Below are positions 1 through 64,000 of a stretch of 64,000 nucleotides of DNA, piece after piece. The notes beneath the pieces were generated by a model. It was not told where the DNA came from. It was given only the letters and a program-made list of their open reading frames with translations, and made no database searches. The position numbers and the translations under genes were made by a program. How positions within the stretch are numbered: position 1 is the first letter of the stretch; every line of letters starts with the position of its first letter. Source of the DNA: Candidatus Altiarchaeota archaeon. Lineage in GTDB: Archaea > Altiarchaeota > Altiarchaeia > IMC4 > QMZM01. The stretch is taken from positions 38,545 to 102,544 of the forward strand of contig JAFGDV010000002.1 of the NCBI GenBank assembly GCA_016931955.1, in the 5' to 3' direction.

Positions 1-42
1 CTCAGCTGTTAACTGAACTGAAGAGGCTAAGAAAGGCTTAAG

Positions 43-1617
43 ATGGACTGGAGATACATTCAAGTGGGTTTTTTCCTTCTCTTATTGCTCTCAGGCCACG
101 CTACTGCCGCAGATTATGGGGATATTGACATCAGTTTGACAACAATAGACTACGCATACCCGAGCGGCTTCATCACATTCAATGTAAACTTGACCAACGT
201 AGGCGACAGAGGGGTCTGCATAGATCAGGTATTCATCAGAGGCTCAACAAGATCCAACAGGGGATGGAATCCAGGGCCATTCTGCGTTGACGTTAATGAA
301 TCAGGGACACTGCAAACCTGGACTACGGTATCGGGCAGAGAGTATACCGCAGAGGTCGTCTACCAACTGTCTTCCTGCGAGGGTGTGGAATGCTTGCCTG
401 ACAACAGGAATCGAGTTGCATACTCCAACACCCTCACGCTAGACTTCATAGAAAACCCTCGTTCTAAGACGTATTATTTCTTTGTCGCATATGGCTACAT
501 CCTGCTGTTTTTGTTTATAGTCTACCTGCTTACTCAGCCGCGTGAGAAATATATCGTCAAATCTTTCCTTCTGTTGTTAGCAGTGGTTAATCTATCAACG
601 GCGCTTCTTGACTTCATGTTTGACCTCCACGAGCGGTCTTTCTTTTTCTTCGTCTTGTTCAGTTTCTTTGTGATCGCTGTTTCAATATGGGTTGAGAAGA
701 TCCCTGGAAGGGAAATAAGGGAGTTATCTAAAGAGGAGGGGAAAAAGCACATAAACCAAATAAAGAGGGATTATCTTGTCTGGAGCGGTCTATGGTTTGC
801 GTTCGTCTCCCTTGAGTTGTTCGTACCGATCTTCTGGGGTTTGATCAAGCCATCCATTGCAGCCTTTTATGCAACAACCATATTGGTTTTCTTCGTGTTC
901 ATACTCTTCAAGAGGGGCATAGTGGATGATAGGTTCTTCACCATAGTGACGTCCTTCGTTTTCGCGTTTTTCATTATAAACCAGGTAACTTCTCCCATAT
1001 TTGAGCCCAGGGTGAACGTTATTGGGATAGAACCCATGTACGTCATTCAAAGCAGTTCAAGCAATATCAAAGGCGCTTCATACCATAGAGTGGACAGGAT
1101 AGACCTGCAGGTTGAGCCTGCCTTCCTCGGCTTCCTGCCCTCCTTTGGCGAGAGGAGGGTATTCAACGAGGTCCTGCTTTCCTTACCCGACAGCTATATG
1201 ATACGAGACCTTGCAGTAGAATACCCTTGCGGTATCAGGTTGAAAGAACAGAACACTTATGGAGTGGTATTCGAGGTGGACTCATATTCGGCAAACAACA
1301 GATTCTGCCTCTGTCAACTGGGGTGTGAGAGATTGATTGACTTATCGGCTTTAGATCTGGATTTGGAGAGAAATACGCCGTACCTCATAGACGAGGAGAA
1401 TAGAACATGGGACTGCAGTAACGTGACCATTTCAAACAAGGGTATCTTAGACATCAGGGGATACAGACACTTTCTACCTCATATGAACGGAACCTTGACC
1501 TGTTTCGTCGACAACAAAGCGTCGGAATGCAGATACGATCCCTTAGCAGGGGGATACTACATCTCAGCAGACATTGAAAGCGGTGAGGAAGTAACACTTG
1601 CCATCTGCGTTAGATGA
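43..1617 (+). CDS. Hypothetical multi-pass membrane protein (signal peptide, extracellular Ig/CARDB-like N-domain, about 6-7 TM helices, C-terminal soluble domain)
   Basis: 524-aa ORF; hydrophobic N-terminus ending ATAA; several Phe/Leu/Ile-rich stretches between about aa 145 and 315. Confidence 0.7.
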   Translation: MDWRYIQVGFFLLLLLSGHATAADYGDIDISLTTIDYAYPSGFITFNVNLTNVGDRGVCIDQVFIRGSTRSNRGWNPGPFCVDVNESGTLQTWTTVSGREYTAEVVYQLSSCEGVECLPDNRNRVAYSNTLTLDFIENPRSKTYYFFVAYGYILLFLFIVYLLTQPREKYIVKSFLLLLAVVNLSTALLDFMFDLHERSFFFFVLFSFFVIAVSIWVEKIPGREIRELSKEEGKKHINQIKRDYLVWSGLWFAFVSLELFVPIFWGLIKPSIAAFYATTILVFFVFILFKRGIVDDRFFTIVTSFVFAFFIINQVTSPIFEPRVNVIGIEPMYVIQSSSSNIKGASYHRVDRIDLQVEPAFLGFLPSFGERRVFNEVLLSLPDSYMIRDLAVEYPCGIRLKEQNTYGVVFEVDSYSANNRFCLCQLGCERLIDLSALDLDLERNTPYLIDEENRTWDCSNVTISNKGILDIRGYRHFLPHMNGTLTCFVDNKASECRYDPLAGGYYISADIESGEEVTLAICVR

Positions 1618-1672
1618 CTATAGACACAACGTATATATACCTCGTTCTCTATAAATACTTACTGAGGGTAAA

Positions 1673-1888
1673 GTGACCATCAAGGCTTGTATGAAGTGTT
1701 TCGGTAAGAGGATTAGGCGGCATTTCCACAGTAAGAATGTTGATATTGGATACTTCCCATTAGTCATGGACTGGGTATGCGAAGACTGCGGCTATAAGGG
1801 AATCCCTATAGTGTTCTGTAATGAAGAGGACTACGTGAACTTCATCACAATACATGAAAGCCACGATGATAGAGATAAGAAGGTTTGA
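1673..1888 (+). CDS. Small zinc-ribbon protein
   Basis: 71 aa with CMKC and CEDCG knuckles; GTG start preceded by GAGGGT and an upstream TATATATA. Confidence 0.6.
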   Translation: MTIKACMKCFGKRIRRHFHSKNVDIGYFPLVMDWVCEDCGYKGIPIVFCNEEDYVNFITIHESHDDRDKKV

Positions 1889-2147
1889 TTCAGCCCTCGG
1901 CATTAGGATAGAACTGCAGAACGCCAACCTGCTGCTCATTACTGCGGAGAGGGGCTATGTCATGTGCGGCTACTTGGACATAAAAGCTGCTGAAAAACTG
2001 GGCGACTCCGCCTGCATTGTAACAGGGGTGAAAACATTCGACGACGTTCTTGAATCACGGATAGTGGGAGTCAGCTCAAAGGCCAGGGAACTGGGGATAA
2101 GGGAGGGGATGAGTGGTAGAGAAGCCCTGTCTCTCTTATCTACTTGA
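1854..2147 (+). CDS. YunC/DUF1805 family protein (true start may be ATG 1866)
   Basis: Family-like motifs GYVMCGYLDI, IVTGVKTFDDVL, ARELGIREGMSGREAL. Confidence 0.8.
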   Translation: MKATMIEIRRFDSALGIRIELQNANLLLITAERGYVMCGYLDIKAAEKLGDSACIVTGVKTFDDVLESRIVGVSSKARELGIREGMSGREALSLLST

Positions 2148-2883
2148 TCTTTATATCTTCTAAGACTGGAAACTGGTTTCTGGTCTCCTTGACCCTCCGC
2201 CGATCCACCATGCACTTAAGCACCTCTTCTCTGTCGTCTCCAACAGCGAGAAGGTCGCCCCCAGGGTCAACTGCCATCGATCTGCCATTATATTTGTTAA
2301 GCAGATCCTTGCCAACGCGATTACAGGCTAGGACATAGAACTGGTTCTCTATCGCCCTCGCCTTAACCAGAACATCCCAGTGTTTCTCTCTGGTCTTCGG
2401 GAAGTTCGCACAGACTAATACGAAATCGGCTTCGTTTTCCATGAATCCCCTGAATAACTCGGGGAACCGTATATCGTAGCACGTTGCCAATGCAATATTC
2501 CCGAATCTTGTTTGCGTTATCGACGGCTCACCGCCGGCTGAGAAGAAGTTTTTCTCTTTGTTGAAGAGGTGGATCTTCCGGTATTTACCTATGACGCCTG
2601 TTTCGTCCACGAGGATGAAGGTGTTGTATATCCATTTATCGTCAACTTCTATGAGGGATCCTGCGACCATCTTATTGCCGCAGGCGTCGGTTATTTCTTT
2701 CATGGTCTTCCCATCAAGGGGCTCTGCCAACTGCACAATGCGGTTGAAGTCGAAGCCCGTTGTGAACAATTCGGGGAATAAGATGAGGTCCGCCTTTGAG
2801 CCCCTGATTATCTTCAATGCCTTGTCAAGATTCACCTCCTTCTCCCCTAACTCGATATCCATTTGTGCGATTTCCACGTGCAT
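2140..2883 (-). CDS. Carbon-nitrogen hydrolase (nitrilase/amidase family)
   Basis: E-K-C triad in LFPELF, YRKIHLF, TCYDIRFPE; start reassigned to ATG 2883, immediately after the thrC stop. Confidence 0.9.
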   Translation of the reverse strand: MHVEIAQMDIELGEKEVNLDKALKIIRGSKADLILFPELFTTGFDFNRIVQLAEPLDGKTMKEITDACGNKMVAGSLIEVDDKWIYNTFILVDETGVIGKYRKIHLFNKEKNFFSAGGEPSITQTRFGNIALATCYDIRFPELFRGFMENEADFVLVCANFPKTREKHWDVLVKARAIENQFYVLACNRVGKDLLNKYNGRSMAVDPGGDLLAVGDDREEVLKCMVDRRRVKETRNQFPVLEDIKIK

Positions 2884-2884
2884 T

Positions 2885-4159
2885 CTAGCCCACCTCCCTT
2901 TTAACCGCCTCAAGCGTCGGCTTAATAACAGTCGGCTTGTTCGCGAATCTGGAGAAGATCCCATCTAGTCTAGATAGGTGGTAGTTGATTGTTGCGTCAG
3001 GGTCCTTCAGTATGTTGCCCGTTATCACACAAGCAACCCTTTCTTTGGGATCTATTACACCCGCCTCCATGAGTTTCTTTGCGCCTGCGACTGATGCTGC
3101 GGACGCTGGTTCGCAGCCTATACCCGATGCATCGACGATTGCTTTGGCATCCATGATCTCCTGGTCGGTGACCTGCTCCACAACCCCGCAGGTCAGCTTT
3201 ATCGCCCTCAATGCCTTCTTCCAGCTCACGGGGTTGCCTATCTTTATAGCCGTCGCTATGGTCTCTGGGTTCTCCACAGCCTCCAACTCCTTCAGATTGT
3301 TCTTCCACAGGCCATAGAATGGATTGGCTCCAGAAGCCTGTATTGAAGCGATCCTTGGTATTGAATCTATCAGCTCAAGCTCTACAAGCTCGTAAAATGC
3401 CTTCCCGAAGGCTGCTGTATTCCCCAGGTTACCGGCTGGGACTATGATCCAATCGGGTGGCTCCCATTTGAATTGCTGGACTAGTTCAAATATTATGGTC
3501 TTCTGGCCTTCAATCCTCCAGGGGTTTATCGAGTTCAGTAGATACATTCCCAACTCCTCTGCGGACTCCTGTACCAGGGACATAGCGTCGTCGAAGTTGC
3601 CGTTGACCTGGAGAACCTTGGCGCCATAAGCGAGCGCCTGAGACAGTTTTCCGAACGCTATCATGCCTTCTGGGATGAAGACGATAGACCTCAGACCTGC
3701 AAGGGAGGCGTATGCTGCCATGGAAGCTGACGTGTTCCCTGTGGATGCACATGCTACCGCATTCATACCCAAGCGTTTCGCCTCAGAGATTCCAGAGGTC
3801 ATACCGCGGTCCTTGAACGAACCTGTAGGATTTTCGCCCTCATGCTTCAGCACTATGTTACTTATCCCAGTATATTCCCGAACTCTCTGATGCGAGTAGA
3901 GGAAGGTATTACCTTCAGACTTTGAGACGATGTCTTTATCCAATACGATCGGGTTAACGAGCTCACGAAATCGCCAGACTCCGCTGGTGTAAGGGAACTC
4001 CCTTGAACCTATCCTCTTGTCGAATAGCTCTTTTGATACAACCCCCCTCAGGGATTCCAGGTCAGGTACTGCATCCAGCAGGCCGCCGCAGACACACCTA
4101 TTTATCGCGCCCCCGTCAAACGATTTATCGCATTCTATGCACTTGAGTTTTACGTCCAT
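2885..4159 (-). CDS. thrC: Threonine synthase
   Basis: PLP lysine motif NPTGSFKDRG, CASTGNTSAS, PAGNLGN, N-terminal Zn ribbon. Confidence 0.93.
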   Translation of the reverse strand: MDVKLKCIECDKSFDGGAINRCVCGGLLDAVPDLESLRGVVSKELFDKRIGSREFPYTSGVWRFRELVNPIVLDKDIVSKSEGNTFLYSHQRVREYTGISNIVLKHEGENPTGSFKDRGMTSGISEAKRLGMNAVACASTGNTSASMAAYASLAGLRSIVFIPEGMIAFGKLSQALAYGAKVLQVNGNFDDAMSLVQESAEELGMYLLNSINPWRIEGQKTIIFELVQQFKWEPPDWIIVPAGNLGNTAAFGKAFYELVELELIDSIPRIASIQASGANPFYGLWKNNLKELEAVENPETIATAIKIGNPVSWKKALRAIKLTCGVVEQVTDQEIMDAKAIVDASGIGCEPASAASVAGAKKLMEAGVIDPKERVACVITGNILKDPDATINYHLSRLDGIFSRFANKPTVIKPTLEAVKREVG

Positions 4160-4199
4160 CCTCTGTTATTATAGATTCTCATCAAAATAATATAACGTC

Positions 4200-4889
4200 A
4201 TGGAAGATAAAATCAAGGTGGTGTTCTTTGACATAGACGACACCCTCTATGATAGTAGCATGCAGACCGAACGGGCAAGGAAGAACGCCATTAAGGCGAT
4301 GATAGAGGCCGGTCTGGATGTGGATGAGGATAAAGCGCTTGAAGTCCTCCATGGGATGATCAAGAAATTCGGGTCCAATTACCAGTACCAGTTCGATGAA
4401 CTGCTGAAGGAATTCGATTACGATCCCAATCCAAGGATAATAGCCGCTGGGGTTGTCGCATATCATACGACAAAGGTTGCCTATCTTGTCCCCTTTCCAG
4501 ACACGGTGCCGATGCTTCTGAGGTTGAGGGATCTGAACTACAAGCTGGGCGTTATAACGGATGGTATCGCAGTGAAGCAGTGGGAGAAATTGATACGCCT
4601 AGGAGTCCAACACTTTTTCCATTTTGTCACGATATCAGGTGACACTGGAAGTGAAAAACCCGACCCGGAGCTTTTTAGGAGAGCGATCGATAAGTCGGGT
4701 TGCGCCCCGGGCGAGACCATGATGGTTGGGGATAGATTAGACAAAGACGTCAAGGGGGCGAATGAGGCTGGCATGGTCACTGTCCAGGTTATGAGAGGAA
4801 AGTACCGTGAGGTTAAACCGAGGGAAGAAATCGAAAGACCTGATTATGTGGTATCCAAGCTGTCGGATATCCTGAGAATATTAGGTTAG
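4200..4889 (+). CDS. HAD-superfamily hydrolase (archaeal TIGR02253-like)
   Basis: FDIDDTL motif I, ITDG motif II, KP motif III, VGDRLDKD motif IV. Confidence 0.9.
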   Translation: MEDKIKVVFFDIDDTLYDSSMQTERARKNAIKAMIEAGLDVDEDKALEVLHGMIKKFGSNYQYQFDELLKEFDYDPNPRIIAAGVVAYHTTKVAYLVPFPDTVPMLLRLRDLNYKLGVITDGIAVKQWEKLIRLGVQHFFHFVTISGDTGSEKPDPELFRRAIDKSGCAPGETMMVGDRLDKDVKGANEAGMVTVQVMRGKYREVKPREEIERPDYVVSKLSDILRILG

Positions 4890-5165
4890 TCGTCTATTCT
4901 CGATCTTGAGTACGTATCCTAACTTCATCGCCTCCTCTACTAGGAATTGATCAACGTCCATCGAGTAGGTTTTCGCTATGAGTATGTTGTTGAAGTAATA
5001 GAAGTTGTGCCCTTTCTCCGCAGTTGAAGGGGATGATAGTATCCCAAATACTATGTCGTTGTTTGGGAACTCATAGCGTGCTGTTTTCCCGTATTCCCCA
5101 TCCCTCACGTGGCGTATCACCCTAACAACCGTCTTAGGTTTGACTATCCTATCCCCTTCGGCCAT
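4881..5165 (-). CDS. Hypothetical protein
   Basis: 94-aa ORF starting 1 nt after the apgM stop; no recognisable motif. Confidence 0.55.
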   Translation of the reverse strand: MAEGDRIVKPKTVVRVIRHVRDGEYGKTARYEFPNNDIVFGILSSPSTAEKGHNFYYFNNILIAKTYSMDVDQFLVEEAMKLGYVLKIENRRLT

Positions 5166-5166
5166 T

Positions 5167-6375
5167 TTATGCCCCCAACAATAGTTTCATGAATTCCTCC
5201 CCCTCCTTAAGACCGAAAAGACCCTTTGCTGCTGATCTTTCGTCATATGAGTTCACTTCATCCCCTGAGCTATCTGTTGAGTATATTGTGAATGGTACTG
5301 GGTCGCTTATGTGTGTTCTCTCCTTTATTGGGGTCGCATGATCAGCTAATACAGCGATCTTGAATTCCTTATCCTTTAATGAATTAAGGAGTCTGCCTAT
5401 AAGTCTTGAATCAAGGTCCTCGATTGCCTTTATCTTCTTTTCAAGGCTGCCTTCATGTGATGCTTCATCCGGCGCTTCCACGTGTATGTAAACAAGGTCT
5501 TTTTTCTTCAGTGCAGATAATGCCGCATCCGCCTTCCCTTCATAGTTCGTGTCCAAGTAGCCGGTAGCCCCCGGAACATTTATTACCTCAAGGCCGATGT
5601 AGACCCCTAAGCCCTTTAGTAGGTCCACTGCAGATATCATGGCGCCTTGTTTGCCGAATCTTTCGTTGAATTTCGGCAGGTTCAGTCTTCTGCCCGCCCC
5701 CCAGAGCCACAGCATGTTTGCCATTGGTTTTCCTTCCTTCTTTCTCATGAGGTTTATGGGGTGTTCCTCCAGTACCCTCTTTGATTTTATTATGATATTA
5801 TTTAACATTTCTGCCGTTTCATGCGCGGAATCATTCAGGGGCCTGACCAGATTTTTTTCAACCTCTCGATCGATCACGTCATGAGGCGGCTTACATGATA
5901 TGTCTTCAGAATACCTACTCGATCTTAGAACAAGGATGTTGCGATAACTAACCCCACTATAGAACTCTATCTCAGGTGAGCCAAACTCCTCTCCAACAGC
6001 CCCCATCAGCTCACGAGCTTCCCCTGTAGTTATATGACCCCCACTATAATCCCTAAGGATTCCATCCTCCACAGTAACCAGATTACACCTAAATGCTATA
6101 TCCTGGACTCCCAACCGTATGCCCTGGCTTGCGGCTTCCAGAGGCCCCCTGCCACCCGTATGATATTTCCTCGGATCATAGCCAAGAATGGAGAGATTAG
6201 CTACATCACTGCTAAGGGGCATGCCCTTGAATAGGGTCCTCAATAGTCCAGAACATCCCATCTCTGCAATGTGGTCCATGTTGGGCTTTCTTGCAACCAT
6301 TAAGGGTGTTTTACCACCTAACTCCTCTATTGGACGATCCGCCATACCGTCCCCAACGACGACAATATACTTCAT
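5167..6375 (-). CDS. apgM: Cofactor-independent phosphoglycerate mutase, archaeal type
   Basis: GDGMAD, SDVANLSILGYDP (phospho-Ser), HVEAPDEASH, ADHATP. Confidence 0.93.
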   Translation of the reverse strand: MKYIVVVGDGMADRPIEELGGKTPLMVARKPNMDHIAEMGCSGLLRTLFKGMPLSSDVANLSILGYDPRKYHTGGRGPLEAASQGIRLGVQDIAFRCNLVTVEDGILRDYSGGHITTGEARELMGAVGEEFGSPEIEFYSGVSYRNILVLRSSRYSEDISCKPPHDVIDREVEKNLVRPLNDSAHETAEMLNNIIIKSKRVLEEHPINLMRKKEGKPMANMLWLWGAGRRLNLPKFNERFGKQGAMISAVDLLKGLGVYIGLEVINVPGATGYLDTNYEGKADAALSALKKKDLVYIHVEAPDEASHEGSLEKKIKAIEDLDSRLIGRLLNSLKDKEFKIAVLADHATPIKERTHISDPVPFTIYSTDSSGDEVNSYDERSAAKGLFGLKEGEEFMKLLLGA

Positions 6376-6417
6376 TTTATACTTTTAATTATGTTTTCAC
6401 CTTAATAATTACTTAAC

Positions 6418-6882
6418 ATGCTCTCAGAGAAACTATCCATAAGAGCGTTCAAGGAAGACGATGCAAGACAGGTTGTGAGGCTTCACCACGAATCCTCGGA
6501 GAGATTTGAGGAATTAGAGATAACTGAGGACTTCATAAACAGCATCGCTCAGAGAAGTGACTTCAAATTTTTTGTCGCAGGCGATGGCGAAGAGGTCACA
6601 GGCTTCATAGGGCTTCTGTTTCATGTCAACGTTGGACGGGCGGAGGTAGGCCCAATATGCGTAAATCCACTGCATAGGAGGAGGGGCATAGGCACAAAGC
6701 TTCTGGACTACACTACCAACTTCCTAAAGCAAGCGGGTGTAAAGAGGATAATAGCCAAGGTGAAACTCAATAACGAAGAAGCTATCGACTTCTTCAAAGC
6801 CAACGGCTTCGTCGAGGAGGGACACTTCAAGGAATACACAGTCAAAGGCGAGGATGTGGTCCAGTTGAGAAGGTTCATCTGA
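6418..6882 (+). CDS. GNAT family N-acetyltransferase
   Basis: Acetyl-CoA motif A (VNPLHRRRGIGTKLL) and NEEAIDFFKANGF. Confidence 0.88.
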   Translation: MLSEKLSIRAFKEDDARQVVRLHHESSERFEELEITEDFINSIAQRSDFKFFVAGDGEEVTGFIGLLFHVNVGRAEVGPICVNPLHRRRGIGTKLLDYTTNFLKQAGVKRIIAKVKLNNEEAIDFFKANGFVEEGHFKEYTVKGEDVVQLRRFI

Positions 6883-6980
6883 TGTCTGAGTATTATGTTA
6901 TACTTTTAAATCCCAGATACACATAATTTTACTATACTTTTTTAATCAAAGACACTCATAATTATAATTATTGCTTACTA

Positions 6981-9026
6981 GTGACGATTACGATGATTAA
7001 GCGGTTCACCCACATATCCCTGATCTTGCTCTTGCTAGCTTCTATAGCATCGGCAGCGTATATAGACGAGATAGAAACAAAACCAAAGGACATCGATCCT
7101 AATGGAGAATTCACCATCAAGGTGTATCTTGGGGGGGAAACCTGCGGTATTCAGATGAAGATCTACGTAGACGACAAATTATTCTCCTCAAAGAACATCG
7201 GCTGTGAGAACGATGAGGTGGAGACGAACGAGTGGGATCTGAGCAAAGACATCCTGGAATGCGGAGTCCACAAGCTGCAGGTTGATCTGATCGACAGCGG
7301 ATCCCTTATTCAGACAAAAAAAGTCGACCTGAACATAGGGAATGCTCCACAGATTACGATAAGCCCAAAGGAGCCAATCCCCAACGCTGAAACAACGATA
7401 ACCTTCAAGGACAGGGAAACAGGAAAGCTTTTGAGCGACATTGACGTCAGGATATTCAATATAAGAGATGGAGCCTCATCCGCCAAAGAATACTCAACAA
7501 ACAATAAGGGCGAGATAAAATTCATATCAGATAGTGTCGGTGATTTCAGGCTCACTGTCGAAGACCCAAAGTACTGCGGAACCCTTGACTTCTGGATTAG
7601 AAAAACCATGCCATTTGCAGGCCCATTCCCCGAGGACCCGGTAGTCGGTGAAAGGATAGGTGTCGCGGTCCCAGCTGGCGTCGGCGTAAAGTACATCGAC
7701 TCCGAGGGCAACGTTTACCCCCTGAGAAACCTTGGTGGGGGGGTTAACCTCACCATCAACGAGGCGGGCGATTACACGCTCATCGCGGGGGATGTGGGCA
7801 TCATATACTGGAGGGTGGTGAAGAACTTCACCGTCTCCGATAAATCACGGATGAGTGCGAAGATTGAACCAGAAAAGGCAGTAACGAACAAGGTGGTTTT
7901 ACTAACAGTAACAACTCGGGGAGAGCCCATATCCAACACACCAGTTAAGATAACAAAGCCCATAGGCGGCTCTGAAACATTAGAGACGAATGCCAATGGC
8001 GAGATAAGGTTCACTCCTGAAACCGTGGGTACATACCACTATAAGGTAGAGAAACAACGCTATGAAACCCTTGAAGGGGACGTATCTGCTAATAACGCCT
8101 TCACTGTAGAGATAACGCCATATGAACCAACTGCAGACGAGGACATAACATTGAATGTCACAAACCAATTGGGTAACAGGGTAGATAACGCGATGGTTTA
8201 TATCGAAGACTCCTCAGGTATTGTTGTAACCGAGAGAACAGGCTTTGATGGCTCTTTTAAATTCAGGCTATCTGACCCCAGGGAGTACACGATTAGGGTA
8301 CAGAAGGAAGGCTTCTGGGATCTTGAGGATAGGATAAGGGTCTATGGAGTAATATCAATCAAGCTGTGTCCAAATGAAATGGAGATAGGCGATGAAATGC
8401 GTATATCAATAACGGACAATGAGGGTATGGAGACCCCAGCAGGGATAACGGTGACCAAGCCAGACGGCAGAACAGAGACCATAAGGAATACCACGTATAA
8501 GCCGGCAAGGGTTGGCGTGTACACAATAGAAGCCTCGAAAACAGATTACAGAACAGTCTCGGCAGAACTGACCGTCAACCCGCACCCCATAGAGGTCACG
8601 CCCACCATAGTAGACAACAACATCATCGTAGTTTTAGAAAGCCACGATAAGCCTGTTTCAGGACTTACGGTCTTGATCACCACACCCAATGGTGAGGTGC
8701 AGGCTTTGACGGACGAAAACGGAATCGTTAAAGCGCCGGTGAACAAGGAGGGCAACCTCACCATCAGCGTGAACAACATAGACACAAATGACGAATACGA
8801 GAATTTGATAATAAGGAGGCGAATAGCGAAACAATACGACTTCATCCTCTTGATCCTGCCAGTGTTCTTTGTAATCATCGTTACCTTCTTAACGATACTC
8901 GTAATAGAGTACTTCCACAGACAGAAAAAGAAAACAGACAAGGGAGAGGGACTATTCCATGGATCCAAGGAGACGAAAACAAGCGCCTATGGATCCAAGG
9001 AAAAGAAGACAAGCCTCCGGGGTTAG
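6981..9026 (+). CDS. Secreted, C-terminally anchored surface protein with repeated beta-sandwich (Ig/carboxypeptidase-regulatory-like) domains
   Basis: Signal peptide (ASIASA), recurring TKPDG/KxGY-type modules, C-terminal TM helix plus Lys-rich tail. Confidence 0.75.
   Translation: MTITMIKRFTHISLILLLLASIASAAYIDEIETKPKDIDPNGEFTIKVYLGGETCGIQMKIYVDDKLFSSKNIGCENDEVETNEWDLSKDILECGVHKLQVDLIDSGSLIQTKKVDLNIGNAPQITISPKEPIPNAETTITFKDRETGKLLSDIDVRIFNIRDGASSAKEYSTNNKGEIKFISDSVGDFRLTVEDPKYCGTLDFWIRKTMPFAGPFPEDPVVGERIGVAVPAGVGVKYIDSEGNVYPLRNLGGGVNLTINEAGDYTLIAGDVGIIYWRVVKNFTVSDKSRMSAKIEPEKAVTNKVVLLTVTTRGEPISNTPVKITKPIGGSETLETNANGEIRFTPETVGTYHYKVEKQRYETLEGDVSANNAFTVEITPYEPTADEDITLNVTNQLGNRVDNAMVYIEDSSGIVVTERTGFDGSFKFRLSDPREYTIRVQKEGFWDLEDRIRVYGVISIKLCPNEMEIGDEMRISITDNEGMETPAGITVTKPDGRTETIRNTTYKPARVGVYTIEASKTDYRTVSAELTVNPHPIEVTPTIVDNNIIVVLESHDKPVSGLTVLITTPNGEVQALTDENGIVKAPVNKEGNLTISVNNIDTNDEYENLIIRRRIAKQYDFILLILPVFFVIIVTFLTILVIEYFHRQKKKTDKGEGLFHGSKETKTSAYGSKEKKTSLRG
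8959..9018 (+). repeat. Imperfect 30-bp tandem duplication in the cytoplasmic tail (HGSKETKTSA/YGSKEKKTSL)
   Basis: ATGGATCCAAGGA occurs at 8959 and 8989. Confidence 0.8.
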
Positions 9027-9070
9027 GGAGTAGATATTTATATCCATCTAACACATAATCTTAGTGTAAG

Positions 9071-11218
9071 ATGAAGCCCATTATTTCTCATATCCTGTGG
9101 ATCGGCATTTTTACATTACTTGTCTGGGGATTTCTCGCACCCCTGGTTGATGCTGCCTTTGATATTGGTATGGACATAGAATTAAGCGATACCGAGATCG
9201 ACGCAGGCGATTCATTCAATGTCCGGATAAACATCACCAACAAAGACGATGAGGATATAGAAACATCAGATGACATACGGATAACGATCGAGGCCGATGG
9301 TGATGTAGTCCACTATGATATAGAGAACAGGAACATACCAGAGAATACATCAGAGATCATAAGCATTTCATCAAGTAATTTTAAGACAGATGAGGGGGAG
9401 GATATATGGGGCGAGTCCCTCATGGGCTACGAATGTGGGAGTATCAGCTTAAAGGTGACCGTTTCAGGCGATGTTAAATCATCAAGTGATAGTGAAACCG
9501 TGAAGATCGTAGGCGATAAGCTCTACGTCGCCATGGAGCCTGAAAACCCCACCACTGGAAAAAATATAGGGGTTCAAGTCGAAGACGAAAACGGCGACCC
9601 ACTTGATGACATATATGTGAGAATAGTGCGGCTTGGGGATGCAGGGTGGGATATCGACGACGTGAAGAGGGAGAAAAAAACAGACAACGGTGAGGCAACA
9701 TTCGACGCTGTGGATGAGGACTTTCGGTTCAAAGACGACCCCTACGGAAAATACCAATTGAGTGTCTGGGAGGACGGCTACTGCCTTTACAGGAAGGCCT
9801 TCGAAGTCACAAACAAGCTCAAGATAACAGAGGCTCCTGAAAACCCATATGCCGGAGATGAGATAAAGGTGAAAATCCTGGACATAAATGACAACAGAGT
9901 GGAGGGAGCAAGGGTAGCGGTAAGCGGTGTAGGCGGTTTAGTCGGCTCATACAACTCGGACAGCAGCGGTTATGCTAAATTCAAATTAGAGAGCCAAGGA
10001 AGCTATACCCTCCTCGCCTCAAAGACAGGTTATGAGGATAGTGACATTGTCTCAATAACGGTCAAGGACAGGAGGGGTATGGACGTTAGGATTGATCCAA
10101 TAAAGCAAGCGATAGGGCAGGATGTTTCAATAACGATAACCTCTGGGGGGAATCCCATAGAAAACGCCGAGGTCATGATAGAGAAACCCGACGGCTCAAA
10201 GGACACCCTGTCAACATCCTCAACAGGGAAGATGGTCTACAAGCCAAGCATGTCTGGCACATATGATATAACAGTCAAAAAACAGGGCTATGAAACAACA
10301 ACTTCCAGTTTCATTGCTATGAATTTCTTCAATGTCTCAGTTCCAGAGAAGCTAGAGCTAAAAGATGAAGTAACCATTACAGTGAGGAACCAAGACGGCA
10401 GAAACATTGAAGGCGCTTCCGTCGAAATCGTGGGTTCGATCATCAACGGCTTGACGGATTCCGCGGGTAAATTTAGCTTCATCTTGGATAACGTAGGTGA
10501 GTACGTCTTATCGATAAAGAAAGAGGGCTACGAGGATTATAGTGAGAAGCTAACCTTTTATGGGAGCCTTACGGTGAGGGTAACCCCTGAGGTGATAGAC
10601 CTGGGTGATTCAGTGGAGATAAGGGTACTGGATGAAGAAGGAAGAGAGATTGACGTAGACATGGTCATAGAGAAACCAGATGGTAGAAAGGAGAACATCA
10701 AGGGAAGCACTCATACATTAACGCCCAACTTGGCTGGATCCTACAACGTAACGGCGAACAAAAGGTATTACACACCATCAACAGCTGACTTCACGGTCAA
10801 CCCCTACCAACTTGACCTTAACGTCTGGGTGAGTGGCAGTAATCTGATGATAAAGGCAACCAGGAACAATGAACCGGTTGGAAACATCAGCGTGTCTGTT
10901 CTGACACCCGACGATGACGAAATCTTCCTCAAAACTGATGAGGAGGGTGTTGCAAGGCTCAACATAAGGGAACTAAACCAGACTGGGACCTTCACCATAA
11001 GTTCTGTGGACATCAACTACGAGAAAAAAACAGTCACAAGGGAGATAACTGGTGCTGGAGAGAACCTTCTGCCACTGCTTCTGTTGATAATATTGGTCGT
11101 GGTATTGCTTATCATACTGATATCCCTTACCCTGTATATAAGCCACAAGAGCAAAAGAAGCGCCTTACCAAGTGAAAAAACAAAGAAAACAAAGGGTGGA
11201 GGCCTCGGTAGGCTCTGA
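9071..11218 (+). CDS. Paralogous C-terminally anchored surface protein with repeated beta-sandwich domains
   Basis: Same module types (EKPDG, KKxGYE, NPYxLD), C-terminal TM and basic tail as the upstream gene. Confidence 0.75.
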   Translation: MKPIISHILWIGIFTLLVWGFLAPLVDAAFDIGMDIELSDTEIDAGDSFNVRINITNKDDEDIETSDDIRITIEADGDVVHYDIENRNIPENTSEIISISSSNFKTDEGEDIWGESLMGYECGSISLKVTVSGDVKSSSDSETVKIVGDKLYVAMEPENPTTGKNIGVQVEDENGDPLDDIYVRIVRLGDAGWDIDDVKREKKTDNGEATFDAVDEDFRFKDDPYGKYQLSVWEDGYCLYRKAFEVTNKLKITEAPENPYAGDEIKVKILDINDNRVEGARVAVSGVGGLVGSYNSDSSGYAKFKLESQGSYTLLASKTGYEDSDIVSITVKDRRGMDVRIDPIKQAIGQDVSITITSGGNPIENAEVMIEKPDGSKDTLSTSSTGKMVYKPSMSGTYDITVKKQGYETTTSSFIAMNFFNVSVPEKLELKDEVTITVRNQDGRNIEGASVEIVGSIINGLTDSAGKFSFILDNVGEYVLSIKKEGYEDYSEKLTFYGSLTVRVTPEVIDLGDSVEIRVLDEEGREIDVDMVIEKPDGRKENIKGSTHTLTPNLAGSYNVTANKRYYTPSTADFTVNPYQLDLNVWVSGSNLMIKATRNNEPVGNISVSVLTPDDDEIFLKTDEEGVARLNIRELNQTGTFTISSVDINYEKKTVTREITGAGENLLPLLLLIILVVVLLIILISLTLYISHKSKRSALPSEKTKKTKGGGLGRL

Positions 11219-11265
11219 CCAACTTCTTCTGCTATTTATCCTCTCTAGTCCATTCTTATAACACT

Positions 11266-12318
11266 ATGATAGAAGTAAACACCAACATACTGGGCTCATT
11301 TGCTTTAAAGGGAGGGAGGATAATAAAGAAGATACTCTTCCCAAAAGACACGATAAAACTCGCAGAAAAACTTATGGAAATAGAAAACGCCGTCTGTGAT
11401 GAAGAAAAAGAGCTTATCTCTTATTTGTTGGAAACTGGAACGAAATCCATAAAGCTCAGGGACCCGGACAGATTCTCCATGTATCGTGGGGATATGGATT
11501 TACTTGAAGACAAGACCCCAACCAGTTTGTTGGATATCGCATCAGAGCTGGGGATACCTGAGAAAGATGTTACCAAACTGCTGGATAGCGTTAATCTGGA
11601 GATAACCAAGGTAAGGATGAGGGAGATAAGCAGGGACCAGCTTATAATGCAGGCTGTCGCATCTATCGATGAATTGGAGGAATCAATAAATACACTTATA
11701 AAGAGGCTTCGTGAATGGTATTCCCTGAATTTCCCAGAACTCGATTTTTTGGTGAAAAAACATGACTTATATGCTAAGCTTGTGAGCTCTGACCTAAGAG
11801 ATGCTGATGAGGGTCTAAGAAAGAGTATTGAGGAAGCTAGGAAGCAAACCCTTGGCGTGGACTTCTCCGAGGAGGACAAAAAATCAGTAAAGTACCTGTC
11901 AGATAGTATTTTAGGTCTTTACATGGCTGAACAGAACATTGAGTCATACATCGAAGAGGCTATGGGGGGTATAGCTCCGAACATGGCTGCACTGGCTGGC
12001 CCCATACTCTCCGCCAGGATTATCTCGCTTGCTGGAGGCTTAGAGAGGCTGGCTAAACTGCCGGCGAGCACAATCCAGGTTTTGGGTGCAGAGGATTCCT
12101 TCTTTAGGTTCCTGAGGACTGGGGAGAGGCCACCCAAACATGGGGTGATATTCCAGCTCCCTGAGATAAGGTCCGCACCAAAGAAGGTCAGGGGTAAGGT
12201 ATCTCGCATCTTTGCCGCTAAGATGGCCATCGCCGCTAGAACTGACTTCTTTAGGGGGGAATTTATTGGGGATAAGCTCAGGGGTGACTTTTTAGGGAAG
12301 CTAGAAAAGTTGAAATGA
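11266..12318 (+). CDS. nop5: Nop5/Nop56-58 family box C/D sRNP protein
   Basis: LREWYSLNFPEL coiled coil, APNMAALAGP, STIQVLGAE and PPKHGVIFQ Nop-domain motifs. Confidence 0.9.
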   Translation: MIEVNTNILGSFALKGGRIIKKILFPKDTIKLAEKLMEIENAVCDEEKELISYLLETGTKSIKLRDPDRFSMYRGDMDLLEDKTPTSLLDIASELGIPEKDVTKLLDSVNLEITKVRMREISRDQLIMQAVASIDELEESINTLIKRLREWYSLNFPELDFLVKKHDLYAKLVSSDLRDADEGLRKSIEEARKQTLGVDFSEEDKKSVKYLSDSILGLYMAEQNIESYIEEAMGGIAPNMAALAGPILSARIISLAGGLERLAKLPASTIQVLGAEDSFFRFLRTGERPPKHGVIFQLPEIRSAPKKVRGKVSRIFAAKMAIAARTDFFRGEFIGDKLRGDFLGKLEKLK

Positions 12319-13220
12319 ATCCGGAGGTTACTTCATTGGGTGATGTAAACGTCGACATCATCACAGCGAAGTTGGAGAACATGCCTGAAAGGGATTCCCA
12401 GACTCTTGTTCCAACTATTAGATTAAGCTCTGGGGGTTGTGCTGCAAACCTCGCTAAGGCCTTGAACAGGCTCGGAACAAAGGCGAGGTTAATCGGCAAG
12501 GTGGGGGATGACTTCTTCGGTGGTTTCCTTGGGGGTGACTTGGAAGGCGTCGACCTGAGGCTTTCAGTCGGCAGTAGAACTGGCATTACTGTTGGAATCA
12601 CCTTCGAAGACAATACAAGGTCTTTTATAACCTATCCGGGATCGAATTCGGAATTGGTTTATGGGGACATAGACTTTGATCTTATCGAGGGTAGATGCCT
12701 CCACATCGCGAGCTTCTTCCTCCAAGGCCTAAGGGAGAACACGAAAAAAATCCTTGATTTCGCCCACAGCAAGGGGATGGTTACCTCATTTGACACGGGA
12801 TGGGATCCACGTGGTTGGTCTTCTGGGGACCAGGAATTGGTAAGAGAAACCCTGAAACACGTTGACTTGTTTTTCCCCAACGTAAAGGAGGGAGAAGCGA
12901 TTACTGAAGCTCGGGATGAGCGGACTATTTGCGGGAGGCTTCTGGATATGGGTCCACGGGTTGTTGCACTGAAGGCTGGGAACAGGGGGTGTTATGTAGC
13001 CAGTGAGGGTGATTTTTTCTTTGTACCCTCTTTTAGGGTTGATTCCTTAGACACTACAGGTGCAGGGGATGTGTTTGATGCGGGTTTTGTCTATGGTTAT
13101 CTCAAGGGCTGGGATCTTGAACTGATGGGTAGATTCGCGAACGCTGCTGCCGCATTAAGCACCACAGGCTATGGAACCCAAAAGTACCCGACCCTTGAGG
13201 AAGTGGGGAAACTGCTGTAA
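12315..13220 (+). CDS. PfkB family carbohydrate kinase
   Basis: GGCAANLA, GKVGDDFFG, DTTGAGDVF signatures; ATGA overlap with nop5. Confidence 0.9.
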   Translation: MNPEVTSLGDVNVDIITAKLENMPERDSQTLVPTIRLSSGGCAANLAKALNRLGTKARLIGKVGDDFFGGFLGGDLEGVDLRLSVGSRTGITVGITFEDNTRSFITYPGSNSELVYGDIDFDLIEGRCLHIASFFLQGLRENTKKILDFAHSKGMVTSFDTGWDPRGWSSGDQELVRETLKHVDLFFPNVKEGEAITEARDERTICGRLLDMGPRVVALKAGNRGCYVASEGDFFFVPSFRVDSLDTTGAGDVFDAGFVYGYLKGWDLELMGRFANAAAALSTTGYGTQKYPTLEEVGKLL

Positions 13221-13237
13221 GCCATCAGAAAAGGTGT

Positions 13238-13903
13238 TTAGGTGAAGAGTTTGTGGACCCATGATTTTCCTTTTTTCTCTTTTATGTTCTCTTTGGTTTT
13301 TTTGTCGATGAGTGTCAGTAGTTTTGTCGCTGAGTTTGATTCGAGTAGTATGATAAAGTTTCCTGAGACTTCTCCCTTCAGACCCTTGAATTCTACCTCA
13401 ACTATGAGACCGACGTTGACCTCTCTCCGCACCCCTAGGAGGACGAAGTTTACTATGGAGCTTGCAAAATTAAAAACCGTTACTGGTTGTGATGGATAGA
13501 TCTTTATTTCTACGAAATCGGCTATTGCATTCATGAACGTTGCCGTCAGGATGCTTCCAATCTCTTCCAGGATTGAACGACCTTCCATATCCACCATATC
13601 CGTGGTCCCGACCTCCCTGCCCTCTAGTGTGTCTATGAATATGAGGGCTGTTTTCCGCGGGAATATCAGGATGGTTGTACCAGAGATATCCCCCAGAACC
13701 CGTGAGTATACGCCTACAGACAGGACGTTATTTTTGCCGAAGTATTTTGGTATCTGGCTTATGGGTATGAGGCTTAGTTTAGTGAGCCTAACATTGACTC
13801 TCTCATCTATCATCTTTGAGAGAGCTGTGCTTGAATGCCACATCGCTATTGCTATAACCTCTTTTAGAGCATCCTTCGCTAGTTCGGTTAAGTTAAGTGT
13901 CAC
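13238..13903 (-). CDS. cheC: CheC-like protein, both ExxN motifs degenerate
   Basis: DALKEVIAI and SILEEIGSI repeats, CheC two-repeat architecture. Confidence 0.8.
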   Translation of the reverse strand: MTLNLTELAKDALKEVIAIAMWHSSTALSKMIDERVNVRLTKLSLIPISQIPKYFGKNNVLSVGVYSRVLGDISGTTILIFPRKTALIFIDTLEGREVGTTDMVDMEGRSILEEIGSILTATFMNAIADFVEIKIYPSQPVTVFNFASSIVNFVLLGVRREVNVGLIVEVEFKGLKGEVSGNFIILLESNSATKLLTLIDKKTKENIKEKKGKSWVHKLFT

Positions 13904-14104
13904 TTTTGATATTCCCGTTAAATATAAAGGGTTGCATTCATATTAAAACTTGATGCAGTTTAAACCGGTCTGGTCTGATTCCATGGGGAGCCTGATTACA
14001 GGAAAAAAAAGTCGCTAGGGTTTATGACGCAACGAGAGATAGGAAGAAAGAAATCGTCACTTTCGCTGAGTGCTTGGGGAAGAAACCTATTCTAGGAGAA
14101 TGTT

Positions 14105-14147
14105 AAAAAAGGATGGATTCTCCATTCGATCAATGGAGAATGTATCC
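14105..14147 (-). terminator. Hairpin plus U-tract terminator directly after cheW
   Basis: Perfect 10-bp inverted repeat ATTCTCCATT-cgatc-AATGGAGAAT (14117-14141), extended by GGAT/ATCC and followed on the minus strand by T6. Confidence 0.7.
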
Positions 14148-14732
14148 TCACTTTGGTTTCTTTTCCAGTGTTTTTAGCTCGTCTAACTGCTCTTCATCTA
14201 AGAGGTTTTCTCCTTCAATGGTCTTCTGTATGTTGTCTATATGTTCATAGTCTTCATCAACCAAGACCTTGCTTAGATCCAACAGGATGAGCAGTCTTTC
14301 GCCTATTATACCCACGCCTTCCAGGTAGTCTGAACTGACCCTCTTCGCTATTATTGAGGGCGCTGGCTCAACCTGGTCACTGTTAAGCCTCATAACCTCT
14401 GTGGCTGAGTCAACTATCATACCAACTGTGTTTCCAACTACTTCAAGGACTATTATCCTTGTGTCGGTGTTGGCCTTCCTCAGGGGGAGACCCAACTTCA
14501 TGGCAAGATTTATGACTACCACGATCCCTCCTCTGAGGTTGATGACTCCTTCGATGTATTCTGCTGTATTGGGTATCTTCGTTATTTCCTCCATACGGAT
14601 GATCTCTCGAACATCGCTTATGTTCACACCGAATTCCTCATCACTAAGGGTAAAGACTACAATCTGCCTCTCCTCATCATCTCCTCCTTTCATTTCTCCC
14701 TCTAATCCTAGTCTTGCAGGCATTCTATGCAC
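14148..14732 (-). CDS. cheW: Chemotaxis coupling protein CheW (true start may be slightly downstream)
   Basis: IVVFTL-EEFGVNI, IPNTAEYIEGVINLRG, GMIVDSATEV. Confidence 0.93.
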   Translation of the reverse strand: MHRMPARLGLEGEMKGGDDEERQIVVFTLSDEEFGVNISDVREIIRMEEITKIPNTAEYIEGVINLRGGIVVVINLAMKLGLPLRKANTDTRIIVLEVVGNTVGMIVDSATEVMRLNSDQVEPAPSIIAKRVSSDYLEGVGIIGERLLILLDLSKVLVDEDYEHIDNIQKTIEGENLLDEEQLDELKTLEKKPK

Positions 14733-14735
14733 CCC

Positions 14736-16868
14736 TCAGATTCTTTCATTACCTAGTTTTAATCGTCCCGTGTTTCCTATGTCATCAAAGCTTCTAGCTC
14801 CAAATTGGCCTTGCTCTCTTATCTTGAACTTGGAAACAACGGTCTTCAGCTCCTCGGCGCTGAGGTTGAATTGTTGAGCTGTCTTTGACACCTGCTGCAT
14901 GGAGGCTGTGACGCTCTGCACTGAAGAGGATACCTCCTCAGAGCTGGCCGCGTTTTCTTGAGCTACCTCTGCCATCTCAACCAGTGAGCTGGTCACACCC
15001 TGTACTAGGTCGGGTATTGCTTCGAATGACTTCATCGCCTCTTTTACGGCGGCTATACCTTCCTCGACCTGCTTTGTGTTGTCATCCATTGTGCTGACTG
15101 CATGTGATATCTCGTTCTGTATGTCCGTTATCAAACCCGCAATCTGTTCGCTTGCGCCTCTCGAGTCCTCGGCGAGCTTCCGTACCTCGTCTGCTACAAC
15201 CGCGAATCCTCTTCCAGCTTCACCTGCTCTTGCGGCCTCAATCGCTGCGTTCAGCGCCAGTAGGTTGGTCTGCTCTGCTATGTCCTTGATCGTGTCCACG
15301 ATCCTACCTATCTCCTCTGACTTTCCGCCAAGTGATCCGATCTTTGAAGCGCTTTCCTTTGATGTAACGCTTATCTGAGCCATCTTTTCGTTCACGAGCT
15401 TGGCTGACTTGCTTCCTTCTTCGGCGCTCTCTGCTGTTTTCTTGGCTAATTCCTGCGACTCTGTGGCCCCTTGTGAAACGATCTGCACCCCTTTGACGAT
15501 CTCCTGCATTGTCGAAGCTACTTGTTCCATCGCCGCATTTGTTTCCTCGGACGACGCTGAAAGCTCCTCAGCAGCTACTGCTGTTGAAGTGGCGTTATTC
15601 TTTATGTTTCCTATCAGATCCATGAGGTTGCTGGCCATTGTCGCGAATGCATTACCTATCATACCTACCTCATTCTTAGCGGATATGCCAACGACATCTA
15701 GGGTAAGATCACCAGCTGCTACACGCTGCATCTGCCTGACTATCAGGTTAAGCCGGTTGGTCAGGAAGTTCGCGAAGAAGTAAGCCGCCAGTGAACCGAG
15801 TACTATAGCCAGTGCACACACCATTATCGTCATGTCCTGAATCTGTATTATCCCATCATCGAAGTCTTCCCCGTAGGCGCTTGAAGCGATGACCCATTCC
15901 CACTCATCGAAATATGCGAAGGCTGCAAGCTTGCTCGAAGCCCTGCTTTCTCCTTTATTCGCCCACGTGTAACGGTATACGTCTGTCTCTCCCTCACTCA
16001 GGGCTGTTGCCTTGTCTATTATCTCTTGTATGAAGAGGGTTCCATCATCCAACTTCGAATTGATGATGTTCTGTCCATCGCTCTCCCTCTTGTATGAGAG
16101 AACATAGTTCCCTTTTGTGTCAAGTATCCAGATGTATCCCCGCTCTCCTATGACTACCTTGGCGAGGTTGCCCTTCAGTGTTTCCTGATACTCATTCTCA
16201 GGCACGCCAACGTATAGGACGCCTATCACCTTATTGCTTTCATCCTTTATTGGTTCATAAGCGCTTAGGTAGTACCCAGTCACCACGAATGCTCTTCCGT
16301 AGTAGGTCTGACCCCTCATCACAGTCTGATAAACCTCTGAATCAGATGGGATGTATGTTCCAACAGCCCTTGAACCATCCAGGTTAAGGACATTGGTTGA
16401 TATCCTCAACAGCCCGTTAGGGATGACTTGGAATACTGTCGCTGTCCCGCCCACCATGCTCTGGATTTCGTCAACGATCTCGTAGTTGTAAGCAAGCTGC
16501 TTTTCGCCTATCTTCATCTTTGAGATGGTTACTGGCTGGCTGCCTTGGGTTACCTGGTTTACGGCGGTGAACTCCATTGTCTCCATTGGATCCAAGTAGG
16601 GCCTGCCATAGCCATACATAACGCTGCTGGCAACCCTCAGATCAGAGTTCACCTTGCTCTGCGCCACCTCATAGATGTTCTGAACATCCTTTGAGATTAT
16701 CAGGGCTTGCTCTTGCAGCATTCCTTCGATCTGATTGAAGGTCTCTCTACTGGTCGAATCATAGCTGATGTAACCAAGCGTTACTACTGGTATCGACACC
16801 AGCAAGATGCAGATAGCCATCAGTTGCCATCTAATACTTATATCATTAAATATGTTTTTGATGTTCAT
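14736..16868 (-). CDS. Methyl-accepting chemotaxis protein (TM, Cache_3-Cache_2-like sensor, TM, HAMP, MA domain)
   Basis: Hairpin tip [30 protein letters not shown]; [18 protein letters not shown] Cache motif. Confidence 0.93.
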
Positions 16869-17172
16869 CTATATCACCTTTTTCTTTCTTTATTTTGTTT
16901 TTTTAATCTTATATGGGCAGTTTGATAGCTGGGGTGGGTGCGCCCATCAGACCACCCTAAGTTTTATCTTCTAAAGTTATTTCTGCAAACTTATATAAAT
17001 ATGTTTCTATATTTCTACGTCGGCATAGTGATATCTCAACATAATTATCATTTGACTAAACGCTCATGAGCCACATTATAAGTCAAAAGAATGCATATAA
17101 CATCTGAAGATGGCTGTATTAGATCAACAAAAAATAGGTTAAGTATTTACTTATTACTGCCATCTTATGCTA

Positions 17173-17586
17173 TCACTTATAAAAGATAGGTTTACCTTTA
17201 GATCGGACCAACCAATACTCTACAGTCCTGCCAACCCTCTTCCTTGAGATAACACCCTTGCTCTCCAAACTCTTAAGATGTTTACTGAGGGTTGGTTTGG
17301 TTACCCTTGTTTTCCCGAGCAATTCAGTAAAATTCAGTTTACCTTTGTCTAAGGCTGCTAATATACTGTCTTCAAGATTTTCCTCCCCAATTGTCAACCT
17401 TTCTTTACCAATCATCGACTTGATCTCCATTACCTCCATAAACAACCGAGGGATTATGCCAGAATCCTCACCCAGTAGCCTGCGATTCAAATCCCTCAAG
17501 TCCTCCAATATCTGGGCTATCCTCACATCATCCACACTTCTGCGCCCTATTTCCCCCCTCAATCTGCTAAGATCATCGGAATCCAT
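17173..17586 (-). CDS. Winged-helix (ArsR-like) transcriptional regulator with N-terminal helical extension
   Basis: C-terminal LNFTELL-TKPTLSKHLKSLESKGVISRKRVGRTVEY; start reassigned to ATG 17586, 1 nt after the cheC stop. Confidence 0.75.
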   Translation of the reverse strand: MDSDDLSRLRGEIGRRSVDDVRIAQILEDLRDLNRRLLGEDSGIIPRLFMEVMEIKSMIGKERLTIGEENLEDSILAALDKGKLNFTELLGKTRVTKPTLSKHLKSLESKGVISRKRVGRTVEYWLVRSKGKPIFYK

Positions 17587-17587
17587 C

Positions 17588-18262
17588 TCACCCAAGCCCC
17601 TCCCCAAATGGAGAACCAAGCTTCGTTTGAATGGCTTTGAGGATATTCCCAATTGATTTGTCATCAAGTAGGAAAACGAATTCCCCCCTCAGAGATCCCC
17701 CAGAACACATAAACTCGGTCTGGGATACTAGAGAATAATTTATTGACTCCTTCACACTCAAAAGCACAAAATAGACAATAGCGCTTGCTATATCAAAGAC
17801 TACTGACGGCACAGACAACTCAACCTCCAGATCCAAGAACTCAGCTAAGGTATTGACATACGATGCAGAGAGTATGCTCCCCAGCTCGCCCAAGGCAGAC
17901 CTATCAATGCTCTTCATAACATCCGTAGTTCCAGGCTCCCTACCGTTCAGTACATCAACCAGGGACAATGCGCTCTCCCTTGAGAAGAATAGGAGGCTTG
18001 TGCCGGCAAGATCCCCCCTCAACCTCACGTATATGCCAGTCACAAGCATATTTTTCTGTCCCACGCAGCTTGCAATCTGGTCTAAGGGGATCAGATCCAT
18101 TCCAGACATCTCTATGTCGACCCTCCTATCAATCAATTCAGATAAAGCGATTGTTGCATGGCCCATACCGATAGTCGCTATCTCCTGTAGCGCGTCAAGC
18201 TGAAGCTCTGTCAACTTCCCATACAAGCTATCGCTCTCCACCGCTTCCTTCCTATAGGACAT
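17588..18262 (-). CDS. cheC: CheC-like protein, both ExxN motifs degenerate
   Basis: DALQEIATIG and SALGELGSIL. Confidence 0.82.
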   Translation of the reverse strand: MSYRKEAVESDSLYGKLTELQLDALQEIATIGMGHATIALSELIDRRVDIEMSGMDLIPLDQIASCVGQKNMLVTGIYVRLRGDLAGTSLLFFSRESALSLVDVLNGREPGTTDVMKSIDRSALGELGSILSASYVNTLAEFLDLEVELSVPSVVFDIASAIVYFVLLSVKESINYSLVSQTEFMCSGGSLRGEFVFLLDDKSIGNILKAIQTKLGSPFGEGLG

Positions 18263-18275
18263 GTTGCTCCCCAGA

Positions 18276-18896
18276 TCAAAGAGACTTCAATTTTCTGTCA
18301 ATCTTGTTAACCAGAACGCCCAACGAAGACGAATCCAAGAGGAATATGAAATCACCCGTTATCTCGCCCCTCTTCCCCCTGAATTTGACCTGGATAATCA
18401 AAACAGACTCTATCCTCTTATCAATGCCTCGAAGCACGAAATCTATCAGAGACTTTGCGACGTCAAAAACAATGCAGGGAGGAGAATGATACAAGGTAAC
18501 ACCTAAAAAGTTGCCCAACTCGGTGAGGTAACTTGCCGTCAATATGTTACCAACCTCTCCCAAGGCAGAGCGATCATCGTAACTTAGAATCTCCGTGGTC
18601 CCAATATCCCTGCCGTAGAGCAGGTCAGATAAAGCCAGTGAGCTCTCACGCGAGAGGACCAAGAGGCTTGTTCCGCCCAGGTCGCCCATCATCCTCAAGT
18701 AGATACCCATTGCAAGCGTATCTGGACCCCCCACCCTCTTCGGCACTTCCCCTATAGGCAGAAACTGCACCTTAGACATCTCTACCTCAACACGGCTTTC
18801 AACCATCTTGGAGAGCGACTTTGTGGCAGTGACCATGCCTTTATCCGCAACGCCCTTTAAAGCCCTCTTTTGTCCCTCCGTAAGTTGAGCAACCAT
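18276..18896 (-). CDS. cheC: CheC-like protein, only the second motif intact
   Basis: RALKGVADKG (degenerate), SALGEVGNIL (intact). Confidence 0.82.
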   Translation of the reverse strand: MVAQLTEGQKRALKGVADKGMVTATKSLSKMVESRVEVEMSKVQFLPIGEVPKRVGGPDTLAMGIYLRMMGDLGGTSLLVLSRESSLALSDLLYGRDIGTTEILSYDDRSALGEVGNILTASYLTELGNFLGVTLYHSPPCIVFDVAKSLIDFVLRGIDKRIESVLIIQVKFRGKRGEITGDFIFLLDSSSLGVLVNKIDRKLKSL

Positions 18897-18906
18897 CTTC
18901 TTTTAC

Positions 18907-19386
18907 TTAGATCGAGGTAGTCGGACCATGTATCCTGCTGACGACGACCTCACCTGTTTCGGTGTCGAACCAGATAGATCTGCCCTCGGTCCCGCCAACA
19001 TCCTCGGCTACTATCTCAATGCACTTCTCTCTGAGCTTTTTTCTGACTGCTTCCACATTTTTCTTGCCTATGTCAGATATCCTTGGTACGTTGGGGAAAA
19101 TCTCGGCTCCGCCGCATAGTTTCGCTTTTATATCATGTGTCTTGCAGCCGAGGATGAGCATGCTCTTTACCATGGCATCTACTGTCTTGTCGACGAACCT
19201 CAGGGGATTGATACCCTGAGCAGCCTCTTTGCTATCTGGGAGGATTATGTGAGCTAAAGCGGCTATCTTTGTCTTCTCGTCTCTTAGACAGATGGCTACG
19301 CATGAGCCCAAACCAAGAACCTCCAGTATGCAAGGATTATGTATTATCTTGAACTCTGCCATGCCGACTGTTATCTTCTTAGTCAT
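18907..19386 (-). CDS. cheD: Chemoreceptor glutamine deamidase CheD
   Basis: GLGSCVAI and AHIILP (catalytic Cys and His), KLCGGA, EDVGGTEGRSI. Confidence 0.9.
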   Translation of the reverse strand: MTKKITVGMAEFKIIHNPCILEVLGLGSCVAICLRDEKTKIAALAHIILPDSKEAAQGINPLRFVDKTVDAMVKSMLILGCKTHDIKAKLCGGAEIFPNVPRISDIGKKNVEAVRKKLREKCIEIVAEDVGGTEGRSIWFDTETGEVVVSRIHGPTTSI

Positions 19387-20032
19387 CTTTTTTTTCTTCC
19401 ATCTCCAAGAGGTACCTGACGTTTTTGATAAGCACGCCCATGTGAGAGTAAAACAGAACTACGAAGTGGCCGGTTATCTCCAACCCTTCTACGAGGAATC
19501 GGGTGTTGAACAAGAGGGCATTTTCGACATCGCAGGCATGTTGCGCTATTATGGGGTCCATCACAGAGTCGAGCATATCCGCTGCCAGCGCTGGAAGAGA
19601 CTCCACAAGGCTCAGGTTAAGGTACTCTGCAATTGCAGAGAGATAGCTTCCTGCGAGGATGTTTCCGATCTCCATCAATGTGGAACGATCCATATCCGAC
19701 AGCTCTTCAGCTCCAGTTGCTTCCTCCCCTTGCAGGATCTTCGCAAGTGTTGCCGCATCCTTTACAGGGAGTACCAGAAGTAGACTGCATACCTCGAATT
19801 GGTTATCAAGGGATGTGCCATCAATATGCAGGTATATGTTGGTTATCTCCTTCTCTGGTCTGCCCATCTTGGATGTGACGGTTTCAAGGGGACACACCTC
19901 CATCCAAGGAAAGCTTACCTCGATCTTCTTGTCTGTAAGGGACGATAGGGCGATCGATGCATGCCCAGCTCCAATGGAGGATATCTCCATCAGGGCATCT
20001 AACTCCAGTGGCGTCAGGTTCTTGAATTTCAT
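19379..20032 (-). CDS. cheC: CheC-like protein, only the second motif intact
   Basis: DALMEISSIG, STLMEIGNIL. Confidence 0.85.
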   Translation of the reverse strand: MKFKNLTPLELDALMEISSIGAGHASIALSSLTDKKIEVSFPWMEVCPLETVTSKMGRPEKEITNIYLHIDGTSLDNQFEVCSLLLVLPVKDAATLAKILQGEEATGAEELSDMDRSTLMEIGNILAGSYLSAIAEYLNLSLVESLPALAADMLDSVMDPIIAQHACDVENALLFNTRFLVEGLEITGHFVVLFYSHMGVLIKNVRYLLEMEEKKDD

Positions 20033-21033
20033 AGTATCTCAACGATTTTATCTGCGATACCCAGCAAAGGCAGGATGAAATCCGCATCCCCGTTTCTTAT
20101 AATCATTTTAGGCATTCCAAATATTAAACTTGTTGATTCATCTTGGACTATGATCTTTCCACCATTCTTTTTTACCCACTTCACCCCATTCGCGCCGTCA
20201 TCTCCCATACCAGTTAATATAACCGCTATTACGTTTTTACCGCATACCTTCGAAACGGACTTCAATGTGACGTCTATGCAAGGCTTTACTATAGTATGTT
20301 TTTTGTTTAATTGAGTAAATAAATGTTTCCCTTTTTGCACTACCTCCAGGTTGTAACCCCCAGGAGCCACTAGAACCTTGCCTTTATCAAGTAGGCTGCC
20401 TTCTTTTGCTTCTTCCACCTTTAGTGGGCACACTGCATCCAGCGTCTCAGCGAACGCCTTAGTGAATCCCGCCGGCATGTGTTGTACGACTAGAACGGCA
20501 GCTGGAAAATCCTTTGGGAACGAAGACAGTATAGTTCTAATTGTGGCCACACCACCGCAGGAAGCACCCAATACCAAAACCTTCTCGGATATCTTAGGCG
20601 CAGACAATTTTTTCTTCGGCTTCTTTATCACGAGTTTTTTTATCTCAAGGGATGATGCGACTCGCACCAATGCTATCAGCTCTTCCTTCATTTCCTCCAG
20701 ATCGCTGAGCCGGTTAGGCATCACTATGAAGTCCACTGCCCCATAGCCTAAGGCACTCAGCATCTCCCGCCTTCCCAGATCAGATTCTCGGCCGACCACT
20801 ATCGTTGGAGTAGGATCAAGCAGCATTATGTTGTAGAGGATGTCCAATGCATGTACTCCCTTCATCTCTATGTCTAGTAGAACAACATCCGGCTCAAGGA
20901 GCTCAATCTTGTCTAAAGCCTCCTCAGCTAGACCAGAGCGGTGGATGACCTTTATCTCTGGTTCGGACTCCAGCATACATGTAAGCTTGACCCCAAAAAA
21001 ATAAGAATCCGCTATTATGAGGACCTTGATCAT
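20029..21033 (-). CDS. cheB: Chemotaxis methylesterase CheB with a degenerate receiver domain
   Basis: Esterase triad in GASCGG, VQHMP, LTGMGDDG; N-terminal REC-like domain. Confidence 0.92.
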   Translation of the reverse strand: MIKVLIIADSYFFGVKLTCMLESEPEIKVIHRSGLAEEALDKIELLEPDVVLLDIEMKGVHALDILYNIMLLDPTPTIVVGRESDLGRREMLSALGYGAVDFIVMPNRLSDLEEMKEELIALVRVASSLEIKKLVIKKPKKKLSAPKISEKVLVLGASCGGVATIRTILSSFPKDFPAAVLVVQHMPAGFTKAFAETLDAVCPLKVEEAKEGSLLDKGKVLVAPGGYNLEVVQKGKHLFTQLNKKHTIVKPCIDVTLKSVSKVCGKNVIAVILTGMGDDGANGVKWVKKNGGKIIVQDESTSLIFGMPKMIIRNGDADFILPLLGIADKIVEIL

Positions 21034-21042
21034 TCTCCCATT

Positions 21043-21411
21043 CTATGAGAATCTCCTGACAACATCAAGTATCTGCTCCCTCTTGAATGGTTTGGTTACG
21101 TAGGCCTTTGCACCTATCCTCATCGCTTCTTTCATAGGATCCCCATGGCCTATGGCGGTTACCATGACAATGACCGCTTTTGGATCTATTTTCATGATCT
21201 CGGCTAAGACCTGCAGACCATCCTTCTCTGCCATTATTATGTCCAGTAAGACGATGCCGGGCCTTTCTTTCTTGTAGACCTCAACTGTTTCAGTCCCGTT
21301 CTGGGCTTCAACGATATCGCGATAACCTTCCTCAGAGAGCATCGTCTTAAGCATATTCCTCATGAAGGCAGAATCATCTGCCAACAATACCTTAGGTTTT
21401 GCCATTTTCAT
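21043..21411 (-). CDS. cheY: CheY-like single-domain response regulator
   Basis: LADDSAFMR, LLDIIM, MVTA, VTKPF. Confidence 0.9.
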   Translation of the reverse strand: MKMAKPKVLLADDSAFMRNMLKTMLSEEGYRDIVEAQNGTETVEVYKKERPGIVLLDIIMAEKDGLQVLAEIMKIDPKAVIVMVTAIGHGDPMKEAMRIGAKAYVTKPFKREQILDVVRRFS

Positions 21412-21775
21412 CCAAGAGTTTGTTTATGTTTTTAATCAACTTTGCCTCAGTTATCGGCTTTGATATGTATGAGCACGCCCCTCGTTTGATGCAGTCCTCC
21501 ATGGTCTTCTGATCCCTTATTATGCTCGACACTATAATCTTCACCTCGGGTTTGATCTCCATCAGCCTATCGAGCACATACAACCCGTCATTGCCAGGCA
21601 TCTTCAGATCGAGCAATACGATATCTGGATCCTCTACACCGCACTTTAGTATGCAATCGTTTCCGTTAACGGCCTCGACGACATCACTGTACCCGTTTTT
21701 TTGGAGGATGCTAATCAACGCCCTGCGCTCGAACATGGAGTCATCTGCTACAAGTATCTTGACCATCAGCACCAC
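21392..21775 (-). CDS. cheY: CheY-like single-domain response regulator (FER subtype)
   Basis: VADDSMFER, LLDLKMP, ISKPI. Confidence 0.88.
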   Translation of the reverse strand: MVLMVKILVADDSMFERRALISILQKNGYSDVVEAVNGNDCILKCGVEDPDIVLLDLKMPGNDGLYVLDRLMEIKPEVKIIVSSIIRDQKTMEDCIKRGACSYISKPITEAKLIKNINKLLDENGKT

Positions 21776-21800
21776 TATCTTGACTAATTAAATATCTATC

Positions 21801-21834
21801 TTCTCATTTATATCCTTTTTGTTTTTCTCATTTA
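21801..21834. promoter_or_regulatory. Divergent cheY/hypA promoter region with a 10-bp direct repeat TTCTCATTTA
   Basis: Copies at 21801-21810 and 21825-21834, each abutting a TATA-like TTTATA or TTTAAA. Confidence 0.45.
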
Positions 21835-21852
21835 AAGTTCTATTCTATTATA

Positions 21853-22215
21853 ATGCACGAGTTCTCGATAGCTGAAGACATCCTGGAGGTCGCACTGGAT
21901 GAGGCGGAAAAGCATAAAGCTTCCAGGATAAAACACATCTCTGTGGAGGTTGGAGGGCTCATGATGGCGAACCTCGAGCAATTGGATTTCGCCCTCAGAT
22001 CCCTGTCAGTTGGAACCCTTGCAGAGGATATGGAAGTCGACCTGAAGACGGTCCCTGGGAGATTCAAGTGCGACAACAACCACGTGAATGAGGTAAGTAT
22101 TGAGGAGGATGACCTCTACCTGGCCCTAGCCTCTCTCAGATGCCCTGAATGCGGCAGCCCTCTAAGGGTGTTGAGCGGAAAAGAGTGCGTGCTGAAGAGG
22201 ATAATCGCCGAATAA
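21853..22215 (+). CDS. hypA: Hydrogenase nickel metallochaperone HypA
   Basis: MHE N-terminus, CPECG knuckle, SGKECVL. Confidence 0.9.
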   Translation: MHEFSIAEDILEVALDEAEKHKASRIKHISVEVGGLMMANLEQLDFALRSLSVGTLAEDMEVDLKTVPGRFKCDNNHVNEVSIEEDDLYLALASLRCPECGSPLRVLSGKECVLKRIIAE

Positions 22216-22222
22216 CGCTAAA

Positions 22223-22873
22223 ATGCATGTGATAGACGTAGACAGGGATATCATGGAGATCAACAGGAGGATATCTGAAAGGAACCAAAGAGTCTTGGAA
22301 GAGAACAATGTCTTTGGATTCGATGTTTTGGGGGCTATCGGCTCTGGCAAGACCTCCCTGATTGAGGCCTTGGTTGGGAGGATCGGGAAAAAACTGGGGA
22401 TCGGAGCGATAGCGGGTGACGTTATTAGTGACGCCGACGCCAGCCGTTTGAAGAGGTGTGGAATCCCAGTCATCGGCTTGAACACTGGAAGGGAGTGCCA
22501 TCTTGACGCCCACCTCGTCGAGCATGCGCTTGAGAGCCTTCCATTAAAGGACCTCGACATTCTGTTCATAGAGAACGTGGGGAACCTCATATGTCCAGTA
22601 GACTTCCCGCTTGGGGCACATCGGAGGATCGTTGTAGTAAGCGTGAGCGAGGGGGACGACACCGTAGAAAAGCACCCCATGATCTTCCTGGACTCTGATC
22701 TTGCGGTGATAAACAAGATAGACATCGCAGAAGCGGTTGATGCGAGCGTTGAGAAGATGGAATACGACGCCAAACGGATCAATCCACGGCTGCCTGTGAT
22801 AAAAACAAGCATGAAGAAGGGTATCGGTCTAAACGAAATAGTCGATTGGATAAGAAAAGAATCCAATCTATAG
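22223..22873 (+). CDS. hypB: Hydrogenase nickel-insertion GTPase HypB
   Basis: GAIGSGKT, ECHLDA, ENVGNLICP, NKID. Confidence 0.95.
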   Translation: MHVIDVDRDIMEINRRISERNQRVLEENNVFGFDVLGAIGSGKTSLIEALVGRIGKKLGIGAIAGDVISDADASRLKRCGIPVIGLNTGRECHLDAHLVEHALESLPLKDLDILFIENVGNLICPVDFPLGAHRRIVVVSVSEGDDTVEKHPMIFLDSDLAVINKIDIAEAVDASVEKMEYDAKRINPRLPVIKTSMKKGIGLNEIVDWIRKESNL

Positions 22874-22888
22874 TTTAATGGTGATATC

Positions 22889-23128
22889 ATGTGTCTGGCT
22901 ATCCCAGGAAGGATCCTGGATATAAAGGACAATGAAGCATCTGTTGACTTCGGCGGCGTGAAAAGGCCTGTTAGGATTGACTTAGTCGACGCCAAGGTGG
23001 GAGACTACGTCATCGTCCATACGGGATACGCAATCGAGGTATTGGATGAAGAGGAAGCTCTTGAAAGCCTGAAACTGTGGAGACAAATCCTCTCCAAAAT
23101 GGACGATGATCCTAAGAGATTTCCGTGA
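22889..23128 (+). CDS. hypC: Hydrogenase maturation protein HypC
   Basis: MCLAIPG N-terminus, GDYVIVHTGYA. Confidence 0.95.
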   Translation: MCLAIPGRILDIKDNEASVDFGGVKRPVRIDLVDAKVGDYVIVHTGYAIEVLDEEEALESLKLWRQILSKMDDDPKRFP

Positions 23129-24176
23129 TAGGGGGCTTGCCTTGAAGGCGTCAAAGGAGATAGGGGATATGGCATCAACCTTGGGCAAGGTAAAGATCAT
23201 GCACGTCTGCGGAACCCACGAAGACACAATAACCCGTTTTGGGATAAGGTCTCTTCTCCCAGAGAATGTGGAGGTGATATCCGGTCCTGGATGCCCTGTC
23301 TGCGTTACGACGAACAGGGAGATAGATGAAGCCATATCGCTCGCACAAAAAGGCATTACTGTGACGACGTTCGGTGACATGCTCCGGGTCCCTGGAAGCC
23401 GCTCCTCGCTGGCGGACTCGAAGGCTGATGGAAATGATGTGAGGATCGTCTACTCCGTAACTGACGCAGTAGAGATCGCCCATAAGAATCCGGAGAAAGA
23501 GGTTGCTCACATCGCCATAGGCTTCGAGACAACGATACCATCCAACGCGGTCGCCCTCCAAGACGCTCCTGAGAATTTCTCGATCCTATGCTGTCACCGG
23601 CTTATCCCTCCAGCGATGGAGTTGCTCTTGGAGTCTCACGAGGTGAGGATAGACGGCTTCATAGATCCTGGGCATGTTTCAGCCATAATAGGAGTAAAAC
23701 CCTATAGACCTCTGGCGGAAAAATACAGGATACCTCACGTAATCGTCGGCTTCGAGCCCCTTGACGTTCTCTTCTCCATCATAATGCTGCTGGAGATGAT
23801 AAAAAACCATGAATGTGAGGTAAGGAATGAGTACAGCCGCGTCGTCAAGGAGGAAGGCAATCAGAAGGCCTTAAGTATCATGGACGCTGTCTTCGAACCC
23901 TGCGACGTGGATTGGAGGGGCTTTCCTGTGATCCCAAGATCCGGGCTCATGTTGAGGGAACGATTCGCTGAACACGACGCAAGAGAGAGGTTCGAGCTTA
24001 GGGTAGAACCGACAGAGGATCTTCGGGGATGCAGGTGCTCTGATGTCTTGAAGGGGTTGATATATCCCAGAGAGTGCCCGCTCTTCGGTAAGGCGTGCAC
24101 TCCCAAGAAGCCTGTCGGTCCCTGCATGGTCTCTGCTGAGGGCGCATGCTCTATAATGTACAGACACACTAGCTAG
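23106..24176 (+). CDS. hypD: Hydrogenase maturation protein HypD
   Basis: HVCGTHE, GPGCPVC, GFETT, C-terminal Cys cluster with PVGPCMVSAEGAC. Confidence 0.95.
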   Translation: MILRDFRDRGLALKASKEIGDMASTLGKVKIMHVCGTHEDTITRFGIRSLLPENVEVISGPGCPVCVTTNREIDEAISLAQKGITVTTFGDMLRVPGSRSSLADSKADGNDVRIVYSVTDAVEIAHKNPEKEVAHIAIGFETTIPSNAVALQDAPENFSILCCHRLIPPAMELLLESHEVRIDGFIDPGHVSAIIGVKPYRPLAEKYRIPHVIVGFEPLDVLFSIIMLLEMIKNHECEVRNEYSRVVKEEGNQKALSIMDAVFEPCDVDWRGFPVIPRSGLMLRERFAEHDARERFELRVEPTEDLRGCRCSDVLKGLIYPRECPLFGKACTPKKPVGPCMVSAEGACSIMYRHTS

Positions 24177-24177
24177 G

Positions 24178-25176
24178 ATGGAAAGGATAAAACTCTTACA
24201 CGGTGGCGGGGGGGAAGCCATGCAGGAATTGATCTCTGACGTGATTAAGAACCTCTCCCTCACAAAGGTTGAGGGTGGGATCGGCTTGGATGCCTTGGAC
24301 GATTCAGCAACCATACCCTTTGGAGACAAGCACCTTGTCTTCACCACGGATGCGTACACTGTAAAGCCGTTGTTCTTCCATGGGGGGGACATAGGCAGGC
24401 TCTCTGTTTCAGGGACCATAAACGACCTCGCTGTTATGGGCGCTAAACCAATCGCTCTCGCCTCTTCTTTCGTTATCGGTGAAGGCCTCCCATTTGAAGA
24501 CTTGCGGAAGATAACGAAGTCCATGAACCAGGTCTGCAAGGAGGTCCCAGTACCTATTATTACAGGAGACACCAAGGTCATGGAAGACCTTGATATGATC
24601 ATAACAACGTCTGGCATAGGTTTAACAGAAAAACCGATACTGGACTCCGGGATGCGGCCAGGTGACAGGATAATAGTGAACGGCACCCTCGGCGATCACG
24701 GTATGGCGATCATGGCTCAGAGGGAGGGCATATCTTTCGAGACCGAACTGAGGTCTGACTGCGCACAGTTGTGGGGTCTTATAAAAAAGATCCTTAGATA
24801 CGAGATACATGCCATGAAGGATCCTACGAGAGGCGGCCTAGCGAACGCCTTAAATGAGATGGCTGAGAAATCAAAATCAGGGGTTTTGTTGTATGAGGAC
24901 CAGATACCCATGAAAGATGAAGTACTTGCGGCGTCTGAGATGCTTGGCATAGATCCCCTGTCTGTGGCAAACGAAGGGAAAGCCATTATTGTCACAAGCG
25001 AAAATGATACTGAGAAAATCCTAGAAACGATGAAGAAGACCCGCTTGGGTCGGGATGCCTCCATAATAGGTGAGGTGACCGAAAAAGATAAGGGACGGGT
25101 GATAATGGAGACCCGCATAGGTGGCAGAAAGATCCTCAGCAAGCCTGCCGGCGACCCTGTCCCAAGGGTCTGTTAG
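24178..25176 (+). CDS. hypE: Hydrogenase maturation protein HypE
   Basis: HGGGG, FTTDAYTV, DPTRGG, C-terminal PRVC. Confidence 0.95.
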   Translation: MERIKLLHGGGGEAMQELISDVIKNLSLTKVEGGIGLDALDDSATIPFGDKHLVFTTDAYTVKPLFFHGGDIGRLSVSGTINDLAVMGAKPIALASSFVIGEGLPFEDLRKITKSMNQVCKEVPVPIITGDTKVMEDLDMIITTSGIGLTEKPILDSGMRPGDRIIVNGTLGDHGMAIMAQREGISFETELRSDCAQLWGLIKKILRYEIHAMKDPTRGGLANALNEMAEKSKSGVLLYEDQIPMKDEVLAASEMLGIDPLSVANEGKAIIVTSENDTEKILETMKKTRLGRDASIIGEVTEKDKGRVIMETRIGGRKILSKPAGDPVPRVC

Positions 25177-25177
25177 G

Positions 25178-25639
25178 ATGAAAACCCTGATACTGGGCAT
25201 TGGGAATCCTATACTGACCGATGACGGCGTTGGTGTTTTGATTGCTGAACGCCTACGTGATGTTGTCTCAGACCCGGAAATCGATGTCCGTGAGGAATCA
25301 ACGTCTGGTCTTGACATCATAAGCCTTGTTAGGGGTTATGATAGGCTCATCCTCGTGGACGCTATAAAGACGGGTAAAGCCAGGGTTGGGGAGATACTCC
25401 GGCTCTCGCCTCAGGATATTACCAAGGAGCCTGCACTTCATTTCTCGACCCTTCATGACGCGGATTTGATGACATCCCTGAATCTTGGTAGTGAACTTGG
25501 GATAGATATCCCTAGCGAAATAGTGATATACGCTGTTGAGGTCGAAAACGTGGAGGAATTTGGCGAGAAGTGCACACCTGAAGTGGAAAAAGCCATACCC
25601 AAGGCAGTGGAATTAATAAAGGAGGAATTGGGTCTATAA
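25178..25639 (+). CDS. Hydrogenase maturation endopeptidase (HyaD/HycI family)
   Basis: GIGNPILTDDGVG, LVDA, STLHD; start reassigned to ATG 25178. Confidence 0.9.
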   Translation: MKTLILGIGNPILTDDGVGVLIAERLRDVVSDPEIDVREESTSGLDIISLVRGYDRLILVDAIKTGKARVGEILRLSPQDITKEPALHFSTLHDADLMTSLNLGSELGIDIPSEIVIYAVEVENVEEFGEKCTPEVEKAIPKAVELIKEELGL

Positions 25640-27010
25640 CCTCGGGAGGCTGGGGCTGTATGCCCTACATGCCATTTCTATCTTGTTGAGGTCTCTTCTT
25701 TTTGTGTTATTATTCCTGATCAATCCATCTGCCACCTGTTTTACAGAGACGCATATAGCCGCATTGTTGTGGTTGCTGCCCGTTATTATGTCCGCCTTCT
25801 CTACGATGCCTTTCTCGTCTGTCACATAGTGGTGGATGAGTGTCCCTGAGGGTGATTCTATAACGCCCACACCCTCCCCTTGCGTGTTTTCTGGAACATT
25901 CATCAGATTGTTGTCAGTAATCTCCGGATCCTGTATCAGCTCCAAAGCAAGCTCGGCTGAATAAAGCATTTCTATGAGGTCGGCCCAATGAAACGCCAAG
26001 GTGTGATGGCAGGGTTTCGGCAGTGTGTCAAGCATCCTCTCATATGCTTCCTGTGCCTGAGGTGTTTTCAATCCGTAGGCAACGTTTAATCTGGCCAGTG
26101 ACCCGACCCGGTAAAGCCAAGAACGATCAGCGTCAGATAGCCCCTTCCAGCCAACCTTCCTCAGATGTGAGAAACCCAGATTAGACCATGATTCCTCGTG
26201 TTCTTCCACGTGCTGGGGGTAGTCTTCTCCCCTGAACCTTAAGATCTCCCTTCCGTGGGCGTCCACGACTTTTAGATCGCCATCATAGAGTTCAAGGCGT
26301 TCTTTTTCGTCCACTGTACCCATGTAGTTCGTCTTTATATGGTAGAGCCCCTCATCGAACAGTAGATCCACGTATGCACGATTCTTTAACACGATTTCTT
26401 CGAACAGATTTAATGTAAACGCTGCGAATTCTGTAAATGACTTTACTTTGCCCTCTACCCAATCCCTCTCCTCTCCAGTGATACCCCGAGAGACGCCTCC
26501 GGGAAGCCCGCTTACTGGATGAACTGCCCTTCCCCCCAAGACCTGGAGTATCCTCTGTGCACGAAGAAGGTTTTCTGCCGCGTCCTTTGAGGTTTCCCTC
26601 CCGAGCCTCGCCGTTATTGCAGTGAGATTCCTTTCGCGAGCTGCTGAATCAGGGTTGATGAATAGGTCTGGAGCATTCAGGTAATAAAAATTTAGTAGTT
26701 TATTCCCAAAATGGGAGATATGGTATGTTAGTCTCCTTAGCTTGTCTGCTGTGGGTGTTGGCTCTGTTTTCCACAGAGCATCAAGTGCCTTCACAGACGC
26801 TATATGATGGGCCCAGCTGCATAGCCCGCTCATCCTTGAAATGATCCTCGGCATCTCCTCAGACGGCTGTCCGCGACATAATTCCTCAAAACCCTTCATA
26901 CCCTTCGCTTGAAAGTACGCACTCACTCCCATCTCCCTATCTGAAAATATAGTTATCCTAGCGTGGCCGTTTATTCTCGTTACCGGGTCTATTATTATCT
27001 TTTTCCTCAA
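25634..27010 (-). CDS. MvhA-like [NiFe]-hydrogenase large-subunit homologue lacking Ni ligands (pseudo-enzyme, intact ORF)
   Basis: End-to-end similarity to the large subunit at 45312; L1 is RMSGLC, L2 is RAYSPSLPRL-stop, RINGH replaces RxEGH, ESPSG replaces EAPRG. Confidence 0.88.
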   Translation of the reverse strand: MRKKIIIDPVTRINGHARITIFSDREMGVSAYFQAKGMKGFEELCRGQPSEEMPRIISRMSGLCSWAHHIASVKALDALWKTEPTPTADKLRRLTYHISHFGNKLLNFYYLNAPDLFINPDSAARERNLTAITARLGRETSKDAAENLLRAQRILQVLGGRAVHPVSGLPGGVSRGITGEERDWVEGKVKSFTEFAAFTLNLFEEIVLKNRAYVDLLFDEGLYHIKTNYMGTVDEKERLELYDGDLKVVDAHGREILRFRGEDYPQHVEEHEESWSNLGFSHLRKVGWKGLSDADRSWLYRVGSLARLNVAYGLKTPQAQEAYERMLDTLPKPCHHTLAFHWADLIEMLYSAELALELIQDPEITDNNLMNVPENTQGEGVGVIESPSGTLIHHYVTDEKGIVEKADIITGSNHNNAAICVSVKQVADGLIRNNNTKRRDLNKIEMACRAYSPSLPRL

Positions 27011-27987
27011 TTTCTAGATGCCCTCCTTTGTTTCTTTAGGATGCTCGACGACAGGCTGAAGCGGTAGACTGTTCCACCAAGGGAGGGTATGCTCTCAACC
27101 GTCTTTCTTATGGTGGTCTTCTCTCCACCGCACATAATGGAAGCTAACGTCGATATGTAGGCTCCACCCATGTCGAGGATTCCCTCAGCTGGTCCAAGGC
27201 ATCCCCTACAAGGCATATTGGCTGAAACACACTGGCTTCCGCACCCGGCTCTTGTTACAGGACCCATGCACAGCAGCCCCTGGTCAAGCAAGCAGACCTT
27301 ATCGTCGAAAACCTTTTCATAGGGTCTGTGGAATACCTTGACGCTTTTCCCCTTCCTCGCTCTCTCACATTCGTCGCAGAGTGTCCTCCCAGAAGCGAAC
27401 ACTGAGCCTTTAGGAGGTAGTTTGTTCTCCAGCATGCTGACGAATAGCTTCAGGATCATTGAAGGTGTTGGGGGACAACCTGGGATGAGATAGTCCACAT
27501 CAATGACACCGCTTAATGGACTGATGAAGTCGCATGGCTCCGGAAGTGGAAGTATGCCCTCAGCAAGCTTTACCCTCTTCCTTGATTTTTCCTTCCCCTT
27601 GCCCTGTAGACCCAGCATGCCAGGTATTCCGCCCATGCAGGCGCATGATCCAACCGCTGTGATTATCTTGGATTTTTTTCTTAGAATCTGGGCCATGTCC
27701 ATCTGCCCCCTGTTCATCACAGCACCGTTGAAGAGACAGAGGTCGATTGTTTTGTCATACATCCTCTTTACCCGAGAGTATCTGAAATCCGCTATTAGAG
27801 GCCATAAAACGACGTCAATGTTTTCAGTTATATCCAAGAATCTCTCGCCCAATCCTATGAAGGAGAGATCACAACCACCACATCCTCCTGCCATGTACAG
27901 TGCAACCTTCGGTTTTCTTCCTGGACTAATCTTCCTTACAGCTTCCGCTACCTGCGACCAGTCTTCTCTGAATGCCTTAAGCTTCAT
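27007..27987 (-). CDS. mvhG: MvhG-like hydrogenase small (Fe-S) subunit
   Basis: GCGGC, GSCACMGGIPG, PGCPP, CDEC, CLLDQGLLCMGPVTRAGC-CRGC. Confidence 0.88.
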   Translation of the reverse strand: MKLKAFREDWSQVAEAVRKISPGRKPKVALYMAGGCGGCDLSFIGLGERFLDITENIDVVLWPLIADFRYSRVKRMYDKTIDLCLFNGAVMNRGQMDMAQILRKKSKIITAVGSCACMGGIPGMLGLQGKGKEKSRKRVKLAEGILPLPEPCDFISPLSGVIDVDYLIPGCPPTPSMILKLFVSMLENKLPPKGSVFASGRTLCDECERARKGKSVKVFHRPYEKVFDDKVCLLDQGLLCMGPVTRAGCGSQCVSANMPCRGCLGPAEGILDMGGAYISTLASIMCGGEKTTIRKTVESIPSLGGTVYRFSLSSSILKKQRRASRN

Positions 27988-28366
27988 TCTCCCACCTTAG
28001 GGGTCCCAGGGATTTAAGCTTTGACGTCATCTCCTTGACAAGTTTCATGAACCCAAAGCTCTCAGACTCCTTAAGGCATTCGAAGCGTAGCCTTTCCCTG
28101 CTTATCCTCAGATCAGAGAGCAACCTTTGGAGGAGAACAAACCTCTTGAATGCTTCCCCGTCTTCCTCCGCTGAGTGGCATTCCCCCGGAGGGCTGCACA
28201 GCATCAGGATTCCGTCTGCGCCTTTTTTGAGTTCTGAGAGCAGAAGCTTTGGGTTAAGGTGATTAACACATCCCTCCCTTACCAGGGGGATTTCCTCAAG
28301 GCCGACGTTTTTAGGCAGACAGGATTTACAGGCAAAGACAATGATCTTGGGCTCATATTCTTCCAT
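27977..28366 (-). CDS. Divergent MvhD/FlpD-like Fe-S protein
   Basis: EPKIIVFACKSC, GADGILMLC-GECH, ERLRFE-KLKSLGP match the MvhD layout. Confidence 0.75.
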   Translation of the reverse strand: MEEYEPKIIVFACKSCLPKNVGLEEIPLVREGCVNHLNPKLLLSELKKGADGILMLCSPPGECHSAEEDGEAFKRFVLLQRLLSDLRISRERLRFECLKESESFGFMKLVKEMTSKLKSLGPLRWENEA

Positions 28367-29216
28367 TTATGATCTTCTCCGTTATTCCCTCATACGCGCT
28401 CTTCACCTTCCCATCCGACCTATAATGGGAGAGTGGCAAGCCTCTTTTCTGCGCTTCGTAGACCTTTTTGGAGTATGGTACTATGAAAAGGTCTCCTCTG
28501 AACCCAACGCCTACCGACAAATGCAGCCGTAGTTTGTCTTCAAGCTCACTGAGGGGGTCTTCAAGAGACAGAAACCCTGATAGTTTCGGTACCCTATCCC
28601 TCAGCATCTTGTGTATTGGACGCACCGTGGGTTCCTGGAACCTTGTAACAATCACAGTGTTGATCCCCTTCTTCACGCCCTCCCTTTCTTCTATATTCTT
28701 CAGTATCTCAGCAAAGGTTTCGATGCTGTCTATGGAGAAGAAACCGCTGTCCAAGGGTAGTATGATAGAGTCTGCTGCAACGATTGCATTGGTCAGTAGT
28801 GGCGTGTAGCTGGGGGGCGTATCTATCAGTATGTAATCATAGAGTTCTCTGACATCGTCTAGGGCTCGATCAAGTATCTGGGAGGAACCCTTAGCCTTCT
28901 GCATGTGACCAAGGATGTTCGCCAGATTCAGTTCTGACGGAGCCAGATGAAGATCCTCTATCTCTGTTGCAAGTATCACATTCCTGAACCTTAACTTCCT
29001 TTTTCTCCCGCATCCCTCAAGAAGCACATCATATACCGAGAACGGCAGGTATCTTTTGTTTATATTCAAACCAGCGGTTGCGTTTGCTTGGGGGTCCATG
29101 TCGACGACAAGGACCTTCTTGCCTCTTTTCACCAGTTCCCCCGCAATGTTTATGCATGAGGTCGTCTTGCCCGTGCCGCCCTTATGGTGGGCGAATGCTA
29201 TGCATTTAGCCCGCAT
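28353..29216 (-). CDS. Orphan ParA/Soj/MinD family ATPase
   Basis: Deviant Walker A KGGTGKTT, DMDPQAN, IDTPPS; start reassigned to ATG 29216. Confidence 0.9.
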   Translation of the reverse strand: MRAKCIAFAHHKGGTGKTTSCINIAGELVKRGKKVLVVDMDPQANATAGLNINKRYLPFSVYDVLLEGCGRKRKLRFRNVILATEIEDLHLAPSELNLANILGHMQKAKGSSQILDRALDDVRELYDYILIDTPPSYTPLLTNAIVAADSIILPLDSGFFSIDSIETFAEILKNIEEREGVKKGINTVIVTRFQEPTVRPIHKMLRDRVPKLSGFLSLEDPLSELEDKLRLHLSVGVGFRGDLFIVPYSKKVYEAQKRGLPLSHYRSDGKVKSAYEGITEKIINGRI

Positions 29217-29321
29217 CCTAATCAACAATATCGCAGAAAGTTCAGCCAGATGGATTACAAGAGACGCACGCTTGAGCCTCTTTAAGCATATATTAAGTAG
29301 AACTATTATAAATACGTGTAA

Positions 29322-29951
29322 CTATTCCCCGACCTTCTTGTCAAGTTTTTCTATGATCAGCTTCAGTGATTTTGAGTCTGGGAGGAATATCAATCTCCCC
29401 TTTATCGTGGTCTCCTTCGCCGTGAACTCCGTCGCCAGAATGAGTGCCTTCTTTATCTCCCATGTGAAGCCCTTCCTTATGTCGGTGACAGACCTCTCCG
29501 TCATTGTGAAAGAAACCAGTGGAACATGATGGCACGGCCGCACATCCAAAAAATCGCTGAGTGCTGTAAGATATGATCCAAAGAGTATGTTGGATAACTC
29601 ACTCAGAGCATCCCGCGATATCTGATCCAACACACTGGTTTCTTTTCTTACCAGGATATTGCTGATTATTATGTCAGCCAATTTCGTCGCATCTTCTCTC
29701 TCAAAGACCATCACTATCAGGGCATTGATGTCGCCTGTTATGAGGGAGGAGATTTCGACGAGCAAATCCCTCGGAGGTGCAAGGGTTGAGGGTACTTCGT
29801 CGATGCCGACCAGTTTCACCCATGGAACCCTCAACATTATCTCGCAGTCTAGCATCTCTGAGAGGGCGACGCTTGAGCTCCCGGCGCCGATAGTCCCTAC
29901 CTCTCTAAGAGCATCCAGCTGCAGCTTCGTCATACCTATGTCTTCCGTCAT
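29322..29951 (-). CDS. cheC: CheC-like protein, only the second motif intact
   Basis: DALREVGTIG, DALSELSNIL; ATG 29951 fits the upstream TATA spacing. Confidence 0.82.
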   Translation of the reverse strand: MTEDIGMTKLQLDALREVGTIGAGSSSVALSEMLDCEIMLRVPWVKLVGIDEVPSTLAPPRDLLVEISSLITGDINALIVMVFEREDATKLADIIISNILVRKETSVLDQISRDALSELSNILFGSYLTALSDFLDVRPCHHVPLVSFTMTERSVTDIRKGFTWEIKKALILATEFTAKETTIKGRLIFLPDSKSLKLIIEKLDKKVGE

Positions 29952-30000
29952 CCTCTTATAGATTTTACTCAATCATGTATAAAAACATGTGAACGGCAGA

Positions 30001-30013
30001 AAGTATTTATAAG
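30001..30013 (+). promoter_or_regulatory. BRE/TATA promoter of the cheY-cheY-cheA-cheC-cheD operon
   Basis: AAGTATTTATAAG; GGGTGA ribosome-binding site before ATG 30054. Confidence 0.55.
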
Positions 30014-30053
30014 AGAAATACAAATACAATTATCAAATTATCGGGTGATCTGA

Positions 30054-30419
30054 ATGCCTAAGATTTTGACCATAGAAGACTCTACTTTTGAGAGGAAGGC
30101 CATACGCGATATGCTGGCTAGGGCAGGGTACACCAGCGTAGTGGAGGCTGAGAGCGGCGAGATCGGCTTAGAGAGGTACAAGAAGGAAAAACCTGACCTT
30201 GTTTTATTGGATCTCCGGATGCCAGGTATGCCTGGGATGGAAGTCTTAGAGGAGTTGAAGAAGATCAATCCAAGAGTCAGGGTGATAATAGTCAGCATAG
30301 TGAGGAAGAAGGAGACCGTCGACGAAGCGTTGAAGCTGGGCGTCGAAGCCTATGTTTCAAAACCGATCACTACCGAGAAACTAATACCTGAAGTTAAAAA
30401 AGCATTAGGAGGGAATTAA
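30054..30419 (+). CDS. cheY: CheY-like response regulator (FER subtype)
   Basis: IEDSTFER, LLDLRMP, VSKPI. Confidence 0.88.
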   Translation: MPKILTIEDSTFERKAIRDMLARAGYTSVVEAESGEIGLERYKKEKPDLVLLDLRMPGMPGMEVLEELKKINPRVRVIIVSIVRKKETVDEALKLGVEAYVSKPITTEKLIPEVKKALGGN

Positions 30420-30779
30420 ATGACCAAAATACTATTAGCGGATGATTCTGCCTTTATGAGGAAGATACTGACTAACATATTAACCAAGAAGGGATACACT
30501 GACCTCATCGAAGCTGTGGATGGAGAAGAGACTGTGGCAGCCTATACCAGAGAAAAACCGGACCTTGTTCTCTTGGATATAGTAATGAAGAAGAAATACG
30601 GAACCGAGGCGTTGAAGGACATAATGCAGATGGATCCAAACGCCAAGATAATAATGGTATCGGCAGTAGGGCAGGAGAAGGTTATCGAGGAGGCAATTCA
30701 ATTAGGCGCCAAGGGTTTTGTTGTTAAACCCTTCAAGGAAGAGGAAGTCTTAAGCAAGGTTAAGGAAGTCCTTGGCTAA
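30420..30779 (+). CDS. cheY: CheY-like response regulator
   Basis: LADDSAFMR, LLDIVM, VVKPF. Confidence 0.92.
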   Translation: MTKILLADDSAFMRKILTNILTKKGYTDLIEAVDGEETVAAYTREKPDLVLLDIVMKKKYGTEALKDIMQMDPNAKIIMVSAVGQEKVIEEAIQLGAKGFVVKPFKEEEVLSKVKEVLG

Positions 30780-30797
30780 TTCTCTGAATGCTCGGAA

Positions 30798-32387
30798 ATG
30801 GCAGATGACATGAGTGAATATAAGGAGCTCTACCTGAAGGAGGCGGAGGAATTACTGCAAAGCCTGAATTCTTCACTACTTGAGTTCGAGAAGAACCCGA
30901 CAAGGGAGGACCTTATAAAGGAGATGGCACGTTGTGCCCATACACTCAAGAGTAATTCTTCTTCAATGGGTTTCGAGAAACTGGCGGAATTATCTCACTC
31001 CATGGAGGACGGGTTGTTGATGCTCCAGGAGTCCGGCATTGAAGCCAGCGATGAGATCATCGACCTCCTCTTTGAATGCTTCGACTACCTGGAGGTCTCA
31101 GTGGACAAGGTAAGCACTGGTGAGGAGGAACCAGACAACACAGATCTTTTGAAGAAACTGGAGGTGCTGAAATCCACTGACATAAAGAAGAGGAGTAAGG
31201 AGGAGTCTGGTGTGAAACTCGCCGAACGGCCTCAGACCATCAGGAGGCTTCGCTCAATCAAGGTGGACATCAAGATCCTAGATAAATTGGTGGACTTGGT
31301 TGGAGAACTACTGACCGCAACCATGAGGTTCCAGAACCTGAACTCAACGTACAAGATCAAGGAATTCGACAAGATAATAAACCAGCTGAATATGCTAACG
31401 GAGGATATCCAATACGAGGTCACTGAAGCAAGAATGATCCCTGTTGGCCAGGTATTCAACCGGTTTCCGAGGATGGTGCGAGACCTGGCGAAGAGGGAGA
31501 ACAAGAAGGTGGACTTCACCATTGAGGGAAGCGACATACAACTGGATAGAACTGTGTTGGATCAGATCGGTGAGCCACTGATCCATCTGCTGAGGAATTC
31601 CATAGACCACGGCATCGAATCTCCGGAGGAGAGGATTAAGGCAGGCAAACCCGAGACAGGCAAAATCCATTTGAGAGCCAGTAGAGAGAAAAACGCCGTA
31701 ATCATTGAGGTCATTGACGATGGCGCAGGCTTCGATGAAGACAAGATAAAGGAGATAGCAATAAAAAAGGGCGTGATAACGGAGGAGGAGGCTAAGACCA
31801 TACCCAAAAAGCAGTTACTGGATATCCCATTTCTGCCCACTTTCAGCACATCCGATAAGGTCACCAAGGTCTCCGGCAGAGGGGTTGGATTGGATGTTGT
31901 CAAGACAAAGATTGATGAACTAAATGGGTCGCTGAAGATGGAGACCGAAAAGAGCAAGGGGACGAGATTCATCCTAGGTCTGCCGCACACTCTAGCAATC
32001 ATCAAGTGCCTCCTAACGTACGTCGGCGAGGAACGCTATGCTTTGCCCATCATTGATATCTCAAGGATCGTCAACATCGAAGAATCTAGGATGCAACACA
32101 TCGAAGGCAATGAAGTCTTCATTCTCGATGGCGAAGACATACCCCTGATAAGGCTGCGCGACGTATTTAATCTGCCCCGCAAGAAAGACAGAAAACTGAC
32201 GGTAATAATTACTGAGAGAACCCAGGAGAAGAACGGTATTGCTGTGGATGGGATCATCGGTGAACAGGAGCTTATGATAAAGTCGGTGACTAAAACGCTG
32301 AAGAAGATCAAGGGAATAGCAGGTGCTACCATCCTTGGCGATGGTCAACCCGCCATGGTCTTGGATATTAATGGCCTGCTTGCTTAG
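30798..32387 (+). CDS. cheA: Chemotaxis histidine kinase CheA (no P2 domain)
   Basis: HPT AHTLKS, HLLRNSIDHGIE, DDGAG, SGRGVGLDVV, C-terminal CheW-like P5. Confidence 0.95.
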   Translation: MADDMSEYKELYLKEAEELLQSLNSSLLEFEKNPTREDLIKEMARCAHTLKSNSSSMGFEKLAELSHSMEDGLLMLQESGIEASDEIIDLLFECFDYLEVSVDKVSTGEEEPDNTDLLKKLEVLKSTDIKKRSKEESGVKLAERPQTIRRLRSIKVDIKILDKLVDLVGELLTATMRFQNLNSTYKIKEFDKIINQLNMLTEDIQYEVTEARMIPVGQVFNRFPRMVRDLAKRENKKVDFTIEGSDIQLDRTVLDQIGEPLIHLLRNSIDHGIESPEERIKAGKPETGKIHLRASREKNAVIIEVIDDGAGFDEDKIKEIAIKKGVITEEEAKTIPKKQLLDIPFLPTFSTSDKVTKVSGRGVGLDVVKTKIDELNGSLKMETEKSKGTRFILGLPHTLAIIKCLLTYVGEERYALPIIDISRIVNIEESRMQHIEGNEVFILDGEDIPLIRLRDVFNLPRKKDRKLTVIITERTQEKNGIAVDGIIGEQELMIKSVTKTLKKIKGIAGATILGDGQPAMVLDINGLLA

Positions 32388-32403
32388 ATACCACAGTACC
32401 AAA

Positions 32404-33081
32404 ATGACTGAACTATCAAAATTCGAGATCGACGCGATAGCTGAGATAATAAACATCGGTGCAGGGCATGCATCCAACGCACTATCCGTGATGACTCGCA
32501 AGGACATACACATGAGCTTCCCTGAGGTGAAACTATGTCCGATAGAAAAGATACCCCAGCTCCTTGGCAATCCCGAGGACCTGGTTGCCGCAGTTTATCT
32601 CAAGATCGAGGGCAAGAGTAACAACAAACTCATCCCCGTTGGAAGCCTGATCTTTATGTTACAGCATGATAGCGCAGAGGAGCTTGCGGCGCTTTTAGAG
32701 AACAGGAAACCGCCTAAAGAGAAGAGTTTCGAACTCGGTGAGATGGATGTATCCGCATTAGAGGAGACTGGAAACATCCTCAGCGGTGCTTCATTAACAG
32801 CGATAAGCAAGGTCCTTGACATGCAATTGGTCGAGTCACTGCCACATTTCGCACACGACATGCTTCAAGCAGTATTGAGTTTCTGTTTGATCGAGCTGGC
32901 CCCAAAGGCGACGGATGCGTTGACATTTACGACCGCATTCGAGGTCGAAGGCCACGAAATAGACGCCTACTTCCTCCTTTTATTAGACCCAGAGAGCTTA
33001 GAGCTCCTCAGTAAGAGACTGAGGACACTATTTGAGGATATGCTAGCGGAATACATAGAAGAGGAGTACTCAGATGCGTGA
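32404..33081 (+). CDS. cheC: CheC phosphatase, both motifs intact
   Basis: DAIAEIINIG and SALEETGNIL; start reassigned to ATG 32404. Confidence 0.88.
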   Translation: MTELSKFEIDAIAEIINIGAGHASNALSVMTRKDIHMSFPEVKLCPIEKIPQLLGNPEDLVAAVYLKIEGKSNNKLIPVGSLIFMLQHDSAEELAALLENRKPPKEKSFELGEMDVSALEETGNILSGASLTAISKVLDMQLVESLPHFAHDMLQAVLSFCLIELAPKATDALTFTTAFEVEGHEIDAYFLLLLDPESLELLSKRLRTLFEDMLAEYIEEEYSDA

Positions 33082-33553
33082 GAAACAAGCATATTTGAAC
33101 ATAGGGGAGGGCAGGGTAGTTAATGAACCGACGATTCTCGAAGCAGTTGGCATAGGCTCATGCATCGTAATCTGCCTTTATGATAAAGAAAAAAGGGTGG
33201 CTGGCATGGTCCATGCCCTATTAGGCAACAATCCGCATGACGAAAAAGCGGATCTGAATCCCATGAGGTTCGCCGATACTGCTATAGATCTCCTATTAGG
33301 GGAGATGGCCGAAAAGGGCTGCCAAAAGGGGAACATAGTCGCGAAGATCTTCGGCGGGGCTAAACTCTTTACCTTGGAACACATCAACGTGGGCGAAGAT
33401 AACATATTTGCTGTAAGACAGAAACTCGAAGAGGTTGGAATACCAATAGTAGCTGAAGACACCGGTGGAAAACACGGCAGGAATATCTGGTTCGACACAG
33501 AAAACGGGAAAGTAGTTGTTGGGAGGGTCTTCGGACCCACGTTGGAGTATTAG
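33074..33553 (+). CDS. cheD: CheD deamidase
   Basis: GIGSCIVI, MVHALL, KIFGGA, EDTGGKHGRNI. Confidence 0.9.
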   Translation: MREKQAYLNIGEGRVVNEPTILEAVGIGSCIVICLYDKEKRVAGMVHALLGNNPHDEKADLNPMRFADTAIDLLLGEMAEKGCQKGNIVAKIFGGAKLFTLEHINVGEDNIFAVRQKLEEVGIPIVAEDTGGKHGRNIWFDTENGKVVVGRVFGPTLEY

Positions 33554-34371
33554 CTAACCTTCCTGAATATCCTCTCAGAGAGGCTGACCAGATTGAATTT
33601 CTTATGCATTGCCTCATGCATTGTCTCTGTTTTCCCTATTACGAGATAACCCTCCTTGGCCAGTGAGTCATAGAATGCCTCAAAGATTTCCTTCTGCGTA
33701 TCCCTTGAGAAGTAGATGAAAACGTTCCTGCAGAATATCACGTCCACATAGTGCTGAGGCTTTCCGTTTATCAGGTCGCTTTTTTCGAATTTCACCATGG
33801 ACTTTATGCTGTCCCTTAACCTGTAATAGTCGCAGACCTTGTCGAAGTATTTTTCCAGTAACTCAACACCAACATTCTTGAGAAGGTCTTTTTCGTATAA
33901 GCCTCTCACAGCATCCCCCAGGCACTTTTCATCGATATCTGTCGCCTTTATAGCTACTACAAAGTTCTTCATATCATCCCCAAGTAGCTCTTGGAGGATG
34001 ATTGCTATGCTGTAGGGTTCTTCGCCGGCTGCGCATCCGGCAGACCATATGCTTATAACCTTCTTTCCCTCCCTCTTCTTCCTATCAATCAGTTCGGGAA
34101 AGATCTCTTCCCTCAATAGATCAAACATCTCCTTGTCCCTGAAAAACTCGGTGAAATTGATCGTTAACACATCCACTAGCTTGTCGTATTCCCTCTTGTT
34201 GTTTATGAGTAACCTTATGTATTCCCCATATGACTGAACATTATTGACCTTCATCCGGACGTTGATCCTCCTCTTCAGGGTCGTGTCTTTGTAGTTTTTA
34301 CAGTTGAAGCCCCTCTCCCTTTGTATCATGTCCTTGAGCAACTCGAAATCGTCTCTCGTCTCCATCTTCAA
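33550..34371 (-). CDS. cheR: Chemotaxis methyltransferase CheR
   Basis: TINFTEFFRD, WSAGCAAGEEPYS, ATDID, IFCRNVFIYF. Confidence 0.95.
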   Translation of the reverse strand: MKMETRDDFELLKDMIQRERGFNCKNYKDTTLKRRINVRMKVNNVQSYGEYIRLLINNKREYDKLVDVLTINFTEFFRDKEMFDLLREEIFPELIDRKKREGKKVISIWSAGCAAGEEPYSIAIILQELLGDDMKNFVVAIKATDIDEKCLGDAVRGLYEKDLLKNVGVELLEKYFDKVCDYYRLRDSIKSMVKFEKSDLINGKPQHYVDVIFCRNVFIYFSRDTQKEIFEAFYDSLAKEGYLVIGKTETMHEAMHKKFNLVSLSERIFRKVS

Positions 34372-34474
34372 GTAATAAATTTGGCATTCAGGTATTTATC
34401 CGTTGAATCGCTGGGGGTAAAAGATATATACTAGTTAATCCAATTAATCTAACAAATAGTTTACAGGTGATAAC

Positions 34475-35083
34475 ATGTACGACTTGAATGACTTTCAGAA
34501 GGATGCCTTGAAGGAGCTGGGCAGTCTGGGGTCTGGAAAGGCTTCAGCAGCGCTTTCAACTTTAGTGGATACGGAGGTAAGACTTGACGTACCCTTCGTC
34601 GACTTGGTGCCTACTAAGAATGTACCGAACCTCGTCGGAGGACCGAGGAAGCTGGTCATTGGGACATATTCGACAGTTATCGGCGACGTATCTGGAACGA
34701 TAGTTGTGGTCTTCCCGATTAAGAGCGCTAGACTGCTCGTCGACATACTGAATAAAGAGCCATCAGGTACGTGCGAGGTACTGAAACTCAAGGACAGAGA
34801 CAACATAAGGAAGATTGGGGAAATCCTGTCCTCGGCCTATCTTGAAACACTCGCTGAGTTTCTGGACATACACGCAACCCACGAAGACCCGAGGATTGTT
34901 TCGGCGTTCGGTGAATCGCTCCCGGACTTTGTGCTTTTGAATATTACGGGAGAATATGCTCTACTCCTGAAGACCGTATTCAAGATTCCGTCGACGGAGG
35001 AGCTTGAAGGTAACTTCGTGCTGCTGTTGACTGCTGAATCGATAGAGAAGCTCCTGGAAACAATAAAGAGCAAACTCTCCTAA
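34475..35083 (+). CDS. cheC: CheC-like protein, both motifs degenerate
   Basis: DALKELGSLG; DNIRKIGEIL. Confidence 0.8.
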   Translation: MYDLNDFQKDALKELGSLGSGKASAALSTLVDTEVRLDVPFVDLVPTKNVPNLVGGPRKLVIGTYSTVIGDVSGTIVVVFPIKSARLLVDILNKEPSGTCEVLKLKDRDNIRKIGEILSSAYLETLAEFLDIHATHEDPRIVSAFGESLPDFVLLNITGEYALLLKTVFKIPSTEELEGNFVLLLTAESIEKLLETIKSKLS

Positions 35084-35084
35084 A

Positions 35085-35687
35085 ATGCCTCTTGACCTCA
35101 AAAAAGAGATTGGAAACAACAAGATTCTGGTCTTAGTCATACCCAATGACACATACACAGAGTGTGTTATAGAATTATCAAAGCAGGTTGGAGGCATTTA
35201 TGGAAAGACCTGCTACGTCAGCCTGAACAAGCTGTTCACGGCCCTCCTGAACAGCCTCAAGAATAATGGAGTGAACACCGAGGGTTTCTTCTTCATCGAC
35301 GCTATAACGAAGTCCGCCCTTCCGGGGGTAGAGAACACATTCAACTGCAATTATATATCCTCCGCTTCCTCACTACAGGAGCTGGCGATAGCGATAAATA
35401 ACGAATTAAACAAGGAGGACTATGAAGCCTTGATCTTCGACTCCCTGTCCACGCTTCAGATATACAATAGAGAGGACGTTATCACGGAATTCATAAAGTA
35501 CATGATGGCCAGGGTCAGGTTGTCTAACTGCGTCGCTATCCTAACCTGCCTTGAAGGCGACACTGATTCCCAGCTTATAAGAAACCTTGCCATGTTCAGC
35601 GACAAGATAATACACATCGAAGCCCACATAATCATGGAAGACACGGAGACGACGGTAACCTTCGAAGCCAGGGGCTCAACAATCTAA
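35085..35687 (+). CDS. RecA/KaiC-fold protein lacking Walker A (DUF835-like), paralogue 1
   Basis: CYVSLNK, FFFIDAIT, LIFDSLSTL (Walker B-like), FSDKII; no GxxxxGKT. Confidence 0.6.
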   Translation: MPLDLKKEIGNNKILVLVIPNDTYTECVIELSKQVGGIYGKTCYVSLNKLFTALLNSLKNNGVNTEGFFFIDAITKSALPGVENTFNCNYISSASSLQELAIAINNELNKEDYEALIFDSLSTLQIYNREDVITEFIKYMMARVRLSNCVAILTCLEGDTDSQLIRNLAMFSDKIIHIEAHIIMEDTETTVTFEARGSTI

Positions 35688-35696
35688 GGAGCAGGG

Positions 35697-36299
35697 ATGG
35701 CACACAACCTAAAACAGGAGATCGGGAAAAACTGGATAATACTTGTGGTGATACCCCATGAGACCTACCCCGACTGCTCAATTGAAGTATCCAAGCAGAT
35801 AGAGCGCATGTACCAAAGGATATGTTACGTGAACACTAACAAGCCCTTCACCACCCTTATGAAGACCTTCAAGGACAAGGGCATAAACACGGAGGGTTTT
35901 TTCTTCATTGATATGGTAACTAGATCTGCTTTCCCAGGCGTGAAAGACGGCCCCATATGTAGATACATATCCTCTGAGTCGGCGTTGGACGAGCTTGGCT
36001 CAGCAATCAATGAAGAGCTGGATAAGGGGGTATATAAGGCATTGATCTTTGACTCCCTGTCTTCACTGCTTGTGCACAACGACGAAGACGTTCTCATAAA
36101 ATTCGTGAAGTTCATTGTGACAAAGATCAGACACTCGGACTGCATCGCTGTTCTTAAATGCGCTGAGGGGGACATCGACTCAAAGCTTATGAAGAATCTA
36201 AGCATGCTCAGCGACAAGATAATACGCCTTAGCACGCACACCGTCATGGGCCTCGACGAGACAATAGTGAGCTGCGACCTTCATAAACCCAAGGCCTAA
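35697..36299 (+). CDS. RecA/KaiC-fold protein lacking Walker A (DUF835-like), paralogue 2
   Basis: CYVNTNK, FFFIDMVT, LIFDSLSSL, LSDKII; colinear with the upstream gene. Confidence 0.6.
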   Translation: MAHNLKQEIGKNWIILVVIPHETYPDCSIEVSKQIERMYQRICYVNTNKPFTTLMKTFKDKGINTEGFFFIDMVTRSAFPGVKDGPICRYISSESALDELGSAINEELDKGVYKALIFDSLSSLLVHNDEDVLIKFVKFIVTKIRHSDCIAVLKCAEGDIDSKLMKNLSMLSDKIIRLSTHTVMGLDETIVSCDLHKPKA

Positions 36300-38176
36300 C
36301 ATCCCAGTATCTTCTTCTCATTCAACGGCTTCTTCTGCAGTACATCCTCAAAATAGCATCTCAGGAGTTCGGCGACAGAGCACGCGTAGGATATGCACCC
36401 CCTTGGAGTGAACGGCGGCTCGCCCTCCAGGAATTCCGATACAGTGCCCAGACCTGCGTTGTTCAGGTGCTGGACAAGTATCTGCTCCATGAGCTCCTTG
36501 ACCCTCAGCCGGCTCCCATACAACCTAGTATGTGCCTTGACATAGGGACCGAAAAACCAAGGCCATACACCCCCATTATATGGAGACCCTTTATCGTATC
36601 TGGGATCCTCTGGACTCAGGGTCCTTAAACCGAATGGAGTCAGTAGCTCACTTTCAACAGCTGACATGATCTTACCTGCGATGGTGTCGTCAACGAGACG
36701 ATAGTCCAGAGACAACAGTATCACCTGATTGGGGCGGAGCGCGTCGTCGTCGATAGAGTCCTTAAGATATCTGCCATTCCAGTAGGTTTCCATGAATTTC
36801 TTCTCAATCCGCTTGCATGTGGACTTATAGGCTTCAGCATCATCGTCCATGATCCCAGAAAAATGCTCCATTATCTTCAGCGCATTATACCATAGGCCTT
36901 GGGCTTCCACGGCGTTTTTCCTCCCAGATTTCATCCAGGTTCCGCCTTCGTGTGCGAGGATGCCTTCCCTCTCCCTCTCTCCAAGGTTGCTCATGATGTC
37001 TTTAAGAACCCACCAGTAGGTGTGCAAAAAACTCCTGCTTTCATCTATTCCAACGTACTTAATGTACTGGTGTATTCTGTCAACAAGCCACAGGCTGGTG
37101 TCTATGTCTTTGTAGAGGGGCTCTCCTTTAGAGAATTCACTTGGTATGCCCTTGTTCGTTGCCAGATTCAGGAAACGCTCTAATATATCCTCAGCATCCA
37201 CGTGTCTGCCTTTTATGAGGGTCAGCCCTGGGAGGGAGATCATGGCATCCCTCCCCCTCTCCCCATAGCATGGATAACCTGCTATTATGGTCTTCTTCAG
37301 GCCAGCATCAACTATGAACGAGTCCGCTACACTGAGGAGGGAGAATATCGAAGCACCTCTCCCACTTGAGAGGATCCTTCTGGTACCATGTCCTCCCAGC
37401 AGCCCCTTCAACACCTGTGCCGTCTCGTTCTCTGTTGGGTAGGCTACCACCACAACCGTCAATTCCTGGGTCGTGTCCGGCTCAACCTTTAGGGATAGGT
37501 ATGCTGGACAACAACAATATTCCTCTGAACTTTCCTTCGAGTGGAACAACCTATTCCACCGTGATTTTTCGGGTGTTTCCAAGAATTCTCCGTTATCCGA
37601 CCTCAAAGCCACATATCCATTGTTTAAATTGATGCCCACTATATTTTTGGTGAAGAACCTCGGTGTTGACTCCATATTCTTCTCAGATAATTCCCAGATG
37701 CCCCTTGAGTTCAGCAGAGGCTTTACGGTTAATACCACATCCAGTTCTGAGTTGTTTTCTATGGAGTACACCACCACTAGGGAATTATTATCTGGGAGGG
37801 GGGTTATCTGTTTGTCTACGTAGACCCCCTTAGCCTTGTAGTAGAATGAAACTGATTCGTAGCTGAAGTCGAACCTGTTCAGGTATCTATAACCTTCTGT
37901 TATCTCCCCTTGAGGGTATTCATTCACCGAAAGCTCGATTACCGTTTTTCCTAGGGAGAGTTCATCGTCCAGCTTCTGTAGGTATAGCATCCTCTTGAGA
38001 TTCCTGCATCCGGAAACGAGGAGGCCGTGGAATCTGCTGGTATTCAATCCGATCGATGTCGTGGAGGAATAACCCCCCAGCTTGTTCGTTATAACCCATT
38101 CAAGCCCCTTTGATTTTTCTATGCTGAGCTGGTTTGGGTTGAAGGACGCGAAGGGGAATGCTTTCCTGGAGCCCAT
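36296..38176 (-). CDS. Glycogen debranching enzyme (amylo-alpha-1,6-glucosidase), archaeal type
   Basis: EWVITNKLGGYSS, IAGYP-GRDAMISLPG, LRPNQ, PFGLRTLSP, YNGGVWPW. Confidence 0.88.
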   Translation of the reverse strand: MGSRKAFPFASFNPNQLSIEKSKGLEWVITNKLGGYSSTTSIGLNTSRFHGLLVSGCRNLKRMLYLQKLDDELSLGKTVIELSVNEYPQGEITEGYRYLNRFDFSYESVSFYYKAKGVYVDKQITPLPDNNSLVVVYSIENNSELDVVLTVKPLLNSRGIWELSEKNMESTPRFFTKNIVGINLNNGYVALRSDNGEFLETPEKSRWNRLFHSKESSEEYCCCPAYLSLKVEPDTTQELTVVVVAYPTENETAQVLKGLLGGHGTRRILSSGRGASIFSLLSVADSFIVDAGLKKTIIAGYPCYGERGRDAMISLPGLTLIKGRHVDAEDILERFLNLATNKGIPSEFSKGEPLYKDIDTSLWLVDRIHQYIKYVGIDESRSFLHTYWWVLKDIMSNLGEREREGILAHEGGTWMKSGRKNAVEAQGLWYNALKIMEHFSGIMDDDAEAYKSTCKRIEKKFMETYWNGRYLKDSIDDDALRPNQVILLSLDYRLVDDTIAGKIMSAVESELLTPFGLRTLSPEDPRYDKGSPYNGGVWPWFFGPYVKAHTRLYGSRLRVKELMEQILVQHLNNAGLGTVSEFLEGEPPFTPRGCISYACSVAELLRCYFEDVLQKKPLNEKKILGC

Positions 38177-38211
38177 CTCATCTAATTATTTCACTCGCTT
38201 CGTTAAAAGGC

Positions 38212-39216
38212 TCAGGGCAGCTTGGATATCACGTAATCCGTGAATTCTGAAAGCCTGGCCTTCCCCCCAAGATCATAGGTCAGTTTCTTTCCTTCCAGGA
38301 ATGCTTCGTCGAGCGCCTTTGTTATCGCATCTGCTGCCTTTTTTTCGCCCAGATGCTTCAGCATCAAAATCCCGGAGAGGATTGTCGCCGTAGGATTCAC
38401 CTTATCCATTCCAGCATATTTTGGAGCGGAGCCGTGCACTGGCTCGAATACGGCTATTTCTTCGCCGATGTTCGCCCCGGGTGCGATGCCTAGTCCGCCG
38501 ACCAAGCCGGCGCATAGGTCTGATAGTATGTCCCCGAACATGTTCGTCGTGACAATCACGTCATATAGTTCTGGTTTCACTACGAGCTGCATGCTCATGT
38601 TGTCTATTATCCTGTCCTCGAATTCTATCCCTTGATAGCTTTCCGCTATTCTCCTTGCAGCTTCCAGGAATATTCCATCCGTTACCTTCATTATGTTGGC
38701 TTTATGTACGCATGTTACCTTCTTTCTTTTTTCTCTTTCAGCGTACTCGAATGCGAACCTCGCTATCCTCTCAGAGGCCTTCTTGGTTATCCTCCTTATC
38801 GTTTCTCCTGAACTCTTGTCCTCTGATGTGTATTTTTCTATTCCAGCATACAGTCCTTCGGTGTTCTCTCTCACAATAACCAGGTCGATATTCTCATATC
38901 TTGTCCGGATTCCCTTGAAGGACTTCGCAGGTCGCAGGTTAGCATATAGGTCCAGTTCTTTTCTGAGCGCGACGTTAACGCTCCTGAATCCCGATGCTAT
39001 TGGAGTCGTTATCGGACCCTTTAAAGCTACCTTGTTCTTCCTGATGGACTCGAGCACTTGCTCAGGTAGGGGTGTTCCCTCCCTCTCCATCACTCCAGCG
39101 CCTGCGTCAACCTTCTCGTATTTTATCTTCACGCCCGCTGCTTCCATAACCTTGACGCATGAGTCCGTGACCTCCGGACCTATCCCGTCGCCAGGTATTA
39201 GAGTGACCTTGTGCAT
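38212..39216 (-). CDS. Isocitrate/isopropylmalate (beta-decarboxylating) dehydrogenase family
   Basis: [41 protein letters not shown]. Confidence 0.92.
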
Positions 39217-39429
39217 TTTATCGATTCACGTAAGTAATATATTGTTTTGCTTATTTAATTCCAAAACCGTTGGTCTGCTTAAAGCCCCATATTGCTCCCA
39301 GTACATGGGGGATAGTCCTCAAAAAAAAAAGCAAAGGATTTTATACTTGAAGAGTAAAAAATATTTAGAGATATTGGTTAATGTTATTTAGATATCTGGA
39401 TATACACAAATGATAAGGAGGGCTATAAG

Positions 39430-40314
39430 ATGACAGAAGCTGAAAATCAATCCGCTACATACGCTTTTTCTATTACAGTATTGACTAGGGCAATGGAGGC
39501 TGGGGAGGAGGTTATGGGTTCCGGTGCTACTGTTTTATTACGTAGATTCGGTAAACCCGTCAGCAGGATTCTATTGGGTAGTGAACGCTTTGAGAGGAGT
39601 GGAACAGTCGATCTGCAGAAAGCAGCTGAGGAAGCTAAGAGGGGCATATCTGACATAAAGACCTTCGGGGATACGGAGATACAAAGTGCTGGAGGGGATG
39701 TTGTTTCACTTATACAGAAGGGTTGTTTAAGGCGGATTGAGGAATACGGAAAGAATCCTGGGGGGATGAAGTCGTGTATCCTCTGCATGGGTTTGATAGA
39801 AAGCTTTTTTAGGGATGCTACGGGTAATAGTGCTCTTAGAGCAACACTTGACCGTTTTGATAACGATAACTGTTATATATCAGTGAAGCAATGGGGTTCT
39901 GGAGCAGGTGCTGGTCCGGCTGAAGTGGACGTGGTGGATATTGCCAAGGCTTTTGAGATATACAACTTCCTACTGAAGACATTCGCTGCGAAAGCTGATG
40001 AAAAGGTCTTTGGTGGATCTAAGATGTTCATGCGAGGCCTACAATCCACGCTGACTGAACTGAAGAGCTCAGAGAGTGGTATGCCAGCAATAGCGATAAA
40101 GAATGATTTTTCAGTGGATGCACCCGGCTGTAAGGATTCCAAGAAACTGGCGAAGTATATGAATATCGCCATTAAGAGTACGATGAATTCCATTGCAGAT
40201 GAGCTTAATCCAAAGGTAGTGGATGGTATCGGAGCCTTTTTGGACAAGGAAATACACACTAAGTTCAGTGCAGATGCGGAGAAACTCAATATATCAAATG
40301 TCTTGAAGGGATAA
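39430..40314 (+). CDS. Hypothetical protein with N-terminal V4R-like Cys-containing domain and a C-terminal helical domain
   Basis: V4R-like spacing KGCL, SCILCMGLIE, DNCYI; AGGAGG ribosome-binding site. Confidence 0.6.
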   Translation: MTEAENQSATYAFSITVLTRAMEAGEEVMGSGATVLLRRFGKPVSRILLGSERFERSGTVDLQKAAEEAKRGISDIKTFGDTEIQSAGGDVVSLIQKGCLRRIEEYGKNPGGMKSCILCMGLIESFFRDATGNSALRATLDRFDNDNCYISVKQWGSGAGAGPAEVDVVDIAKAFEIYNFLLKTFAAKADEKVFGGSKMFMRGLQSTLTELKSSESGMPAIAIKNDFSVDAPGCKDSKKLAKYMNIAIKSTMNSIADELNPKVVDGIGAFLDKEIHTKFSADAEKLNISNVLKG

Positions 40315-40341
40315 AATAAAAAAAATGTGGAGGAAAAAAAA

Positions 40342-41388
40342 ATGGTTGACGCAAAAACTAAATTGCTGATATTCTTTGTTGTTGTAGGTATTATACCCGT
40401 AGTTGTGATGGGCGGTAGCATGTTTTTAATGATGGGTTACCTTGACTCAAGGATGACTGCGGATGCGCAGAGCAAGGTCACAACGTTTTTGGGGATAGCT
40501 AATGCTGTCTATAATGAAGAATTAGATGATGTTAAGAGGACTGCAGTTGCTGCCAGCTTGCAGGATAGTGTGGGTAGTTCTCTGAGAACGGGCACAGTTG
40601 CAGCAGATTTGCAGCCTTTGTTAGATAAGATGGTCGATGAGTCGGAGATAGATCAACTGACTGTTGTTGATAAGAGTGGAAGGGTCATCATAAGGGCAAC
40701 CACAGATGCCAAGGGGGATGATATGTCTTCAAAGCCCTGGATTACGGCAGCATTGAAGGGGCAAACCCTCTTATTTACAAGGATTACTCCGGAGGCTGAG
40801 CTTGCATTAGACGGTCTCACAGAGCAGGCGCGCTTGGATTTTGTAGAAAGCCCAACTGCGAAGCCGACAACCAAAACAGTAGAGAAAGATGGTATGGTAC
40901 TCACCGCTGTTACGCCTGTGATGGATGATTCAGGAAATGTTATCGGAGCTGTTGTAGCGAGTAATCTGCTGACAAAGAACTATGAGATCGTAGATAAGGC
41001 AAAGGCAGTCTATGGAGAGAAGGGAGGCCCGACGGTTACGATATTCCAAAGCGATCTTAGGATCTCAACGAATGTTATGAGGGAAGGCAAGCGAGCGATT
41101 GGTACACGGGTTTCTGCGGAAGTGTATGATCAGGTCTTGGGTAAGGGCCAGACCTATGTGGGACGCGCATTCGTCGTTAACGACTGGTATATAACAGCAT
41201 ATGAGCCAATAAAGGACGTTGAGGGAAATATCATTGGTATACTGTATGTTGGTCTGCTTGAGAGCGAGGTTAAATCAGAGATTTCGTCGTTCCTCAACTC
41301 AGCCATATTTATGAGGCTGATCATTGGTGCAGTGATTGCGATAGTTTCAGCCCTCGTTGTAATGCAGGTTTATCTGAGGAGTCTTTGA
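40342..41388 (+). CDS. Stand-alone TM-Cache-TM protein without cytoplasmic output domain (1)
   Basis: Two TM helices; TIFQ-RISTN-RAIGT-YVGRAFVV-YEPIKD-GILYVG Cache motif; stop directly after TM2; GGAGG before ATG 40342. Confidence 0.8.
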   Translation: MVDAKTKLLIFFVVVGIIPVVVMGGSMFLMMGYLDSRMTADAQSKVTTFLGIANAVYNEELDDVKRTAVAASLQDSVGSSLRTGTVAADLQPLLDKMVDESEIDQLTVVDKSGRVIIRATTDAKGDDMSSKPWITAALKGQTLLFTRITPEAELALDGLTEQARLDFVESPTAKPTTKTVEKDGMVLTAVTPVMDDSGNVIGAVVASNLLTKNYEIVDKAKAVYGEKGGPTVTIFQSDLRISTNVMREGKRAIGTRVSAEVYDQVLGKGQTYVGRAFVVNDWYITAYEPIKDVEGNIIGILYVGLLESEVKSEISSFLNSAIFMRLIIGAVIAIVSALVVMQVYLRSL

Positions 41389-41402
41389 TCCAGGTAAAAA
41401 AA

Positions 41403-41663
41403 ATGAACGAAGAATTTGATTTCAGAGGGAAGATAGATCCAATGCTTACAGTGGAGACGATAAAGAAGGTTAAAGAGTACAGGGCTAAGCTGGACAGCGG
41501 CGAAATAAAGGAGGAGGTTGTCCTTTCCTTTACTATCGACCATCAACCTGCGACGAGAAGCATTCCAGACACCCTGTCTAAGACGGGTCTCGGAGATTAT
41601 AGGATATTGAGGGCGAAGGATAAGCAATTATGGAAGATCGTGGTAACGTTAAAGAAAACATAG
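41403..41663 (+). CDS. TusA/SirA-like protein without the catalytic Cys
   Basis: FDFRGKIDPM aligns to the TusA DxRGxxCPx motif, plus DHQPATRSIP and terminal WKIVV; contains no Cys. Confidence 0.6.
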   Translation: MNEEFDFRGKIDPMLTVETIKKVKEYRAKLDSGEIKEEVVLSFTIDHQPATRSIPDTLSKTGLGDYRILRAKDKQLWKIVVTLKKT

Positions 41664-41674
41664 GAGGTAAAAAA

Positions 41675-42829
41675 ATGGTTGAAGACTGGGAAGAAATCGA
41701 ACGCGGAACGGGGGCCAAGGCGGCAGCCCGTGTAAAAACTGAGTCAATGAGTACCCCCACAATCGGTAGAACAAAGAAGACCGGCGTTAGGACTAAGTTG
41801 ATGCTGGCTTTTATAGCGACTGCAGTTATACCTGTTCTTGTGATGAGCGTATCCCTGTGGATGATGGCCGGGGATATCAACAATTTCATGACAGACAACG
41901 CACAGGAAAAAGTCAACACGTTTTATGGGATAACTGACCAAGTATATCAGAGCGAGATGCATAACGTGAAGGAAACTGCAATAGCGGCGGCTTCATTAGA
42001 CTCTGTCGCTGATCTGGTACAGGGTACCGGTAACAAGGATAGTGTGAGAAAGATCCTGTTGGGATTACAGAGTGCTGAGGAAGTCGGCTATTTGACGGTG
42101 TTAGATGCAAGCGGTAGGGTTGTGCTCAGGTCTAATCCAAACTCTGCCTCAGGTGATACAAAATCAGATGCATGGATCAGGACTGCCTTAGCAGGAACTG
42201 CGACAGTATCCTCTGAGGTGCTTAATGCAAACACCCTCGCAGAGTATGGACTTGACGTGCAATCAAAGTTGTTTTTAATCACAACTGATAACGCCAAACC
42301 GACGAGTAGAACAGTGGAGACCTCGAGCTTGTCCATAGTCGCCGCCGCACCCATAAAGGATAGCACAGGACGTGTTATTGGCGCAGTTGAAGTCGGTGAA
42401 CCCCTAACAAGGAATTATAAGATAGTGGATAACGCCAAGGACATATATGGTACAAGCGGCAGTCCAACAGTTACTATCTTCCAGGATGATCTGCGGATTT
42501 CAACGAACGTTAAGACAAAAGGCGGTTCAAGGGCAATCGGTACGCGTGTGTCTGTGCCAGTGTATGAACAGGTTTTAACCAGGGGCCAAGAATATGTGGG
42601 ACGCGCATTCGTCGTAAACGACTGGTATATGACATTGTATAAGCCAATAAAGAGCGGAGGCGGCAGTACTGTTGGAATACTCTATGTGGGTCTCCTTGAG
42701 AGGGATATTAAGACAGACATTGGAAACTTTATCTCCCAACAGGTTTCTAACCGGATACTTTTCGGTGGAGTGATTGCTTTTATATTAGCTATGCTTTGTA
42801 TGTGGCTCTACCTGAGAGGGTTGGAATAA
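41675..42829 (+). CDS. Stand-alone TM-Cache-TM protein without cytoplasmic output domain (2)
   Basis: Paralogue of 40342; same Cache motif; ends YLRGLE after TM2; GGAGGT before ATG 41675. Confidence 0.8.
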   Translation: MVEDWEEIERGTGAKAAARVKTESMSTPTIGRTKKTGVRTKLMLAFIATAVIPVLVMSVSLWMMAGDINNFMTDNAQEKVNTFYGITDQVYQSEMHNVKETAIAAASLDSVADLVQGTGNKDSVRKILLGLQSAEEVGYLTVLDASGRVVLRSNPNSASGDTKSDAWIRTALAGTATVSSEVLNANTLAEYGLDVQSKLFLITTDNAKPTSRTVETSSLSIVAAAPIKDSTGRVIGAVEVGEPLTRNYKIVDNAKDIYGTSGSPTVTIFQDDLRISTNVKTKGGSRAIGTRVSVPVYEQVLTRGQEYVGRAFVVNDWYMTLYKPIKSGGGSTVGILYVGLLERDIKTDIGNFISQQVSNRILFGGVIAFILAMLCMWLYLRGLE

Positions 42830-42840
42830 ACCTAGTACCC

Positions 42841-42875
42841 CTCTTTCTTCTTTATTTTTTTCCTTTTTCCTCTTA
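42841..42875 (+). terminator. Polypyrimidine/T-tract archaeal terminator
   Basis: CTCTTTCTTCTTTATTTTTTTCCTTTTTCC right after the stop at 42829. Confidence 0.5.
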
Positions 42876-43045
42876 TCAAAGCCGATCTGCCAGACTACTT
42901 TCCATATTTTGTTACAGCTTAAGCCCTCAACATACCTGTTCACGTTTGAAATCAGGCGCATGGACAATAGTGGGATAGCACAGTTCAAAAAACAAAGGGA
43001 TATATATAATGATGCAGAATACTTAACTGAGGTAAAACATCGGAA

Positions 43046-43516
43046 GTGTCGATAATGAGGGAAATAATAGGTATTGGAAACGACTTATTCGGCGACGACG
43101 GTTTCGGTCCAATGGTGGTGGGCTACATAAAAGCCAACTACATGCTGGCTCCAGATGTTGAAGTAATCGATGCAGGGTCTTCTCCCGACTTTCTATTGAA
43201 CGAACTCCTGGAGACCGAAACCAAGAGGATTATCATAATAGACGTCTTCGATAACGGAGGGGTTCCTGGTGAGATATCGATACTCTCCTCAGAGGATCTG
43301 CCGGATGTTTTCCCTCAACGGCTCACACATAATATGCCAATAGCGGAGATAATAAGAGAGCTATCTAACAGCAGAGACATGGACATCAAGGTGATCGCGT
43401 GCCAACCAGAGAAAATAACCGTCCCGGACGTGTGCGTCGGCCTATCTAAGCCCCTCGTCGACGCCGTACCCAAGGCTGCTGATCTAGCCGTCAGGTTAAT
43501 CAATCAGGATAATTAG
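43046..43516 (+). CDS. Hydrogenase maturation endopeptidase (FrhD-like)
   Basis: GIGNDLFGDDGFG, IDAG, IIDV, LTHNMP. Confidence 0.88.
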   Translation: MSIMREIIGIGNDLFGDDGFGPMVVGYIKANYMLAPDVEVIDAGSSPDFLLNELLETETKRIIIIDVFDNGGVPGEISILSSEDLPDVFPQRLTHNMPIAEIIRELSNSRDMDIKVIACQPEKITVPDVCVGLSKPLVDAVPKAADLAVRLINQDN

Positions 43517-43532
43517 CAGGTGATCTAAAAAA

Positions 43533-43784
43533 ATGGTTCAAATAGAAGTAGACGAAAGCCTCTGTAAGGGGTGTGGGATGTGTGCTGACGTATGCCCTAC
43601 AGGGGTTCTGGAGAAACAGGAAAACTTCGAGCCAACCAAGGTGGTGAACCCGGATGACTGTATTCAGTGCCTCTCCTGTCTGGAGATATGTCCAGCTTAT
43701 GCTGTGATACACAAGGAGTTGATTCCTGTGAGGAGGCTGCAGATAGAGACCTCAACACTGGACATGATTAAAAAAATACTTTAG
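43533..43784 (+). CDS. 2x[4Fe-4S] ferredoxin
   Basis: CKGCGMCADVCP and CIQCLSCLEICP. Confidence 0.92.
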   Translation: MVQIEVDESLCKGCGMCADVCPTGVLEKQENFEPTKVVNPDDCIQCLSCLEICPAYAVIHKELIPVRRLQIETSTLDMIKKIL

Positions 43785-44333
43785 GTGTTTAGGATGGTAA
43801 TCAAAAGAGAAACGTACACCGATTACGAGATAGAGTTCGCGATGAGGGAGAAGGAAGACTTCGAGAAATCGATGCAGGCCCTGATGGACATTGTCGGCGC
43901 AACAGTAAGCACTCTCGAATCGGTGGCTGGGATGGGTGCCAGAGCCATGAGCTACATGGCGGGCAAGAACATCGGCAAGAGGATAGGTAGAATGATCGGC
44001 AGAAAACCCGACGTTGAAACCGCGATAGATGCCCTCACAGACCTGATGGGCGACGCGTGGAAGATCGAAATATGGAAGCCTGCAACCGAAAAGGAATTGG
44101 TGAAGAAGACTGACAAAGGCTTCCAGTGCAAGCTTCTCTTCAGGGACTGCATAGTAAGGCAGACCCTTGAGAGGGAGGCGATACCGCAGAAGGGGACCAT
44201 GTGCTACCTCACCAATGGATACGTGTGCGGAGCCTTGGAGGTGATGCTTGGAATGCGCGGCAAACTTGATTTCCTCCACAGCGGAAACAACGCTTGCCTG
44301 AAGGATCTGAATTTAACTAGGGAGGGCGTGTAA
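43785..44333 (+). CDS. V4R (4-vinyl reductase-like) domain protein
   Basis: FRDCIVR, TMCYLTNGYVCGALE, NACL; AGKNIGKRI helix typical of the family. Confidence 0.75.
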   Translation: MFRMVIKRETYTDYEIEFAMREKEDFEKSMQALMDIVGATVSTLESVAGMGARAMSYMAGKNIGKRIGRMIGRKPDVETAIDALTDLMGDAWKIEIWKPATEKELVKKTDKGFQCKLLFRDCIVRQTLEREAIPQKGTMCYLTNGYVCGALEVMLGMRGKLDFLHSGNNACLKDLNLTREGV

Positions 44334-44334
44334 A

Positions 44335-45315
44335 ATGGCTAAGACAACACTGGCCTATGTCGCGGGAGCGATATGCGGCGGATGCGCCACCACCATGCTC
44401 GATGTTCACGAGGAGCTTCCAGACCTCTTAGAAAAAATCGATATCGTTTATAATACGTTGTTAATGGATGTAAAAAAGATCCCCGAATGCGACATCGGCG
44501 TGTGGGGCGGGACCGTAAGGACCGATGAACACAGAGAGCAGCTGATTGAGCTGAGGGGGAAGTGCAAGACACTTATCGCCTTCGGGACATGTGCCGTATA
44601 TGGCGGCATCCCCGGGCTGAGCTTCTACTGGCCCATATCCGAGTTACTTAAAAAAGTCTACACCGGTACTAAGGGCATCACCAACGGAACCCCACCCAAG
44701 CAGGATGTCCCCAACCTGATGAGGGAGCTGTATCCAGCCGACCAGGTTGTTGAGGTAGACTACTACATGCCAGGTTGCCCTTGTCCGCCAGACTGGTTCA
44801 TGAAAGCTGTTGAAGCACTCCTCGAAGGCAAGGTGTCTGAGCTCAGGCATAAAACAGTCTGCTCCGAGTGTCCGAGAAGGATGACTCGTCCAGTGAATTT
44901 CCCGATAAAGAGGAAGATTGGGAAATTCGACGACACCGTCGTTAAAACAGAGAAGGACGGAACTGTAAGGCACAGATGCTTCCTGTCTCAGGGGATACTC
45001 TGCCTTGGCTCTGTGACAATCAATAGATGCGGGGCCTCCTGTCAACTGCATAATATGCCCTGCTCCGGATGCTCTGGCCCGTCCCTCGAGGTTTTGAGGG
45101 AACAGGGAAGGGACCCACTGCTCATGATTGCGAAGAGGATGGCCATCCTCTCCGGGCAGGACCCTGAAGCCATCATCAGCGGGCAAATACCACAGGATAT
45201 CATAGACCAGTTCTACGACATAAAACACCAGTTTTACGGGTATATCTCAACCCATCCCGCATTGTGGAAGAAAGCAGCTTCAAAGATACCCGACCTAGTG
45301 GAGGTTGAAAAATGA
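44335..45315 (+). CDS. [NiFe]-hydrogenase small subunit (MvhG-like)
   Basis: CGGC, GTCAVYGGIPG, PGCP, CSEC, CFLSQGILCLG-RCGASC-PCSGC. Confidence 0.9.
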   Translation: MAKTTLAYVAGAICGGCATTMLDVHEELPDLLEKIDIVYNTLLMDVKKIPECDIGVWGGTVRTDEHREQLIELRGKCKTLIAFGTCAVYGGIPGLSFYWPISELLKKVYTGTKGITNGTPPKQDVPNLMRELYPADQVVEVDYYMPGCPCPPDWFMKAVEALLEGKVSELRHKTVCSECPRRMTRPVNFPIKRKIGKFDDTVVKTEKDGTVRHRCFLSQGILCLGSVTINRCGASCQLHNMPCSGCSGPSLEVLREQGRDPLLMIAKRMAILSGQDPEAIISGQIPQDIIDQFYDIKHQFYGYISTHPALWKKAASKIPDLVEVEK

Positions 45316-46748
45316 GCGAGATAATAATAGACCCCATGACGAGGTTGGAGGGTCACGGAAAGGTTACCATCGAACTAGACGACGGAGGCAAGGTGAAGGA
45401 TGCAAGGTTCTCGATAGTCTACCTGAGAGGCTTTGAGAAGTTCCTTGAAGGCTGCGCCCTGGAGGATCTTCCAAAGTTCACCCCAAGGATATGCGGCGTC
45501 TGCCCGGTCGCACATCACATGGCGAGTGCCAAGGCATGTGACGCAGTCCTAAAAGCCAAGCTGACGGAGACCGGAGAAAAGATCAGACGCCTATGGTACG
45601 CAGTCAACGGCGTGCACGACAAGATGTTGATATTAGCGGGCACAGGCGCTCCAGATCTGTTGCTGCCGGATGCAAACCAGAAGACGAGGAACGTGATAAC
45701 CTTGATAACGAAGAACCCTGAGCTCGGTAAGAAGATCCTCGAACTAAGGAAGTTCGGCCAAGAGAGTAATAGAGTAATATCAGGAAAAGCCATCCACCCA
45801 TTTACTGCAGTACCTGGCGGCGTCTCCTTCAAGGTGACAGAGGACCAAGTCAAACAGATCAAAAAGCTGGGGAAGAACGCACTACATATTGCAACAGAGG
45901 TGGTAGAGCTGATAAAGGATAAAACCTATGAACTTGTAGAAAAAAAAGGCGACCTCTTGGAGAAATTAGGTAATGTCGAGACGAACTACTTGGGTTTGAG
46001 GGCTTCGGATGGGACAAGCGACCACTATGATGGCGATGTTGCTTTCATGGATTCAAAGGGGAAGATCACGGAATTCCATCCATCGGATTACCTGAATTAT
46101 CTGGCTGAGAACACCTCTGATTACTCCTTCGGCAAGTATCCCTACTGGAAGGCCTTAGGTTTCCCTGAGGGGATCATAAGGGTCGGTCCACTAGCGAGGT
46201 TGAATGTTGCTGAGAAACTGAGCACACCTAAGGCGCAGGAGTACTTTGAAGACTTCAGGAAATCCTTCGGCAGACCAGCGCATGTGACCATGCTATACCA
46301 CTACGCCCGCGCTATCGAGTTGTTGAATTGTGCGGAGATGGCAATGGACCTCTTAGATGATCCCGCAATTCTAGGTGACGACACCATAGGCAGCATGGGT
46401 CCGCTTGGAGCAGGTCAAGGCGTTGGCATAGTGGAAGCCCCAAGAGGGACTTTAATACACCACTATGAGACAGACGAAAAGGGTCTTGTAAAGGACATCA
46501 ACCTGATTGTTGCCACGACATTCAACAATGCACCAATAGACAGGGATATCAAGGCTGCATCTCAGAAGCTGATAACCAGCAAGTCGCCTAATGAGAAGAT
46601 ACTGAACACTATAGAGATGGTTGCAAGGGCATATGATCCCTGCCTCTCATGTGCTGCACACAGCGTTGACGGCGGCTATCCCCTGAAGATAGAGATATAT
46701 GACTCGGAGGGTAATAGGGTGGGGGAGATAAGCAATACACGGAGGTGA
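45312..46748 (+). CDS. mvhA: [NiFe]-hydrogenase large subunit, MvhA/group 3c-like, intact active site
   Basis: TRLEGH, L1 RICGVCPVAH, EAPRG, L2 RAYDPCLSCAAH followed by a cleavable C-terminal extension. Confidence 0.92.
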   Translation: MSEIIIDPMTRLEGHGKVTIELDDGGKVKDARFSIVYLRGFEKFLEGCALEDLPKFTPRICGVCPVAHHMASAKACDAVLKAKLTETGEKIRRLWYAVNGVHDKMLILAGTGAPDLLLPDANQKTRNVITLITKNPELGKKILELRKFGQESNRVISGKAIHPFTAVPGGVSFKVTEDQVKQIKKLGKNALHIATEVVELIKDKTYELVEKKGDLLEKLGNVETNYLGLRASDGTSDHYDGDVAFMDSKGKITEFHPSDYLNYLAENTSDYSFGKYPYWKALGFPEGIIRVGPLARLNVAEKLSTPKAQEYFEDFRKSFGRPAHVTMLYHYARAIELLNCAEMAMDLLDDPAILGDDTIGSMGPLGAGQGVGIVEAPRGTLIHHYETDEKGLVKDINLIVATTFNNAPIDRDIKAASQKLITSKSPNEKILNTIEMVARAYDPCLSCAAHSVDGGYPLKIEIYDSEGNRVGEISNTRR

Positions 46749-46781
46749 TCCCTCATTTTTACTTTAATTGCGTGATCTAAA

Positions 46782-46991
46782 ATGGTGAAGATTAAAATCA
46801 AAAACGTGCAAACAAGGCAGGTTGATGTATTCGACGTCGAGGAACGTGACACGATGAAGGATGTCCTGCAGGCGATGGGCTTCAAGGTGGATGACTTTTT
46901 CATAACCGACGACCAGACAGGCCGCTTCTTCGACCCACGCATTAAATTCGGCGACACCGACAAGCGCTCCTTCGGTATCCTGAAGAAATAA
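46782..46991 (+). CDS. Small beta-grasp (ubiquitin-like) protein without C-terminal diglycine
   Basis: beta-beta-alpha pattern; DVEERDTMKDV parallels ubiquitin EVEPSDTIENV. Confidence 0.5.
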   Translation: MVKIKIKNVQTRQVDVFDVEERDTMKDVLQAMGFKVDDFFITDDQTGRFFDPRIKFGDTDKRSFGILKK

Positions 46992-47010
46992 AACCCCTTA
47001 CTTCTTTTTT

Positions 47011-47514
47011 TTAATCTAATCTGAAGCCTCCGTGTTTCCTGAAGTGCGCAGCTAATCCTCCGTCTCCAAGAATCCTCAGCATGAAATCAGGCATCGGCTT
47101 AACATTCAGTTTTTTATCTATTGTCTTGTCTTCGATAACGCCTACTTCCAGGTCCACCTCAAGCAGGTCTCCTCCCCCTATTTCATCTGCCCCATTACAT
47201 TCTATCGCTGGTAGCCCAATGTTTATCGAATTCCTGTAGAATATTCTGGCGAAGGATTCCGCAATCACTGCCGATATCCCCGCATACTTTATCGCTAACG
47301 GTGCTTGTTCTCTCGAGCTGCCGCAGCCGAAGTTTCTCCCAGCCACGATGAAATCACCTCCCCCTATCTTCTTGTAGAATTCAGGATCCAGGTCTTCTAA
47401 CACATGCTTAGCCAATTCTTTATCATCGAGAGTCTTGAACTTGTATCTTCCAGAGATTATCAAATCCGTGTTGACGTCGTCTCCCACCTTATGGGCTCTT
47501 CCCTTGAACCTCAT
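47011..47514 (-). CDS. 3-isopropylmalate/homoaconitate dehydratase small subunit (LeuD/HacB family)
   Basis: [34 protein letters not shown]. Confidence 0.93.
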
Positions 47515-47611
47515 GTTAATGATTAGAACCAGGGGTATAAATCAAACGCCGATGAGAATTCATTCCTTGTAACTTTTTCTATATAAAAAAACAATATCCT
47601 AACAAGAAAGA

Positions 47612-47932
47612 ATGGCAGACGATAAATCCATGCTTGTCAGGATAATGGGTGACCACCCAAGCATCAGGATCCTGGACTTCCTGATAGACAACAAGAACTT
47701 CGACTACTCCAAAACGGACGCCTGTGAGGGGGCTAACGTGAGCCCAGGCTCTTTATACAAGATCTGGCACAATCTGGAGGAATCAGAGATCGTCGTAAAG
47801 ACGAGACAGTATGGTGCGACAAAACTTTACAGGCTGAACAAGGAAAACCCATTAGTCAAAAAGTTGCTGGAATTGGATCTAGAATTATGTAGACAGTATG
47901 CGCAATTCGAAGCCGCTTCTACGCCGGCATAA
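47612..47932 (+). CDS. Winged-helix DNA-binding protein
   Basis: RILDFLI-SKTD-SLYKIW-LEESEIV-TKLYRLN pattern. Confidence 0.7.
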   Translation: MADDKSMLVRIMGDHPSIRILDFLIDNKNFDYSKTDACEGANVSPGSLYKIWHNLEESEIVVKTRQYGATKLYRLNKENPLVKKLLELDLELCRQYAQFEAASTPA

Positions 47933-48328
47933 TCAAGCATTCCTTAGCTTCTCTGCTTCTTTGTTGAGGTCTACTTCCGTCTTAGGGTAGTTGCTCTGCG
48001 GGAATCCACTGATACCATCTCCTTCCTTTGAAGGGAACAACGCTATGTGTAAATGATGTATTCTCCCGCCTCGGATGAACATGCACACGTAATCGGGCTT
48101 ATAGGTTTTCTTTATCTTCTTAGCGACCTTCTTCGCCGCAGTGAATAATCTTCCTAAATCCCCATCATCCATCTCATAGAATCTCTCCACGTGTTTCTTC
48201 GGCACCAACAGGCAGTGCCCTGGAGCACAGGGCTGAATATCCAGTACGCCTACACAGAAGTCGTCCTCGTAGACCCTCCAAGACCCTATCTCTCCCCTAA
48301 CCAGCTTACACAGTATGCAGTCTCCCAT
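47933..48328 (-). CDS. HIT family nucleotide hydrolase (third His of the triad replaced)
   Basis: CILC N-terminus, LDIQPCAPGHCLLVPKKH, HHLHIALFP. Confidence 0.85.
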   Translation of the reverse strand: MGDCILCKLVRGEIGSWRVYEDDFCVGVLDIQPCAPGHCLLVPKKHVERFYEMDDGDLGRLFTAAKKVAKKIKKTYKPDYVCMFIRGGRIHHLHIALFPSKEGDGISGFPQSNYPKTEVDLNKEAEKLRNA

Positions 48329-48367
48329 ATTCCCATCATGGATTATTAGATCGCCTGAACTATTAAG

Positions 48368-48381
48368 TAAAGTATTTATAT
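48368..48381 (+). promoter_or_regulatory. BRE/TATA promoter of the histidine-kinase array
   Basis: AAAGTATTTATAT about 25 nt upstream of ATG 48403. Confidence 0.6.
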
Positions 48382-48402
48382 CCTCAAGGAGAAGAAGATA
48401 AT

Positions 48403-49989
48403 ATGTTCTCCAAGTTATTCAATTGGTTGGTTAAGCGGATGCCGTACACTTCCGCCCTTGTCTTGATCTGTTTTACCTGGGCTATCCTGGTCACCGTCTT
48501 CGGAGCCTTACTGGTCATCATCGGCGCCAGGGAAAATTTTGAGGTTACTGGAACCAGAGACCTATATTTGATGCTCTATTTCGGTGGTGTTTCAATGGCT
48601 TCCACCCTCATCCTGATAGAATACAGCATCCTCCGCGTTTTCGGGATCAGGTTTGAGAGGAAAGAGTTCACTCCACTAAACGACAACATCGTGGACGGTC
48701 ACTTCAGAGAGAATATCTCAGATGATGACCTTGTGAAGGCCTACTATGCTCTCGTCAACCTAACCAAGTGGAAGGAGACACGGGATGTCGTCTATGCTCA
48801 GATAGTCGTCTTCGGCGCCGCCTTCGGGGAGTGGCTTATCAGCGGACAGTTGATGAACGTGCCCATCATCTTTGTAGGCAGCGAAATCGCGGTTTTTTCG
48901 CTTTACGTGTATGCTGCCGTCTTCCATGACACCATAACCTCTCCAGCTAGGAGGGAATGCAAGCTTCTCATGGCTGAACGAGGAATACCATTCAAAGAAA
49001 CCCCCATGTTGAGTCTGAGGACTAAGTCAAGGTTCTTCATTGCCTTGATTGGCTTGGCTCTTCTAGCGATCCTTATCCTGATAAAGCCCTTTAATCCGTT
49101 GATTGTGGTCCTCGCCTTGATAACCCTCGCCATAGTCAGCATGTTAAACGACTTCGTATCTAAGTCTATTCAAACAGAATTTGAGGAGATTAAGGAGTCA
49201 GCCCATAGCTTGGCGGAAGGCAAAAAGGCGCTGTTTTTCTCAGGCAGCTCTGACAGGGAGATGTTTGATCTAACGCAGAGTTTGAATAAAACCGCCGGAG
49301 AGATAACAGATTACCAGAGATCCCTTAAAGAAAAGATAAATGAATTGGAGGAGTATATGTCTGTGGCTTCACACGACCTCCAGCAGCCCCTGGCGACGAT
49401 TCAGGCTTATACGCAGATTCTTAAGGTGGTTGAACAGGATGATGAGAAACTGAAGAAAGTCAAGGTCGTTGAATCCCAGGCAGACTTCATGAGGGAGATG
49501 CTCAATGATCTACTGGAGTACTCCCGCGCCAAAAAGACTATGGAATACGAAGAAGTGAAGCTCCATAAAGTCCTTGAGGAAATCAGAGAACACCTGAAAG
49601 TGCAGATACAAGAAAAAGAAGCTAAGATAATATTCAAAGACATTCCTGAAACAATAATAGGACAACCTAAGAGAATAGAGCAACTATTCCTGAACCTAAT
49701 AGGCAATGCAATAAAGTACTCAGACAAACCGATAATAGAAGCAGGCTGCACCGACCGAGAACAGGAATACGAATTCTACGTAAAAGACAACGGAAGAGGA
49801 ATAGAACAAAAATACCACGAAAAAATATTCAAACCATTCTGGAAGCTCGGCAAAGAACCAGGAACCGGAATGGGTCTCGCAATATGCAAAACCGTGGTCG
49901 AAAACCACGGAGGAAAAATCTGGATAGAATCCACCCCAGGAAAAGGCTCAACATTCAAATTCACAATACCAAAAAAACAGGGGGGATGA
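48403..49989 (+). CDS. Membrane sensor histidine kinase HK1 (multi-TM, HAMP-like, HisKA, HATPase)
   Basis: SHDLQQPL H box, NLIGNA N box, DNGRG G1, GTGMGL G2. Confidence 0.92.
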   Translation: MFSKLFNWLVKRMPYTSALVLICFTWAILVTVFGALLVIIGARENFEVTGTRDLYLMLYFGGVSMASTLILIEYSILRVFGIRFERKEFTPLNDNIVDGHFRENISDDDLVKAYYALVNLTKWKETRDVVYAQIVVFGAAFGEWLISGQLMNVPIIFVGSEIAVFSLYVYAAVFHDTITSPARRECKLLMAERGIPFKETPMLSLRTKSRFFIALIGLALLAILILIKPFNPLIVVLALITLAIVSMLNDFVSKSIQTEFEEIKESAHSLAEGKKALFFSGSSDREMFDLTQSLNKTAGEITDYQRSLKEKINELEEYMSVASHDLQQPLATIQAYTQILKVVEQDDEKLKKVKVVESQADFMREMLNDLLEYSRAKKTMEYEEVKLHKVLEEIREHLKVQIQEKEAKIIFKDIPETIIGQPKRIEQLFLNLIGNAIKYSDKPIIEAGCTDREQEYEFYVKDNGRGIEQKYHEKIFKPFWKLGKEPGTGMGLAICKTVVENHGGKIWIESTPGKGSTFKFTIPKKQGG

Positions 49990-49990
49990 G

Positions 49991-50356
49991 ATGGTTAAGG
50001 TTCTCGTAGTTGACGACTATGCTCCGCTTAGAGAGATTGCAGTCATGATCCTGAAGTCTAAGGGTTTCGATGAAGTGTTTGAAGCGGAGAGCCCGGAGGA
50101 GGGGATGAGGTTATTCGAGGAACATAAGCCAGAGCTTGTCATATTAGATATAATAATGCCTGTCACCAATGGAATAGACTTGGCTGCGGAGATCAAGAAA
50201 GTTAATCCAGAAACTAAGGTGGTCATGCTCAGTGTCTTGGGCGAGAACACTCATGGAAAGAAACGAGTAGAGGAGGTGGCTGATCTTTACTTGGTGAAAC
50301 CTTTAACCCATGAAAAAGTCGATAAAATCAAGGAGATACTAGACTCAGGGCCTTGA
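49991..50356 (+). CDS. Single-domain response regulator
   Basis: VVDD, ILDIIMP, MLSV, LVKPL. Confidence 0.9.
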   Translation: MVKVLVVDDYAPLREIAVMILKSKGFDEVFEAESPEEGMRLFEEHKPELVILDIIMPVTNGIDLAAEIKKVNPETKVVMLSVLGENTHGKKRVEEVADLYLVKPLTHEKVDKIKEILDSGP

Positions 50357-50363
50357 TAAAAAA

Positions 50364-52025
50364 ATGTTCTTTAGATTGTTCGAATGGTTGGTGAAGAGGA
50401 CTCCTTATACCCTAGCATTTATTACTCTTGGTTTTTCTTGGACTGCATTGGTTGCGAGTTTTGGCGCTTTATTGATTATCATTGGGGCTGATTTTGAAGC
50501 CACTGGGACAAGGGATATTTTTCTCTTGCTTTTGGCGGAAACGGTAGGAATTGCTTCCTTCCTCACCTTCTGGGAATACGGTATCTTCCGGCTTGTTGGG
50601 ATAAAATGGGAGAGAAGAGAATTCACGGTTCTTAACGAGAATATCATCCAAGGTCATTTTCGGCAGGATGTTTCCAATGAAGCGCTTTTAGAGGCCTATG
50701 ATTCTCTTAAACAAATAACAAGATGGACAGTACTCAAAAATATTCAATACGGTCAGATAGTAGCTTCTTTTACTGCCTTGGGGGAATGGTTGTTTAGTGG
50801 TCAATTAACAAATGTCCCAATCATATTTGTTGGGCTTAACATTGCTACTATTTCACTTTATATATATGGGGCTGTCTTCTATGACTCAATGACCTCCCCA
50901 GCTAGGAGGGAGTGTAAGAGGCTTTTAGCTCAGAGGGGCATTCAATTTGATGAGTCTTCTTTCCTGAGCCTAAGGACTAAATCAAGGTTCTTCCTTACCT
51001 TGATAGGCTTCGCTCTTTTAGCAATGTTGATCATCATCAAGCCATTTAACCCGCTTAGTGTAGTGCTCGCCGTTACTACCTTAGTTATAATCGGCTTACT
51101 GAACGACTTGGTATTTAGGTCTATCTACATGGAATTCACTGAAGTCGAAGAATCGGCCAAGAATCTAGCGGAAGGCAGGGAAGCATTATTTTTCTCAGGC
51201 AGCTCAGACAAAGAAATACTTGACCTGTCAGAGAGCCTGAATGAAACCGCTCAAGAGATCAGGGAATATGAAAAAGCCCTTGAGGAGGAGAAGGCCTCCC
51301 TAGAGATCAAGGTAAAGGATAGAACCAAGGAGTTGGAGGAGCTAACCAAGAGCCTTGAGGAGAAGGTAGAGAAAAGAACCCATGAGCTCCAAGACAGAAT
51401 TGAAGAGCTTGAAGAGTATACTTCTGTTACTTCCCACGACCTGCAACAACCCCTAGCGACAATTCAGGCATATACGCAGCTTAGTGTGCAGAATGCTAAG
51501 GTGATTGAGTCTCAGGCGAACTTCATGAGGAATTTACTTGAGGACTTGTTAAGCTATTCACGGATAAAGGAGAAGGCGCCCTCCGAAGAAGTAAAACTCC
51601 TGGAAGTCTTAGATGAAGCAAAAGAGCACCTGTCAGCGCAGATACAAGAGAAAGAAGCGGAAATAACACTCAAAGACATTCCAGACACCATCACTGGACA
51701 GCCTAAGAGGATAGAGCAACTATTCTTGAACCTGATCGGGAACGCAATAAAATACACTGATGATAAGCCGGTGATTGAAGTAGGATGCACAGAACAAGAA
51801 CAAGAATACCTATTCTGGATCAGAGACAATGGTAGAGGAATCGAACAAAAATACTTCGAGAAAATATTCAAACCCTTCTGGAAGCTCGGCAAAGAACCCG
51901 GAACCGGAATGGGGTTGGCGATCTGCAAAGCAGTAGTGGAAAACCACGGAGGAAAAATCTGGATAGAATCCACCCCAGGAAAAGGCTCAACATTCAAGTT
52001 CACAATACCCAAGAAGAAAACATAG
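50364..52025 (+). CDS. Membrane sensor histidine kinase HK2
   Basis: Same H/N/G boxes; extended coiled-coil linker. Confidence 0.92.
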   Translation: MFFRLFEWLVKRTPYTLAFITLGFSWTALVASFGALLIIIGADFEATGTRDIFLLLLAETVGIASFLTFWEYGIFRLVGIKWERREFTVLNENIIQGHFRQDVSNEALLEAYDSLKQITRWTVLKNIQYGQIVASFTALGEWLFSGQLTNVPIIFVGLNIATISLYIYGAVFYDSMTSPARRECKRLLAQRGIQFDESSFLSLRTKSRFFLTLIGFALLAMLIIIKPFNPLSVVLAVTTLVIIGLLNDLVFRSIYMEFTEVEESAKNLAEGREALFFSGSSDKEILDLSESLNETAQEIREYEKALEEEKASLEIKVKDRTKELEELTKSLEEKVEKRTHELQDRIEELEEYTSVTSHDLQQPLATIQAYTQLSVQNAKVIESQANFMRNLLEDLLSYSRIKEKAPSEEVKLLEVLDEAKEHLSAQIQEKEAEITLKDIPDTITGQPKRIEQLFLNLIGNAIKYTDDKPVIEVGCTEQEQEYLFWIRDNGRGIEQKYFEKIFKPFWKLGKEPGTGMGLAICKAVVENHGGKIWIESTPGKGSTFKFTIPKKKT

Positions 52026-52035
52026 AAGATAAAAA

Positions 52036-53700
52036 ATGTTTTATGGGATATTTAATTGGTTTGTGAAGAGGCTTCCGTATAGTCTAGCAGTGATGATCTT
52101 CAGTTTTATTTTGAGTGCTTTGATGATCGTCTTCGTTGCCTGGTTTATTCTGATCGGGACTGATATTGAGTCTGAAGGAACCGCTGGTGTTGTGATATCC
52201 GCTCTTTTCTTGGCAGGGTTTGTCTCCTTCATATTATGTATCATAGAATACGGTTACGGCATCTCTTTTGGACTGGAGGGGAAAAGAAAGGGTTTCAAGG
52301 TCCTCAACGACAACATCATAGAGGGGCGCATTAGACAGGATATATCTGACCAGGCACTCTTAGAGGTCTACGACGCCCTTAAAAAAATAAACAGGTGGAT
52401 ATTGAGCAGACATATGTTATATGCTAACTCCATAGCAACCGCTGGTGCTTTAGCAGAACTGCTGACAAGTGGGAATTTAATGAATGCAGTTATCATTTGG
52501 GCTATTGGATTAATCTGGGGCAATATAGCAGTCATAACAGGAATCGCCTATGACCTATTCACTCTCCCAGCTAGGCGTGAATGCAAGCTGCTCTTGAATT
52601 CGAGAGGCATCCCCTTCAAGGACGACGCCTATTTCCTTGGTCTTAGGATTAAATCCGACCTATTCATCATCTTAACTGCCTTTGGTTTGGGTGTGATTTT
52701 ATTGATTTTCCGCCCAATCACCTGGGAGCTTGTAGTATCTGCCGCCATCATCCTCCTCACCGTTGTCTTATTAACTAAGCTAGTATTCGAGACCATCTAT
52801 GCCGCGTTATTGGAGATTAAAGACTTAGCCAGTGATCTGGAGCATGGAAGGAAGGTTTCTTTCTTCACCGGCAGCTTGGACCGGGAAATCGTGGACCTGT
52901 CTAAGAGCCTGAATGTCGCAGCTGATGAGATCTACTTTACTAAGAAGGCCCTTGAGGAAGAGAAGACTTCCCTGGAGCTTAAGGTTGAAGATAGGACTAA
53001 GGAGTTGAAGGGACTTAATGAGAGCCTGGAGGAGAAGGTAAAAGAGAGAACTAAAGAGCTTGAGGGGAAGATAGGTGAGTTGGAGGAGTATACCTCCGTC
53101 ACCTCCCATGACCTCCAGCAGCCACTTGCTGCGATTCAAGCCTACACACAGCTCACTCAAAAAAATGCTAAGATGATAGAATCCCAGGCGAACTTCATGA
53201 GAGAGTTGCTTGAGGACTTGTTAAGTTATTCACGAATAAAGGAGAAGGCACCCTCTGAGGAAGTGAAACTCCAAGATATATTGAAAGAGGTAAAAGAACA
53301 CCTGAAAGTGCAGATACAAGAAAAAAACGCAGAGATAACACTCAAAGACATACCTGAAACAATAACAGGACAACCTAAGAGGATAGAGCAACTATTCCTA
53401 AACCTGATCAGCAACGCATTGAAATACACCGACGGAAAAACAACAATTGAGGTCGGCTGCGAGGGGGGAGAGAGGGAATATGAATTCTGGGTGAAGGACA
53501 ATGGTATAGGAATCGAACAAAAATACTTCGAGAAAATATTCAAACCCTTCTGGAAGCTCGGCAAAGAACCCGGAACCGGAATGGGCCTCGCCATATGCAA
53601 AGCAGTAGTGGAAAACCACGGAGGAAAAATCTGGATAGAATCCACCCCAGGAAAAGGCTCAACATTCAAATTCACAATACCCAAGAAAAATGTTCCTTAG
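52036..53700 (+). CDS. Membrane sensor histidine kinase HK3
   Basis: Same H/N/G boxes; extended coiled-coil linker. Confidence 0.92.
   Translation: MFYGIFNWFVKRLPYSLAVMIFSFILSALMIVFVAWFILIGTDIESEGTAGVVISALFLAGFVSFILCIIEYGYGISFGLEGKRKGFKVLNDNIIEGRIRQDISDQALLEVYDALKKINRWILSRHMLYANSIATAGALAELLTSGNLMNAVIIWAIGLIWGNIAVITGIAYDLFTLPARRECKLLLNSRGIPFKDDAYFLGLRIKSDLFIILTAFGLGVILLIFRPITWELVVSAAIILLTVVLLTKLVFETIYAALLEIKDLASDLEHGRKVSFFTGSLDREIVDLSKSLNVAADEIYFTKKALEEEKTSLELKVEDRTKELKGLNESLEEKVKERTKELEGKIGELEEYTSVTSHDLQQPLAAIQAYTQLTQKNAKMIESQANFMRELLEDLLSYSRIKEKAPSEEVKLQDILKEVKEHLKVQIQEKNAEITLKDIPETITGQPKRIEQLFLNLISNALKYTDGKTTIEVGCEGGEREYEFWVKDNGIGIEQKYFEKIFKPFWKLGKEPGTGMGLAICKAVVENHGGKIWIESTPGKGSTFKFTIPKKNVP
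53295..53378 (+). repeat. 84-bp block identical between HK3 and HK5 (second copy 56495-56578)
   Basis: AGAACACCTGAAAGTG through GGACAACCTAA reads identically at both positions. Confidence 0.85.
53508..53585 (+). repeat. 78-bp block identical between HK3 and HK2 (other copy 51836-51913)
   Basis: AGGAATCGAACAAAAATAC through CCGGAATGGG reads identically at both positions. Confidence 0.85.
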
Positions 53701-55321
53701 ACTATTCAACTGGCTGGTTAAGAAAAAGGATGTGCCTTATACCTTTGCAGTGATTTTCCCAGGCAGTTCTTTCGCTATCTTGGGTGCTGTTTTAGGCGGC
53801 ATCATCCTACTCCGCCGAGCCGATTTCGAGTCTACTGGAACTGGGATGATATTCGTCCTCAGTCTTACCCTTCTGATGACTTTCGTCGTTTCGCGTACGC
53901 TTATAAGGGCTGGAGCTCTTAGGGTTTTTGGAACCATTTTAGGGGAGAGGAGAGAGTTTAGTATCCTTAACGACAACATAATCAGCGGCGTTATTCGTTC
54001 TGATGTATCTACCTCAACACTCTTGCAAGTATATGGCTCACTCACTCAATTGAATAATCATATGATGAGGATGCATCTAAGTGACATATGTGTCGTAGTC
54101 CCAAATGTTGCGGCAATAGAGTTCATTGCTAGCTGGTTTATCACTGGTAGCTTCCAGCTTACAAATACCTTAATGATACTTTTGGTCGGAGCCATAATAG
54201 CTGCCTTAGATATCATCTGCGATCTGCCGTTGTGGGAGCTGTCGATTTATCCGACCCGGAAGGGATGTAAGACCCTCTTAGCTGAGAGGGGCGTTCATTT
54301 CGAAGAAACCCACTTCATGAGCTTGAGGGCTAAGTCAAGATTCTTCATCATATTGATGGCTATTATATTGTTGGCTATGTGGACACTCGCTGAATCCCCA
54401 AACCTTGACCTCATAGTTTTTTCTATTATCATCTTATCCCTTACTGTCTTATTAAGCGATATGGTGTTCCAATCATTTTATAAAGCATTCGCTGAGGTTG
54501 AGGAATCCGCAAGAGACCTGGCGAAAGGCAACAAGGTCCTGTTTTTCTCAGGCAGCTCAGACAGGGAAATATTAGATTTGTCAAAGAGCCTGAACATCTC
54601 CGCCGACGAAATCTATTCCACCAGAAAAGAACTTGAACAAGAGAAGCTTTCCCTTCAAGAGAAGATAGATGAACTTGAAGAATATACATCAGTTACGTCA
54701 CATGATCTGCAGCAGCCGTTGGCGACGATCCAAGCCTACACGCAGCTACTTAAGGCTGCGGAAAAGGATGAAGTAAAAAAGAAAAACGTGGACGTAGTAG
54801 AGTCGCAGGCAAATTTCATGCGAAGCCTCCTTGAGGATCTGCTGAATTATTCGAGGATGAAGAAGGAGATGCCTTACGAGGAAGTGGATGTCAAAAAAAT
54901 ATTGGAGGGAGTTAGAGAACACCTCAACCCCGAAATAGAGAAAAAAGAAGCGGAGATAACATTCAGAGATTTGCCCGATAAAATCATCGCACAACGAAAG
55001 GCGATAACACAACTATTCCACAACCTCGTAGACAACGCATTAAAGTACTCAGATGAGAAACCAGTGGTGGAGATAGGCTGCGAAGAACGTGAGCAAGAAT
55101 ATGAATTCTACGTCCGGGACAATGGAATAGGAATAGAAGAACACTTCCACGAGAAGATTTTTAAACCATTCTGGAAGTTGGGTAAAGAACCCGGCACAGG
55201 AATGGGGTTGGCGATCTGTAAAGCCGTGGTAGAAAACCACGGAGGCAGGATATGGGTAGAATCAGAACCCTGGAGGGGGTCAACATTCAAATTCACAATA
55301 CCAAAGAAAAATGTTCTTTAA
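53690..55321 (+). CDS. Membrane sensor histidine kinase HK4
   Basis: SHDLQQPL, NLVDNA, DNGIG, GTGMGL. Confidence 0.92.
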   Translation: MFLRLFNWLVKKKDVPYTFAVIFPGSSFAILGAVLGGIILLRRADFESTGTGMIFVLSLTLLMTFVVSRTLIRAGALRVFGTILGERREFSILNDNIISGVIRSDVSTSTLLQVYGSLTQLNNHMMRMHLSDICVVVPNVAAIEFIASWFITGSFQLTNTLMILLVGAIIAALDIICDLPLWELSIYPTRKGCKTLLAERGVHFEETHFMSLRAKSRFFIILMAIILLAMWTLAESPNLDLIVFSIIILSLTVLLSDMVFQSFYKAFAEVEESARDLAKGNKVLFFSGSSDREILDLSKSLNISADEIYSTRKELEQEKLSLQEKIDELEEYTSVTSHDLQQPLATIQAYTQLLKAAEKDEVKKKNVDVVESQANFMRSLLEDLLNYSRMKKEMPYEEVDVKKILEGVREHLNPEIEKKEAEITFRDLPDKIIAQRKAITQLFHNLVDNALKYSDEKPVVEIGCEEREQEYEFYVRDNGIGIEEHFHEKIFKPFWKLGKEPGTGMGLAICKAVVENHGGRIWVESEPWRGSTFKFTIPKKNVL

Positions 55322-56894
55322 GTTATTCAACTGGCTGGTGAAGAGGGTTCCATATGTATTAGCTGTTTTACTCCCCGTCGACATATGGAGTGTATTAATG
55401 GGAGTTCCAGGCTTTGTCCTTATCTGGGTTCTCGAAATCGATTTAATGGGGAATACCACAACAGGAGGCCAGTTCATCTTTGTCTGGTTTTTCTTTCTTT
55501 TCCTTGCCTTCGTGGGGGCTGCTTTGGAGATGGGTATTCTGAGGCTCTTTGGAATAAAATTTGAGAGAAAACACATAAGGCCTCTTAACGAGAACATCAT
55601 TGATAATCATATTCGGCCGAATATTTCAACACCTGAACTTCAACAAGTTTACTTCGCCCTCAATAAGTTCGATAGGTGGGTGATAAAAACGCATATTAGA
55701 TATGTTTCTGCTGTCGTATTTTGTGACGCTTTTGTGATGGGTTTAATTACCGGCGACTGGGATCTTGCCCTCTTCATCTTCGAGGTCGCATTCCTCAGTG
55801 GTCCTTTGGCTTTGATATGTGGTATCCCTCTTTGGGAGTTGTTTGTGGCTCCCGTACGTAAGGAATGTAAGATGCTTCTACGTCAGAGAGGTGTGGATTT
55901 TGAGGAAAAGCCGTTCATGAGCTTGAGGATTAAGTCGAAGTTTTTCACTATCTTGGTTGGTTTTTCTCTTTTGGCGTTCTTAATTCTCCTCCGTTCCTGG
56001 GATCCTTTTTTTATAGTATTTACGATTATCATCTTACTTATCCTTGCTTTTCTAAGCGACTTGATATTTAAATCAATCTACTCCGCCTTCTTAGAAATCG
56101 AGGAATCTGCCAAGAATCTGGCTGAAGGAAAGAGCGTATCATTCTTTTCAGGCAGCTTTGATAAGGAGATACTTGACTTATCACAAAGCCTAGACGAAAC
56201 CGCTGGAGAGATAAGAGACTACCAGAAATCCCTTGAAGAAAAGATAAAGGAGTTGGAGGAGTACATGTCTGTTGCTTCACACGACCTGCAACAGCCCCTT
56301 GCTGCGATCCAGGCCTACACTCAACTTCTTAAATCGGTCGAAATGAACGAAACAGGTAAAAGGAATGTGGGAGTGATTGAGTCTCAGGCAGACTTCATGC
56401 GCGATCTACTGAACGATCTGCTGGAGTATTCTAGGGCGAAGAAGACCATGGAATACGAGAAAGTGAAGCTCAGAGAGGTCTTGGAAGAAGTCAGAGAACA
56501 CCTGAAAGTGCAGATACAAGAAAAAAACGCAGAGATAACACTCAAAGACATACCTGAAACAATAACAGGACAACCTAAAAGAATCAGTCAATTATTCCTG
56601 AACCTCATAAGCAACGCAATAAAATACACCGAAGGAAAGCCAGTGGTTGAGGCAGGCTGCGTGGAGAGAGAGGAGGAATATGAATTCTGGGTGAAGGACA
56701 ATGGTATAGGAATCGAAGAGAAATACTTCAACAAAATATTCAAACCCTTCTGGAAACTGGGAAAAGAACCCGGAACCGGAATGGGGTTGGCGATCTGCAA
56801 AGCCGTGGTCGAAAACCACGGAGGCAGAATCTGGATAGAATCAGAACCAGGAAAAGGCTCAACATTCAAATTCACAATAGAGAAGAGGAGTTAA
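55311..56894 (+). CDS. Membrane sensor histidine kinase HK5
   Basis: SHDLQQPL, NLISNA, DNGIG, GTGMGL. Confidence 0.92.
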   Translation: MFFKLFNWLVKRVPYVLAVLLPVDIWSVLMGVPGFVLIWVLEIDLMGNTTTGGQFIFVWFFFLFLAFVGAALEMGILRLFGIKFERKHIRPLNENIIDNHIRPNISTPELQQVYFALNKFDRWVIKTHIRYVSAVVFCDAFVMGLITGDWDLALFIFEVAFLSGPLALICGIPLWELFVAPVRKECKMLLRQRGVDFEEKPFMSLRIKSKFFTILVGFSLLAFLILLRSWDPFFIVFTIIILLILAFLSDLIFKSIYSAFLEIEESAKNLAEGKSVSFFSGSFDKEILDLSQSLDETAGEIRDYQKSLEEKIKELEEYMSVASHDLQQPLAAIQAYTQLLKSVEMNETGKRNVGVIESQADFMRDLLNDLLEYSRAKKTMEYEKVKLREVLEEVREHLKVQIQEKNAEITLKDIPETITGQPKRISQLFLNLISNAIKYTEGKPVVEAGCVEREEEYEFWVKDNGIGIEEKYFNKIFKPFWKLGKEPGTGMGLAICKAVVENHGGRIWIESEPGKGSTFKFTIEKRS

Positions 56895-56937
56895 GCTATT
56901 TATAGGATAAACCCCAATAAAATATATTCTACTCAGA

Positions 56938-57318
56938 ATGGAATCGAAGGTCCTCATAATAACATTGGTAGTCGACGACTATGCTCCGCTGAGGGAAGCT
57001 GCTGTCGAGATCTTGAGGTCGAAGGGTTTCAGAAACATCTTTGAGGCGGAAACCCCTGAGGAAGGTATGGATTTGGTCAGAGAACATAAACCCGACCTCG
57101 TCATCTTGGACATAATCATGCCTAGTATAAGGGGGATAGATCTGATAGACGACGTCAAAAAGATTAGTCCAGAAACCAAGGTGGTGATGTTGAGCGTTTT
57201 AAGCGGAGAAGCCACCATACAGGAGTCAATGACTAAGGGAGCTGACCTCTATCTGGTGAAACCCTTGACTCCAACAAAAGTCGACGAGATCAAGAAAGTG
57301 CTTAGGGTACAAACATAA
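56938..57318 (+). CDS. Single-domain response regulator (paralogue of 49991)
   Basis: VVDDYAPLRE, ILDIIMP, YLVKPL. Confidence 0.9.
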   Translation: MESKVLIITLVVDDYAPLREAAVEILRSKGFRNIFEAETPEEGMDLVREHKPDLVILDIIMPSIRGIDLIDDVKKISPETKVVMLSVLSGEATIQESMTKGADLYLVKPLTPTKVDEIKKVLRVQT

Positions 57319-57331
57319 CATTTCCCCTGCA

Positions 57332-57862
57332 TCATTTTTTATCGCATACGTAGATGTTCACGCCCTCAATTGAGTTTTTACTGTATTTGCCGAGTTTTTT
57401 TAGCTCAGACTCCAGCCACCTGAAGTCGACCATCTCATACCCAGAGGGATGTGTTTTCTTGAATCTCGTAGCCGAGTAGTCTGCTATCACCACCTTCTCC
57501 CTCGCGACCCTGAACATTTCTCGGACGCATTTCCCTCGGTCTTCAGAGGCGATGTGGTGAAGCGCTCCATAGCATATCACTGCATCAAATGAGTCGTCAG
57601 GATAGGATAGGGAGGTAACGTCCCCTCTCTTGAAGTCTATTCCACGTATCTCGGACGCTTCGGCCTTCTTCTTATACCTCAGAAGCCTTTTATCGTCTAA
57701 GTCTATGGAGGTTACCTTGCAGCCGTAGTCTCTGACTGCGATGAATGCCAGAGGCCCGGCCCCAATATCCAACACGCTCTTGTTCCATAAATCCGCCTCC
57801 CTGAGGACCACAGCCCTCAACCTGAGTCTCTCTTCCTCATCCATTTCACGGCTAAAATCCAA
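57332..57862 (-). CDS. Class I SAM-dependent methyltransferase
   Basis: VLDIGAG motif I, SIDLD, GDVTSLSYPDDSFDAV, ALHH. Confidence 0.88.
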   Translation of the reverse strand: MDFSREMDEEERLRLRAVVLREADLWNKSVLDIGAGPLAFIAVRDYGCKVTSIDLDDKRLLRYKKKAEASEIRGIDFKRGDVTSLSYPDDSFDAVICYGALHHIASEDRGKCVREMFRVAREKVVIADYSATRFKKTHPSGYEMVDFRWLESELKKLGKYSKNSIEGVNIYVCDKK

Positions 57863-59573
57863 GCAAGATAATCCTCAGTATTCCGCCGACCAGAAACGCG
57901 GTGCTTACCATGATCAATGCAGACTCTATCGTATCCCGCAACCCTAACTCCTTGAATAGAGTTGCAAAGGATGCCGCGCAAGGGAAGTACATTGTAAGCA
58001 CTACGGCGGTTACGACAAACTGCTCCGGCGTCATCATGCCGCTTATCCTTGGACTGAGCAGCATTCCAACGGCAAGGTCCTTTCTCAGGAATCCAGCAAG
58101 GAGGACGACCACCACCTCCCGCGGAAGACCGAACCATGACTCAACGAGTGGTGCGAAGATTCCCCCTATCAAATCAAGGAATCCTAGGGTATAGAGCATA
58201 TTCACGAGGAAGATCCCGAAGAACAGCCAGGGGATCGCATCCGCCAGAAACCACTTAACCCTTAAGAGTGTCTTCTTCAGGAGGGTTTTCAAACTTGGTC
58301 TCCGGTAGGGTGGGACCTCGAGGAATATTTCAGGGCATTCCCCTTGTACGAATCTGTTCATGATAAGGCCTCCTATGACGTAGACTAGTATCAGTGTAAT
58401 GAATATTAGGTACAGGTACTCAACCCTGTCGCCAAGTATTGCGAAGATCATGGCAGTCTGCCCCATACACGGAACCGCTATAGCCATAAGAGTTGCCGCA
58501 ATAAACCGCTGCTTTCTTGTTTCAAGAGTTCTTGTCGCGATTATCCCTGGAACGTTACAACCAAGACCCAGGAATACTGGAACGATTCCATGACCGTGCA
58601 TCCCAAGGCGATGGAATATATTGTCCATCAGGGTAGCGAGCCTCGGCAGATACCCAGAGTCCTCCAAAACAGAGAGCATGAAATAGAACGCTACGATATA
58701 TGGCAGAATGACTGCGAAGGGTACGTAAAGCCCCGTAGTCAGCAGGCCAAGAGACTCCATAAAATCTATTCCCCCCCCAGATAGTTCCCCAACAAGTATA
58801 TAGTGCAGGGGTGTGCCATAACCCAGCAGTAGGCTTAATTGCATAACCAGTGGCTTGTATAGTTCAAAAATCGGATCAAAGAGGATGCTCTTTAAGCCCT
58901 CCCCCACCAACGCAACCATCATGAATGTTACGGCGAGCACTGCGAGGGCGAATGGTACACCCGTCAGTGGTCTTATGGTCGCATCCGCGATTCTCTCTCC
59001 GATGGTGTGATGCCTGTGTCTCACCACCTGCACCTCTTTGACGATCTTGCCTATGTCCACCCATCTATCGTCGCGCGTGTGTTTTTTGACATCCGGCGAC
59101 TTCGCCTCAGAGATCCTTGAAACCAGTTCCTTGATGCCTTCACCGGTCACCGCCACCGTTGGGATGACCGGGATGCGGAGTATTTCCTCCAGTTTTTCTC
59201 TGTCTATTTCGATACCTAGATGCTTGGCTTCATCCCACATGTTCAGGGCCACTATCAGAGGGATGTCCAACTCCAACAGCTCCAAGGTCAGGTAGAGATT
59301 CCTCTCCAGATTTGTTGAGTCAACGACGTTTATGACCACGTCGGCTTCCTTTATCATCTGTGCTGTGACTTCCTCTACCTTCGACCTGGGCTCTAGGGAA
59401 TAAGTTCCTGGTGTGTCTATCAGCTCGGATGTTTCTTCGCCTATGCGCATACTCCCATTCGTGTATTCCACCGTGGTCCCTGGGTAGTTGGAGACTACAA
59501 CGTCTACGCCAGTCAGCCTGGAGAACACAACCGATTTACCCACGTTCGGGTTTCCTACTAGGAGTATCTTCAT
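57852..59573 (-). CDS. feoB: Ferrous iron transporter FeoB
   Basis: GNPNVGKS, NYPGTTVE, DTPG, NMWD, GLGCNVP gate; start reassigned to ATG 59573. Confidence 0.95.
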   Translation of the reverse strand: MKILLVGNPNVGKSVVFSRLTGVDVVVSNYPGTTVEYTNGSMRIGEETSELIDTPGTYSLEPRSKVEEVTAQMIKEADVVINVVDSTNLERNLYLTLELLELDIPLIVALNMWDEAKHLGIEIDREKLEEILRIPVIPTVAVTGEGIKELVSRISEAKSPDVKKHTRDDRWVDIGKIVKEVQVVRHRHHTIGERIADATIRPLTGVPFALAVLAVTFMMVALVGEGLKSILFDPIFELYKPLVMQLSLLLGYGTPLHYILVGELSGGGIDFMESLGLLTTGLYVPFAVILPYIVAFYFMLSVLEDSGYLPRLATLMDNIFHRLGMHGHGIVPVFLGLGCNVPGIIATRTLETRKQRFIAATLMAIAVPCMGQTAMIFAILGDRVEYLYLIFITLILVYVIGGLIMNRFVQGECPEIFLEVPPYRRPSLKTLLKKTLLRVKWFLADAIPWLFFGIFLVNMLYTLGFLDLIGGIFAPLVESWFGLPREVVVVLLAGFLRKDLAVGMLLSPRISGMMTPEQFVVTAVVLTMYFPCAASFATLFKELGLRDTIESALIMVSTAFLVGGILRIILLGF

Positions 59574-59574
59574 C

Positions 59575-59799
59575 TTACAGCCTCTCCACAAGGACCTTCA
59601 TCGCCATGCCTCTGCCTATTGTGATGGTCATGTTGTCCACCTTTATCACAATCGGCCCCCCGAGTGGTTGTATGGCCAGGGTCTCAACCACTTTGCCCTT
59701 TCTGACACCCATCGTTTCCAGATTCCTTTGGAACCCATGGCCGCCTTCGAATCCTATAATCCGCCCTCTCTCCTTTCTTCTTAGATCAGTGAGCCTCAT
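59575..59799 (-). CDS. feoA: FeoA
   Basis: LETMGVRKG, PLGGPI, IGRGMA; start reassigned to ATG 59799. Confidence 0.92.
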   Translation of the reverse strand: MRLTDLRRKERGRIIGFEGGHGFQRNLETMGVRKGKVVETLAIQPLGGPIVIKVDNMTITIGRGMAMKVLVERL

Positions 59800-60211
59800 T
59801 TTCACAGTAGCTCCTGAAATCTTCAATCAATTTTGGGTGCTTTGACGGGTCGATAAAGTCTACGAACCTCTTCAACTGTTCAATGGTCTCTGGACTCAGC
59901 TCGTGTTCAATCCTGCATGCGTCCTTTTCGGCGGTTTTGTCTGAGACTTGGATGATCCTAAGGAGCTTTCTTATGGTGTTGTGTCTCTTCTTAACTGACT
60001 TGGCTATCTTCTCGCCTTCAGTCGTTAATGTAACCCCGCCGTATCTCTTGTAATCCACAAGGTCTTTTTCATCCAACTTCCTGAGCATCTCTGTAACGCT
60101 GGGTGAGCTGATCCCAAGTTCACTGGATATGTCTTTTGTCCTTGCGTGCCCTTTTTTCTGTGCGATGCCCAGTATCACCTCCAGATAGTCTTCGATTGCT
60201 TGAGAGTACAT
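59786..60211 (-). CDS. DtxR/MntR family metal-dependent repressor
   Basis: EDYLE, PSVTEML, RHNTI, DACRIEH. Confidence 0.93.
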   Translation of the reverse strand: MYSQAIEDYLEVILGIAQKKGHARTKDISSELGISSPSVTEMLRKLDEKDLVDYKRYGGVTLTTEGEKIAKSVKKRHNTIRKLLRIIQVSDKTAEKDACRIEHELSPETIEQLKRFVDFIDPSKHPKLIEDFRSYCENEAH

Positions 60212-60229
60212 TTTAGGCTGACCTAAAAT
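60210..60229. promoter_or_regulatory. Palindromic DtxR-type operator overlapping the start of the dtxR-feoAB operon
   Basis: ATTTTAGG-CTGA-CCTAAAAT perfect 8-bp arms; minus-strand TATA (TTTTATAT) at 60245-60252. Confidence 0.75.
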
Positions 60230-60254
60230 AATAAGGTAAGTCCAATATAAAAAT

Positions 60255-61529
60255 CTAACACCTCAGCCTATCAAATAACTGCCTCAAGGTGTCCTCATCA
60301 GATTCAGTGAAAGAAAAAGGTGGCTCGACGAATTTCTTCAACGGCAACGGCACATTATCCAACCTATAGATAGTGCCACTAGACTCCATTCCAGCCACGA
60401 CACCTGGGAGAACAACATCACTAAACAATGCTGTGGGACATTGAGATACGTTAACTGATACAATAGGAATCCCCTTCATAAAGCGGACAACATCCCTCGG
60501 CATATGGGCTACCAGATCCGCCGCCACGATAAGCATAGCATCCACCTCCCCCCTCCGCAGAAGATCGACCGTCGTATATTCCCCCGGATTGTATCTAGGA
60601 TACCCCCTGCTATAGTCTACCCCAAACGGGTAACCTGACGCTGAAGTCATTGCCTGGATGAAACCTGAAACGTTCCCATGCCCCAGATTAGGGATTATGA
60701 CAAATCTTGTGAACCTGTTAAGGTCTCTCACCAACTTCATCAATCGTTCGAGGTTCCTGTATTTCCCAAGAGAGCTGGCAAGACCCAATCCGATGAAGAC
60801 CGCACCGAATTCACAGTTCTTCATCAAGTCAGCCAGCTCATAGATGGTTTCTCTTCCTACACCTGCAACATCCCCTCCCACATCATTCCCCTTCAGTATC
60901 GCCATAACGGCAGACATCAGCTCATAGTCTTTGTTGGGATCCACCTGAACGTGCAGGTCAGCGATTTCTGCAGTCTTCGTCTTCCTCGGATCAACGACCA
61001 CAAGCTTTCTGTCCCTTCTCCCGCCTTTCCTGAAACGACCCTCTGGGAACAGGGAATATCTGCTGAGGTGTCTCAGATGCGACTGTAGGGGATTAGCGCC
61101 CCAGAAGACAACCAGATCAGCCCTGTTCCTGACCTCTCCGAGGGTCGAGGAAGGCATGCCAGCCTCTTGGATACCCATTATCATAGGCCCCTCGCACAAA
61201 GTTGGGTGACTGTCTACAACGCCGCCCAGGTATTCTGCGATCCTTATTCCCTGACGCATGGTCTCGGTTGACGTTACAGAGCCGATGAATATGAGAGGAT
61301 GCTCCGCATTCTTCAGGATTTTAGCAGCCTTATCCAGCGCCTGATCCCAATCAACGTGAACACCACCTACCAGCGGCTCCTTTATCCTGTCCTCGTTGGT
61401 GAGTTCCTGGAACCTCGCTCTTCCGAGAGCGCACGCGTTTTTTACCTTGATTTCTCCACCCACAAGCCCCACTTCTATGTCGTCACATACCGCGCCACAG
61501 ACGCAGCAGACCACGTTCCTGTGTTTCAT
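60255..61529 (-). CDS. fwdB: Formylmethanofuran dehydrogenase subunit B (divergent active-site residues)
   Basis: CCVCGAVCDD cluster, TLGEVRNRADLVVFWG, GYPFGVDYSRGYPRYNPGE. Confidence 0.92.
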   Translation of the reverse strand: MKHRNVVCCVCGAVCDDIEVGLVGGEIKVKNACALGRARFQELTNEDRIKEPLVGGVHVDWDQALDKAAKILKNAEHPLIFIGSVTSTETMRQGIRIAEYLGGVVDSHPTLCEGPMIMGIQEAGMPSSTLGEVRNRADLVVFWGANPLQSHLRHLSRYSLFPEGRFRKGGRRDRKLVVVDPRKTKTAEIADLHVQVDPNKDYELMSAVMAILKGNDVGGDVAGVGRETIYELADLMKNCEFGAVFIGLGLASSLGKYRNLERLMKLVRDLNRFTRFVIIPNLGHGNVSGFIQAMTSASGYPFGVDYSRGYPRYNPGEYTTVDLLRRGEVDAMLIVAADLVAHMPRDVVRFMKGIPIVSVNVSQCPTALFSDVVLPGVVAGMESSGTIYRLDNVPLPLKKFVEPPFSFTESDEDTLRQLFDRLRC

Positions 61530-61891
61530 CGTCTGATCAGCTCCACTAGATCCAAGACATCCTCCTCAGTTCCCTCTACCTCAGCCCCCATGCCTTTATA
61601 GAAGGGCGAACCTGTCTCAAATGTGTTGGAGCTTATCACCGTGTTAGCCCAAGGCCCCCGAGGCATGAACACATGACCTTCCCTGATTCCTTTATCCTGT
61701 CGAGCATAGACCACGACTTCCCCACAGTCTGTGGAAACCTTTACCTTCCTTGGATCAGACAATCGCCTCAAATCAGCCGAGTTCATGAAGCAGACTGCGG
61801 CCTTTTCTTTATACTCCTCAGTCATCTTTTTGCCGCCCTTGGCCGCAATACCCTGGTCCAATGTGGATCCTGTATTCAGTACAAACTTCAT
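61526..61891 (-). CDS. fwdD: Formylmethanofuran dehydrogenase subunit D
   Basis: LNTGSTLDQG, VFMPRGPWAN, GSPFYKG; start reassigned to ATG 61891. Confidence 0.9.
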   Translation of the reverse strand: MKFVLNTGSTLDQGIAAKGGKKMTEEYKEKAAVCFMNSADLRRLSDPRKVKVSTDCGEVVVYARQDKGIREGHVFMPRGPWANTVISSNTFETGSPFYKGMGAEVEGTEEDVLDLVELIRR

Positions 61892-61892
61892 T

Positions 61893-62666
61893 CTAATCCC
61901 GCACATACAATCTGCCTCTGCCGCATTCAGCCAGATCACCTTCGTACCCTATAAAAGCCCCGCTTAAACCCTTGACCCCATCAACCCTGCCCCTCTCCTT
62001 GAAGCTTGGCAGCATTTCTTTTATCCCCCCTTCAACGATTATTATTCCATCGATCATCCCGGCTCCGACGCGCAGACCAGCGTTCCCGGAGATGATGAGG
62101 ACTCCGCCTTTCATTCCAACGCCTGCGAACTCGCCGGAGTCCCCTCCAACCGTTATCCTACCAGCCCCCATGTTGCCCCCAAGGTTATGGCCTGCATTGC
62201 CTTTGATCTCTATCTCTCCCTCAGTCATCCCACAACCCCTCCCACGATAAGCCGCCCCAAAAAAGTTGCCGGCATCGCCTTCTATGGTGATCCTGCCCCC
62301 AGACATCTCCATGCCCGCCCACGAGCCAACACTTCCAGAAACCCTTATTTCTCCGCCACTCATCCTAGAACCCAGATGCATTCCAGCATCCCCTTCGATG
62401 ATAACCTCGCCTGCGCTCATCCTCTCCCCTATCCTCTTCACCTTCGAGGCATCACCTCTGATTACGATCCTCAAGTCCTCAGGTTTTTCCGACGCCTCTC
62501 CTCCAACGGTGAAGTACTCCCCCAGCTTCTTTTTTTTGTTTCCAACAAAAACATCCAATGCCCTGATCTCTTTCAGTGATTTTTCGGCGAACATGTCGGG
62601 TGAGATGTTCTCTGCTTCCATCCCAATCCCTGGAATTGCCTTGGGTTTCAGCCTTATCTCTTTCAT
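61893..62666 (-). CDS. fwdC: Formylmethanofuran dehydrogenase subunit C
   Basis: EAENISPD; GXGXG beta-helix repeats (GDAGMHLG, GSWAGMEM, GMKGG). Confidence 0.93.
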   Translation of the reverse strand: MKEIRLKPKAIPGIGMEAENISPDMFAEKSLKEIRALDVFVGNKKKKLGEYFTVGGEASEKPEDLRIVIRGDASKVKRIGERMSAGEVIIEGDAGMHLGSRMSGGEIRVSGSVGSWAGMEMSGGRITIEGDAGNFFGAAYRGRGCGMTEGEIEIKGNAGHNLGGNMGAGRITVGGDSGEFAGVGMKGGVLIISGNAGLRVGAGMIDGIIIVEGGIKEMLPSFKERGRVDGVKGLSGAFIGYEGDLAECGRGRLYVRD

Positions 62667-64000
62667 TTCGTATCCAGTTCAACGCCGTTTCGTATATACG
62701 CTGACTCAACTATGTAGTTTTCAGGCTCTATTGTATAGTACCTGAATCTTTCCAGGATATCCTCTTTGATGTCCTTTTCAGTCCTTGTCTTAACCCAGAA
62801 GGTTCTTCCATTGATTTCCCGAACAACCCTCCCGTCTTTAACAACAATGTCGCCGTTCTTTATCGTATACGCTGCTGAGCTGAATGCCTCCTCGATCTTC
62901 TCTCCCTCAGTCTCCTCGGGGCTTATGTCGTAGACCGCTAGATTGGCTTCATCGCCTATGGAGAGGGACGCTCTTAAATCAAGCCTCTTGGCCGGACCTG
63001 CTCGAGTCATCACCACAATCTCCTCCAGTGAAAGCTCCCTATCCAAGGAAGGTAGGGTTGTCCTCTCCAAAGCCCATCTATGGCATTCCCCCAGCACCTT
63101 GTCCCTATAGCGCTTGTCCATGAGCCATGCTATTATCCTCGGATAATAGATGAACGGCGCCGCATTGGGATGGTCTGTGGTCAGGTAGACCCTCCAGGGA
63201 TCCTTGACATGGAGGGCCAGTTCCAGGCCGATCGCCCACTGCACCGCGTTTACGCCAGAGCTCTTCCTGTACGTGTAAGGCGTTACACCCCCTCCTGATT
63301 CGTTTTCGACATCAGCGTTACTCCACTTCATCCCAGTGAGCTGTGATAGATGGTATTCGAAGGGTGCGTCCGCCGTTATCGTCGTTGTTTCGCCGAAGAC
63401 TACCTGCCCCATATCCACCGTAATCTCCGCTCTCCTGTTTACTTCCTTTGCGACCTTCTCCGCCTCCGAGCAGAAGTCCTTCCAAGAATCCCCACCGTAT
63501 GAGCTGAATTGTGCATGCGTTATATGCATGGGTCCCATCCTCATAGATTCCAGGGTTGTTTCATAGTTCCCTGGATTCCCCAAGTTGTTCAGGTGTATGT
63601 GCAGTGGATGAGGCAGCCTTAAAGTGGCACAACCTTGGATTAAGCCGGATATTATCTCCTTGGGCGTGACATTGTAGCAAGGAACCTCATCATCCAATGA
63701 ATTGATGTACTTATTCCATCCCCATGCGAAAACCCCCCCAGGGTTTACCGCCTTCACTCCATATGTTTTGGTTGCATTGAGCATGTATGAGATCCAGGAA
63801 TTCAAGGACTCCTGGTCTTCCTCTGCCACGTATTCTATAACCTGGTGATTGTTCCCTAGTAGGAGGAGACCTGATTTATCCAACATCGGCGTTTCGTTGA
63901 ATTCCTCATGGGTGTGCCTTGACTTCATGGGCGGCACCGCCGGTTCATTCGCCAGTGTGTATCCCATCCTAGCGTATAGGTAACCCGTCAGATGCGTTGT
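62663..64000 (-). CDS. fwdA: Formylmethanofuran dehydrogenase subunit A (5' end outside the window)
   Basis: Frame stays open to the window edge (GYLYARMGYT); GVKAVNPGG, HIHLNNLG, HITHAQF, TTDHPN. Confidence 0.93.
   Translation of the reverse strand, partial: TTHLTGYLYARMGYTLANEPAVPPMKSRHTHEEFNETPMLDKSGLLLLGNNHQVIEYVAEEDQESLNSWISYMLNATKTYGVKAVNPGGVFAWGWNKYINSLDDEVPCYNVTPKEIISGLIQGCATLRLPHPLHIHLNNLGNPGNYETTLESMRMGPMHITHAQFSSYGGDSWKDFCSEAEKVAKEVNRRAEITVDMGQVVFGETTTITADAPFEYHLSQLTGMKWSNADVENESGGGVTPYTYRKSSGVNAVQWAIGLELALHVKDPWRVYLTTDHPNAAPFIYYPRIIAWLMDKRYRDKVLGECHRWALERTTLPSLDRELSLEEIVVMTRAGPAKRLDLRASLSIGDEANLAVYDISPEETEGEKIEEAFSSAAYTIKNGDIVVKDGRVVREINGRTFWVKTRTEKDIKEDILERFRYYTIEPENYIVESAYIRNGVELDTK

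Follow-up and report, generated by a model that had tools for sequence, protein, structure and literature searches.

A Mvh-type [NiFe]-hydrogenase large-subunit homologue without the NiFe site, encoded with iron-sulfur partners beside archaeal chemotaxis genes

The regulatory hydrogenases of group 2b (HoxBC/HupUV) have no C-terminal extension on the large subunit and serve a non-energetic, signalling role. In complex I, the quinone site lies between NuoD and NuoB, and in MBS/Mbx the corresponding substrate is polysulfide. NuoD/FpoD, MbxL (MbsL) and Ehr are the accepted precedent for the reuse of a hydrogenase large subunit as a scaffold or substrate site (PMC6085437, PMC7886697), and among [FeFe]-hydrogenase homologues HylA of HylABC-FdhF2 and eukaryotic Nar1/NARF lack the H-cluster motifs (PMC6085437). 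Large subunits without cysteine pairs are dropped from hydrogenase surveys (HydDB-style; Poudel et al., 2018, PMC6085437), and genome papers tend to label mvhADG-like clusters as H2-using or H2-producing modules (e.g., PMC12054007).

The window (the whole stretch of DNA that was analysed, 64 kb) contains a gene, here designated mvhA*, whose product resembles MvhA of HdrABC-MvhAGD (group 3c, PDB 5ODC) in fold and has it among its best sequence matches (Table 1). The operon partners MvhG and MvhD and the three small-subunit [4Fe-4S] sites are the same as in MvhAGD; unlike MvhA, however, MvhA* has no NiFe site, no cleaved extension and no hdrABC at its locus, and its operon begins with a ParA-type ATPase gene and lies inside a che cluster. 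In common with NuoD/FpoD, MbxL and Ehr, the fold is kept, the L1/L2 cysteines are lost and an Fe-S partner is retained, although those proteins are group-4 members of membrane-bound, ion-translocating complexes whereas MvhA* belongs to group 3c and to a set of three soluble-type subunits. Its best matches are all group 3c-type, with the closest homology lying outside group 4/NuoD; the NuoD model NF004739 gives weak matches to the two canonical paralogues and none to MvhA*, and the genes beside mvhA* (parA, che, hyp and hycI) include no membrane antiporter-like or NuoH-like gene. Like HylA and Nar1, MvhA* would be a catalytic subunit without its motifs kept in a soluble Fe-S electron-transfer complex, but HylA and Nar1/NARF belong to the unrelated [FeFe] superfamily. 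Absence of the C-terminal extension is shared with HoxBC/HupUV, which differ in belonging to group 2, having all four cysteines, binding NiFe and signalling through a histidine kinase; in MvhA* cysteine ligands are lost, and the operon has no kinase gene. The loss in MvhA* is of the NuoD/MbxL kind, which is already known, but it has occurred in a soluble group-3 enzyme.

Table 1. Features of the mvhA* locus, with positions in the window
Feature	Position	Strand	Description
hypA-hypB-hypC-hypD-hypE + HycI-type endopeptidase	21853..25639	+	convergent on mvhA*
mvhA*	25634..27010	-	458-aa MvhA-type [NiFe]-hydrogenase large-subunit homologue
C-terminus S452-P-S454-L-P-R457-L458-stop	25634..25657	-	replaces canonical DPCxxCxxH plus ~30-aa extension
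E385-S-P-S388-G	25844..25858	-	canonical EAPRG; canopy Arg to Ser
L1 motif R59-M-S61-G-L-C64	26819..26836	-	canonical RxCGxC; first Cys to Ser (AGC), second Cys kept
L0 motif R12-I-N14-G-H	26963..26977	-	canonical RxEGH; Glu to Asn (codon AAC); L003 orthologue RVNGH
mvhG-type small subunit	27007..27987	-	326 aa; full set of 12 Cys for three [4Fe-4S] clusters
stand-alone mvhD (FlpD)	27977..28366	-	129 aa; overlaps mvhG by 11 nt
ParA/Soj-type P-loop ATPase	28353..29216	-	KGGTGKTT; 80% identical between orthologues
TTTATAATA archaeal TATA-box-like element	29304..29312	-	about 88 nt upstream of parA; putative promoter
cheC-like phosphatase gene	29322..29972	-	directly upstream of parA, same strand

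The mvhA* frame is open for 458 codons from a TTG start, which overlaps the stop of the small-subunit gene (AATTGA), to a TAG stop, and shares its final 6 nt with the hycI-like gene that converges on it; the five other frames over this stretch contain 16-40 stops each, and GC and GC3 are in line with those of neighbouring genes. As the initial annotation had proposed, the product is full-length and colinear with the intact large subunit encoded at 45312-46748, to which it is 38% identical. Membership of the large-subunit superfamily is indicated by a match to PF00374 (Pfam; 5.2e-18), and the VhuA model scores 298 bits over residues 4-430. The closest relatives are canonical 3c-type sequences (50% identity), followed by P0065 (46%), the third paralogue encoded on this contig. 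No full-length database protein exceeds 50% identity, and MvhA* is a singleton at 90% clustering; its identity to reference sequences is 46-52%, compared with 57-66% for the canonical paralogue to the same sequences, indicating a faster rate in MvhA*. The AlphaFold2 model has a pLDDT of 92, a confidence that stems from the canonical homologues in the alignment and is no proof that the apo-protein folds, and its best structural match by Foldseek is MvhA (5odc_F; TM 0.93/0.95, rmsd 1.7 Å).

Reading of the codons bore out each substitution listed in the initial annotation, namely RMSGLC at L1, SPSLPRL-stop at L2, RINGH and ESPSG. At the C-terminus (AYSPSLPRL-stop), Asp is replaced by Ser and the two cysteines by Ser and Arg, and both the C-terminal His and the extension are absent; the further suggestion that the protein ends where a matured subunit would be cleaved held only approximately, since it stops two residues short of where the CxxH His would stand. 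Three of the four metal-ligand cysteines, the proton-gate Glu, the canopy Arg, the canopy Asp and the C-terminal His are thus missing, that is, seven of eight catalytic residues, while C64 (the Cys at the bridging position) and the HH pair that follows L1 (RMSGLCSWAHH) are retained. Invariant columns are changed at 5 of 6 catalytic positions vs. 8 of 55 others (Fisher p = 0.001), and among the further family-invariant residues altered are P65S, R344D, A386S, V410T, T412S, H104K and H107N. Several of the eight changed non-catalytic columns adjoin catalytic residues. The motifs RxEGH, xxCGxC, EAPRG and DPCxxCxxH are present in 119 of the 119 best database relatives, and MvhA* alone lacks the cysteine motifs among the best 120 database matches. 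Its changes represent seven separate codon substitutions, several with two base changes, and not a frameshift. Read-through or a frameshift restoring L2 was considered and rejected, as no L2 motif occurs downstream in any frame. A VhuU-like C-terminal peptide supplied in trans was also rejected, because SPSLPRL fills the L2 position and C61 is lost as well; a match to the VhuU region is found in both canonical paralogues and is absent from MvhA*. A competent group 3c subunit has both L1 cysteines, L2 with its extension, and the Glu, Arg and Asp residues, none of which sets is complete in MvhA*. Judged from its sequence, the protein should be unable to form a Cys4-ligated NiFe(CN)2CO site, and we know of no [NiFe] chemistry that would be possible with only one of the four ligands left and with Glu, Arg, Asp and C-terminal His all missing.

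The parA-mvhD-mvhG-mvhA* operon is found again, with the same chemotaxis genes around it, on another metagenome contig (L003), which comes from an independent sample. The MvhA* orthologue encoded there, which is partial (349 aa) and 65% identical to MvhA*, was recovered by the small-subunit search alone. The full-length MvhA* protein search gave no match above 50% identity, a search with the C-terminal 159 aa returned canonical fragments only, and a degenerate DNA pattern for DP[VIM]TRxNGH gave only chance matches in GTDB genomes and, in JGI metagenomes, two unrelated high-GC group-1-like genes with intact cysteines. The L003 protein shares the Glu-to-Asn change and has a broken L1, and is thus a homologue of the kind that had been looked for. 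Its L1 reads RMCGLG(SWAHH), so that C64 is lost there and C61 in MvhA*; this separate loss of a different cysteine in each lineage points to relaxed constraint at those sites. Because the orthologue is cut at residue 349 by the contig end, loss of L2 is established for the MvhA* of 25634-27010 only. The two orthologues jointly cover 103 columns that are conserved in the family. Both retain the family residue at 70 of these and both depart from it at 16, of which 12 carry the same new residue (N14, L44, Q48, L63, S65, K104, L116, A131, A145, L148, N277, and R284); the pair likewise shares a newly gained Cys at position 334. The family with these derived residues is known from two genomes only.

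In both genomes parA, mvhD, mvhG and mvhA* run into one another with overlapping starts and stops, the stop of parA lying 14 nt inside mvhD in each, and mvhA* is predicted to be co-transcribed and translationally coupled with mvhG and mvhD. All 12 cluster cysteines are kept in both MvhG orthologues, as are the four cysteines of MvhD, and MvhG has a lineage-specific N-terminal extension of ~22 aa. Assignment of the ParA protein to the NifH-, Mrp- or CooC-type metal or cluster ATPases was rejected, given its ParA/Soj signatures and the absence of CxxC or CxC. Upstream of parA, TTTATAATA lies within a ~40-nt stretch that is nearly identical between the two loci, and the cheC-like gene diverges from a cheY-cheY-cheA-cheC-cheD set (30054 onward). 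Past the hyp genes there is another che set. The hyp and HycI genes are presumed to act for the genome's two canonical hydrogenases and not for mvhA*. No hdr genes were found within 10 kb on either side of mvhA* or elsewhere in the 64-kb window, and no flavoprotein gene adjoins the operon; a canonical hdrA/mvhD-mvhG-mvhA-hdrC-hdrB operon lies at a distance of about 30 kb on this contig.

Comparison of MvhA* with its L003 orthologue gave a dN of 0.22 and a dN/dS of about 0.09 by the NG86 method, rising to about 0.2 if the dS typical of the locus is used and to no more than 0.3 with the lowest dS found there, values that are approximate because dS (at least 0.7 in the locus) is near saturation. 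The resulting range of about 0.1-0.3 is far from the value near 1 that had been named in advance as the mark of a pseudogene, and the corresponding ranges are 0.15-0.19 for MvhG and 0.22-0.35 for MvhD; all three subunits change at 2-4 times the rate of the che genes nearby, so that constraint is relaxed relative to typical genes. MvhA* has been under purifying selection since before the split of the two lineages. It is consequently very improbable that mvhA* is a decaying paralogue left by duplication or transfer of mvhDGA, with a frame open by chance. Decay would fit its singleton status, the lack of any full-length relative above 50% identity, the rate in excess of the canonical paralogue and the independent loss of two L1 cysteines in two lineages, but the frames are open over 458 and, in L003, at least 349 codons despite the divergence in dS, whereas in a neutral simulation the mvhA* frame stayed open in only 0.4% of runs already at 0.1 substitutions per site. 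The dN/dS well below 1, the 70 columns kept in both orthologues, the intact partner genes with all their ligands and the preserved translational coupling also count against decay; neither stops nor frameshifts were found, and an orthologue exists. Still less credible is a sequencing or assembly artefact, or an active hydrogenase with an unconventional metal site, in favour of which nothing was found, though C64 and the HH pair are kept. The assembly error that had to be considered was looked for and none was seen: the MAG contig at NCBI (112 kb) encodes a protein identical to that of an independent Logan assembly (72 kb), and the orthologue comes from another sample; an error would also need to have produced seven separate codon substitutions, and an unconventional site would have to operate without the seven residues that are gone.

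The reading we favour, at a probability of roughly 0.6, is that MvhA* is a functional Ni-free descendant of a group-3c (Mvh-type) large subunit that acts as the scaffold for an Fe-S electron wire. A repurposed scaffold rather than decay had been suggested from the outset and is supported by the orthologue, the dN/dS, the occurrence of one sequence in two assemblies and the intact Fe-S ligands in the partners, and the recurrence of Ni-less large subunits in Hdr contexts elsewhere speaks for the electron wire as well; retention under selection together with iron-sulfur partners makes a hydrogen-independent electron-transfer scaffold the most likely role. MvhA* may have been kept as a structural partner needed by the small subunit, as NuoD is for NuoB in complex I, in which case MvhA*-MvhG-MvhD would form a hydrogen-independent iron-sulfur wire that could dock via MvhD onto a flavoprotein or Hdr-like partner, although the fused MvhD domain of the genome's own canonical HdrA counts against docking of a stand-alone MvhD wire there. 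The former NiFe pocket beside the proximal [4Fe-4S] cluster might instead have become a new substrate or ligand site, with the three subunits forming a soluble reductase or oxidase for some small molecule, which we regard as possible but rather unlikely. The 12 derived residues and Cys 334 common to both orthologues indicate new constraints in place of the old, some of them at and beside the active site, and the group-4 descendants provide a precedent (L1/L2 loss in NuoD/FpoD; PMC7886697); against this, the remaining L1 cysteine differs between the orthologues (S-C vs. C-G), so that part of the pocket is apparently unconstrained, and the operon has no candidate substrate gene. A more doubtful proposal ties the module to chemotaxis, as a sensor of redox or energy state in the cytoplasm or as a redox component with a fixed location: its Fe-S clusters would signal the redox state of the cell to the Che system, and the ParA-type ATPase of the same operon would position it. 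In some bacteria the placement of chemosensory arrays depends on ParA-like proteins, as it does on MinD4 in Haloferax. The four-gene operon directly follows cheC and diverges from cheYYACD, with the second che set past hyp, and over the extent of the L003 contig the two genomes share this arrangement, including the 14-nt parA-mvhD overlap. However, the two related genomes share the whole neighbourhood, so that synteny may be mere inheritance; no Che-interaction domain was found in MvhA*, MvhG or MvhD, other Ni-less large subunits have Hdr and not che contexts, and no chemotaxis input resembling a hydrogenase is known to us. The link to parA and che genes is testable. The locus shows that a soluble Mvh-type large subunit can shed its metal site and yet stay selected with its Fe-S partners, and it offers a compact system of three soluble subunits in which to follow the change from a hydrogenase to a non-hydrogenase redox module, a step presumed to have led to complex I.

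No published description of Ni-less soluble group-3 large subunits was found in the open-access literature, in agreement with the initial annotation, which knew of no described soluble MvhA-type equivalent; in the databases, on the other hand, other independent cases exist. They comprise P0126, P0128/P0271, P0133, P0134, P0145, P0156 and P0209, and likewise the family P0233/P0238/P0240/P0265/P0187. Grouping of MvhA* and these sequences as a single family was rejected, as they are scattered in the NJ tree. None has the derived residues of the MvhA*/L003 pair, which implies that the losses were independent. According to the database scan, group-3 large subunits have lost their metal site on several occasions, usually in hdrA operons, and H2 metabolism is over-predicted where such genes are counted as hydrogenases. 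It is conceivable, though improbable, that a soluble Ni-less large subunit with MvhG and MvhD constitutes an overlooked, repeatedly evolved class of units for hydrogen-independent electron input or sensing; in most lineages these would feed HdrA-type bifurcating flavoproteins beside POR or AOR genes, whereas in the present Altiarchaeota-like lineage the module would have joined the chemotaxis system with the ParA-type ATPase, as a cytoplasmic sensor of redox or energy state, or would have acquired a new substrate site in the old NiFe pocket. Like MvhA*, the other sequences have degenerate cysteine motifs, no canopy Arg and a shortened C-terminus, and their genes adjoin those for small subunits and mostly for MvhD too. 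Unlike mvhA*, they are accompanied by hdrA and often by POR or AOR genes, and not by parA or che, mostly in operons of the order hdrA-mvhD-mvhG-large subunit beside the POR or AOR genes, the repeated occurrence of which shows that Mvh modules lacking the NiFe site have arisen more than once in linkage with Hdr.

The gene mvhA* encodes an MvhA-type large-subunit homologue in a frame of 458 codons that runs without interruption from a TTG start to a TAG stop, with 16-40 stops in each of the five other frames across the same stretch. The protein matches Pfam PF00374 (Ni-dependent hydrogenase large subunit) at 5.2e-18, and the colinearity with an intact large subunit in the window noted in the initial annotation was borne out by an end-to-end alignment at 38% identity. 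The observation as a whole is confirmed, every substitution it named being present in the sequence: the proton-gate motif RxEGH reads RINGH, L1 (RxCGxC) reads RMSGLC, with the first Cys replaced by Ser (AGC) and the second kept, the canopy motif EAPRG reads ESPSG, and the C-terminus, canonically AYDPCxxCxxH plus an extension of ~30 residues, ends AYSPSLPRL-stop. The further claim that the protein ends at the cleavage site of a matured subunit holds for the missing extension but not for the exact position, as the stop falls two residues before that of the C-terminal His. The final 6 nt of the gene are shared with a convergent hycI-like gene, and no frame downstream was found to restore L2. Canonical NiFe(CN)2CO ligation is impossible for this protein. 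Among the best 120 matches in a 5.8-billion-protein database the motif loss is unique to MvhA*, which is altered in five of six catalytic invariant columns vs. 8/55 other invariant columns (Fisher p = 0.001); several of these eight (L13, P65, A386, V410, T412) adjoin catalytic residues.

Coordinates of the features discussed (window numbering unless a locus, L0xx, is named)
Feature	Position	Strand	Remarks
Ig-like-repeat proteins	6981-11218	+	two adjacent, 681 and 715 aa; CarboxypepD_reg, Big_1, PEGA-type repeats
MCP	14736-16868		accompanies the che set at 17173-21775
che set	17173-21775	-	cheY-cheY-cheB-cheC-cheD-cheC-cheC-HxlR
mvhA*	25634..27010	-	last of four-gene unit
MvhG-type small subunit	27007-27987	-	third of unit
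MvhD	27977-28366	-	second of unit
ParA/Soj-type ATPase	28353-29216	-	first of unit
che set	30054-34371		cheY-cheY-cheA-cheC-cheD with cheR
Region upstream of third hydrogenase cluster	40327-42829	+	two paralogous Cache-domain membrane proteins without output domain
Third hydrogenase cluster	43046-46748	+
182-aa protein	43785-44333
Canonical small/large pair	44335-46748		third pair
Canonical large subunit	45312-46748		478 aa
Sensor histidine kinases	48403-56894	+	five tandem paralogues, 527-554 aa (HisKA + HATPase_c)
Response regulator	49991-50356		single; after first kinase
Group-1-like large subunit	L018 ~212-700	-	high GC
Group-1-like large subunit	L021 3468-3752	+	high GC
P0134 and P0271/P0128	L025 6001-7290, L026 2616-3905, L027 5982-7352		archaeal-looking contigs
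P0233	L028 6001-7311
P0187	L030 6001-7407

Successive genes of the unit parA-mvhD-mvhG-mvhA* overlap by 14, 11, and 4 nt. Upstream lies a cheC-like gene, divergent from cheY-cheY-cheA-cheC-cheD-cheR, and downstream, convergent with mvhA*, are hypABCDE and a HycI-type protease gene followed by a second che set. The two che sets flank the hyp genes and parA-mvhDGA* in inverted orientation, each diverging from its neighbor over an intergenic region of ~80 bp. The contig, labeled at NCBI as a Candidatus Altiarchaeota archaeon MAG, also carries ~30 kb away a canonical hdrA(fused mvhD)-mvhG-mvhA(P0065)-hdrC-hdrB operon with hypF; because this operon and the third, canonical pair are present, the hyp genes and proteases have canonical clients.

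The partners of MvhA* keep their clusters. A full-length MvhA* search of the 5.8-billion-protein database found no relative above 50% identity; the small subunit as query recovered a 65%-identical orthologue (P0278) on L003, a contig assembled from another sequencing run. The 12 Cys that do not vary among the genome's three small subunits (proximal CxxC...C...C, medial and distal sets) are all retained in both MvhG orthologues, which share an N-terminal extension of ~22 residues and lack a ~19-residue insertion that the canonical paralogue has. Four Cys are retained in each MvhD orthologue. The AlphaFold2 model of MvhA* (mean pLDDT 92, pTM 0.93) has MvhA as its closest PDB match (5odc_F, TM 0.93/0.95, rmsd 1.7 A), which shows fold compatibility rather than proving folding, because the alignment of canonical homologues drives the confidence.

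L003 preserves the gene order of this locus in full (GDE, three small genes, cheR, cheD, cheC, cheA, cheY, cheY, cheC, parA, mvhD, mvhG) and continues into a large-subunit gene of 349 codons without a stop up to the contig end. This partial protein contains RVNGH, and so the same Glu to Asn change, and RMCGLGSWAHH, in which the L1 Cys lost from MvhA* is kept and the one kept in MvhA* is lost. Over 103 columns with conservation of 95% or more among canonical relatives, 70 are retained in both orthologues and 16 altered in both, 12 of these to an identical new residue, with a further 10 altered in MvhA* only and 7 in L003 only; their common ancestor was therefore derived already. On this comparison, the derived states are conserved in their turn, and the L1 cysteines were free for independent loss in each lineage.

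MvhA* is under purifying selection. Against L003 it gives dN 0.22 and dN/dS 0.09 (NG86) with a saturated dS of ~2.4, and dN/dS stays at or below ~0.3 even with the lowest dS in the locus; values are dN 0.25 and dN/dS 0.15-0.19 for MvhG, dN 0.29 and dN/dS 0.22-0.35 for MvhD, and dN 0.04-0.15 with dS 0.7-2.4 for neighboring che genes. In neutral simulations, 6.6% of runs still had an open frame at 0.05 substitutions per site, 0.4% at 0.1 and 0/500 at 0.2 or more. GC and GC3 are in line with neighboring genes, and the identical protein occurs in two assemblies. Decay and artefact are rejected on the orthologue, dN/dS, simulations, catalytic-column enrichment, GC match, and dual assembly, leaving a pseudogene highly improbable and an artefact or an unconventional active site more remote still. 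The initial proposal of a Ni-free scaffold rather than decay is thus supported by purifying selection, the orthologue and the intact partner Cys. The rate is moderately accelerated, the MvhA*/L003 pair being 46-52% identical to bacterial 3c references, compared with 57-66% for P0065 to most of the same references (52% to one).

It is proposed, with a probability of about 0.6 for the joint reading, that MvhA* is retained as a structural partner needed by the small subunit, as is NuoD for NuoB, and that MvhA*-MvhG-MvhD would form a hydrogen-independent electron wire (proximal to medial to distal to MvhD cluster) docking onto a flavoprotein. The canonical HdrA of the genome has an MvhD domain of its own, and no other candidate docking partner was found within the window. 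The derived residues common to MvhA* and L003 could alternatively reflect conversion of the old NiFe pocket into a new substrate site, which we consider unlikely. Less likely again is a redox sensor or localized component linked to chemotaxis via ParA, the sole hint of which is gene order kept in two related genomes.

An exhaustive HMMER scan over 1.84 billion cluster representatives returned mainly canonical proteins, plus scattered group-3-like large subunits that are full length and carry degenerate motifs: P0126 (L1 RIWDIS, ESPQG, C-terminus RAY), P0128 (HINSGC, EAPQG, DPCP), P0133 (RICGGS, EASQG, NPCIPDSTH), P0134 (L1 MVCGSN, ESPEG), P0145 (RMSAIS, EAPNG, RAYGPTL), P0156, P0198/P0253, P0209, P0236/P0260, and the P0233/P0238/P0240/P0265/P0187 family, which lacks the L1/L2 Cys, has ESPxG and, except for P0187, ends in LPF. 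The canopy Arg is missing from nearly all. They are spread across the NJ tree, and the derived residues of the MvhA*/L003 pair are absent from all seven checked; the losses are independent. Their 90%-identity clusters have just 1-3 members each. The Ni-less gene (large*) occurs in porDABG-hdrA-mvhD-mvhG-large* (P0134), in por-hdrA-mvhD-mvhG-large* ahead of hdrB, an Fe-S protein and a flavoprotein (P0128/P0271), after hdrC/B, a 1,120-residue HdrA (GltD-like insertion), mvhD and mvhG and before ferredoxin (P0233 and P0187; AOR next in the P0233 locus), and after HoxU-like and HoxY-like genes (P0209). Mvh-type modules lacking Ni thus recur, usually in association with Hdr, and it is the MvhA*/L003 family that occurs alongside parA and che and lacks hdr. 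If P0233/P0187-type loci correspond to the type III hdrA clusters described with mvhADG in 2025, the H2 production proposed for those (PMC12054007) needs rechecking. The scan also returned group-3 proteins P0125 (461 aa) and P0132 (462 aa), which keep four Cys and end exactly at the CxxH His, so that endopeptidase processing is not evidently needed.

In fold and ancestry MvhA* belongs with MvhA (group 3c); it fails every feature defining a catalytic [NiFe] hydrogenase and is therefore not to be filed as one. It would work like the Ni-less group-4 derivatives NuoD/FpoD, MbxL, and Ehr, but lies outside these families because of its group-3c ancestry, lack of membrane partners and lack of a match to the NuoD model. 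HylA is an analogous case among [FeFe] hydrogenases, and published pipelines explicitly remove sequences without Cys pairs (PMC6085437). No soluble Ni-less group-3 large subunit was found described in the open-access literature covered, an earlier description elsewhere being possible, and such proteins have apparently been overlooked. The feature is real and selected, with a putative function, in a family known from only two related metagenomic genomes, and bears on inferring H2 metabolism from genomes and on how hydrogenases turn into non-hydrogenase redox modules.

The third hydrogenase cluster encodes a HycI-like protease, an 83-aa 2x[4Fe-4S] ferredoxin, the 182-aa protein (no match in Pfam or NCBIfam), a small subunit, and a large subunit in which every motif is canonical; neither mvhD nor hdr was found in it. 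The group-1-like large subunits of L018 and L021 contain DPVTRVNGH (proton-gate Glu to Asn) with an intact L1, RICGAC, and the L018 gene adjoins an apparent group-1 type small subunit. The Ig-like-repeat proteins are probably cell-surface proteins.

Follow-up and report, generated by a model that had tools for sequence, protein, structure and literature searches.

A putative nickel-free pseudo-hydrogenase encoded beside a chemotaxis-cluster ParA gene in Altiarchaeota

Background

Why should the genes of a hydrogenase-like complex, whose large subunit appears to have lost its active site, follow directly on a ParA gene in a chemotaxis cluster? The question is raised by a stretch of DNA from Candidatus Altiarchaeota archaeon (GCA_016931955.1, contig JAFGDV010000002.1, positions 38,545-102,544 of the forward strand), the whole 64,000 nt of which we call the window. 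The original prediction described the locus as a single unit, cheC-parA-mvhD*-mvhG-mvhA*, embedded between two chemotaxis operons, and suggested that it could act as an electron-wire redox probe that feeds a Che-like pathway. Here we ask which parts of that description hold and what the mvh-like genes might be for.

Results

The locus and its probable transcription unit

Open reading frame coordinates and Pfam and NCBIfam matches agree with the predicted positions and families of the genes (Table 1). Overlaps of 4-14 nt had been claimed, and the coordinates give 14 nt for parA/mvhD*, 11 nt for mvhD*/mvhG* and 4 nt for mvhG*/mvhA*, the TTG start of mvhA* lying inside the TTGA overlap with the mvhG* stop. 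As predicted, cheC is on the same strand as parA and divergent from a cheY-cheY-cheA operon, which continues with a further cheC and cheD; the probable start of the cheC next to parA, at ATG 29948, agrees with a 208-aa orthologue on L079, a contig from a related genome. Chemotaxis genes are indeed found on both sides of the mvh-like genes. On the 3' side, however, they do not follow directly: the neighbour of mvhA* is a hypABCDE-hycI operon, convergent with it and overlapping it by 6 nt at the 3' ends, and the second che operon comes only after that. This maturation operon had been overlooked.

Table 1. Features of the locus (positions in the window)
Feature	Position	Strand	Match or remark
cheC	29322-29972 (ORF); probable true start ATG 29948	-	CheY-P phosphatase family; Pfam CheC PF04509, 5.8e-15; NCBIfam CheC, 8e-34
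TATA-box-like element TATTTATAAT	29305..29314	-	directly past the cheC stop, 5' of parA
parA	28353-29228 (ORF); probable true start ATG 29219	-	AAA_31, 1.9e-47
mvhD* (mvhD-like)	27977-28366	-	FlpD/MvhD, 1.8e-19
mvhG*	27007-27987	-	VhuG, 1.6e-57
mvhA*	25634-27010	-	VhuA, 6.6e-89
hypA-hypB-hypC-hypD-hypE-hycI maturation operon	21853-25639	+	Pfam HypA, cobW/HypB, HypC, HypD, AIRS/HypE, HycI
second che operon	13238-21775	-	

Within the spacer between cheC and parA, the element TATTTATAAT is invariant in five lineages with ParA identity down to 57%, and the remainder of the spacer is not conserved. It is likely to be the archaeal promoter of parA-mvhD*-mvhG*-mvhA*. Because this conserved TATA-like box lies between cheC and parA, the likely unit is parA-mvhD*G*A*, in which the trio would be co-transcribed with parA, while cheC probably forms a transcription unit of its own. 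The proposed five-gene unit can therefore be kept for the tightly overlapping genes from parA to mvhA*, whose order and overlaps are retained on L079, and should probably be given up for cheC. The promoter-like element had escaped notice earlier.

A large subunit that has lost its Ni-Fe site

Three of the four Ni-Fe cysteines are missing from MvhA*, together with the Glu of the proton relay and the pendant Arg. The motif L1, ICGxCxxxH with both Ni-Fe cysteines, is a defining criterion for large subunits (PMC6085437). Both cysteines are present in all of 119 homologues (119/119); the window has RMSGLCSWAH instead, with the first Cys changed to Ser (C61S), and the L079 orthologue has RMCGLGSWAH, with the second changed to Gly. 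Compared with the same 119 sequences, MvhA* of the window stands alone in having Ser at the first Cys of RxCGxC and in lacking DPCxxCxxH: its C-terminus, ...AYSPSLPRL-stop, has neither the Cys nor the His of the L2 motif AYDPCxxCATH. The corresponding end of the L079 orthologue falls outside the contig, leaving that sequence incomplete there. In the second shell, the Glu of RxEGH is replaced in both orthologues (E14N) and the Arg of PRG in the window (R388S). In Hyd-1 numbering E28 is the proton relay, and the substitution R509K causes a 100-fold fall in rate (PMC8020662); conservation of the pendant Arg is strict (PMC10430524). Altogether, MvhA* departs from the consensus at 39 of 145 near-invariant columns, whereas the other homologues do so at 1 in the median and at no more than 12. 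On all these counts the earlier view that the catalytic subunit is dead stands.

The fold appears to have outlived the chemistry. An AlphaFold model of MvhA* has a pLDDT of 89.7, dropping under 50 at residues 13-15 and 456-458 and nowhere else, and a structure search with this model gives as its best solved match 5odc_F (MvhA), at a TM of 0.92 and an rmsd of 2.0; the match in sequence is 4.1e-79. MvhA* scores only against models of group-3 and group-1/2 hydrogenases, the closest families being those of group 3. Judged by its residues and its model, MvhA* is a pseudo-enzyme, a homologue of group-3c-type [NiFe] large subunits from which the Ni-Fe site is gone and whose fold is predicted to be intact.

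Could it activate H2 all the same, through an unconventional metal site or as part of a large subunit split in the manner of VhuA/VhuU? The best NCBIfam match, VhuA, is to the family with the split C-terminus, and genes for a maturation protease and Hyp proteins adjoin. However, the N-terminal CxxC is broken too, in a different way in each orthologue, and the relay Glu and pendant Arg are lost. A peptide of the VhuU kind (DP[C/U]xxCxxH) was searched for in the window, and the only instance is the motif belonging to the second hydrogenase. The hyp-hycI genes, moreover, are also kept by relatives devoid of mvh genes. We regard an H2-activating enzyme as extremely improbable.

Besides the mvh* trio the genome encodes two canonical [NiFe] hydrogenases, which the original prediction had not taken into account: one at 44335-46748 of the window, the other just upstream of it as hdrA/mvhD-mvhG-mvhA-hdrC-hdrB, where HdrA carries its own fused MvhD domain. 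This hdr-mvh cluster is a separate locus, and the hdr genes to be expected beside a bifurcating Mvh-Hdr complex do not flank the trio. The presence of hyp-hycI is accounted for by these two enzymes. The same operon adjoins parA in L080-L083, without mvh genes there, and such a neighbour would give a historical reason for the location of the mvh* genes.

The iron-sulfur subunits

In both carriers MvhG* retains all 13 conserved Cys columns, which comprise the ligands for a proximal, a medial and a distal cluster, just as predicted for the small subunit, and would bind three [4Fe-4S] clusters. It also has a basic N-terminal extension of 16 residues and lacks a stretch of about 18; neither change occurs in 118 homologues. 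The extension is common to both carriers as REDWSxVAEA; the version in the window opens with MKLKAF.

MvhD* matches 5odc_D at 2.5e-16 and has in both orthologues a deletion of nine residues in a conserved loop. Five cysteines are retained in the window, one of them moved by one residue, and the L079 protein lacks the second Cys of CxxC and has one extra. MvhD* looks like a divergent protein of the MvhD/FlpD type, which may possibly still bind a [2Fe-2S] cluster. Searches of MvhD*, MvhG* and MvhA* with Pfam and NCBIfam found no MCP, CheW, PAS, HAMP or receiver domain.

A rare trio under selection

Only two related genomes have the mvhD*G*A* trio, that of the window and that of L079; in the contexts examined, all other relatives that keep cheC-parA and the che operons are without it. 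Among 78 mvhA loci, none has parA, cheC or cheA within 10 kb. A recurrent linkage of mvh-like genes with parA and che genes is not seen among these loci. The outcome that was named in advance as speaking against the idea, a linkage found in this genome alone, comes close to what we observe, with two closely related genomes in place of one.

Is the trio then simply a decaying relic, an ordinary mvhDGA operon beside its maturation genes, redundant with two other hydrogenases, deleted in sister lineages and eroding here without function? A degenerate active site, with a different Cys lost in each orthologue, would be expected of a relic, as would a pN of 0.19-0.24 against 0.05-0.14 for the neighbours (an evolution two to three times faster), sister lineages in which hyp-hycI is still at that spot without the trio, and an mvhA* start codon that differs between the carriers (TTG in the window, ATG in L079). 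What speaks against decay is that all three frames are intact in both genomes despite nearly saturated synonymous sites (pS 0.62-0.72), and that pN/pS between the window and L079 is 0.26 for MvhA*, 0.32 for MvhG* and 0.39 for MvhD* (bootstrap upper bounds at most 0.52; ParA, 0.20), far below 1. The 13 cluster cysteine columns of MvhG* and the overlaps are kept in both genomes, and the model of MvhA* is of high confidence. From these ratios the mvh* genes are selected and are not pseudogenes; the three are, on this pairwise comparison of two genomes with one orthologue incomplete, under purifying selection. We consider decay without function improbable.

The same comparison bears on ancestry. 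Near-invariant MvhA columns changed in both orthologues number 16 of 105, and 12 of these have changed to the identical residue. These 16 shared alterations indicate that catalysis was lost before the lineages of the window and L079 diverged; a different Cys of the CxxC pair would since have been lost in each, leaving S..C in the window and C..G in L079.

A chemotaxis-cluster ParA

ParA is a deviant-Walker-A ATPase of the Soj/ParA type: among solved structures it comes closest to Soj (6iub, 1.3e-32), and its deviant Walker A, Walker A' and Walker B motifs, HHKGGTGKTT, VVDMDPQ and LIDTPPS, are intact and are invariant in eight relatives. In 8 of 10 contexts (the window, L079, L080-82, L083, L084/85, L087, L088 and L091) parA or its relative lies in a che cluster; L086 and L090 are the exceptions. 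The pair cheC-parA is kept in L079-L085 and L087. A receptor gene comes after parA in six contexts, and the receptor begins with a conserved basic peptide, KxGR[KR][AK][FL][FY]. More broadly, the slot 3' of parA in the relatives holds receptors or receptor-adjacent genes, sometimes with tusA-dsrE or a small protein first. A positively charged N-terminus is typical of partners of ParA/MinD proteins, and the gene of a cargo is usually a neighbour of the ATPase gene (PMC10241942). By its gene contexts and this peptide, ParA is a chemotaxis-cluster ATPase whose usual partners would be the receptors of the cluster, and its predicted association with chemotaxis is borne out. In the window the next gene is mvhD* and not a receptor; no peptide-bearing receptor was seen in the window or L079, and the cheW that goes with it is also missing from the cluster of the window.

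An alternative would make ParA an NTPase for maturation or for Fe-S/Ni insertion, similar to CooC or Mrp, that serves the hydrogenase-like proteins. It does adjoin genes of Fe-S proteins and a hyp operon, and there are weak Pfam matches to Fer4_NifH and to the NUBPL-type ParA family. But AAA_31 and Soj match it best, models of Mrp/ApbC and nitrogenase-reductase-like proteins match weakly and well below their curated cut-offs, and the relatives of ParA stay with che genes where neither mvh nor hyp is present. We regard a maturation role as very improbable.

Discussion

The module encoded by the mvh* genes is probably an Fe-S relay. The fuller reading that we prefer, that of a rare nickel-free pseudo-hydrogenase relay placed next to a chemotaxis ParA, is tentative and falls somewhat short of an even chance. 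A group-3c (Mvh-type) hydrogenase would have lost its H2 chemistry before the carriers split and would have been maintained by purifying selection ever since. MvhA* would now be scaffold only, holding MvhG* and MvhD*, and electrons would pass in and out via MvhD* and the distal cluster of MvhG*. MvhD*G*A* would then be an electron relay or a carrier of redox state for a postulated partner and not an H2 enzyme; assembly of the complex and occupancy of the clusters are steps that we infer. The position beside parA would largely be a legacy of the adjoining hyp-hycI.

Some observations sit uneasily with this account. The fused MvhD domain that the HdrA of this genome already has argues against the relay. 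Because parA and mvhD* overlap by 14 nt behind a single conserved promoter, genuine co-expression with ParA is to be expected. The receptor slot after parA, the missing receptor and cheW and the basic extension of MvhG* would fit a role with ParA or Che better than a purely historical placement. Even so, we think a functional link of the module to ParA or Che unlikely.

Such a link is what a broadened form of the redox-probe model supposes: a nickel-free Mvh-like complex, serving as a redox probe in the cytoplasm, would be tied to the che cluster, either as a cargo or partner that ParA positions with the chemosensory array or as an Fe-S redox input to Che proteins. Loss of catalysis with retention of the Fe-S chain would suit a sensor. 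The trio likely runs on the conserved parA promoter, with the same overlaps in both carriers; it occupies the slot that in relatives belongs to the receptor with the basic peptide, in a cluster that lacks this receptor and its cheW; and the unique basic N-terminus of MvhG*, conserved in both carriers, is of the charge typical of ParA/MinD partners, whose genes usually adjoin that of the ATPase (PMC10241942). Against this, none of the three proteins has a signalling domain, the receptor motif was looked for in MvhG* and is absent, and the KAF likeness of its N-terminus is not found in L079. Close relatives have this che-parA cluster but not the trio, none of the 78 mvh loci has che or parA genes, and the rest of the genome, beyond the part sampled here, could still encode a receptor with the peptide. 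We think the broadened model unlikely, though well ahead of decay. As for the original prediction, its electron wire that is no H2 enzyme survives in the dead catalytic site and the intact Fe-S cysteines, and its redox input to the Che pathway, though possible, finds no support in the domains, the relatives or the neighbourhood survey.

How does the module compare with known systems? The closest is MvhAGD of group 3c (HdrABC-MvhAGD, PDB 5ODC): all three subunit families and the gene order D-G-A agree, MvhA* and MvhD* resemble 5odc_F (TM 0.92) and 5odc_D, and MvhG* has all cluster cysteines. Unlike it, the mvh* module lacks L1 and L2 ligands, proton-relay Glu, pendant Arg and adjacent hdr genes, has an extension and a loop deletion in MvhG* and a loop deletion in MvhD*, and is likely transcribed with parA.

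NuoD/NuoB of complex I, MbxL, FuoD and Ehr-type modules are membrane-bound, related to group 4 and ancient. They too combine a [NiFe] large-subunit fold without cysteine pairs with a small subunit carrying Fe-S clusters, reused for electron transfer. It is the cysteine pairs that separate such nickel-less paralogues from hydrogenases (PMC6085437). The mvh* module differs in being soluble, derived from group 3c, equipped with MvhD and the cysteines of all three small-subunit clusters, and found in two genomes only. HylA, the [FeFe]-hydrogenase-like protein of the Hyl formate dehydrogenase complex, likewise has no catalytic-cluster motifs, keeps its Fe-S cysteines and has a presumed part in electron transfer (PMC6085437). 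It belongs, however, to the [FeFe] superfamily, unrelated to [NiFe], and its partner enzymes are known, whereas a partner of mvh* is only postulated.

In HoxBC/HupUV (group 2b), a hydrogenase-family heterodimer works with the HoxJ kinase in signalling and not in energy metabolism, which is the precedent that a sensor reading needs. There, however, a functional Ni-Fe site senses H2 directly and a dedicated histidine kinase is present; the mvh* site is destroyed, its family is 3c, there is no signalling domain, no kinase gene was found within the mvh* unit, and the intact Ni-Fe site and cognate PAS-histidine kinase by which group 2b is recognized are both missing from it.

ParA/MinD proteins of chemotaxis clusters are represented by PpfA with TlpT in Rhodobacter, ParC with ParP in Vibrio and MinD4 in Haloferax (PMC10241942, PMC5706961, bioRxiv 10.1101/2020.04.03.021790). 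Here as there, a ParA-type ATPase is encoded in a che cluster, and its relatives adjoin a receptor whose basic N-terminus resembles a ParA-partner peptide. The present one is archaeal (Altiarchaeota), Soj-like and not MinD-like, and followed in the window by mvhD* in place of a receptor.

One specific version of the ParA connection may be spelled out, although we hold it slightly less probable than the broadened model. A nickel-less hydrogenase would have turned into a cytoplasmic Fe-S redox probe, which would be produced together with the ParA of the cluster and handled by it via the new basic N-terminus of MvhG*, and which in this lineage would replace the peptide-bearing soluble chemoreceptor and give energy or redox taxis. 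If this is correct, the archaeon would gain a form of energy or redox taxis from a nickel-free probe derived from a hydrogenase.

Organisation of the locus

The five genes from cheC to mvhA* span 25634-29972 on the minus strand (see the table), and Pfam and NCBIfam concur with the names given in the original prediction; the star marks the divergent members of the hydrogenase-like trio 3' of parA. By their coordinates parA and mvhD* overlap by 14 nt, mvhD* and mvhG* by 11 nt, and mvhG* and mvhA* by 4 nt. The mvhA* start is TTG in the window (27008-27010, minus strand, its TTGA overlapping the mvhG* stop) and ATG in L079 (12246-12248), a contig from the second carrier of the trio. A cheY-cheY-cheA-cheC-cheD group is divergent from cheC. 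Between mvhA* and a second che operon stands a complete hyp-hycI operon that the original prediction had overlooked; it is convergent on mvhA*, and the 3' ends overlap by 6 nt.

Directly after the cheC stop lies an element, TATTTATAAT, that is invariant in five lineages and is set in a spacer that is not conserved. We read it as a putative archaeal promoter of parA. Its position between cheC and parA suggests that the transcription unit is likely to start at parA and to comprise parA-mvhD*-mvhG*-mvhA*; cheC would be a conserved neighbour outside the unit. A sigma-70 promoter and terminator scan, whose model is not meaningful for an archaeon, gave results at or below shuffle expectation.

Features of the window and of related contigs (L001, same genome; L080-L088 and L091, contigs with ParA relatives)
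Feature	Location	Strand	Match or remark
Second che operon	13238-21775	-	2 receivers, cheB, cheC, cheD, 2 more cheC, HTH, Cache-MCP, cheW, CheC-like
ArsR/MarR-type HTH gene	17173-17667	-	in second che operon, between a cheC and Cache-MCP
hypA-hypB-hypC-hypD-hypE-hycI	21853-25639	+	complete operon
mvhA-like (mvhA*)	25634-27010	-	VhuA 6.6e-89
mvhG (mvhG*)	27007-27987	-	VhuG 1.6e-57
mvhD-like (mvhD*)	27977-28366	-	FlpD 1.8e-19
parA	28353-29228	-	AAA_31 1.9e-47; likely true start ATG 29219
Promoter-like element	29305-29314
cheC	29322-29972	-	CheC (Pfam) 5.8e-15; likely true start ATG 29948
CheC-like and DUF7504/KaiC-like genes	34475-36299	+	202 aa, then two tandem 200-aa proteins
Two Cache-only proteins	40327-42829		upstream of second canonical hydrogenase cluster
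hycI of that cluster	43046-43516	+
Second canonical [NiFe] hydrogenase	44335-46748	+	large subunit with intact RICGVC, PRG, DPCLSCAAH
Five tandem paralogous histidine kinases	48403-56894	+	HisKA/HATPase, 527-554 aa; one receiver gene after first
Formylmethanofuran-dehydrogenase-like genes	60255-63967; L092	-	amidohydrolase, GXGXG, molybdopterin; beside feoAB
Canonical hypF and hdr-mvh cluster	L001:4575-14142		5.7-17 kb upstream of window start
Basic N-terminal peptide	L080:14822-14870; L083:14334-14385; L084:8703-8745; L087:8122-8165; L088:9202-9250; L091:6870-6920
tusA and dsrE-like slot	L084:8040-10313; L085:10889-11788; L087:7486-8205

Loss of the active site

The catalytic subunit is dead, as had been proposed. 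Aligned with its 119 best homologues, MvhA* alone has Ser for the first Cys of RxCGxCxxxH and alone lacks the C-terminal DPCxxCxxH, its C-terminus being AYSPSLPRL-stop. It is off consensus at 39 of 145 near-invariant columns (at least 95% conserved), the other sequences at a median of 1 and a maximum of 12. E14N and R388S are among the changes. The Glu is the proton relay beside a Ni-bound Cys, and the pendant Arg change R509K lowers the rate 100-fold (PMC8020662); this Arg is strictly conserved (PMC10430524). We rejected the idea that MvhA* is an active unconventional hydrogenase, because the Ni-Fe motifs, the relay Glu and the pendant Arg are lost. The window encodes no split VhuU-like peptide bearing the C-terminal ligands; its sole DPCxxCxxH belongs to another hydrogenase.

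The predicted fold of MvhA* is intact. In its AlphaFold model (mean pLDDT 89.7, pTM 0.92) confidence falls below 50 solely in the two degenerate active-site motifs, residues 13-15 and 456-458. The best solved match is 5odc_F, the MvhA of the Hdr-Mvh complex (TM 0.92, rmsd 2.0 A). MvhG* keeps 13 of 13 conserved Cys columns. Two of its features occur in none of 118 homologues: a basic extension of 16 residues at the N-terminus, and the loss of about 18 residues behind the GGIP motif. MvhD* matches the solved MvhD 5odc_D (2.5e-16), lacks a conserved 9-residue loop, and has a Cys pattern that differs between the two known orthologues; it may still bind a [2Fe-2S] cluster.

Rarity and selection

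The trio is very rare and lineage-restricted. Among 5.8 billion proteins, the closest match to MvhA* other than itself is a canonical enzyme with 50% identity; for MvhG* there is a single orthologue (65%), all its other matches being at or below 50%. GTDB species representatives gave canonical MvhA relatives only, at 51% identity or less. Both Ni-Fe motifs are present in 62 of these 76 matches. Each of the remaining 14 is truncated, frameshifted or a minor variant, and there is no clean Cys-less copy among the 76. A metagenome contig scan, queried with a two-sequence MvhA* alignment of just two N-terminal patterns, gave no further trio members, its sole return being L089, with an unrelated canonical group-1-like hydrogenase. 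The single other carrier is L079, a 13.4-kb Logan contig that aligns collinearly to window 25967-39217 (77.6% nucleotide identity); it has cheC, parA, mvhD*, mvhG* and mvhA* in the same order with the same overlaps, and stops in mvhA* codon 349. A neighbour-joining tree did not place the MvhA* clade, which sits on a long stem (0.31) at the base of the canonical set without affinity to P0065, the canonical MvhA of the same genome; the clade may have arisen by duplication or by transfer. A literature search returned no account of a Cys-less MvhA and nothing relevant on Altiarchaeota chemotaxis plus hydrogenase.

Between the window and L079, with synonymous sites near saturation (pS 0.55-0.72), pairwise pN/pS is 0.26 for MvhA* (bootstrap 0.21-0.32), 0.32 for MvhG* (0.26-0.38) and 0.39 for MvhD* (0.29-0.52), as against 0.08-0.22 for the neighbours CheA, CheC, CheR, CheD, a glycogen-debranching enzyme and ParA. 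On these ratios the trio evolves 2-3 times faster than its neighbours, yet is clearly under purifying selection. Such selection on all three genes, together with compared reading frames that are all open in both genomes, makes it improbable that the trio is a functionless relic.

In the stretch covered by both MvhA* orthologues, 16 of 105 near-invariant columns are altered in both, 12 of them to the identical residue; the common changes include E14N, R48Q, P65S and H104K. The two differ in how the CxxC pair is broken, the window having S..C and L079 C..G. Most simply read, catalysis would already have been lost in the common ancestor of the two, after which the cysteines would have drifted independently in each lineage and the rest of MvhA* would have stayed constrained. 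Given the shared changes, the separate drift of the cysteines and the constraint elsewhere, MvhA* behaves as a pseudo-enzyme, not a pseudogene.

Other hydrogenases of the genome

The canonical hydrogenase within the window belongs to a plus-strand cluster (43046-46748) of hycI, a 182-aa protein without family match, and the small and large subunits. Contig L001, which extends upstream (its 17163-21482 equals window 1-4320 at 100%), carries canonical hypF and an hdrA/mvhD fusion, mvhG, mvhA, hdrC, hdrB cluster; the genome therefore holds three large-subunit genes of Mvh type, of which one is dead. Since the two canonical [NiFe] hydrogenases need hyp-hycI, and relatives without the trio keep hyp-hycI too, the presence of this operon is no evidence for maturation of MvhA*. 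Just past the window end there is a nikR-like gene.

ParA and the chemotaxis clusters

ParA lies within a che cluster in 8 of the 10 ParA-relative contexts examined: the window, L079 (80% identity), L080-82 (67%), L083 (60%), L084/85 (57%), L087 (61%), L088 (40%) and L091 (38%), with L086 and L090 outside such clusters. Thus parA belongs with the che genes, and a role as hydrogenase maturation NTPase was rejected, as ParA does not track mvh.

What follows parA varies. In the window and L079 it is the trio; in L080-83 there is nothing until a convergent hycI-hyp operon (hyp only in L083), then MCP-cheW-cheY-cheB; in L084/85 there are tusA, a dsrE-like gene, a 536-aa MCP and cheW, and L087 starts likewise up to its contig end; L088 has a 67-aa protein, a HAMP protein and an MCP, and L091 a 498-aa protein. 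The tusA/dsrE-like/MCP slot may be a sulfur-linked receptor module; the 536-aa MCP of L084 has no recognised sensor domain. ParA ends in ...KIINGRI in the window (28353-28375, minus strand) and L079, and in ...DGISI in L084/L087. In L080 (10835-10855) and L083 (...KIME, ...EIMK), where parA abuts hycI or hypE, the C-terminus is shorter by a few residues, and this shortening suggests that the mvh-less arrangement may be derived. Elsewhere in the cluster, the 201/202-aa and 200-aa protein pair adjoins cheR in L079-L085; the second 200-aa copy occurs only in the window and L079.

In six lineages the first receptor-block gene after parA opens with a basic peptide, K-x-G-R-[KR]-[AK]-[FL]-[FY] (e.g. 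MAKDRKLGRKAFF), outside which the N-termini are not conserved. The gene is a confirmed MCP in L080, L083 and L084; in L088 it is the HAMP protein preceding the MCP. This looks like a ParA-partner peptide: positive charge at the N-terminus is typical of ParA/MinD partners, and the genes for cargo usually adjoin that of the ATPase (PMC10241942). Given these habits, the best reading is that parA would be part of a PpfA/TlpT-like array-positioning system, of which Altiarchaeales ParA and the receptor peptide suggest an archaeal version. In the window and L079 the only match to the motif is internal to a histidine kinase, and the annotated proteins of the flanks beyond the window include no MCP; a further 931-aa protein there is cut by a contig end.

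The original prediction saw in the trio an Fe-S redox input to the Che pathway, positioned by ParA. Four features leave room for it: the 14-nt overlap of mvhD* with parA is conserved, other lineages have receptor genes in the slot 3' of parA, the window's cluster lacks the peptide-bearing receptor together with its cheW, and MvhG* has gained a new basic N-terminus. This begins MKLKAF in the window, recalling GRKAFF, and MRDSTL, without resemblance, in L079; we treat the likeness as a lead only. However, nothing shows such a link. None of 78 mvhA loci has a parA, cheC or cheA homologue within 10 kb (mvhD and mvhG are present at 70, a hycI-like protease at 48 and hyp genes at 7-9), close relatives retain the whole che-parA arrangement without the trio, and Pfam and NCBIfam find no signalling domain in MvhD*, MvhG* or MvhA*. 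We consider a positioned redox sensor tied to ParA or chemotaxis unlikely.

Possible function and significance

Our preferred, still tentative, explanation is a lineage-restricted, nickel-free pseudo-hydrogenase. MvhA* would be a scaffold holding the intact Fe-S chain of MvhG* plus MvhD*, the complex would serve as electron relay or redox carrier for an unknown partner, and the trio would be co-expressed with the ParA of the chemotaxis cluster. The trio is homologous to MvhAGD but without the motifs defining that family. Regulatory H2-sensing hydrogenases, unlike MvhA*, keep the Ni-Fe site. The hydrogenase-derived proteins without this site known to us are membrane-bound relatives of complex I. 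Alike in kind to the trio are NuoD/NuoB and MbxL, which are Cys-less hydrogenase derivatives, and the catalytically empty HylA (PMC6085437).

For behaviours like taxis towards H2, no sensor is known to us. Such taxis has been reported (PMC3817446). If the link to ParA and chemotaxis were true, the trio would add a new type of sensory input to archaeal taxis. Of the by-products of the analysis, the evidence pointing to a ParA-receptor positioning system in archaea is the most useful. A soluble, nickel-less Mvh-type trio with a full Fe-S chain under selection would itself be a second, independent reuse of hydrogenase, with a loss recent enough to show intermediate steps, the proton relay going first and then different cysteines in each lineage.

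Follow-up and report, generated by a model that had tools for sequence, protein, structure and literature searches.

A tandem array of five histidine kinases with a rare six-helix membrane sensor and two single-domain receivers in an Altiarchaeota-like archaeon

The window, that is, the whole 64,000-nucleotide stretch of DNA analysed here, comes from a sediment metagenome and belongs to an archaeon that appears Altiarchaeota-like, judging by the best named matches of the aNOP56 protein it encodes, which are Altiarchaeota. It contains an array of five histidine kinases and two response regulators, HK1-RR1-HK2-HK3-HK4-HK5-RR2, all on the + strand and separated in this order by 1, 7, 10, -11, -11 and 43 nt. 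Gene order, single strand and coordinates of the open reading frames were exactly those of the original prediction. The features of the locus are as follows.

48375..48382, + strand: TATA-like element TTTATATC (sequence and motif scan), 28 nt before the HK1 ATG
48403..49989, + strand: HK1, 528 aa (ORF, Pfam, alignment, hydropathy and AlphaFold2); six-TM sensor aa 1-252, divergent HAMP aa 253-310, DHp aa 311-380 (H324), CA aa 381-528
49991..50356, + strand: RR1, 121 aa; single REC (Pfam Response_reg alone, 8e-23)
50364..52025, + strand: HK2, 553 aa; HK1-like architecture
52036..53700, + strand: HK3, 554 aa; most divergent sensor of the five
53690..55321, + strand: HK4, 543 aa; 11-nt overlap with HK3
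55311..56894, + strand: HK5, 527 aa; 11-nt overlap with HK4
56899..56906, + strand: second TATA-like element TTTATAGG (motif only), within the 43 nt between HK5 and RR2, 39 nt before the RR2 ATG
56938..57318, + strand: RR2, 126 aa; single REC domain
57335..57340, + strand: T6 run (motif only), 17 nt past the RR2 stop codon

The first TATA-like element, located in a 74-nt divergent intergenic region common to HK1 and a HIT gene, is a candidate archaeal promoter that would yield a leaderless or very short-leader transcript. The single clear promoter initially proposed for the array is thus supported at the motif level, but the second element, in the only sizeable gap inside the array, is a possible separate promoter for RR2. 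The T6 run, which falls within the 3′ end of a convergent methyltransferase gene, is a candidate archaeal oligo-T terminator. No coverage of the array was found in metatranscriptome X3 from the same study.

The N-terminal ~250 aa of each kinase, followed by the divergent HAMP, form a module of six TM helices according to hydropathy and AlphaFold2 (pLDDT 88, pTM 0.84). Both termini would be cytoplasmic and the external loops only 4-10 residues long, with the TM2-TM3 and TM4-TM5 loops building a conserved cytoplasmic mini-domain of ~100 residues. All of the predicted motifs, MFxxxFxWxVK(R/K), LN(D/E)NI and PxRxxCKxLLxxRG, were found in the five-way alignment, where the residues M1, F2, F6, W8, V10, K11, L92, N93, N95, I96, P181, R183, C186, K187, L189, R193 and G194 are invariant. 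Positions that are invariant or conserved across the family (N93, L110, R183, C186, K187 and L190) lie in predicted cytoplasmic loops, and the short external loops also hold two family-wide conserved residues, F46 and N152. The TM helices are, as anticipated, strongly diverged, TM1-TM4 being 16-31% identical among distant paralogues.

Downstream of this module, the HAMP-like segment stays below the Pfam threshold (best 13.4 bits versus 25) but can be aligned, in register, to kinases in which Pfam does recognise a HAMP domain (hhalign probability 90.7%, E 1.2e-6), so its initial description is borne out by profile-profile alignment and not by Pfam. In the full-length model, AS2 continues straight into DHp alpha-1, and HK853, ZraS and CpxA-HDC lead its structural matches. 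HK2 and HK3, whose DHp domains are 90% identical, share a ~36-aa coiled-coil insertion (S-helix-like, 'RTKEL') between HAMP and DHp. Each of the five kinases matches HisKA and HATPase_c in Pfam, and DHp helix 1 (SHDLQQPLA(T/A)IQAYTQ) is identical in them except at one T/A position. The cores had been described as near-identical, which holds only for the last ~50 residues; overall, identity is 67-90% for DHp and 67-84% for CA at the protein level and 71-85% in DNA, with 75-76% for DHp and CA among distant paralogues and the least homogenised CA in HK4 (67-71% to the other four).

Both receivers are single-domain proteins, as predicted, with Response_reg as their only Pfam match and a complete phospho-acceptor pocket (D8, D9, D53, S81, Y100 and K103 in RR1). 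RR2 is 62% identical to RR1, and alpha-1 is near-identical in the two (DDYAPLRExAVxIL(K/R)SKGF). REC-only receivers account for about 40% of archaeal response regulators (PMC5847659), and output-less receivers are therefore unremarkable here. As read from the genes, the architecture of the array is compatible with several sensors feeding shared receivers.

Neither Pfam nor NCBIfam matched the N-terminal part of any of the five kinases or 85 relatives, and a Foldseek search of the sensor against the PDB returned nothing at E<0.001 (TM-scores about 0.2); the module thus belongs to no named or well-described family and has no structural relative in the PDB. The only PDB sequence-profile match, marginal and below significance (E 0.075), aligned TM5-TM6-AS1 with the membrane hairpin and HAMP start of Aer. 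Aer and its kin likewise place a TM hairpin before a HAMP domain, but they sense through a cytoplasmic PAS-FAD domain and signal through an MCP domain. When 1.84 billion representatives were searched with an HMM, 166 hits (clusters) were obtained, 33 of them below 1e-30. The outputs of the 85 relatives include HisKA (27), SpoIIE (17), GGDEF (4), PAS, GAF and TPR, and a bare coiled coil is another fusion partner outside this archaeon. Family loci occur in Minisyncoccales and Parcubacteria MAGs, and the named members, taxonomy being known for a handful, are Patescibacteria/Paceibacterota and Spirochaetota; the bacterial contigs L001-L003 encode RF-1, EF-Ts, L25 and L31. The six-TM module is therefore a real, rare, unnamed and modular input domain, known chiefly from the ultra-small Patescibacteria (CPR) and from Spirochaetota, where it is coupled to kinase, PP2C phosphatase, diguanylate cyclase or coiled-coil outputs. 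Since a common enzymatic core carries differing versions of it, the array represents a conventional type of signalling system equipped with a new sensor module.

Orthologues of individual array genes were found in related archaea. HK1 has a 68% identical orthologue (P0154, locus L008) that adjoins IsoDH with no adjacent receiver, and HK2 a 71% identical one, coiled-coil insertion included (P0155, L009), which forms with an RR2 orthologue an isolated pair beside LeuD. A partial orthologue of HK4 (70%) lies on L007, and the RR2 orthologues of L009, L010 and L011 are 73%, 68.5% and 65.6% identical, respectively. The sensor subtypes themselves are 70-74% identical between orthologues, with TM1-4 at 53-86% versus the low values quoted above for distant paralogues. 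As aNOP56 is 61% identical between the same genomes, the sensors are as conserved as this protein, or more so. Among the five kinases, dS is saturated in sensor, HAMP and DHp, a sign of old copies, and dN/dS stays within 0.06-0.30 throughout. These values do not support the proposal of a diversifying sensor family: the five sensor paralogues are old, having diverged long ago, and are now kept stable by purifying selection. The array is nevertheless in part a routine lineage expansion, kinase duplication with sensor change being a well-documented pattern (PMC1630713).

The cores have a different history. CA domains are 79-84% identical among the window paralogues (67-71% for HK4) versus only 63-64% to their own orthologues, and on L007 two adjacent kinases have sensors 36% identical and DHp domains 98% identical. 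Clustering of the cores by genome and not by orthology indicates gene conversion, and their similarity results from concerted evolution instead of recent duplication. The dS of CA, 0.47-0.92 in contrast to the saturated domains, could partly reflect codon constraints instead of gene conversion. Gene conversion probably maintains the fit of the five kinases to RR1 and RR2. In two relatives, L010 and L011, this core (50-67% identical) and the receiver described above accompany a 2-TM sensor with a canonical HAMP; in L011 the kinase-receiver pair is flanked by the same LeuB and LeuD genes. The presence of one core and receiver with different sensors in relatives implies that the six-TM module arrived by exchange, probably from bacteria; we infer this direction solely from where the diversity of the family lies. 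The HK2 sensor is 62.7% identical to P0004 from Minisyncoccales versus 58.8% to HK1, and the best outside match of the HK5 sensor (P0010) reaches 42.8%. Archaeal and CPR sensors interleave in a neighbour-joining tree without support values, and clear identity differences back this interleaving for HK1 and HK2 only.

On balance, we favour the view that this two-component locus uses five swapped-in six-TM sensors, mounted on gene-converted cores, to pool signals onto RR1 and RR2. Each kinase combines a six-TM sensor, a divergent HAMP and an HK853-type DHp-CA core, the five sensors representing old, distinct subtypes of the rare input domain. In this archaeal lineage, the module, most likely of bacterial source, displaced a 2-TM sensor of periplasmic type that a resident kinase-receiver pair had carried. 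Gene conversion within each genome keeps the cores alike, and this likeness would keep all five kinases matched to the paralogous receivers. Five different membrane-borne or membrane-interface signals may in this way be pooled into one phospho-receiver output, acting through protein-protein contact with a target. A shared specificity is suggested by the single T/A difference in DHp helix 1 and the near-identical alpha-1 of the receivers.

These two features, one near the phospho-His of all five kinases and the other on the main specificity surface, also argue against two insulated modules, one in which HK1 signals to RR1 and one in which RR2 receives from HK2-HK5 or some of these, juxtaposed as separately evolved pairs. 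Core homogenisation extends across the array and includes HK1, whose CA is 80-82% identical to those of HK2, HK3 and HK5. Insulation is nonetheless a credible minority explanation, given the 1-nt HK1-RR1 gap, reminiscent of a classical pair, the TATA-like element proper to RR2, the limited RR1-RR2 identity and the split pieces in relatives (HK1′ in L008, HK2′-RR2′ in L009).

Most conserved residues of the family map to cytoplasmic loops, so that sensing could take place on the cytoplasmic side instead of in the membrane. Taken further, the variable TM helices would be a drifting anchor and the five kinases redundant or dosage paralogues reading the same cue through the cytoplasmic mini-domain (LN(D/E)NI and P-x-R-x-x-CK). 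The six loop positions and the lack of adaptive signal in dN/dS are in keeping with this scheme, which we regard as unlikely: the conservation of TM1-4 between orthologues, compared with that of aNOP56, denotes subtype-specific purifying selection and not drift, distinct subtypes have been kept since before these genomes split, and F46 and N152 are conserved on the external side.

The pooling of signals onto RR1 and RR2 has parallels in known systems. Many-to-one phosphorelays include Bacillus subtilis KinA-E acting on Spo0F and Vibrio LuxN/LuxQ/CqsS acting on LuxU, with KinB, LuxN and CqsS as multi-TM sensors. There, as would be the case in the array, varied sensors load a common small phospho-acceptor without output domain. 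The kinases of those systems are encoded at dispersed loci, have sensors of unrelated fold and act through a defined Hpt/Spo0B-to-output-RR relay, whereas the array kinases form a tandem set of paralogues, all with a sensor of one family and a gene-converted core; neither an Hpt nor an output RR gene lies nearby, the sole Hpt of the window being within CheA. For the DHp-CA core, Foldseek ranks Thermotoga maritima HK853 first among the structural matches (E about 1e-12, 31-32% identity), and the cognate partner of this kinase, RR468, is a stand-alone REC domain; HK853 differs as a single kinase with a 2-TM periplasmic sensor and no HAMP. BceS/LiaS-type and multi-TM sensors (AgrC, DesK, LytS 5TMR-LYT, MASE1-5, 7TMR-DISM, HisKA_7TM) resemble the module in lying almost wholly within the membrane and having very short external loops. 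The structural matches include BceS, through the TM-HAMP-like-DHp-CA part, but the BceS/LiaS type has 2 TM helices instead of six with two conserved cytoplasmic inserts. AgrC also sets a variable membrane sensor atop a conserved kinase, with variation that is allelic between strains and not paralogous. No 5TMR-LYT, MASE1-5, 7TMR-DISM or HisKA_7TM-type family matched the five kinases or the 85 relatives in Pfam, and no ABC transporter, LiaF or Agr genes lie beside the array. Among archaeal systems, FilI-FilR1/FilR2 and LtrK-LtrR (PMC5847659) similarly associate a bacterial-type kinase, probably acquired by transfer, with REC-only receivers and a presumed protein-protein output. Cytoplasmic PAS/GAF proteins make up 62% of archaeal kinases (Galperin et al. 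2018, PMC5847659), a majority from which these polytopic membrane kinases with an undescribed sensor depart. A search of a collection of papers for histidine kinases of Altiarchaeota found no report.

The original prediction, which correctly counted six stand-alone REC proteins in the window, had suggested that the receivers may feed the Che/CheC network. Two Che clusters are indeed present (five CheC-like proteins, two CheD and four CheY), and CheY_Halo is the best NCBIfam match of RR1 and RR2. An array acting as a chemotaxis input branch, with RR1 and RR2 as extra CheY-like proteins or phosphate sinks for CheC phosphatases, is nevertheless very improbable: the CheY_Halo scores are 72-76 bits for a cut-off of 200, the receivers are just 28-34% identical to the four CheYs, ~14 kb of unrelated genes separate the array from the nearest Che gene, L007, which retains the kinases, lacks the Che/Mvh block (window 25634-36296) at the syntenic position, and chemotaxis operons encode just ~1/7 of archaeal REC-only proteins (PMC5847659).

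Finally, misjoining of strain variants or dispersed paralogues through their similar 3′ ends, conceivable for a metagenome assembly whose Logan unitigs break near these conserved ends, is hardly believable, as the kinase copies are just 59-69% identical overall in DNA, and even their most similar 254-nt tails, at 76-85%, are too different for it. Logan contigs, an independent assembly of the source run, recovered parts of the array at an even depth of about 37-40x and cross the RR1/HK2, HK2/HK3 and RR2/downstream junctions; HK3/HK4 and HK4/HK5 are tied by overlapping stop/start codons (-11 nt), and the two adjacent kinases of L007 come from a different sample.

The array HK1-RR1-HK2-HK3-HK4-HK5-RR2 consists of seven same-strand ORFs, whose anatomy and coordinates match the original prediction exactly.

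Genes of the array (ORF list; receivers also by Pfam Response_reg)
48403-49989, + strand: HK1, membrane histidine kinase
49991-50356, + strand: RR1, single-domain receiver, 121 aa
50364-52025, + strand: HK2, membrane histidine kinase
52036-53700, + strand: HK3, membrane histidine kinase
53690-55321, + strand: HK4, membrane histidine kinase
55311-56894, + strand: HK5, membrane histidine kinase
56938-57318, + strand: RR2, single-domain receiver, 126 aa

From HK1 to RR2 the intergenic spacings are 1, 7, 10, -11, -11 and 43 nt. Pairwise identity is 52-67% over the whole kinases and 62% between the two receivers. Every motif quoted in the original prediction proved invariant in a five-way kinase alignment, including M1, F2, F6, W8, V10 and K11 at the N-terminus, L92, N93, N95 and I96, and P181, R183, C186, K187, L189, R193 and G194. 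Since the H, N, G1, F and G2 boxes of the kinases and residues D8, D9, D53, S81 and K103 of the receivers are intact, all seven proteins look functional. Promoter and terminator signals were sought with a simple TATA and oligo-T scan, the host being archaeal; a second TATA-like box upstream of RR2 makes the proposed single clear promoter an overstatement. No reads covered the array locus in the metatranscriptome of the source study, and an Rfam scan of the window found no RNA.

The window comes from a sediment metagenome and encodes aNOP56 (Nop), an archaeal-type phosphoglycerate mutase, Mvh-type hydrogenase subunits and DUF7504 proteins. Among named sequences, this aNOP56 comes closest to Candidatus Altiarchaeota/Altiarchaeales (at most 57% identity); unnamed matches are closer, up to 77%. 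Logan contigs of the source run cover parts of the array at ~37-40x and cross several gene junctions. The most similar 254 nt among the kinase copies share 76-85% DNA identity, which is too little for mis-assembly.

Hydropathy and an AlphaFold2 model of kinase residues 1-305, built with a 30-sequence family alignment (pLDDT 88, pTM 0.84), agree on a sensor that starts with a short amphipathic N-terminal helix and contains six transmembrane (TM) helices.

Layout of the kinase sensor (hydropathy and AlphaFold2)
Residues 15-41: TM1
Residues 52-73: TM2
TM2-TM3 loop: ~55 residues, with the LN(D/E)NI motif and a small hairpin
Residues ~129-147: TM3
Residues 152-173: TM4; TM3 and TM4 are prolonged as long helices into the same side
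TM4-TM5 loop: ~30 residues, with P-A-R-R-E-C-K
Residues 205-225: TM5
Residues 233-252: TM6

The positive-inside rule places the N-terminus and the two long loops in the cytoplasm, and the three external loops measure just 4-10 residues each. By definition, a HAMP domain (PF00672) takes up ~50 residues immediately behind the last TM helix, with an AS1 helix, a ~14-residue connector and an AS2 helix. This layout is present in the AlphaFold2 model as a helix at 233-271 (TM6 and AS1), a loop at 272-284 and a helix from 285 onward (AS2), which passes unbroken into DHp alpha-1 in the full-length model (pLDDT 74). The Pfam HAMP profile gave a sub-threshold match, on HK2 only (E 0.1, 13.4 bits versus a cut-off of 25). 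Alignment by hhalign of segment 253-310 with the HAMP segments of Pfam-positive kinases gave 90.7% probability (E 1.2e-6, 57 columns in register) and placed D-x-E-I-x-x-L-x-x-x-L-N of the kinases opposite DEIGxLAxxFN of HAMP. The whole-kinase NCBIfam models EnvZ, CpxA, CreC, MtrB and TorS likewise align from TM6 on, which supports treating 253-310 as a divergent HAMP. HK2 and HK3 carry a ~36-residue coiled-coil insertion ahead of the DHp domain.

Pfam recognises only HisKA and HATPase_c in each kinase, both within the C-terminal ~210 residues. HisKA (E 1.8e-7 to 1.4e-12 across all five) marks a DHp domain whose H-box, S323-H324-D-L-Q-Q-P-L, is invariant. HATPase_c (~1e-27) marks a GHKL catalytic (CA) domain in which NLIxNAxKY, DNGxGI, FKPFWK and GTGMGLAIC, the N, G1, F and G2 boxes, are invariant. 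Structurally, the core is closest to HK853, ZraS and CpxA-HDC. HK1-HK5 thus have the DHp and GHKL features of HisKA-class sensor histidine kinases.

The prediction that the TM sensor has no name was borne out, as neither a Pfam or NCBIfam family nor a PDB structure covers residues 1-250. Pfam detected no family at E<=0.1 in this region of the five kinases and no shared N-terminal family among 85 relatives, and NCBIfam scans of the kinase N-termini returned noise only. Profiles of MASE1-5, 5TMR-LYT, 7TMR-DISM, MHYT, HisKA_7TM and other named multi-TM sensors did not match the membrane region. Foldseek of the sensor against the PDB gave nothing below E 0.27 (TM-scores ~0.2), and the sole marginal match of a PDB-sequence profile search linked TM5-TM6-AS1 to the membrane hairpin and HAMP start of Aer (E 0.075). 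Intramembrane-sensing kinases of the BceS/LiaS type have two TM helices, a linker of less than 25 aa and a dedicated accessory transporter or membrane protein nearby. The array kinases share only the short external loops with this type, from which they are set apart by six TM helices and by neighbours encoding LeuD, a wHTH protein, a HIT protein, a methyltransferase and FeoAB.

A word-indexed protein search with the HK1 sensor found one relative only, and the family came out once 1.84 billion cluster representatives were searched exhaustively with an HMM; this gave 166 proteins at E<=1e-3, of which 112 reach <=1e-10 and 33 reach <=1e-30. The five kinases, three archaeal relatives and ~160 bacterial clusters match one profile, most of them end to end. 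Members share an N-terminal amphipathic helix, six TM helices, the LN(D/E)NI loop, an R(R/K)ECK helix and an FFSGSxD(K/R)E HAMP connector. This six-TM/HAMP input-domain family is real, though uncatalogued, and adds a confidently folding membrane input domain to the signalling repertoire. The modular nature of the six-TM domain shows in the C-terminal parts of 85 members, which include HisKA/HATPase_c (27), SpoIIE phosphatase (17) and GGDEF (4), as well as PAS, GAF, TPR and REC. About 40 of the best 150 matches are proteins of 330-400 aa in which a coiled coil forms the C-terminus and no output is recognised. The JGI label "YjjP/DUF1212" for one relative (P0011) is unsupported, as the Pfam scan of the 85 relatives gave no shared N-terminal family.

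Members with available taxonomy are bacterial and fall in Minisyncoccales and Parcubacteria MAGs, Patescibacteria/Paceibacterota and Spirochaetota, and one family-bearing contig encodes bacterial RF-1, EF-Ts, L25 and L31. A genome scan with the family alignment (A3) found only three loci, all from ultra-small CPR bacteria (Patescibacteria), and a metagenome scan added two short CPR-like contigs. Nearly all members belong to organisms with almost no experimental signalling data, namely CPR bacteria and Altiarchaeota-like archaea. Many CPR-like members are short (P0006-P0031 type; 330-400 aa, 30-37% G+C, no Pfam domain); in these the six-TM sensor and HAMP are followed by an "RTKEL" coiled coil and then a tail with the conserved sequence ELERFxxLxxGRE(L/I)KMxELKKKI. 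Examples lie at 3496-4659 of contig L012, 678-1823 of L013 and 10001-11065 of L006. On L012, directly upstream of the intact 387-aa copy at 3496-4659, a disrupted member is split into two ORFs (183 and 171 aa; 2315-3467), so tandem duplication of the sensor family is found outside the archaeon too. In the Minisyncoccales/Parcubacteria MAG set, the gene runs HK-REC-REC-HK-REC-REC-sensorHK (L004, 5566-11938) and HK-REC-REC-sensorHK (L005, 7798-12016), both with the family kinase last, show that several kinases beside several output-less receivers recur in bacterial relatives. The bacterial protein P0001 (L001-L003, 10001-10879; 292 aa), encoded between PPDK and class-V FBPase with a 59-aa ORF after it, shares 60% identity with the HK1 sensor and ends inside the HAMP connector; the choice is between a sensor-only protein and a decayed kinase.

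Sensors and cores of the array kinases have distinct histories. Between all paralogues, dS is saturated (>1.6 or undefined) in sensor, HAMP and DHp, and dN/dS is 0.06-0.30 throughout, so the duplications are old and carry no gene-wide sign of positive selection, which may still have acted on single sites. These purifying values and the conservation of sensors between orthologues lend no support to the ongoing diversification first proposed.

Amino acid identities among kinase domains (identity matrices)
Sensor, orthologues: HK1-L008 70%, HK2-L009 74%, HK4-L007b 74%
Sensor, window paralogues: 34-60%
CA, window paralogues HK1, HK2, HK3 and HK5: 79-84%
CA, HK4 versus other window kinases: 67-71%
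CA, window kinases versus their own orthologues: 63-64%
DHp, two adjacent L007 kinases (sensors 36% identical): 98%
DHp, HK2-HK3: 90%

These mosaic identities, together with the low dS in CA among HK1, HK2, HK3 and HK5 (0.47-0.92), indicate that gene conversion has acted on the kinase core. The description of the cores as near-identical is true only of the last ~50 residues. TM1-4 share 16-31% identity between distant paralogues and 53-86% between orthologues; the TM bundles are therefore subtype-specific and constrained, neither drifting nor rapidly diversifying. Evolution within one gene is mosaic, with sensors passed on as stable orthologues and cores homogenised per genome, contrary to the insulation that is usual for duplicated two-component pairs.

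The window sensors are as distant from one another as from bacterial members. The HK2 sensor is 62.7% identical to a Minisyncoccales protein versus 58.8% to HK1, the HK1 sensor is 59.4% identical to P0001, and the closest matches of the HK4 and HK5 sensors are bacterial-type proteins (41-43%). A neighbour-joining tree, which carries no support values, interleaves window and bacterial sensors. The G+C content of the array (43.8%) is slightly below that of the rest of the window (47.5%); CPR loci range from 30 to 41%. Family diversity and the typically bacterial partner domains favour a movement of the six-TM module from bacteria to archaea, a direction that, like the number of transfers, we infer. 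It is in line with the bacterial origin that is accepted for archaeal two-component systems (PMC5847659). The locus is a clear example of a sensor module common to CPR bacteria and an archaeon, at ~60% identity. A literature search on Altiarchaeota kinases or chemotaxis and on two-component transfer in Patescibacteria brought up nothing specific.

Outside the window, a search of 5.8 billion clusters turned up just three relatives of full length, all on contigs syntenic with it. Contig L008 carries GDE(-), IsoDH(-), an HK1 orthologue (68%) and then a minus-strand gene; on L009, LeuD(-) is followed by an HK2 orthologue that has the coiled-coil insertion (71%) and by an RR2 orthologue (73%). On L007, HypD-HypE-HycI-GDE-IsoDH are followed by a kinase of HK1/2 type and an HK4 orthologue that the contig end truncates (70%), and the aNOP56 of this contig is 61% identical to that of the window. 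Relatives on these short contigs thus carry one kinase or two at each locus, in two separate places, versus five in the window. So far, the five-kinase array is known from this genome alone; expansion of a kinase family with sensor change is itself a common pattern (PMC1630713). In two further relatives, L010 and L011, the DHp-CA core recurs at 50-67% identity together with a receiver that resembles RR2 (65.6-68.5%), and the core is preceded by another N-terminus composed of 2 TM helices, an extracytoplasmic domain and a canonical HAMP. The L011 kinase-receiver pair lies between the same IsoDH and LeuD genes, with a FIST protein ahead. This arrangement shows that the DHp-CA core and receiver are resident in the archaeal lineage and that the six-TM module is an alternative, swapped-in sensor. 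The array is well defined and real, and kinases with REC-only receivers in an archaeon are of a familiar kind; its noteworthy points are the uncatalogued six-TM input domain, the sharing of this domain between CPR bacteria and an Altiarchaeota-like archaeon, and concerted core evolution beside stably inherited sensor subtypes.

RR1 and RR2 contain only Response_reg (8e-23 and 8e-25) and conserve D8, D9, D53, S81, Y100 and K103; with 121 and 126 aa and a complete phospho-acceptor pocket, they are single-domain receivers as predicted, and the count of six REC-only proteins in the window was likewise confirmed. Such receivers make up ~40% of archaeal response regulators (PMC5847659). An identity as chemotaxis CheY is ruled against by their CheY_Halo (NCBIfam) scores of 76.5 and 72.4 bits (cut-off 200), by 28-34% identity to the four CheYs of the window and by their position outside the che clusters. 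The suggested feed into the Che/CheC network finds no support, given the same low identities and scores and the lack of the Che/Mvh block (25634-36296) in the syntenic L007, which has kept the kinases. No Hpt or output-domain response regulator was found in or beside the array, the only Hpt of the window being part of CheA.

Taken as a signalling route, five kinases with distinct, nearly all-membrane sensors would act through a divergent HAMP on a common HK853-type core. The DHp helix around the phospho-His and the alpha-1 residues of the response regulator form the main partner-specificity surface known from co-variation work. DHp helix 1, SHDLQQPLA(T/A)IQAYTQ, is the same in all five kinases except for the single T/A position, and alpha-1 of RR1 and RR2 is near-identical (DDYAPLRExAVxIL(K/R)SKGF). 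These matching surfaces and the homogenised cores point to phosphorylation of RR1 and RR2 by all five kinases, which are predicted to share the two receivers. The different signals would then merge in a single phospho-receiver output that works by protein-protein contact, much as KinA-E feed Spo0F and LuxN/Q/CqsS feed LuxU; a Kin-Spo0F-like network has a downstream Hpt/phosphotransferase and output response regulator, whereas the array has neither nearby. The small size of the external loops favours a cue within or at the membrane, or a membrane protein as partner, and the conserved cytoplasmic mini-domain would also allow a cytoplasmic cue.

As gene conversion has left the DHp domains of neighbouring kinases near-identical, heterodimers may form. 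That the five sensor subtypes yield up to fifteen dimer combinations on one receiver pool, as a combinatorial membrane sensor, strikes us as unlikely. If true, it would mean an input module working in bacterial ester-lipid and archaeal ether-lipid membranes after cross-domain transfer, and a counter-example to the rule that duplicated kinases diverge into insulation.

Several neighbouring genes deserve mention. Between IsoDH and a hydrogenase gene set, a 294-aa protein lacking a Pfam match (39430-40314, + strand) precedes two Cache proteins with no recognisable output domain (sCache_3_3 and Cache_3-Cache_2; 40327-41388 and 41630-42829, + strand), and L011 carries a FIST-domain protein just upstream of its kinase in the IsoDH-LeuD interval. 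Such output-less Cache/FIST sensor proteins could be accessory inputs to membrane kinases. Between LeuD and HK1 (47612-48328) lie genes for a 106-aa winged-helix-like protein (47612-47932; no Pfam match at 1e-5) and a divergent HIT-family protein, both missing from L009, where LeuD adjoins the HK2 orthologue; the small DNA-binding-like protein is conceivable as a partner of the receivers.

The window holds two separate NiFe-hydrogenase small and large subunit sets (25634-28366, - strand, and 43785-46748, + strand), one of them with an MvhD-like gene, as well as HycI-type maturation proteases at 25121-25639 and 43046-43516, and HypA/B/D/E. The ~10.7-kb block at 25634-36296 combines a Mvh-type hydrogenase (MvhD/G/A-like) and a ParA/MinD-like ATPase with CheC, two CheY, CheA, CheC, CheD, CheR and three KaiC-like/DUF7504 proteins. 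Its absence from the otherwise syntenic L007, where HycI directly precedes GDE and IsoDH, suggests an insertion or deletion polymorphism. Five CheC-like phosphatase genes (17588-18262, 18276-18896, 19379-20032, 29322-29972 and 32323-33081) lie within 20 kb together with two CheD, four CheY and one CheB, and only one CheA, CheW and Cache-MCP, a chemotaxis set that is unusually CheC-rich for a single locus.
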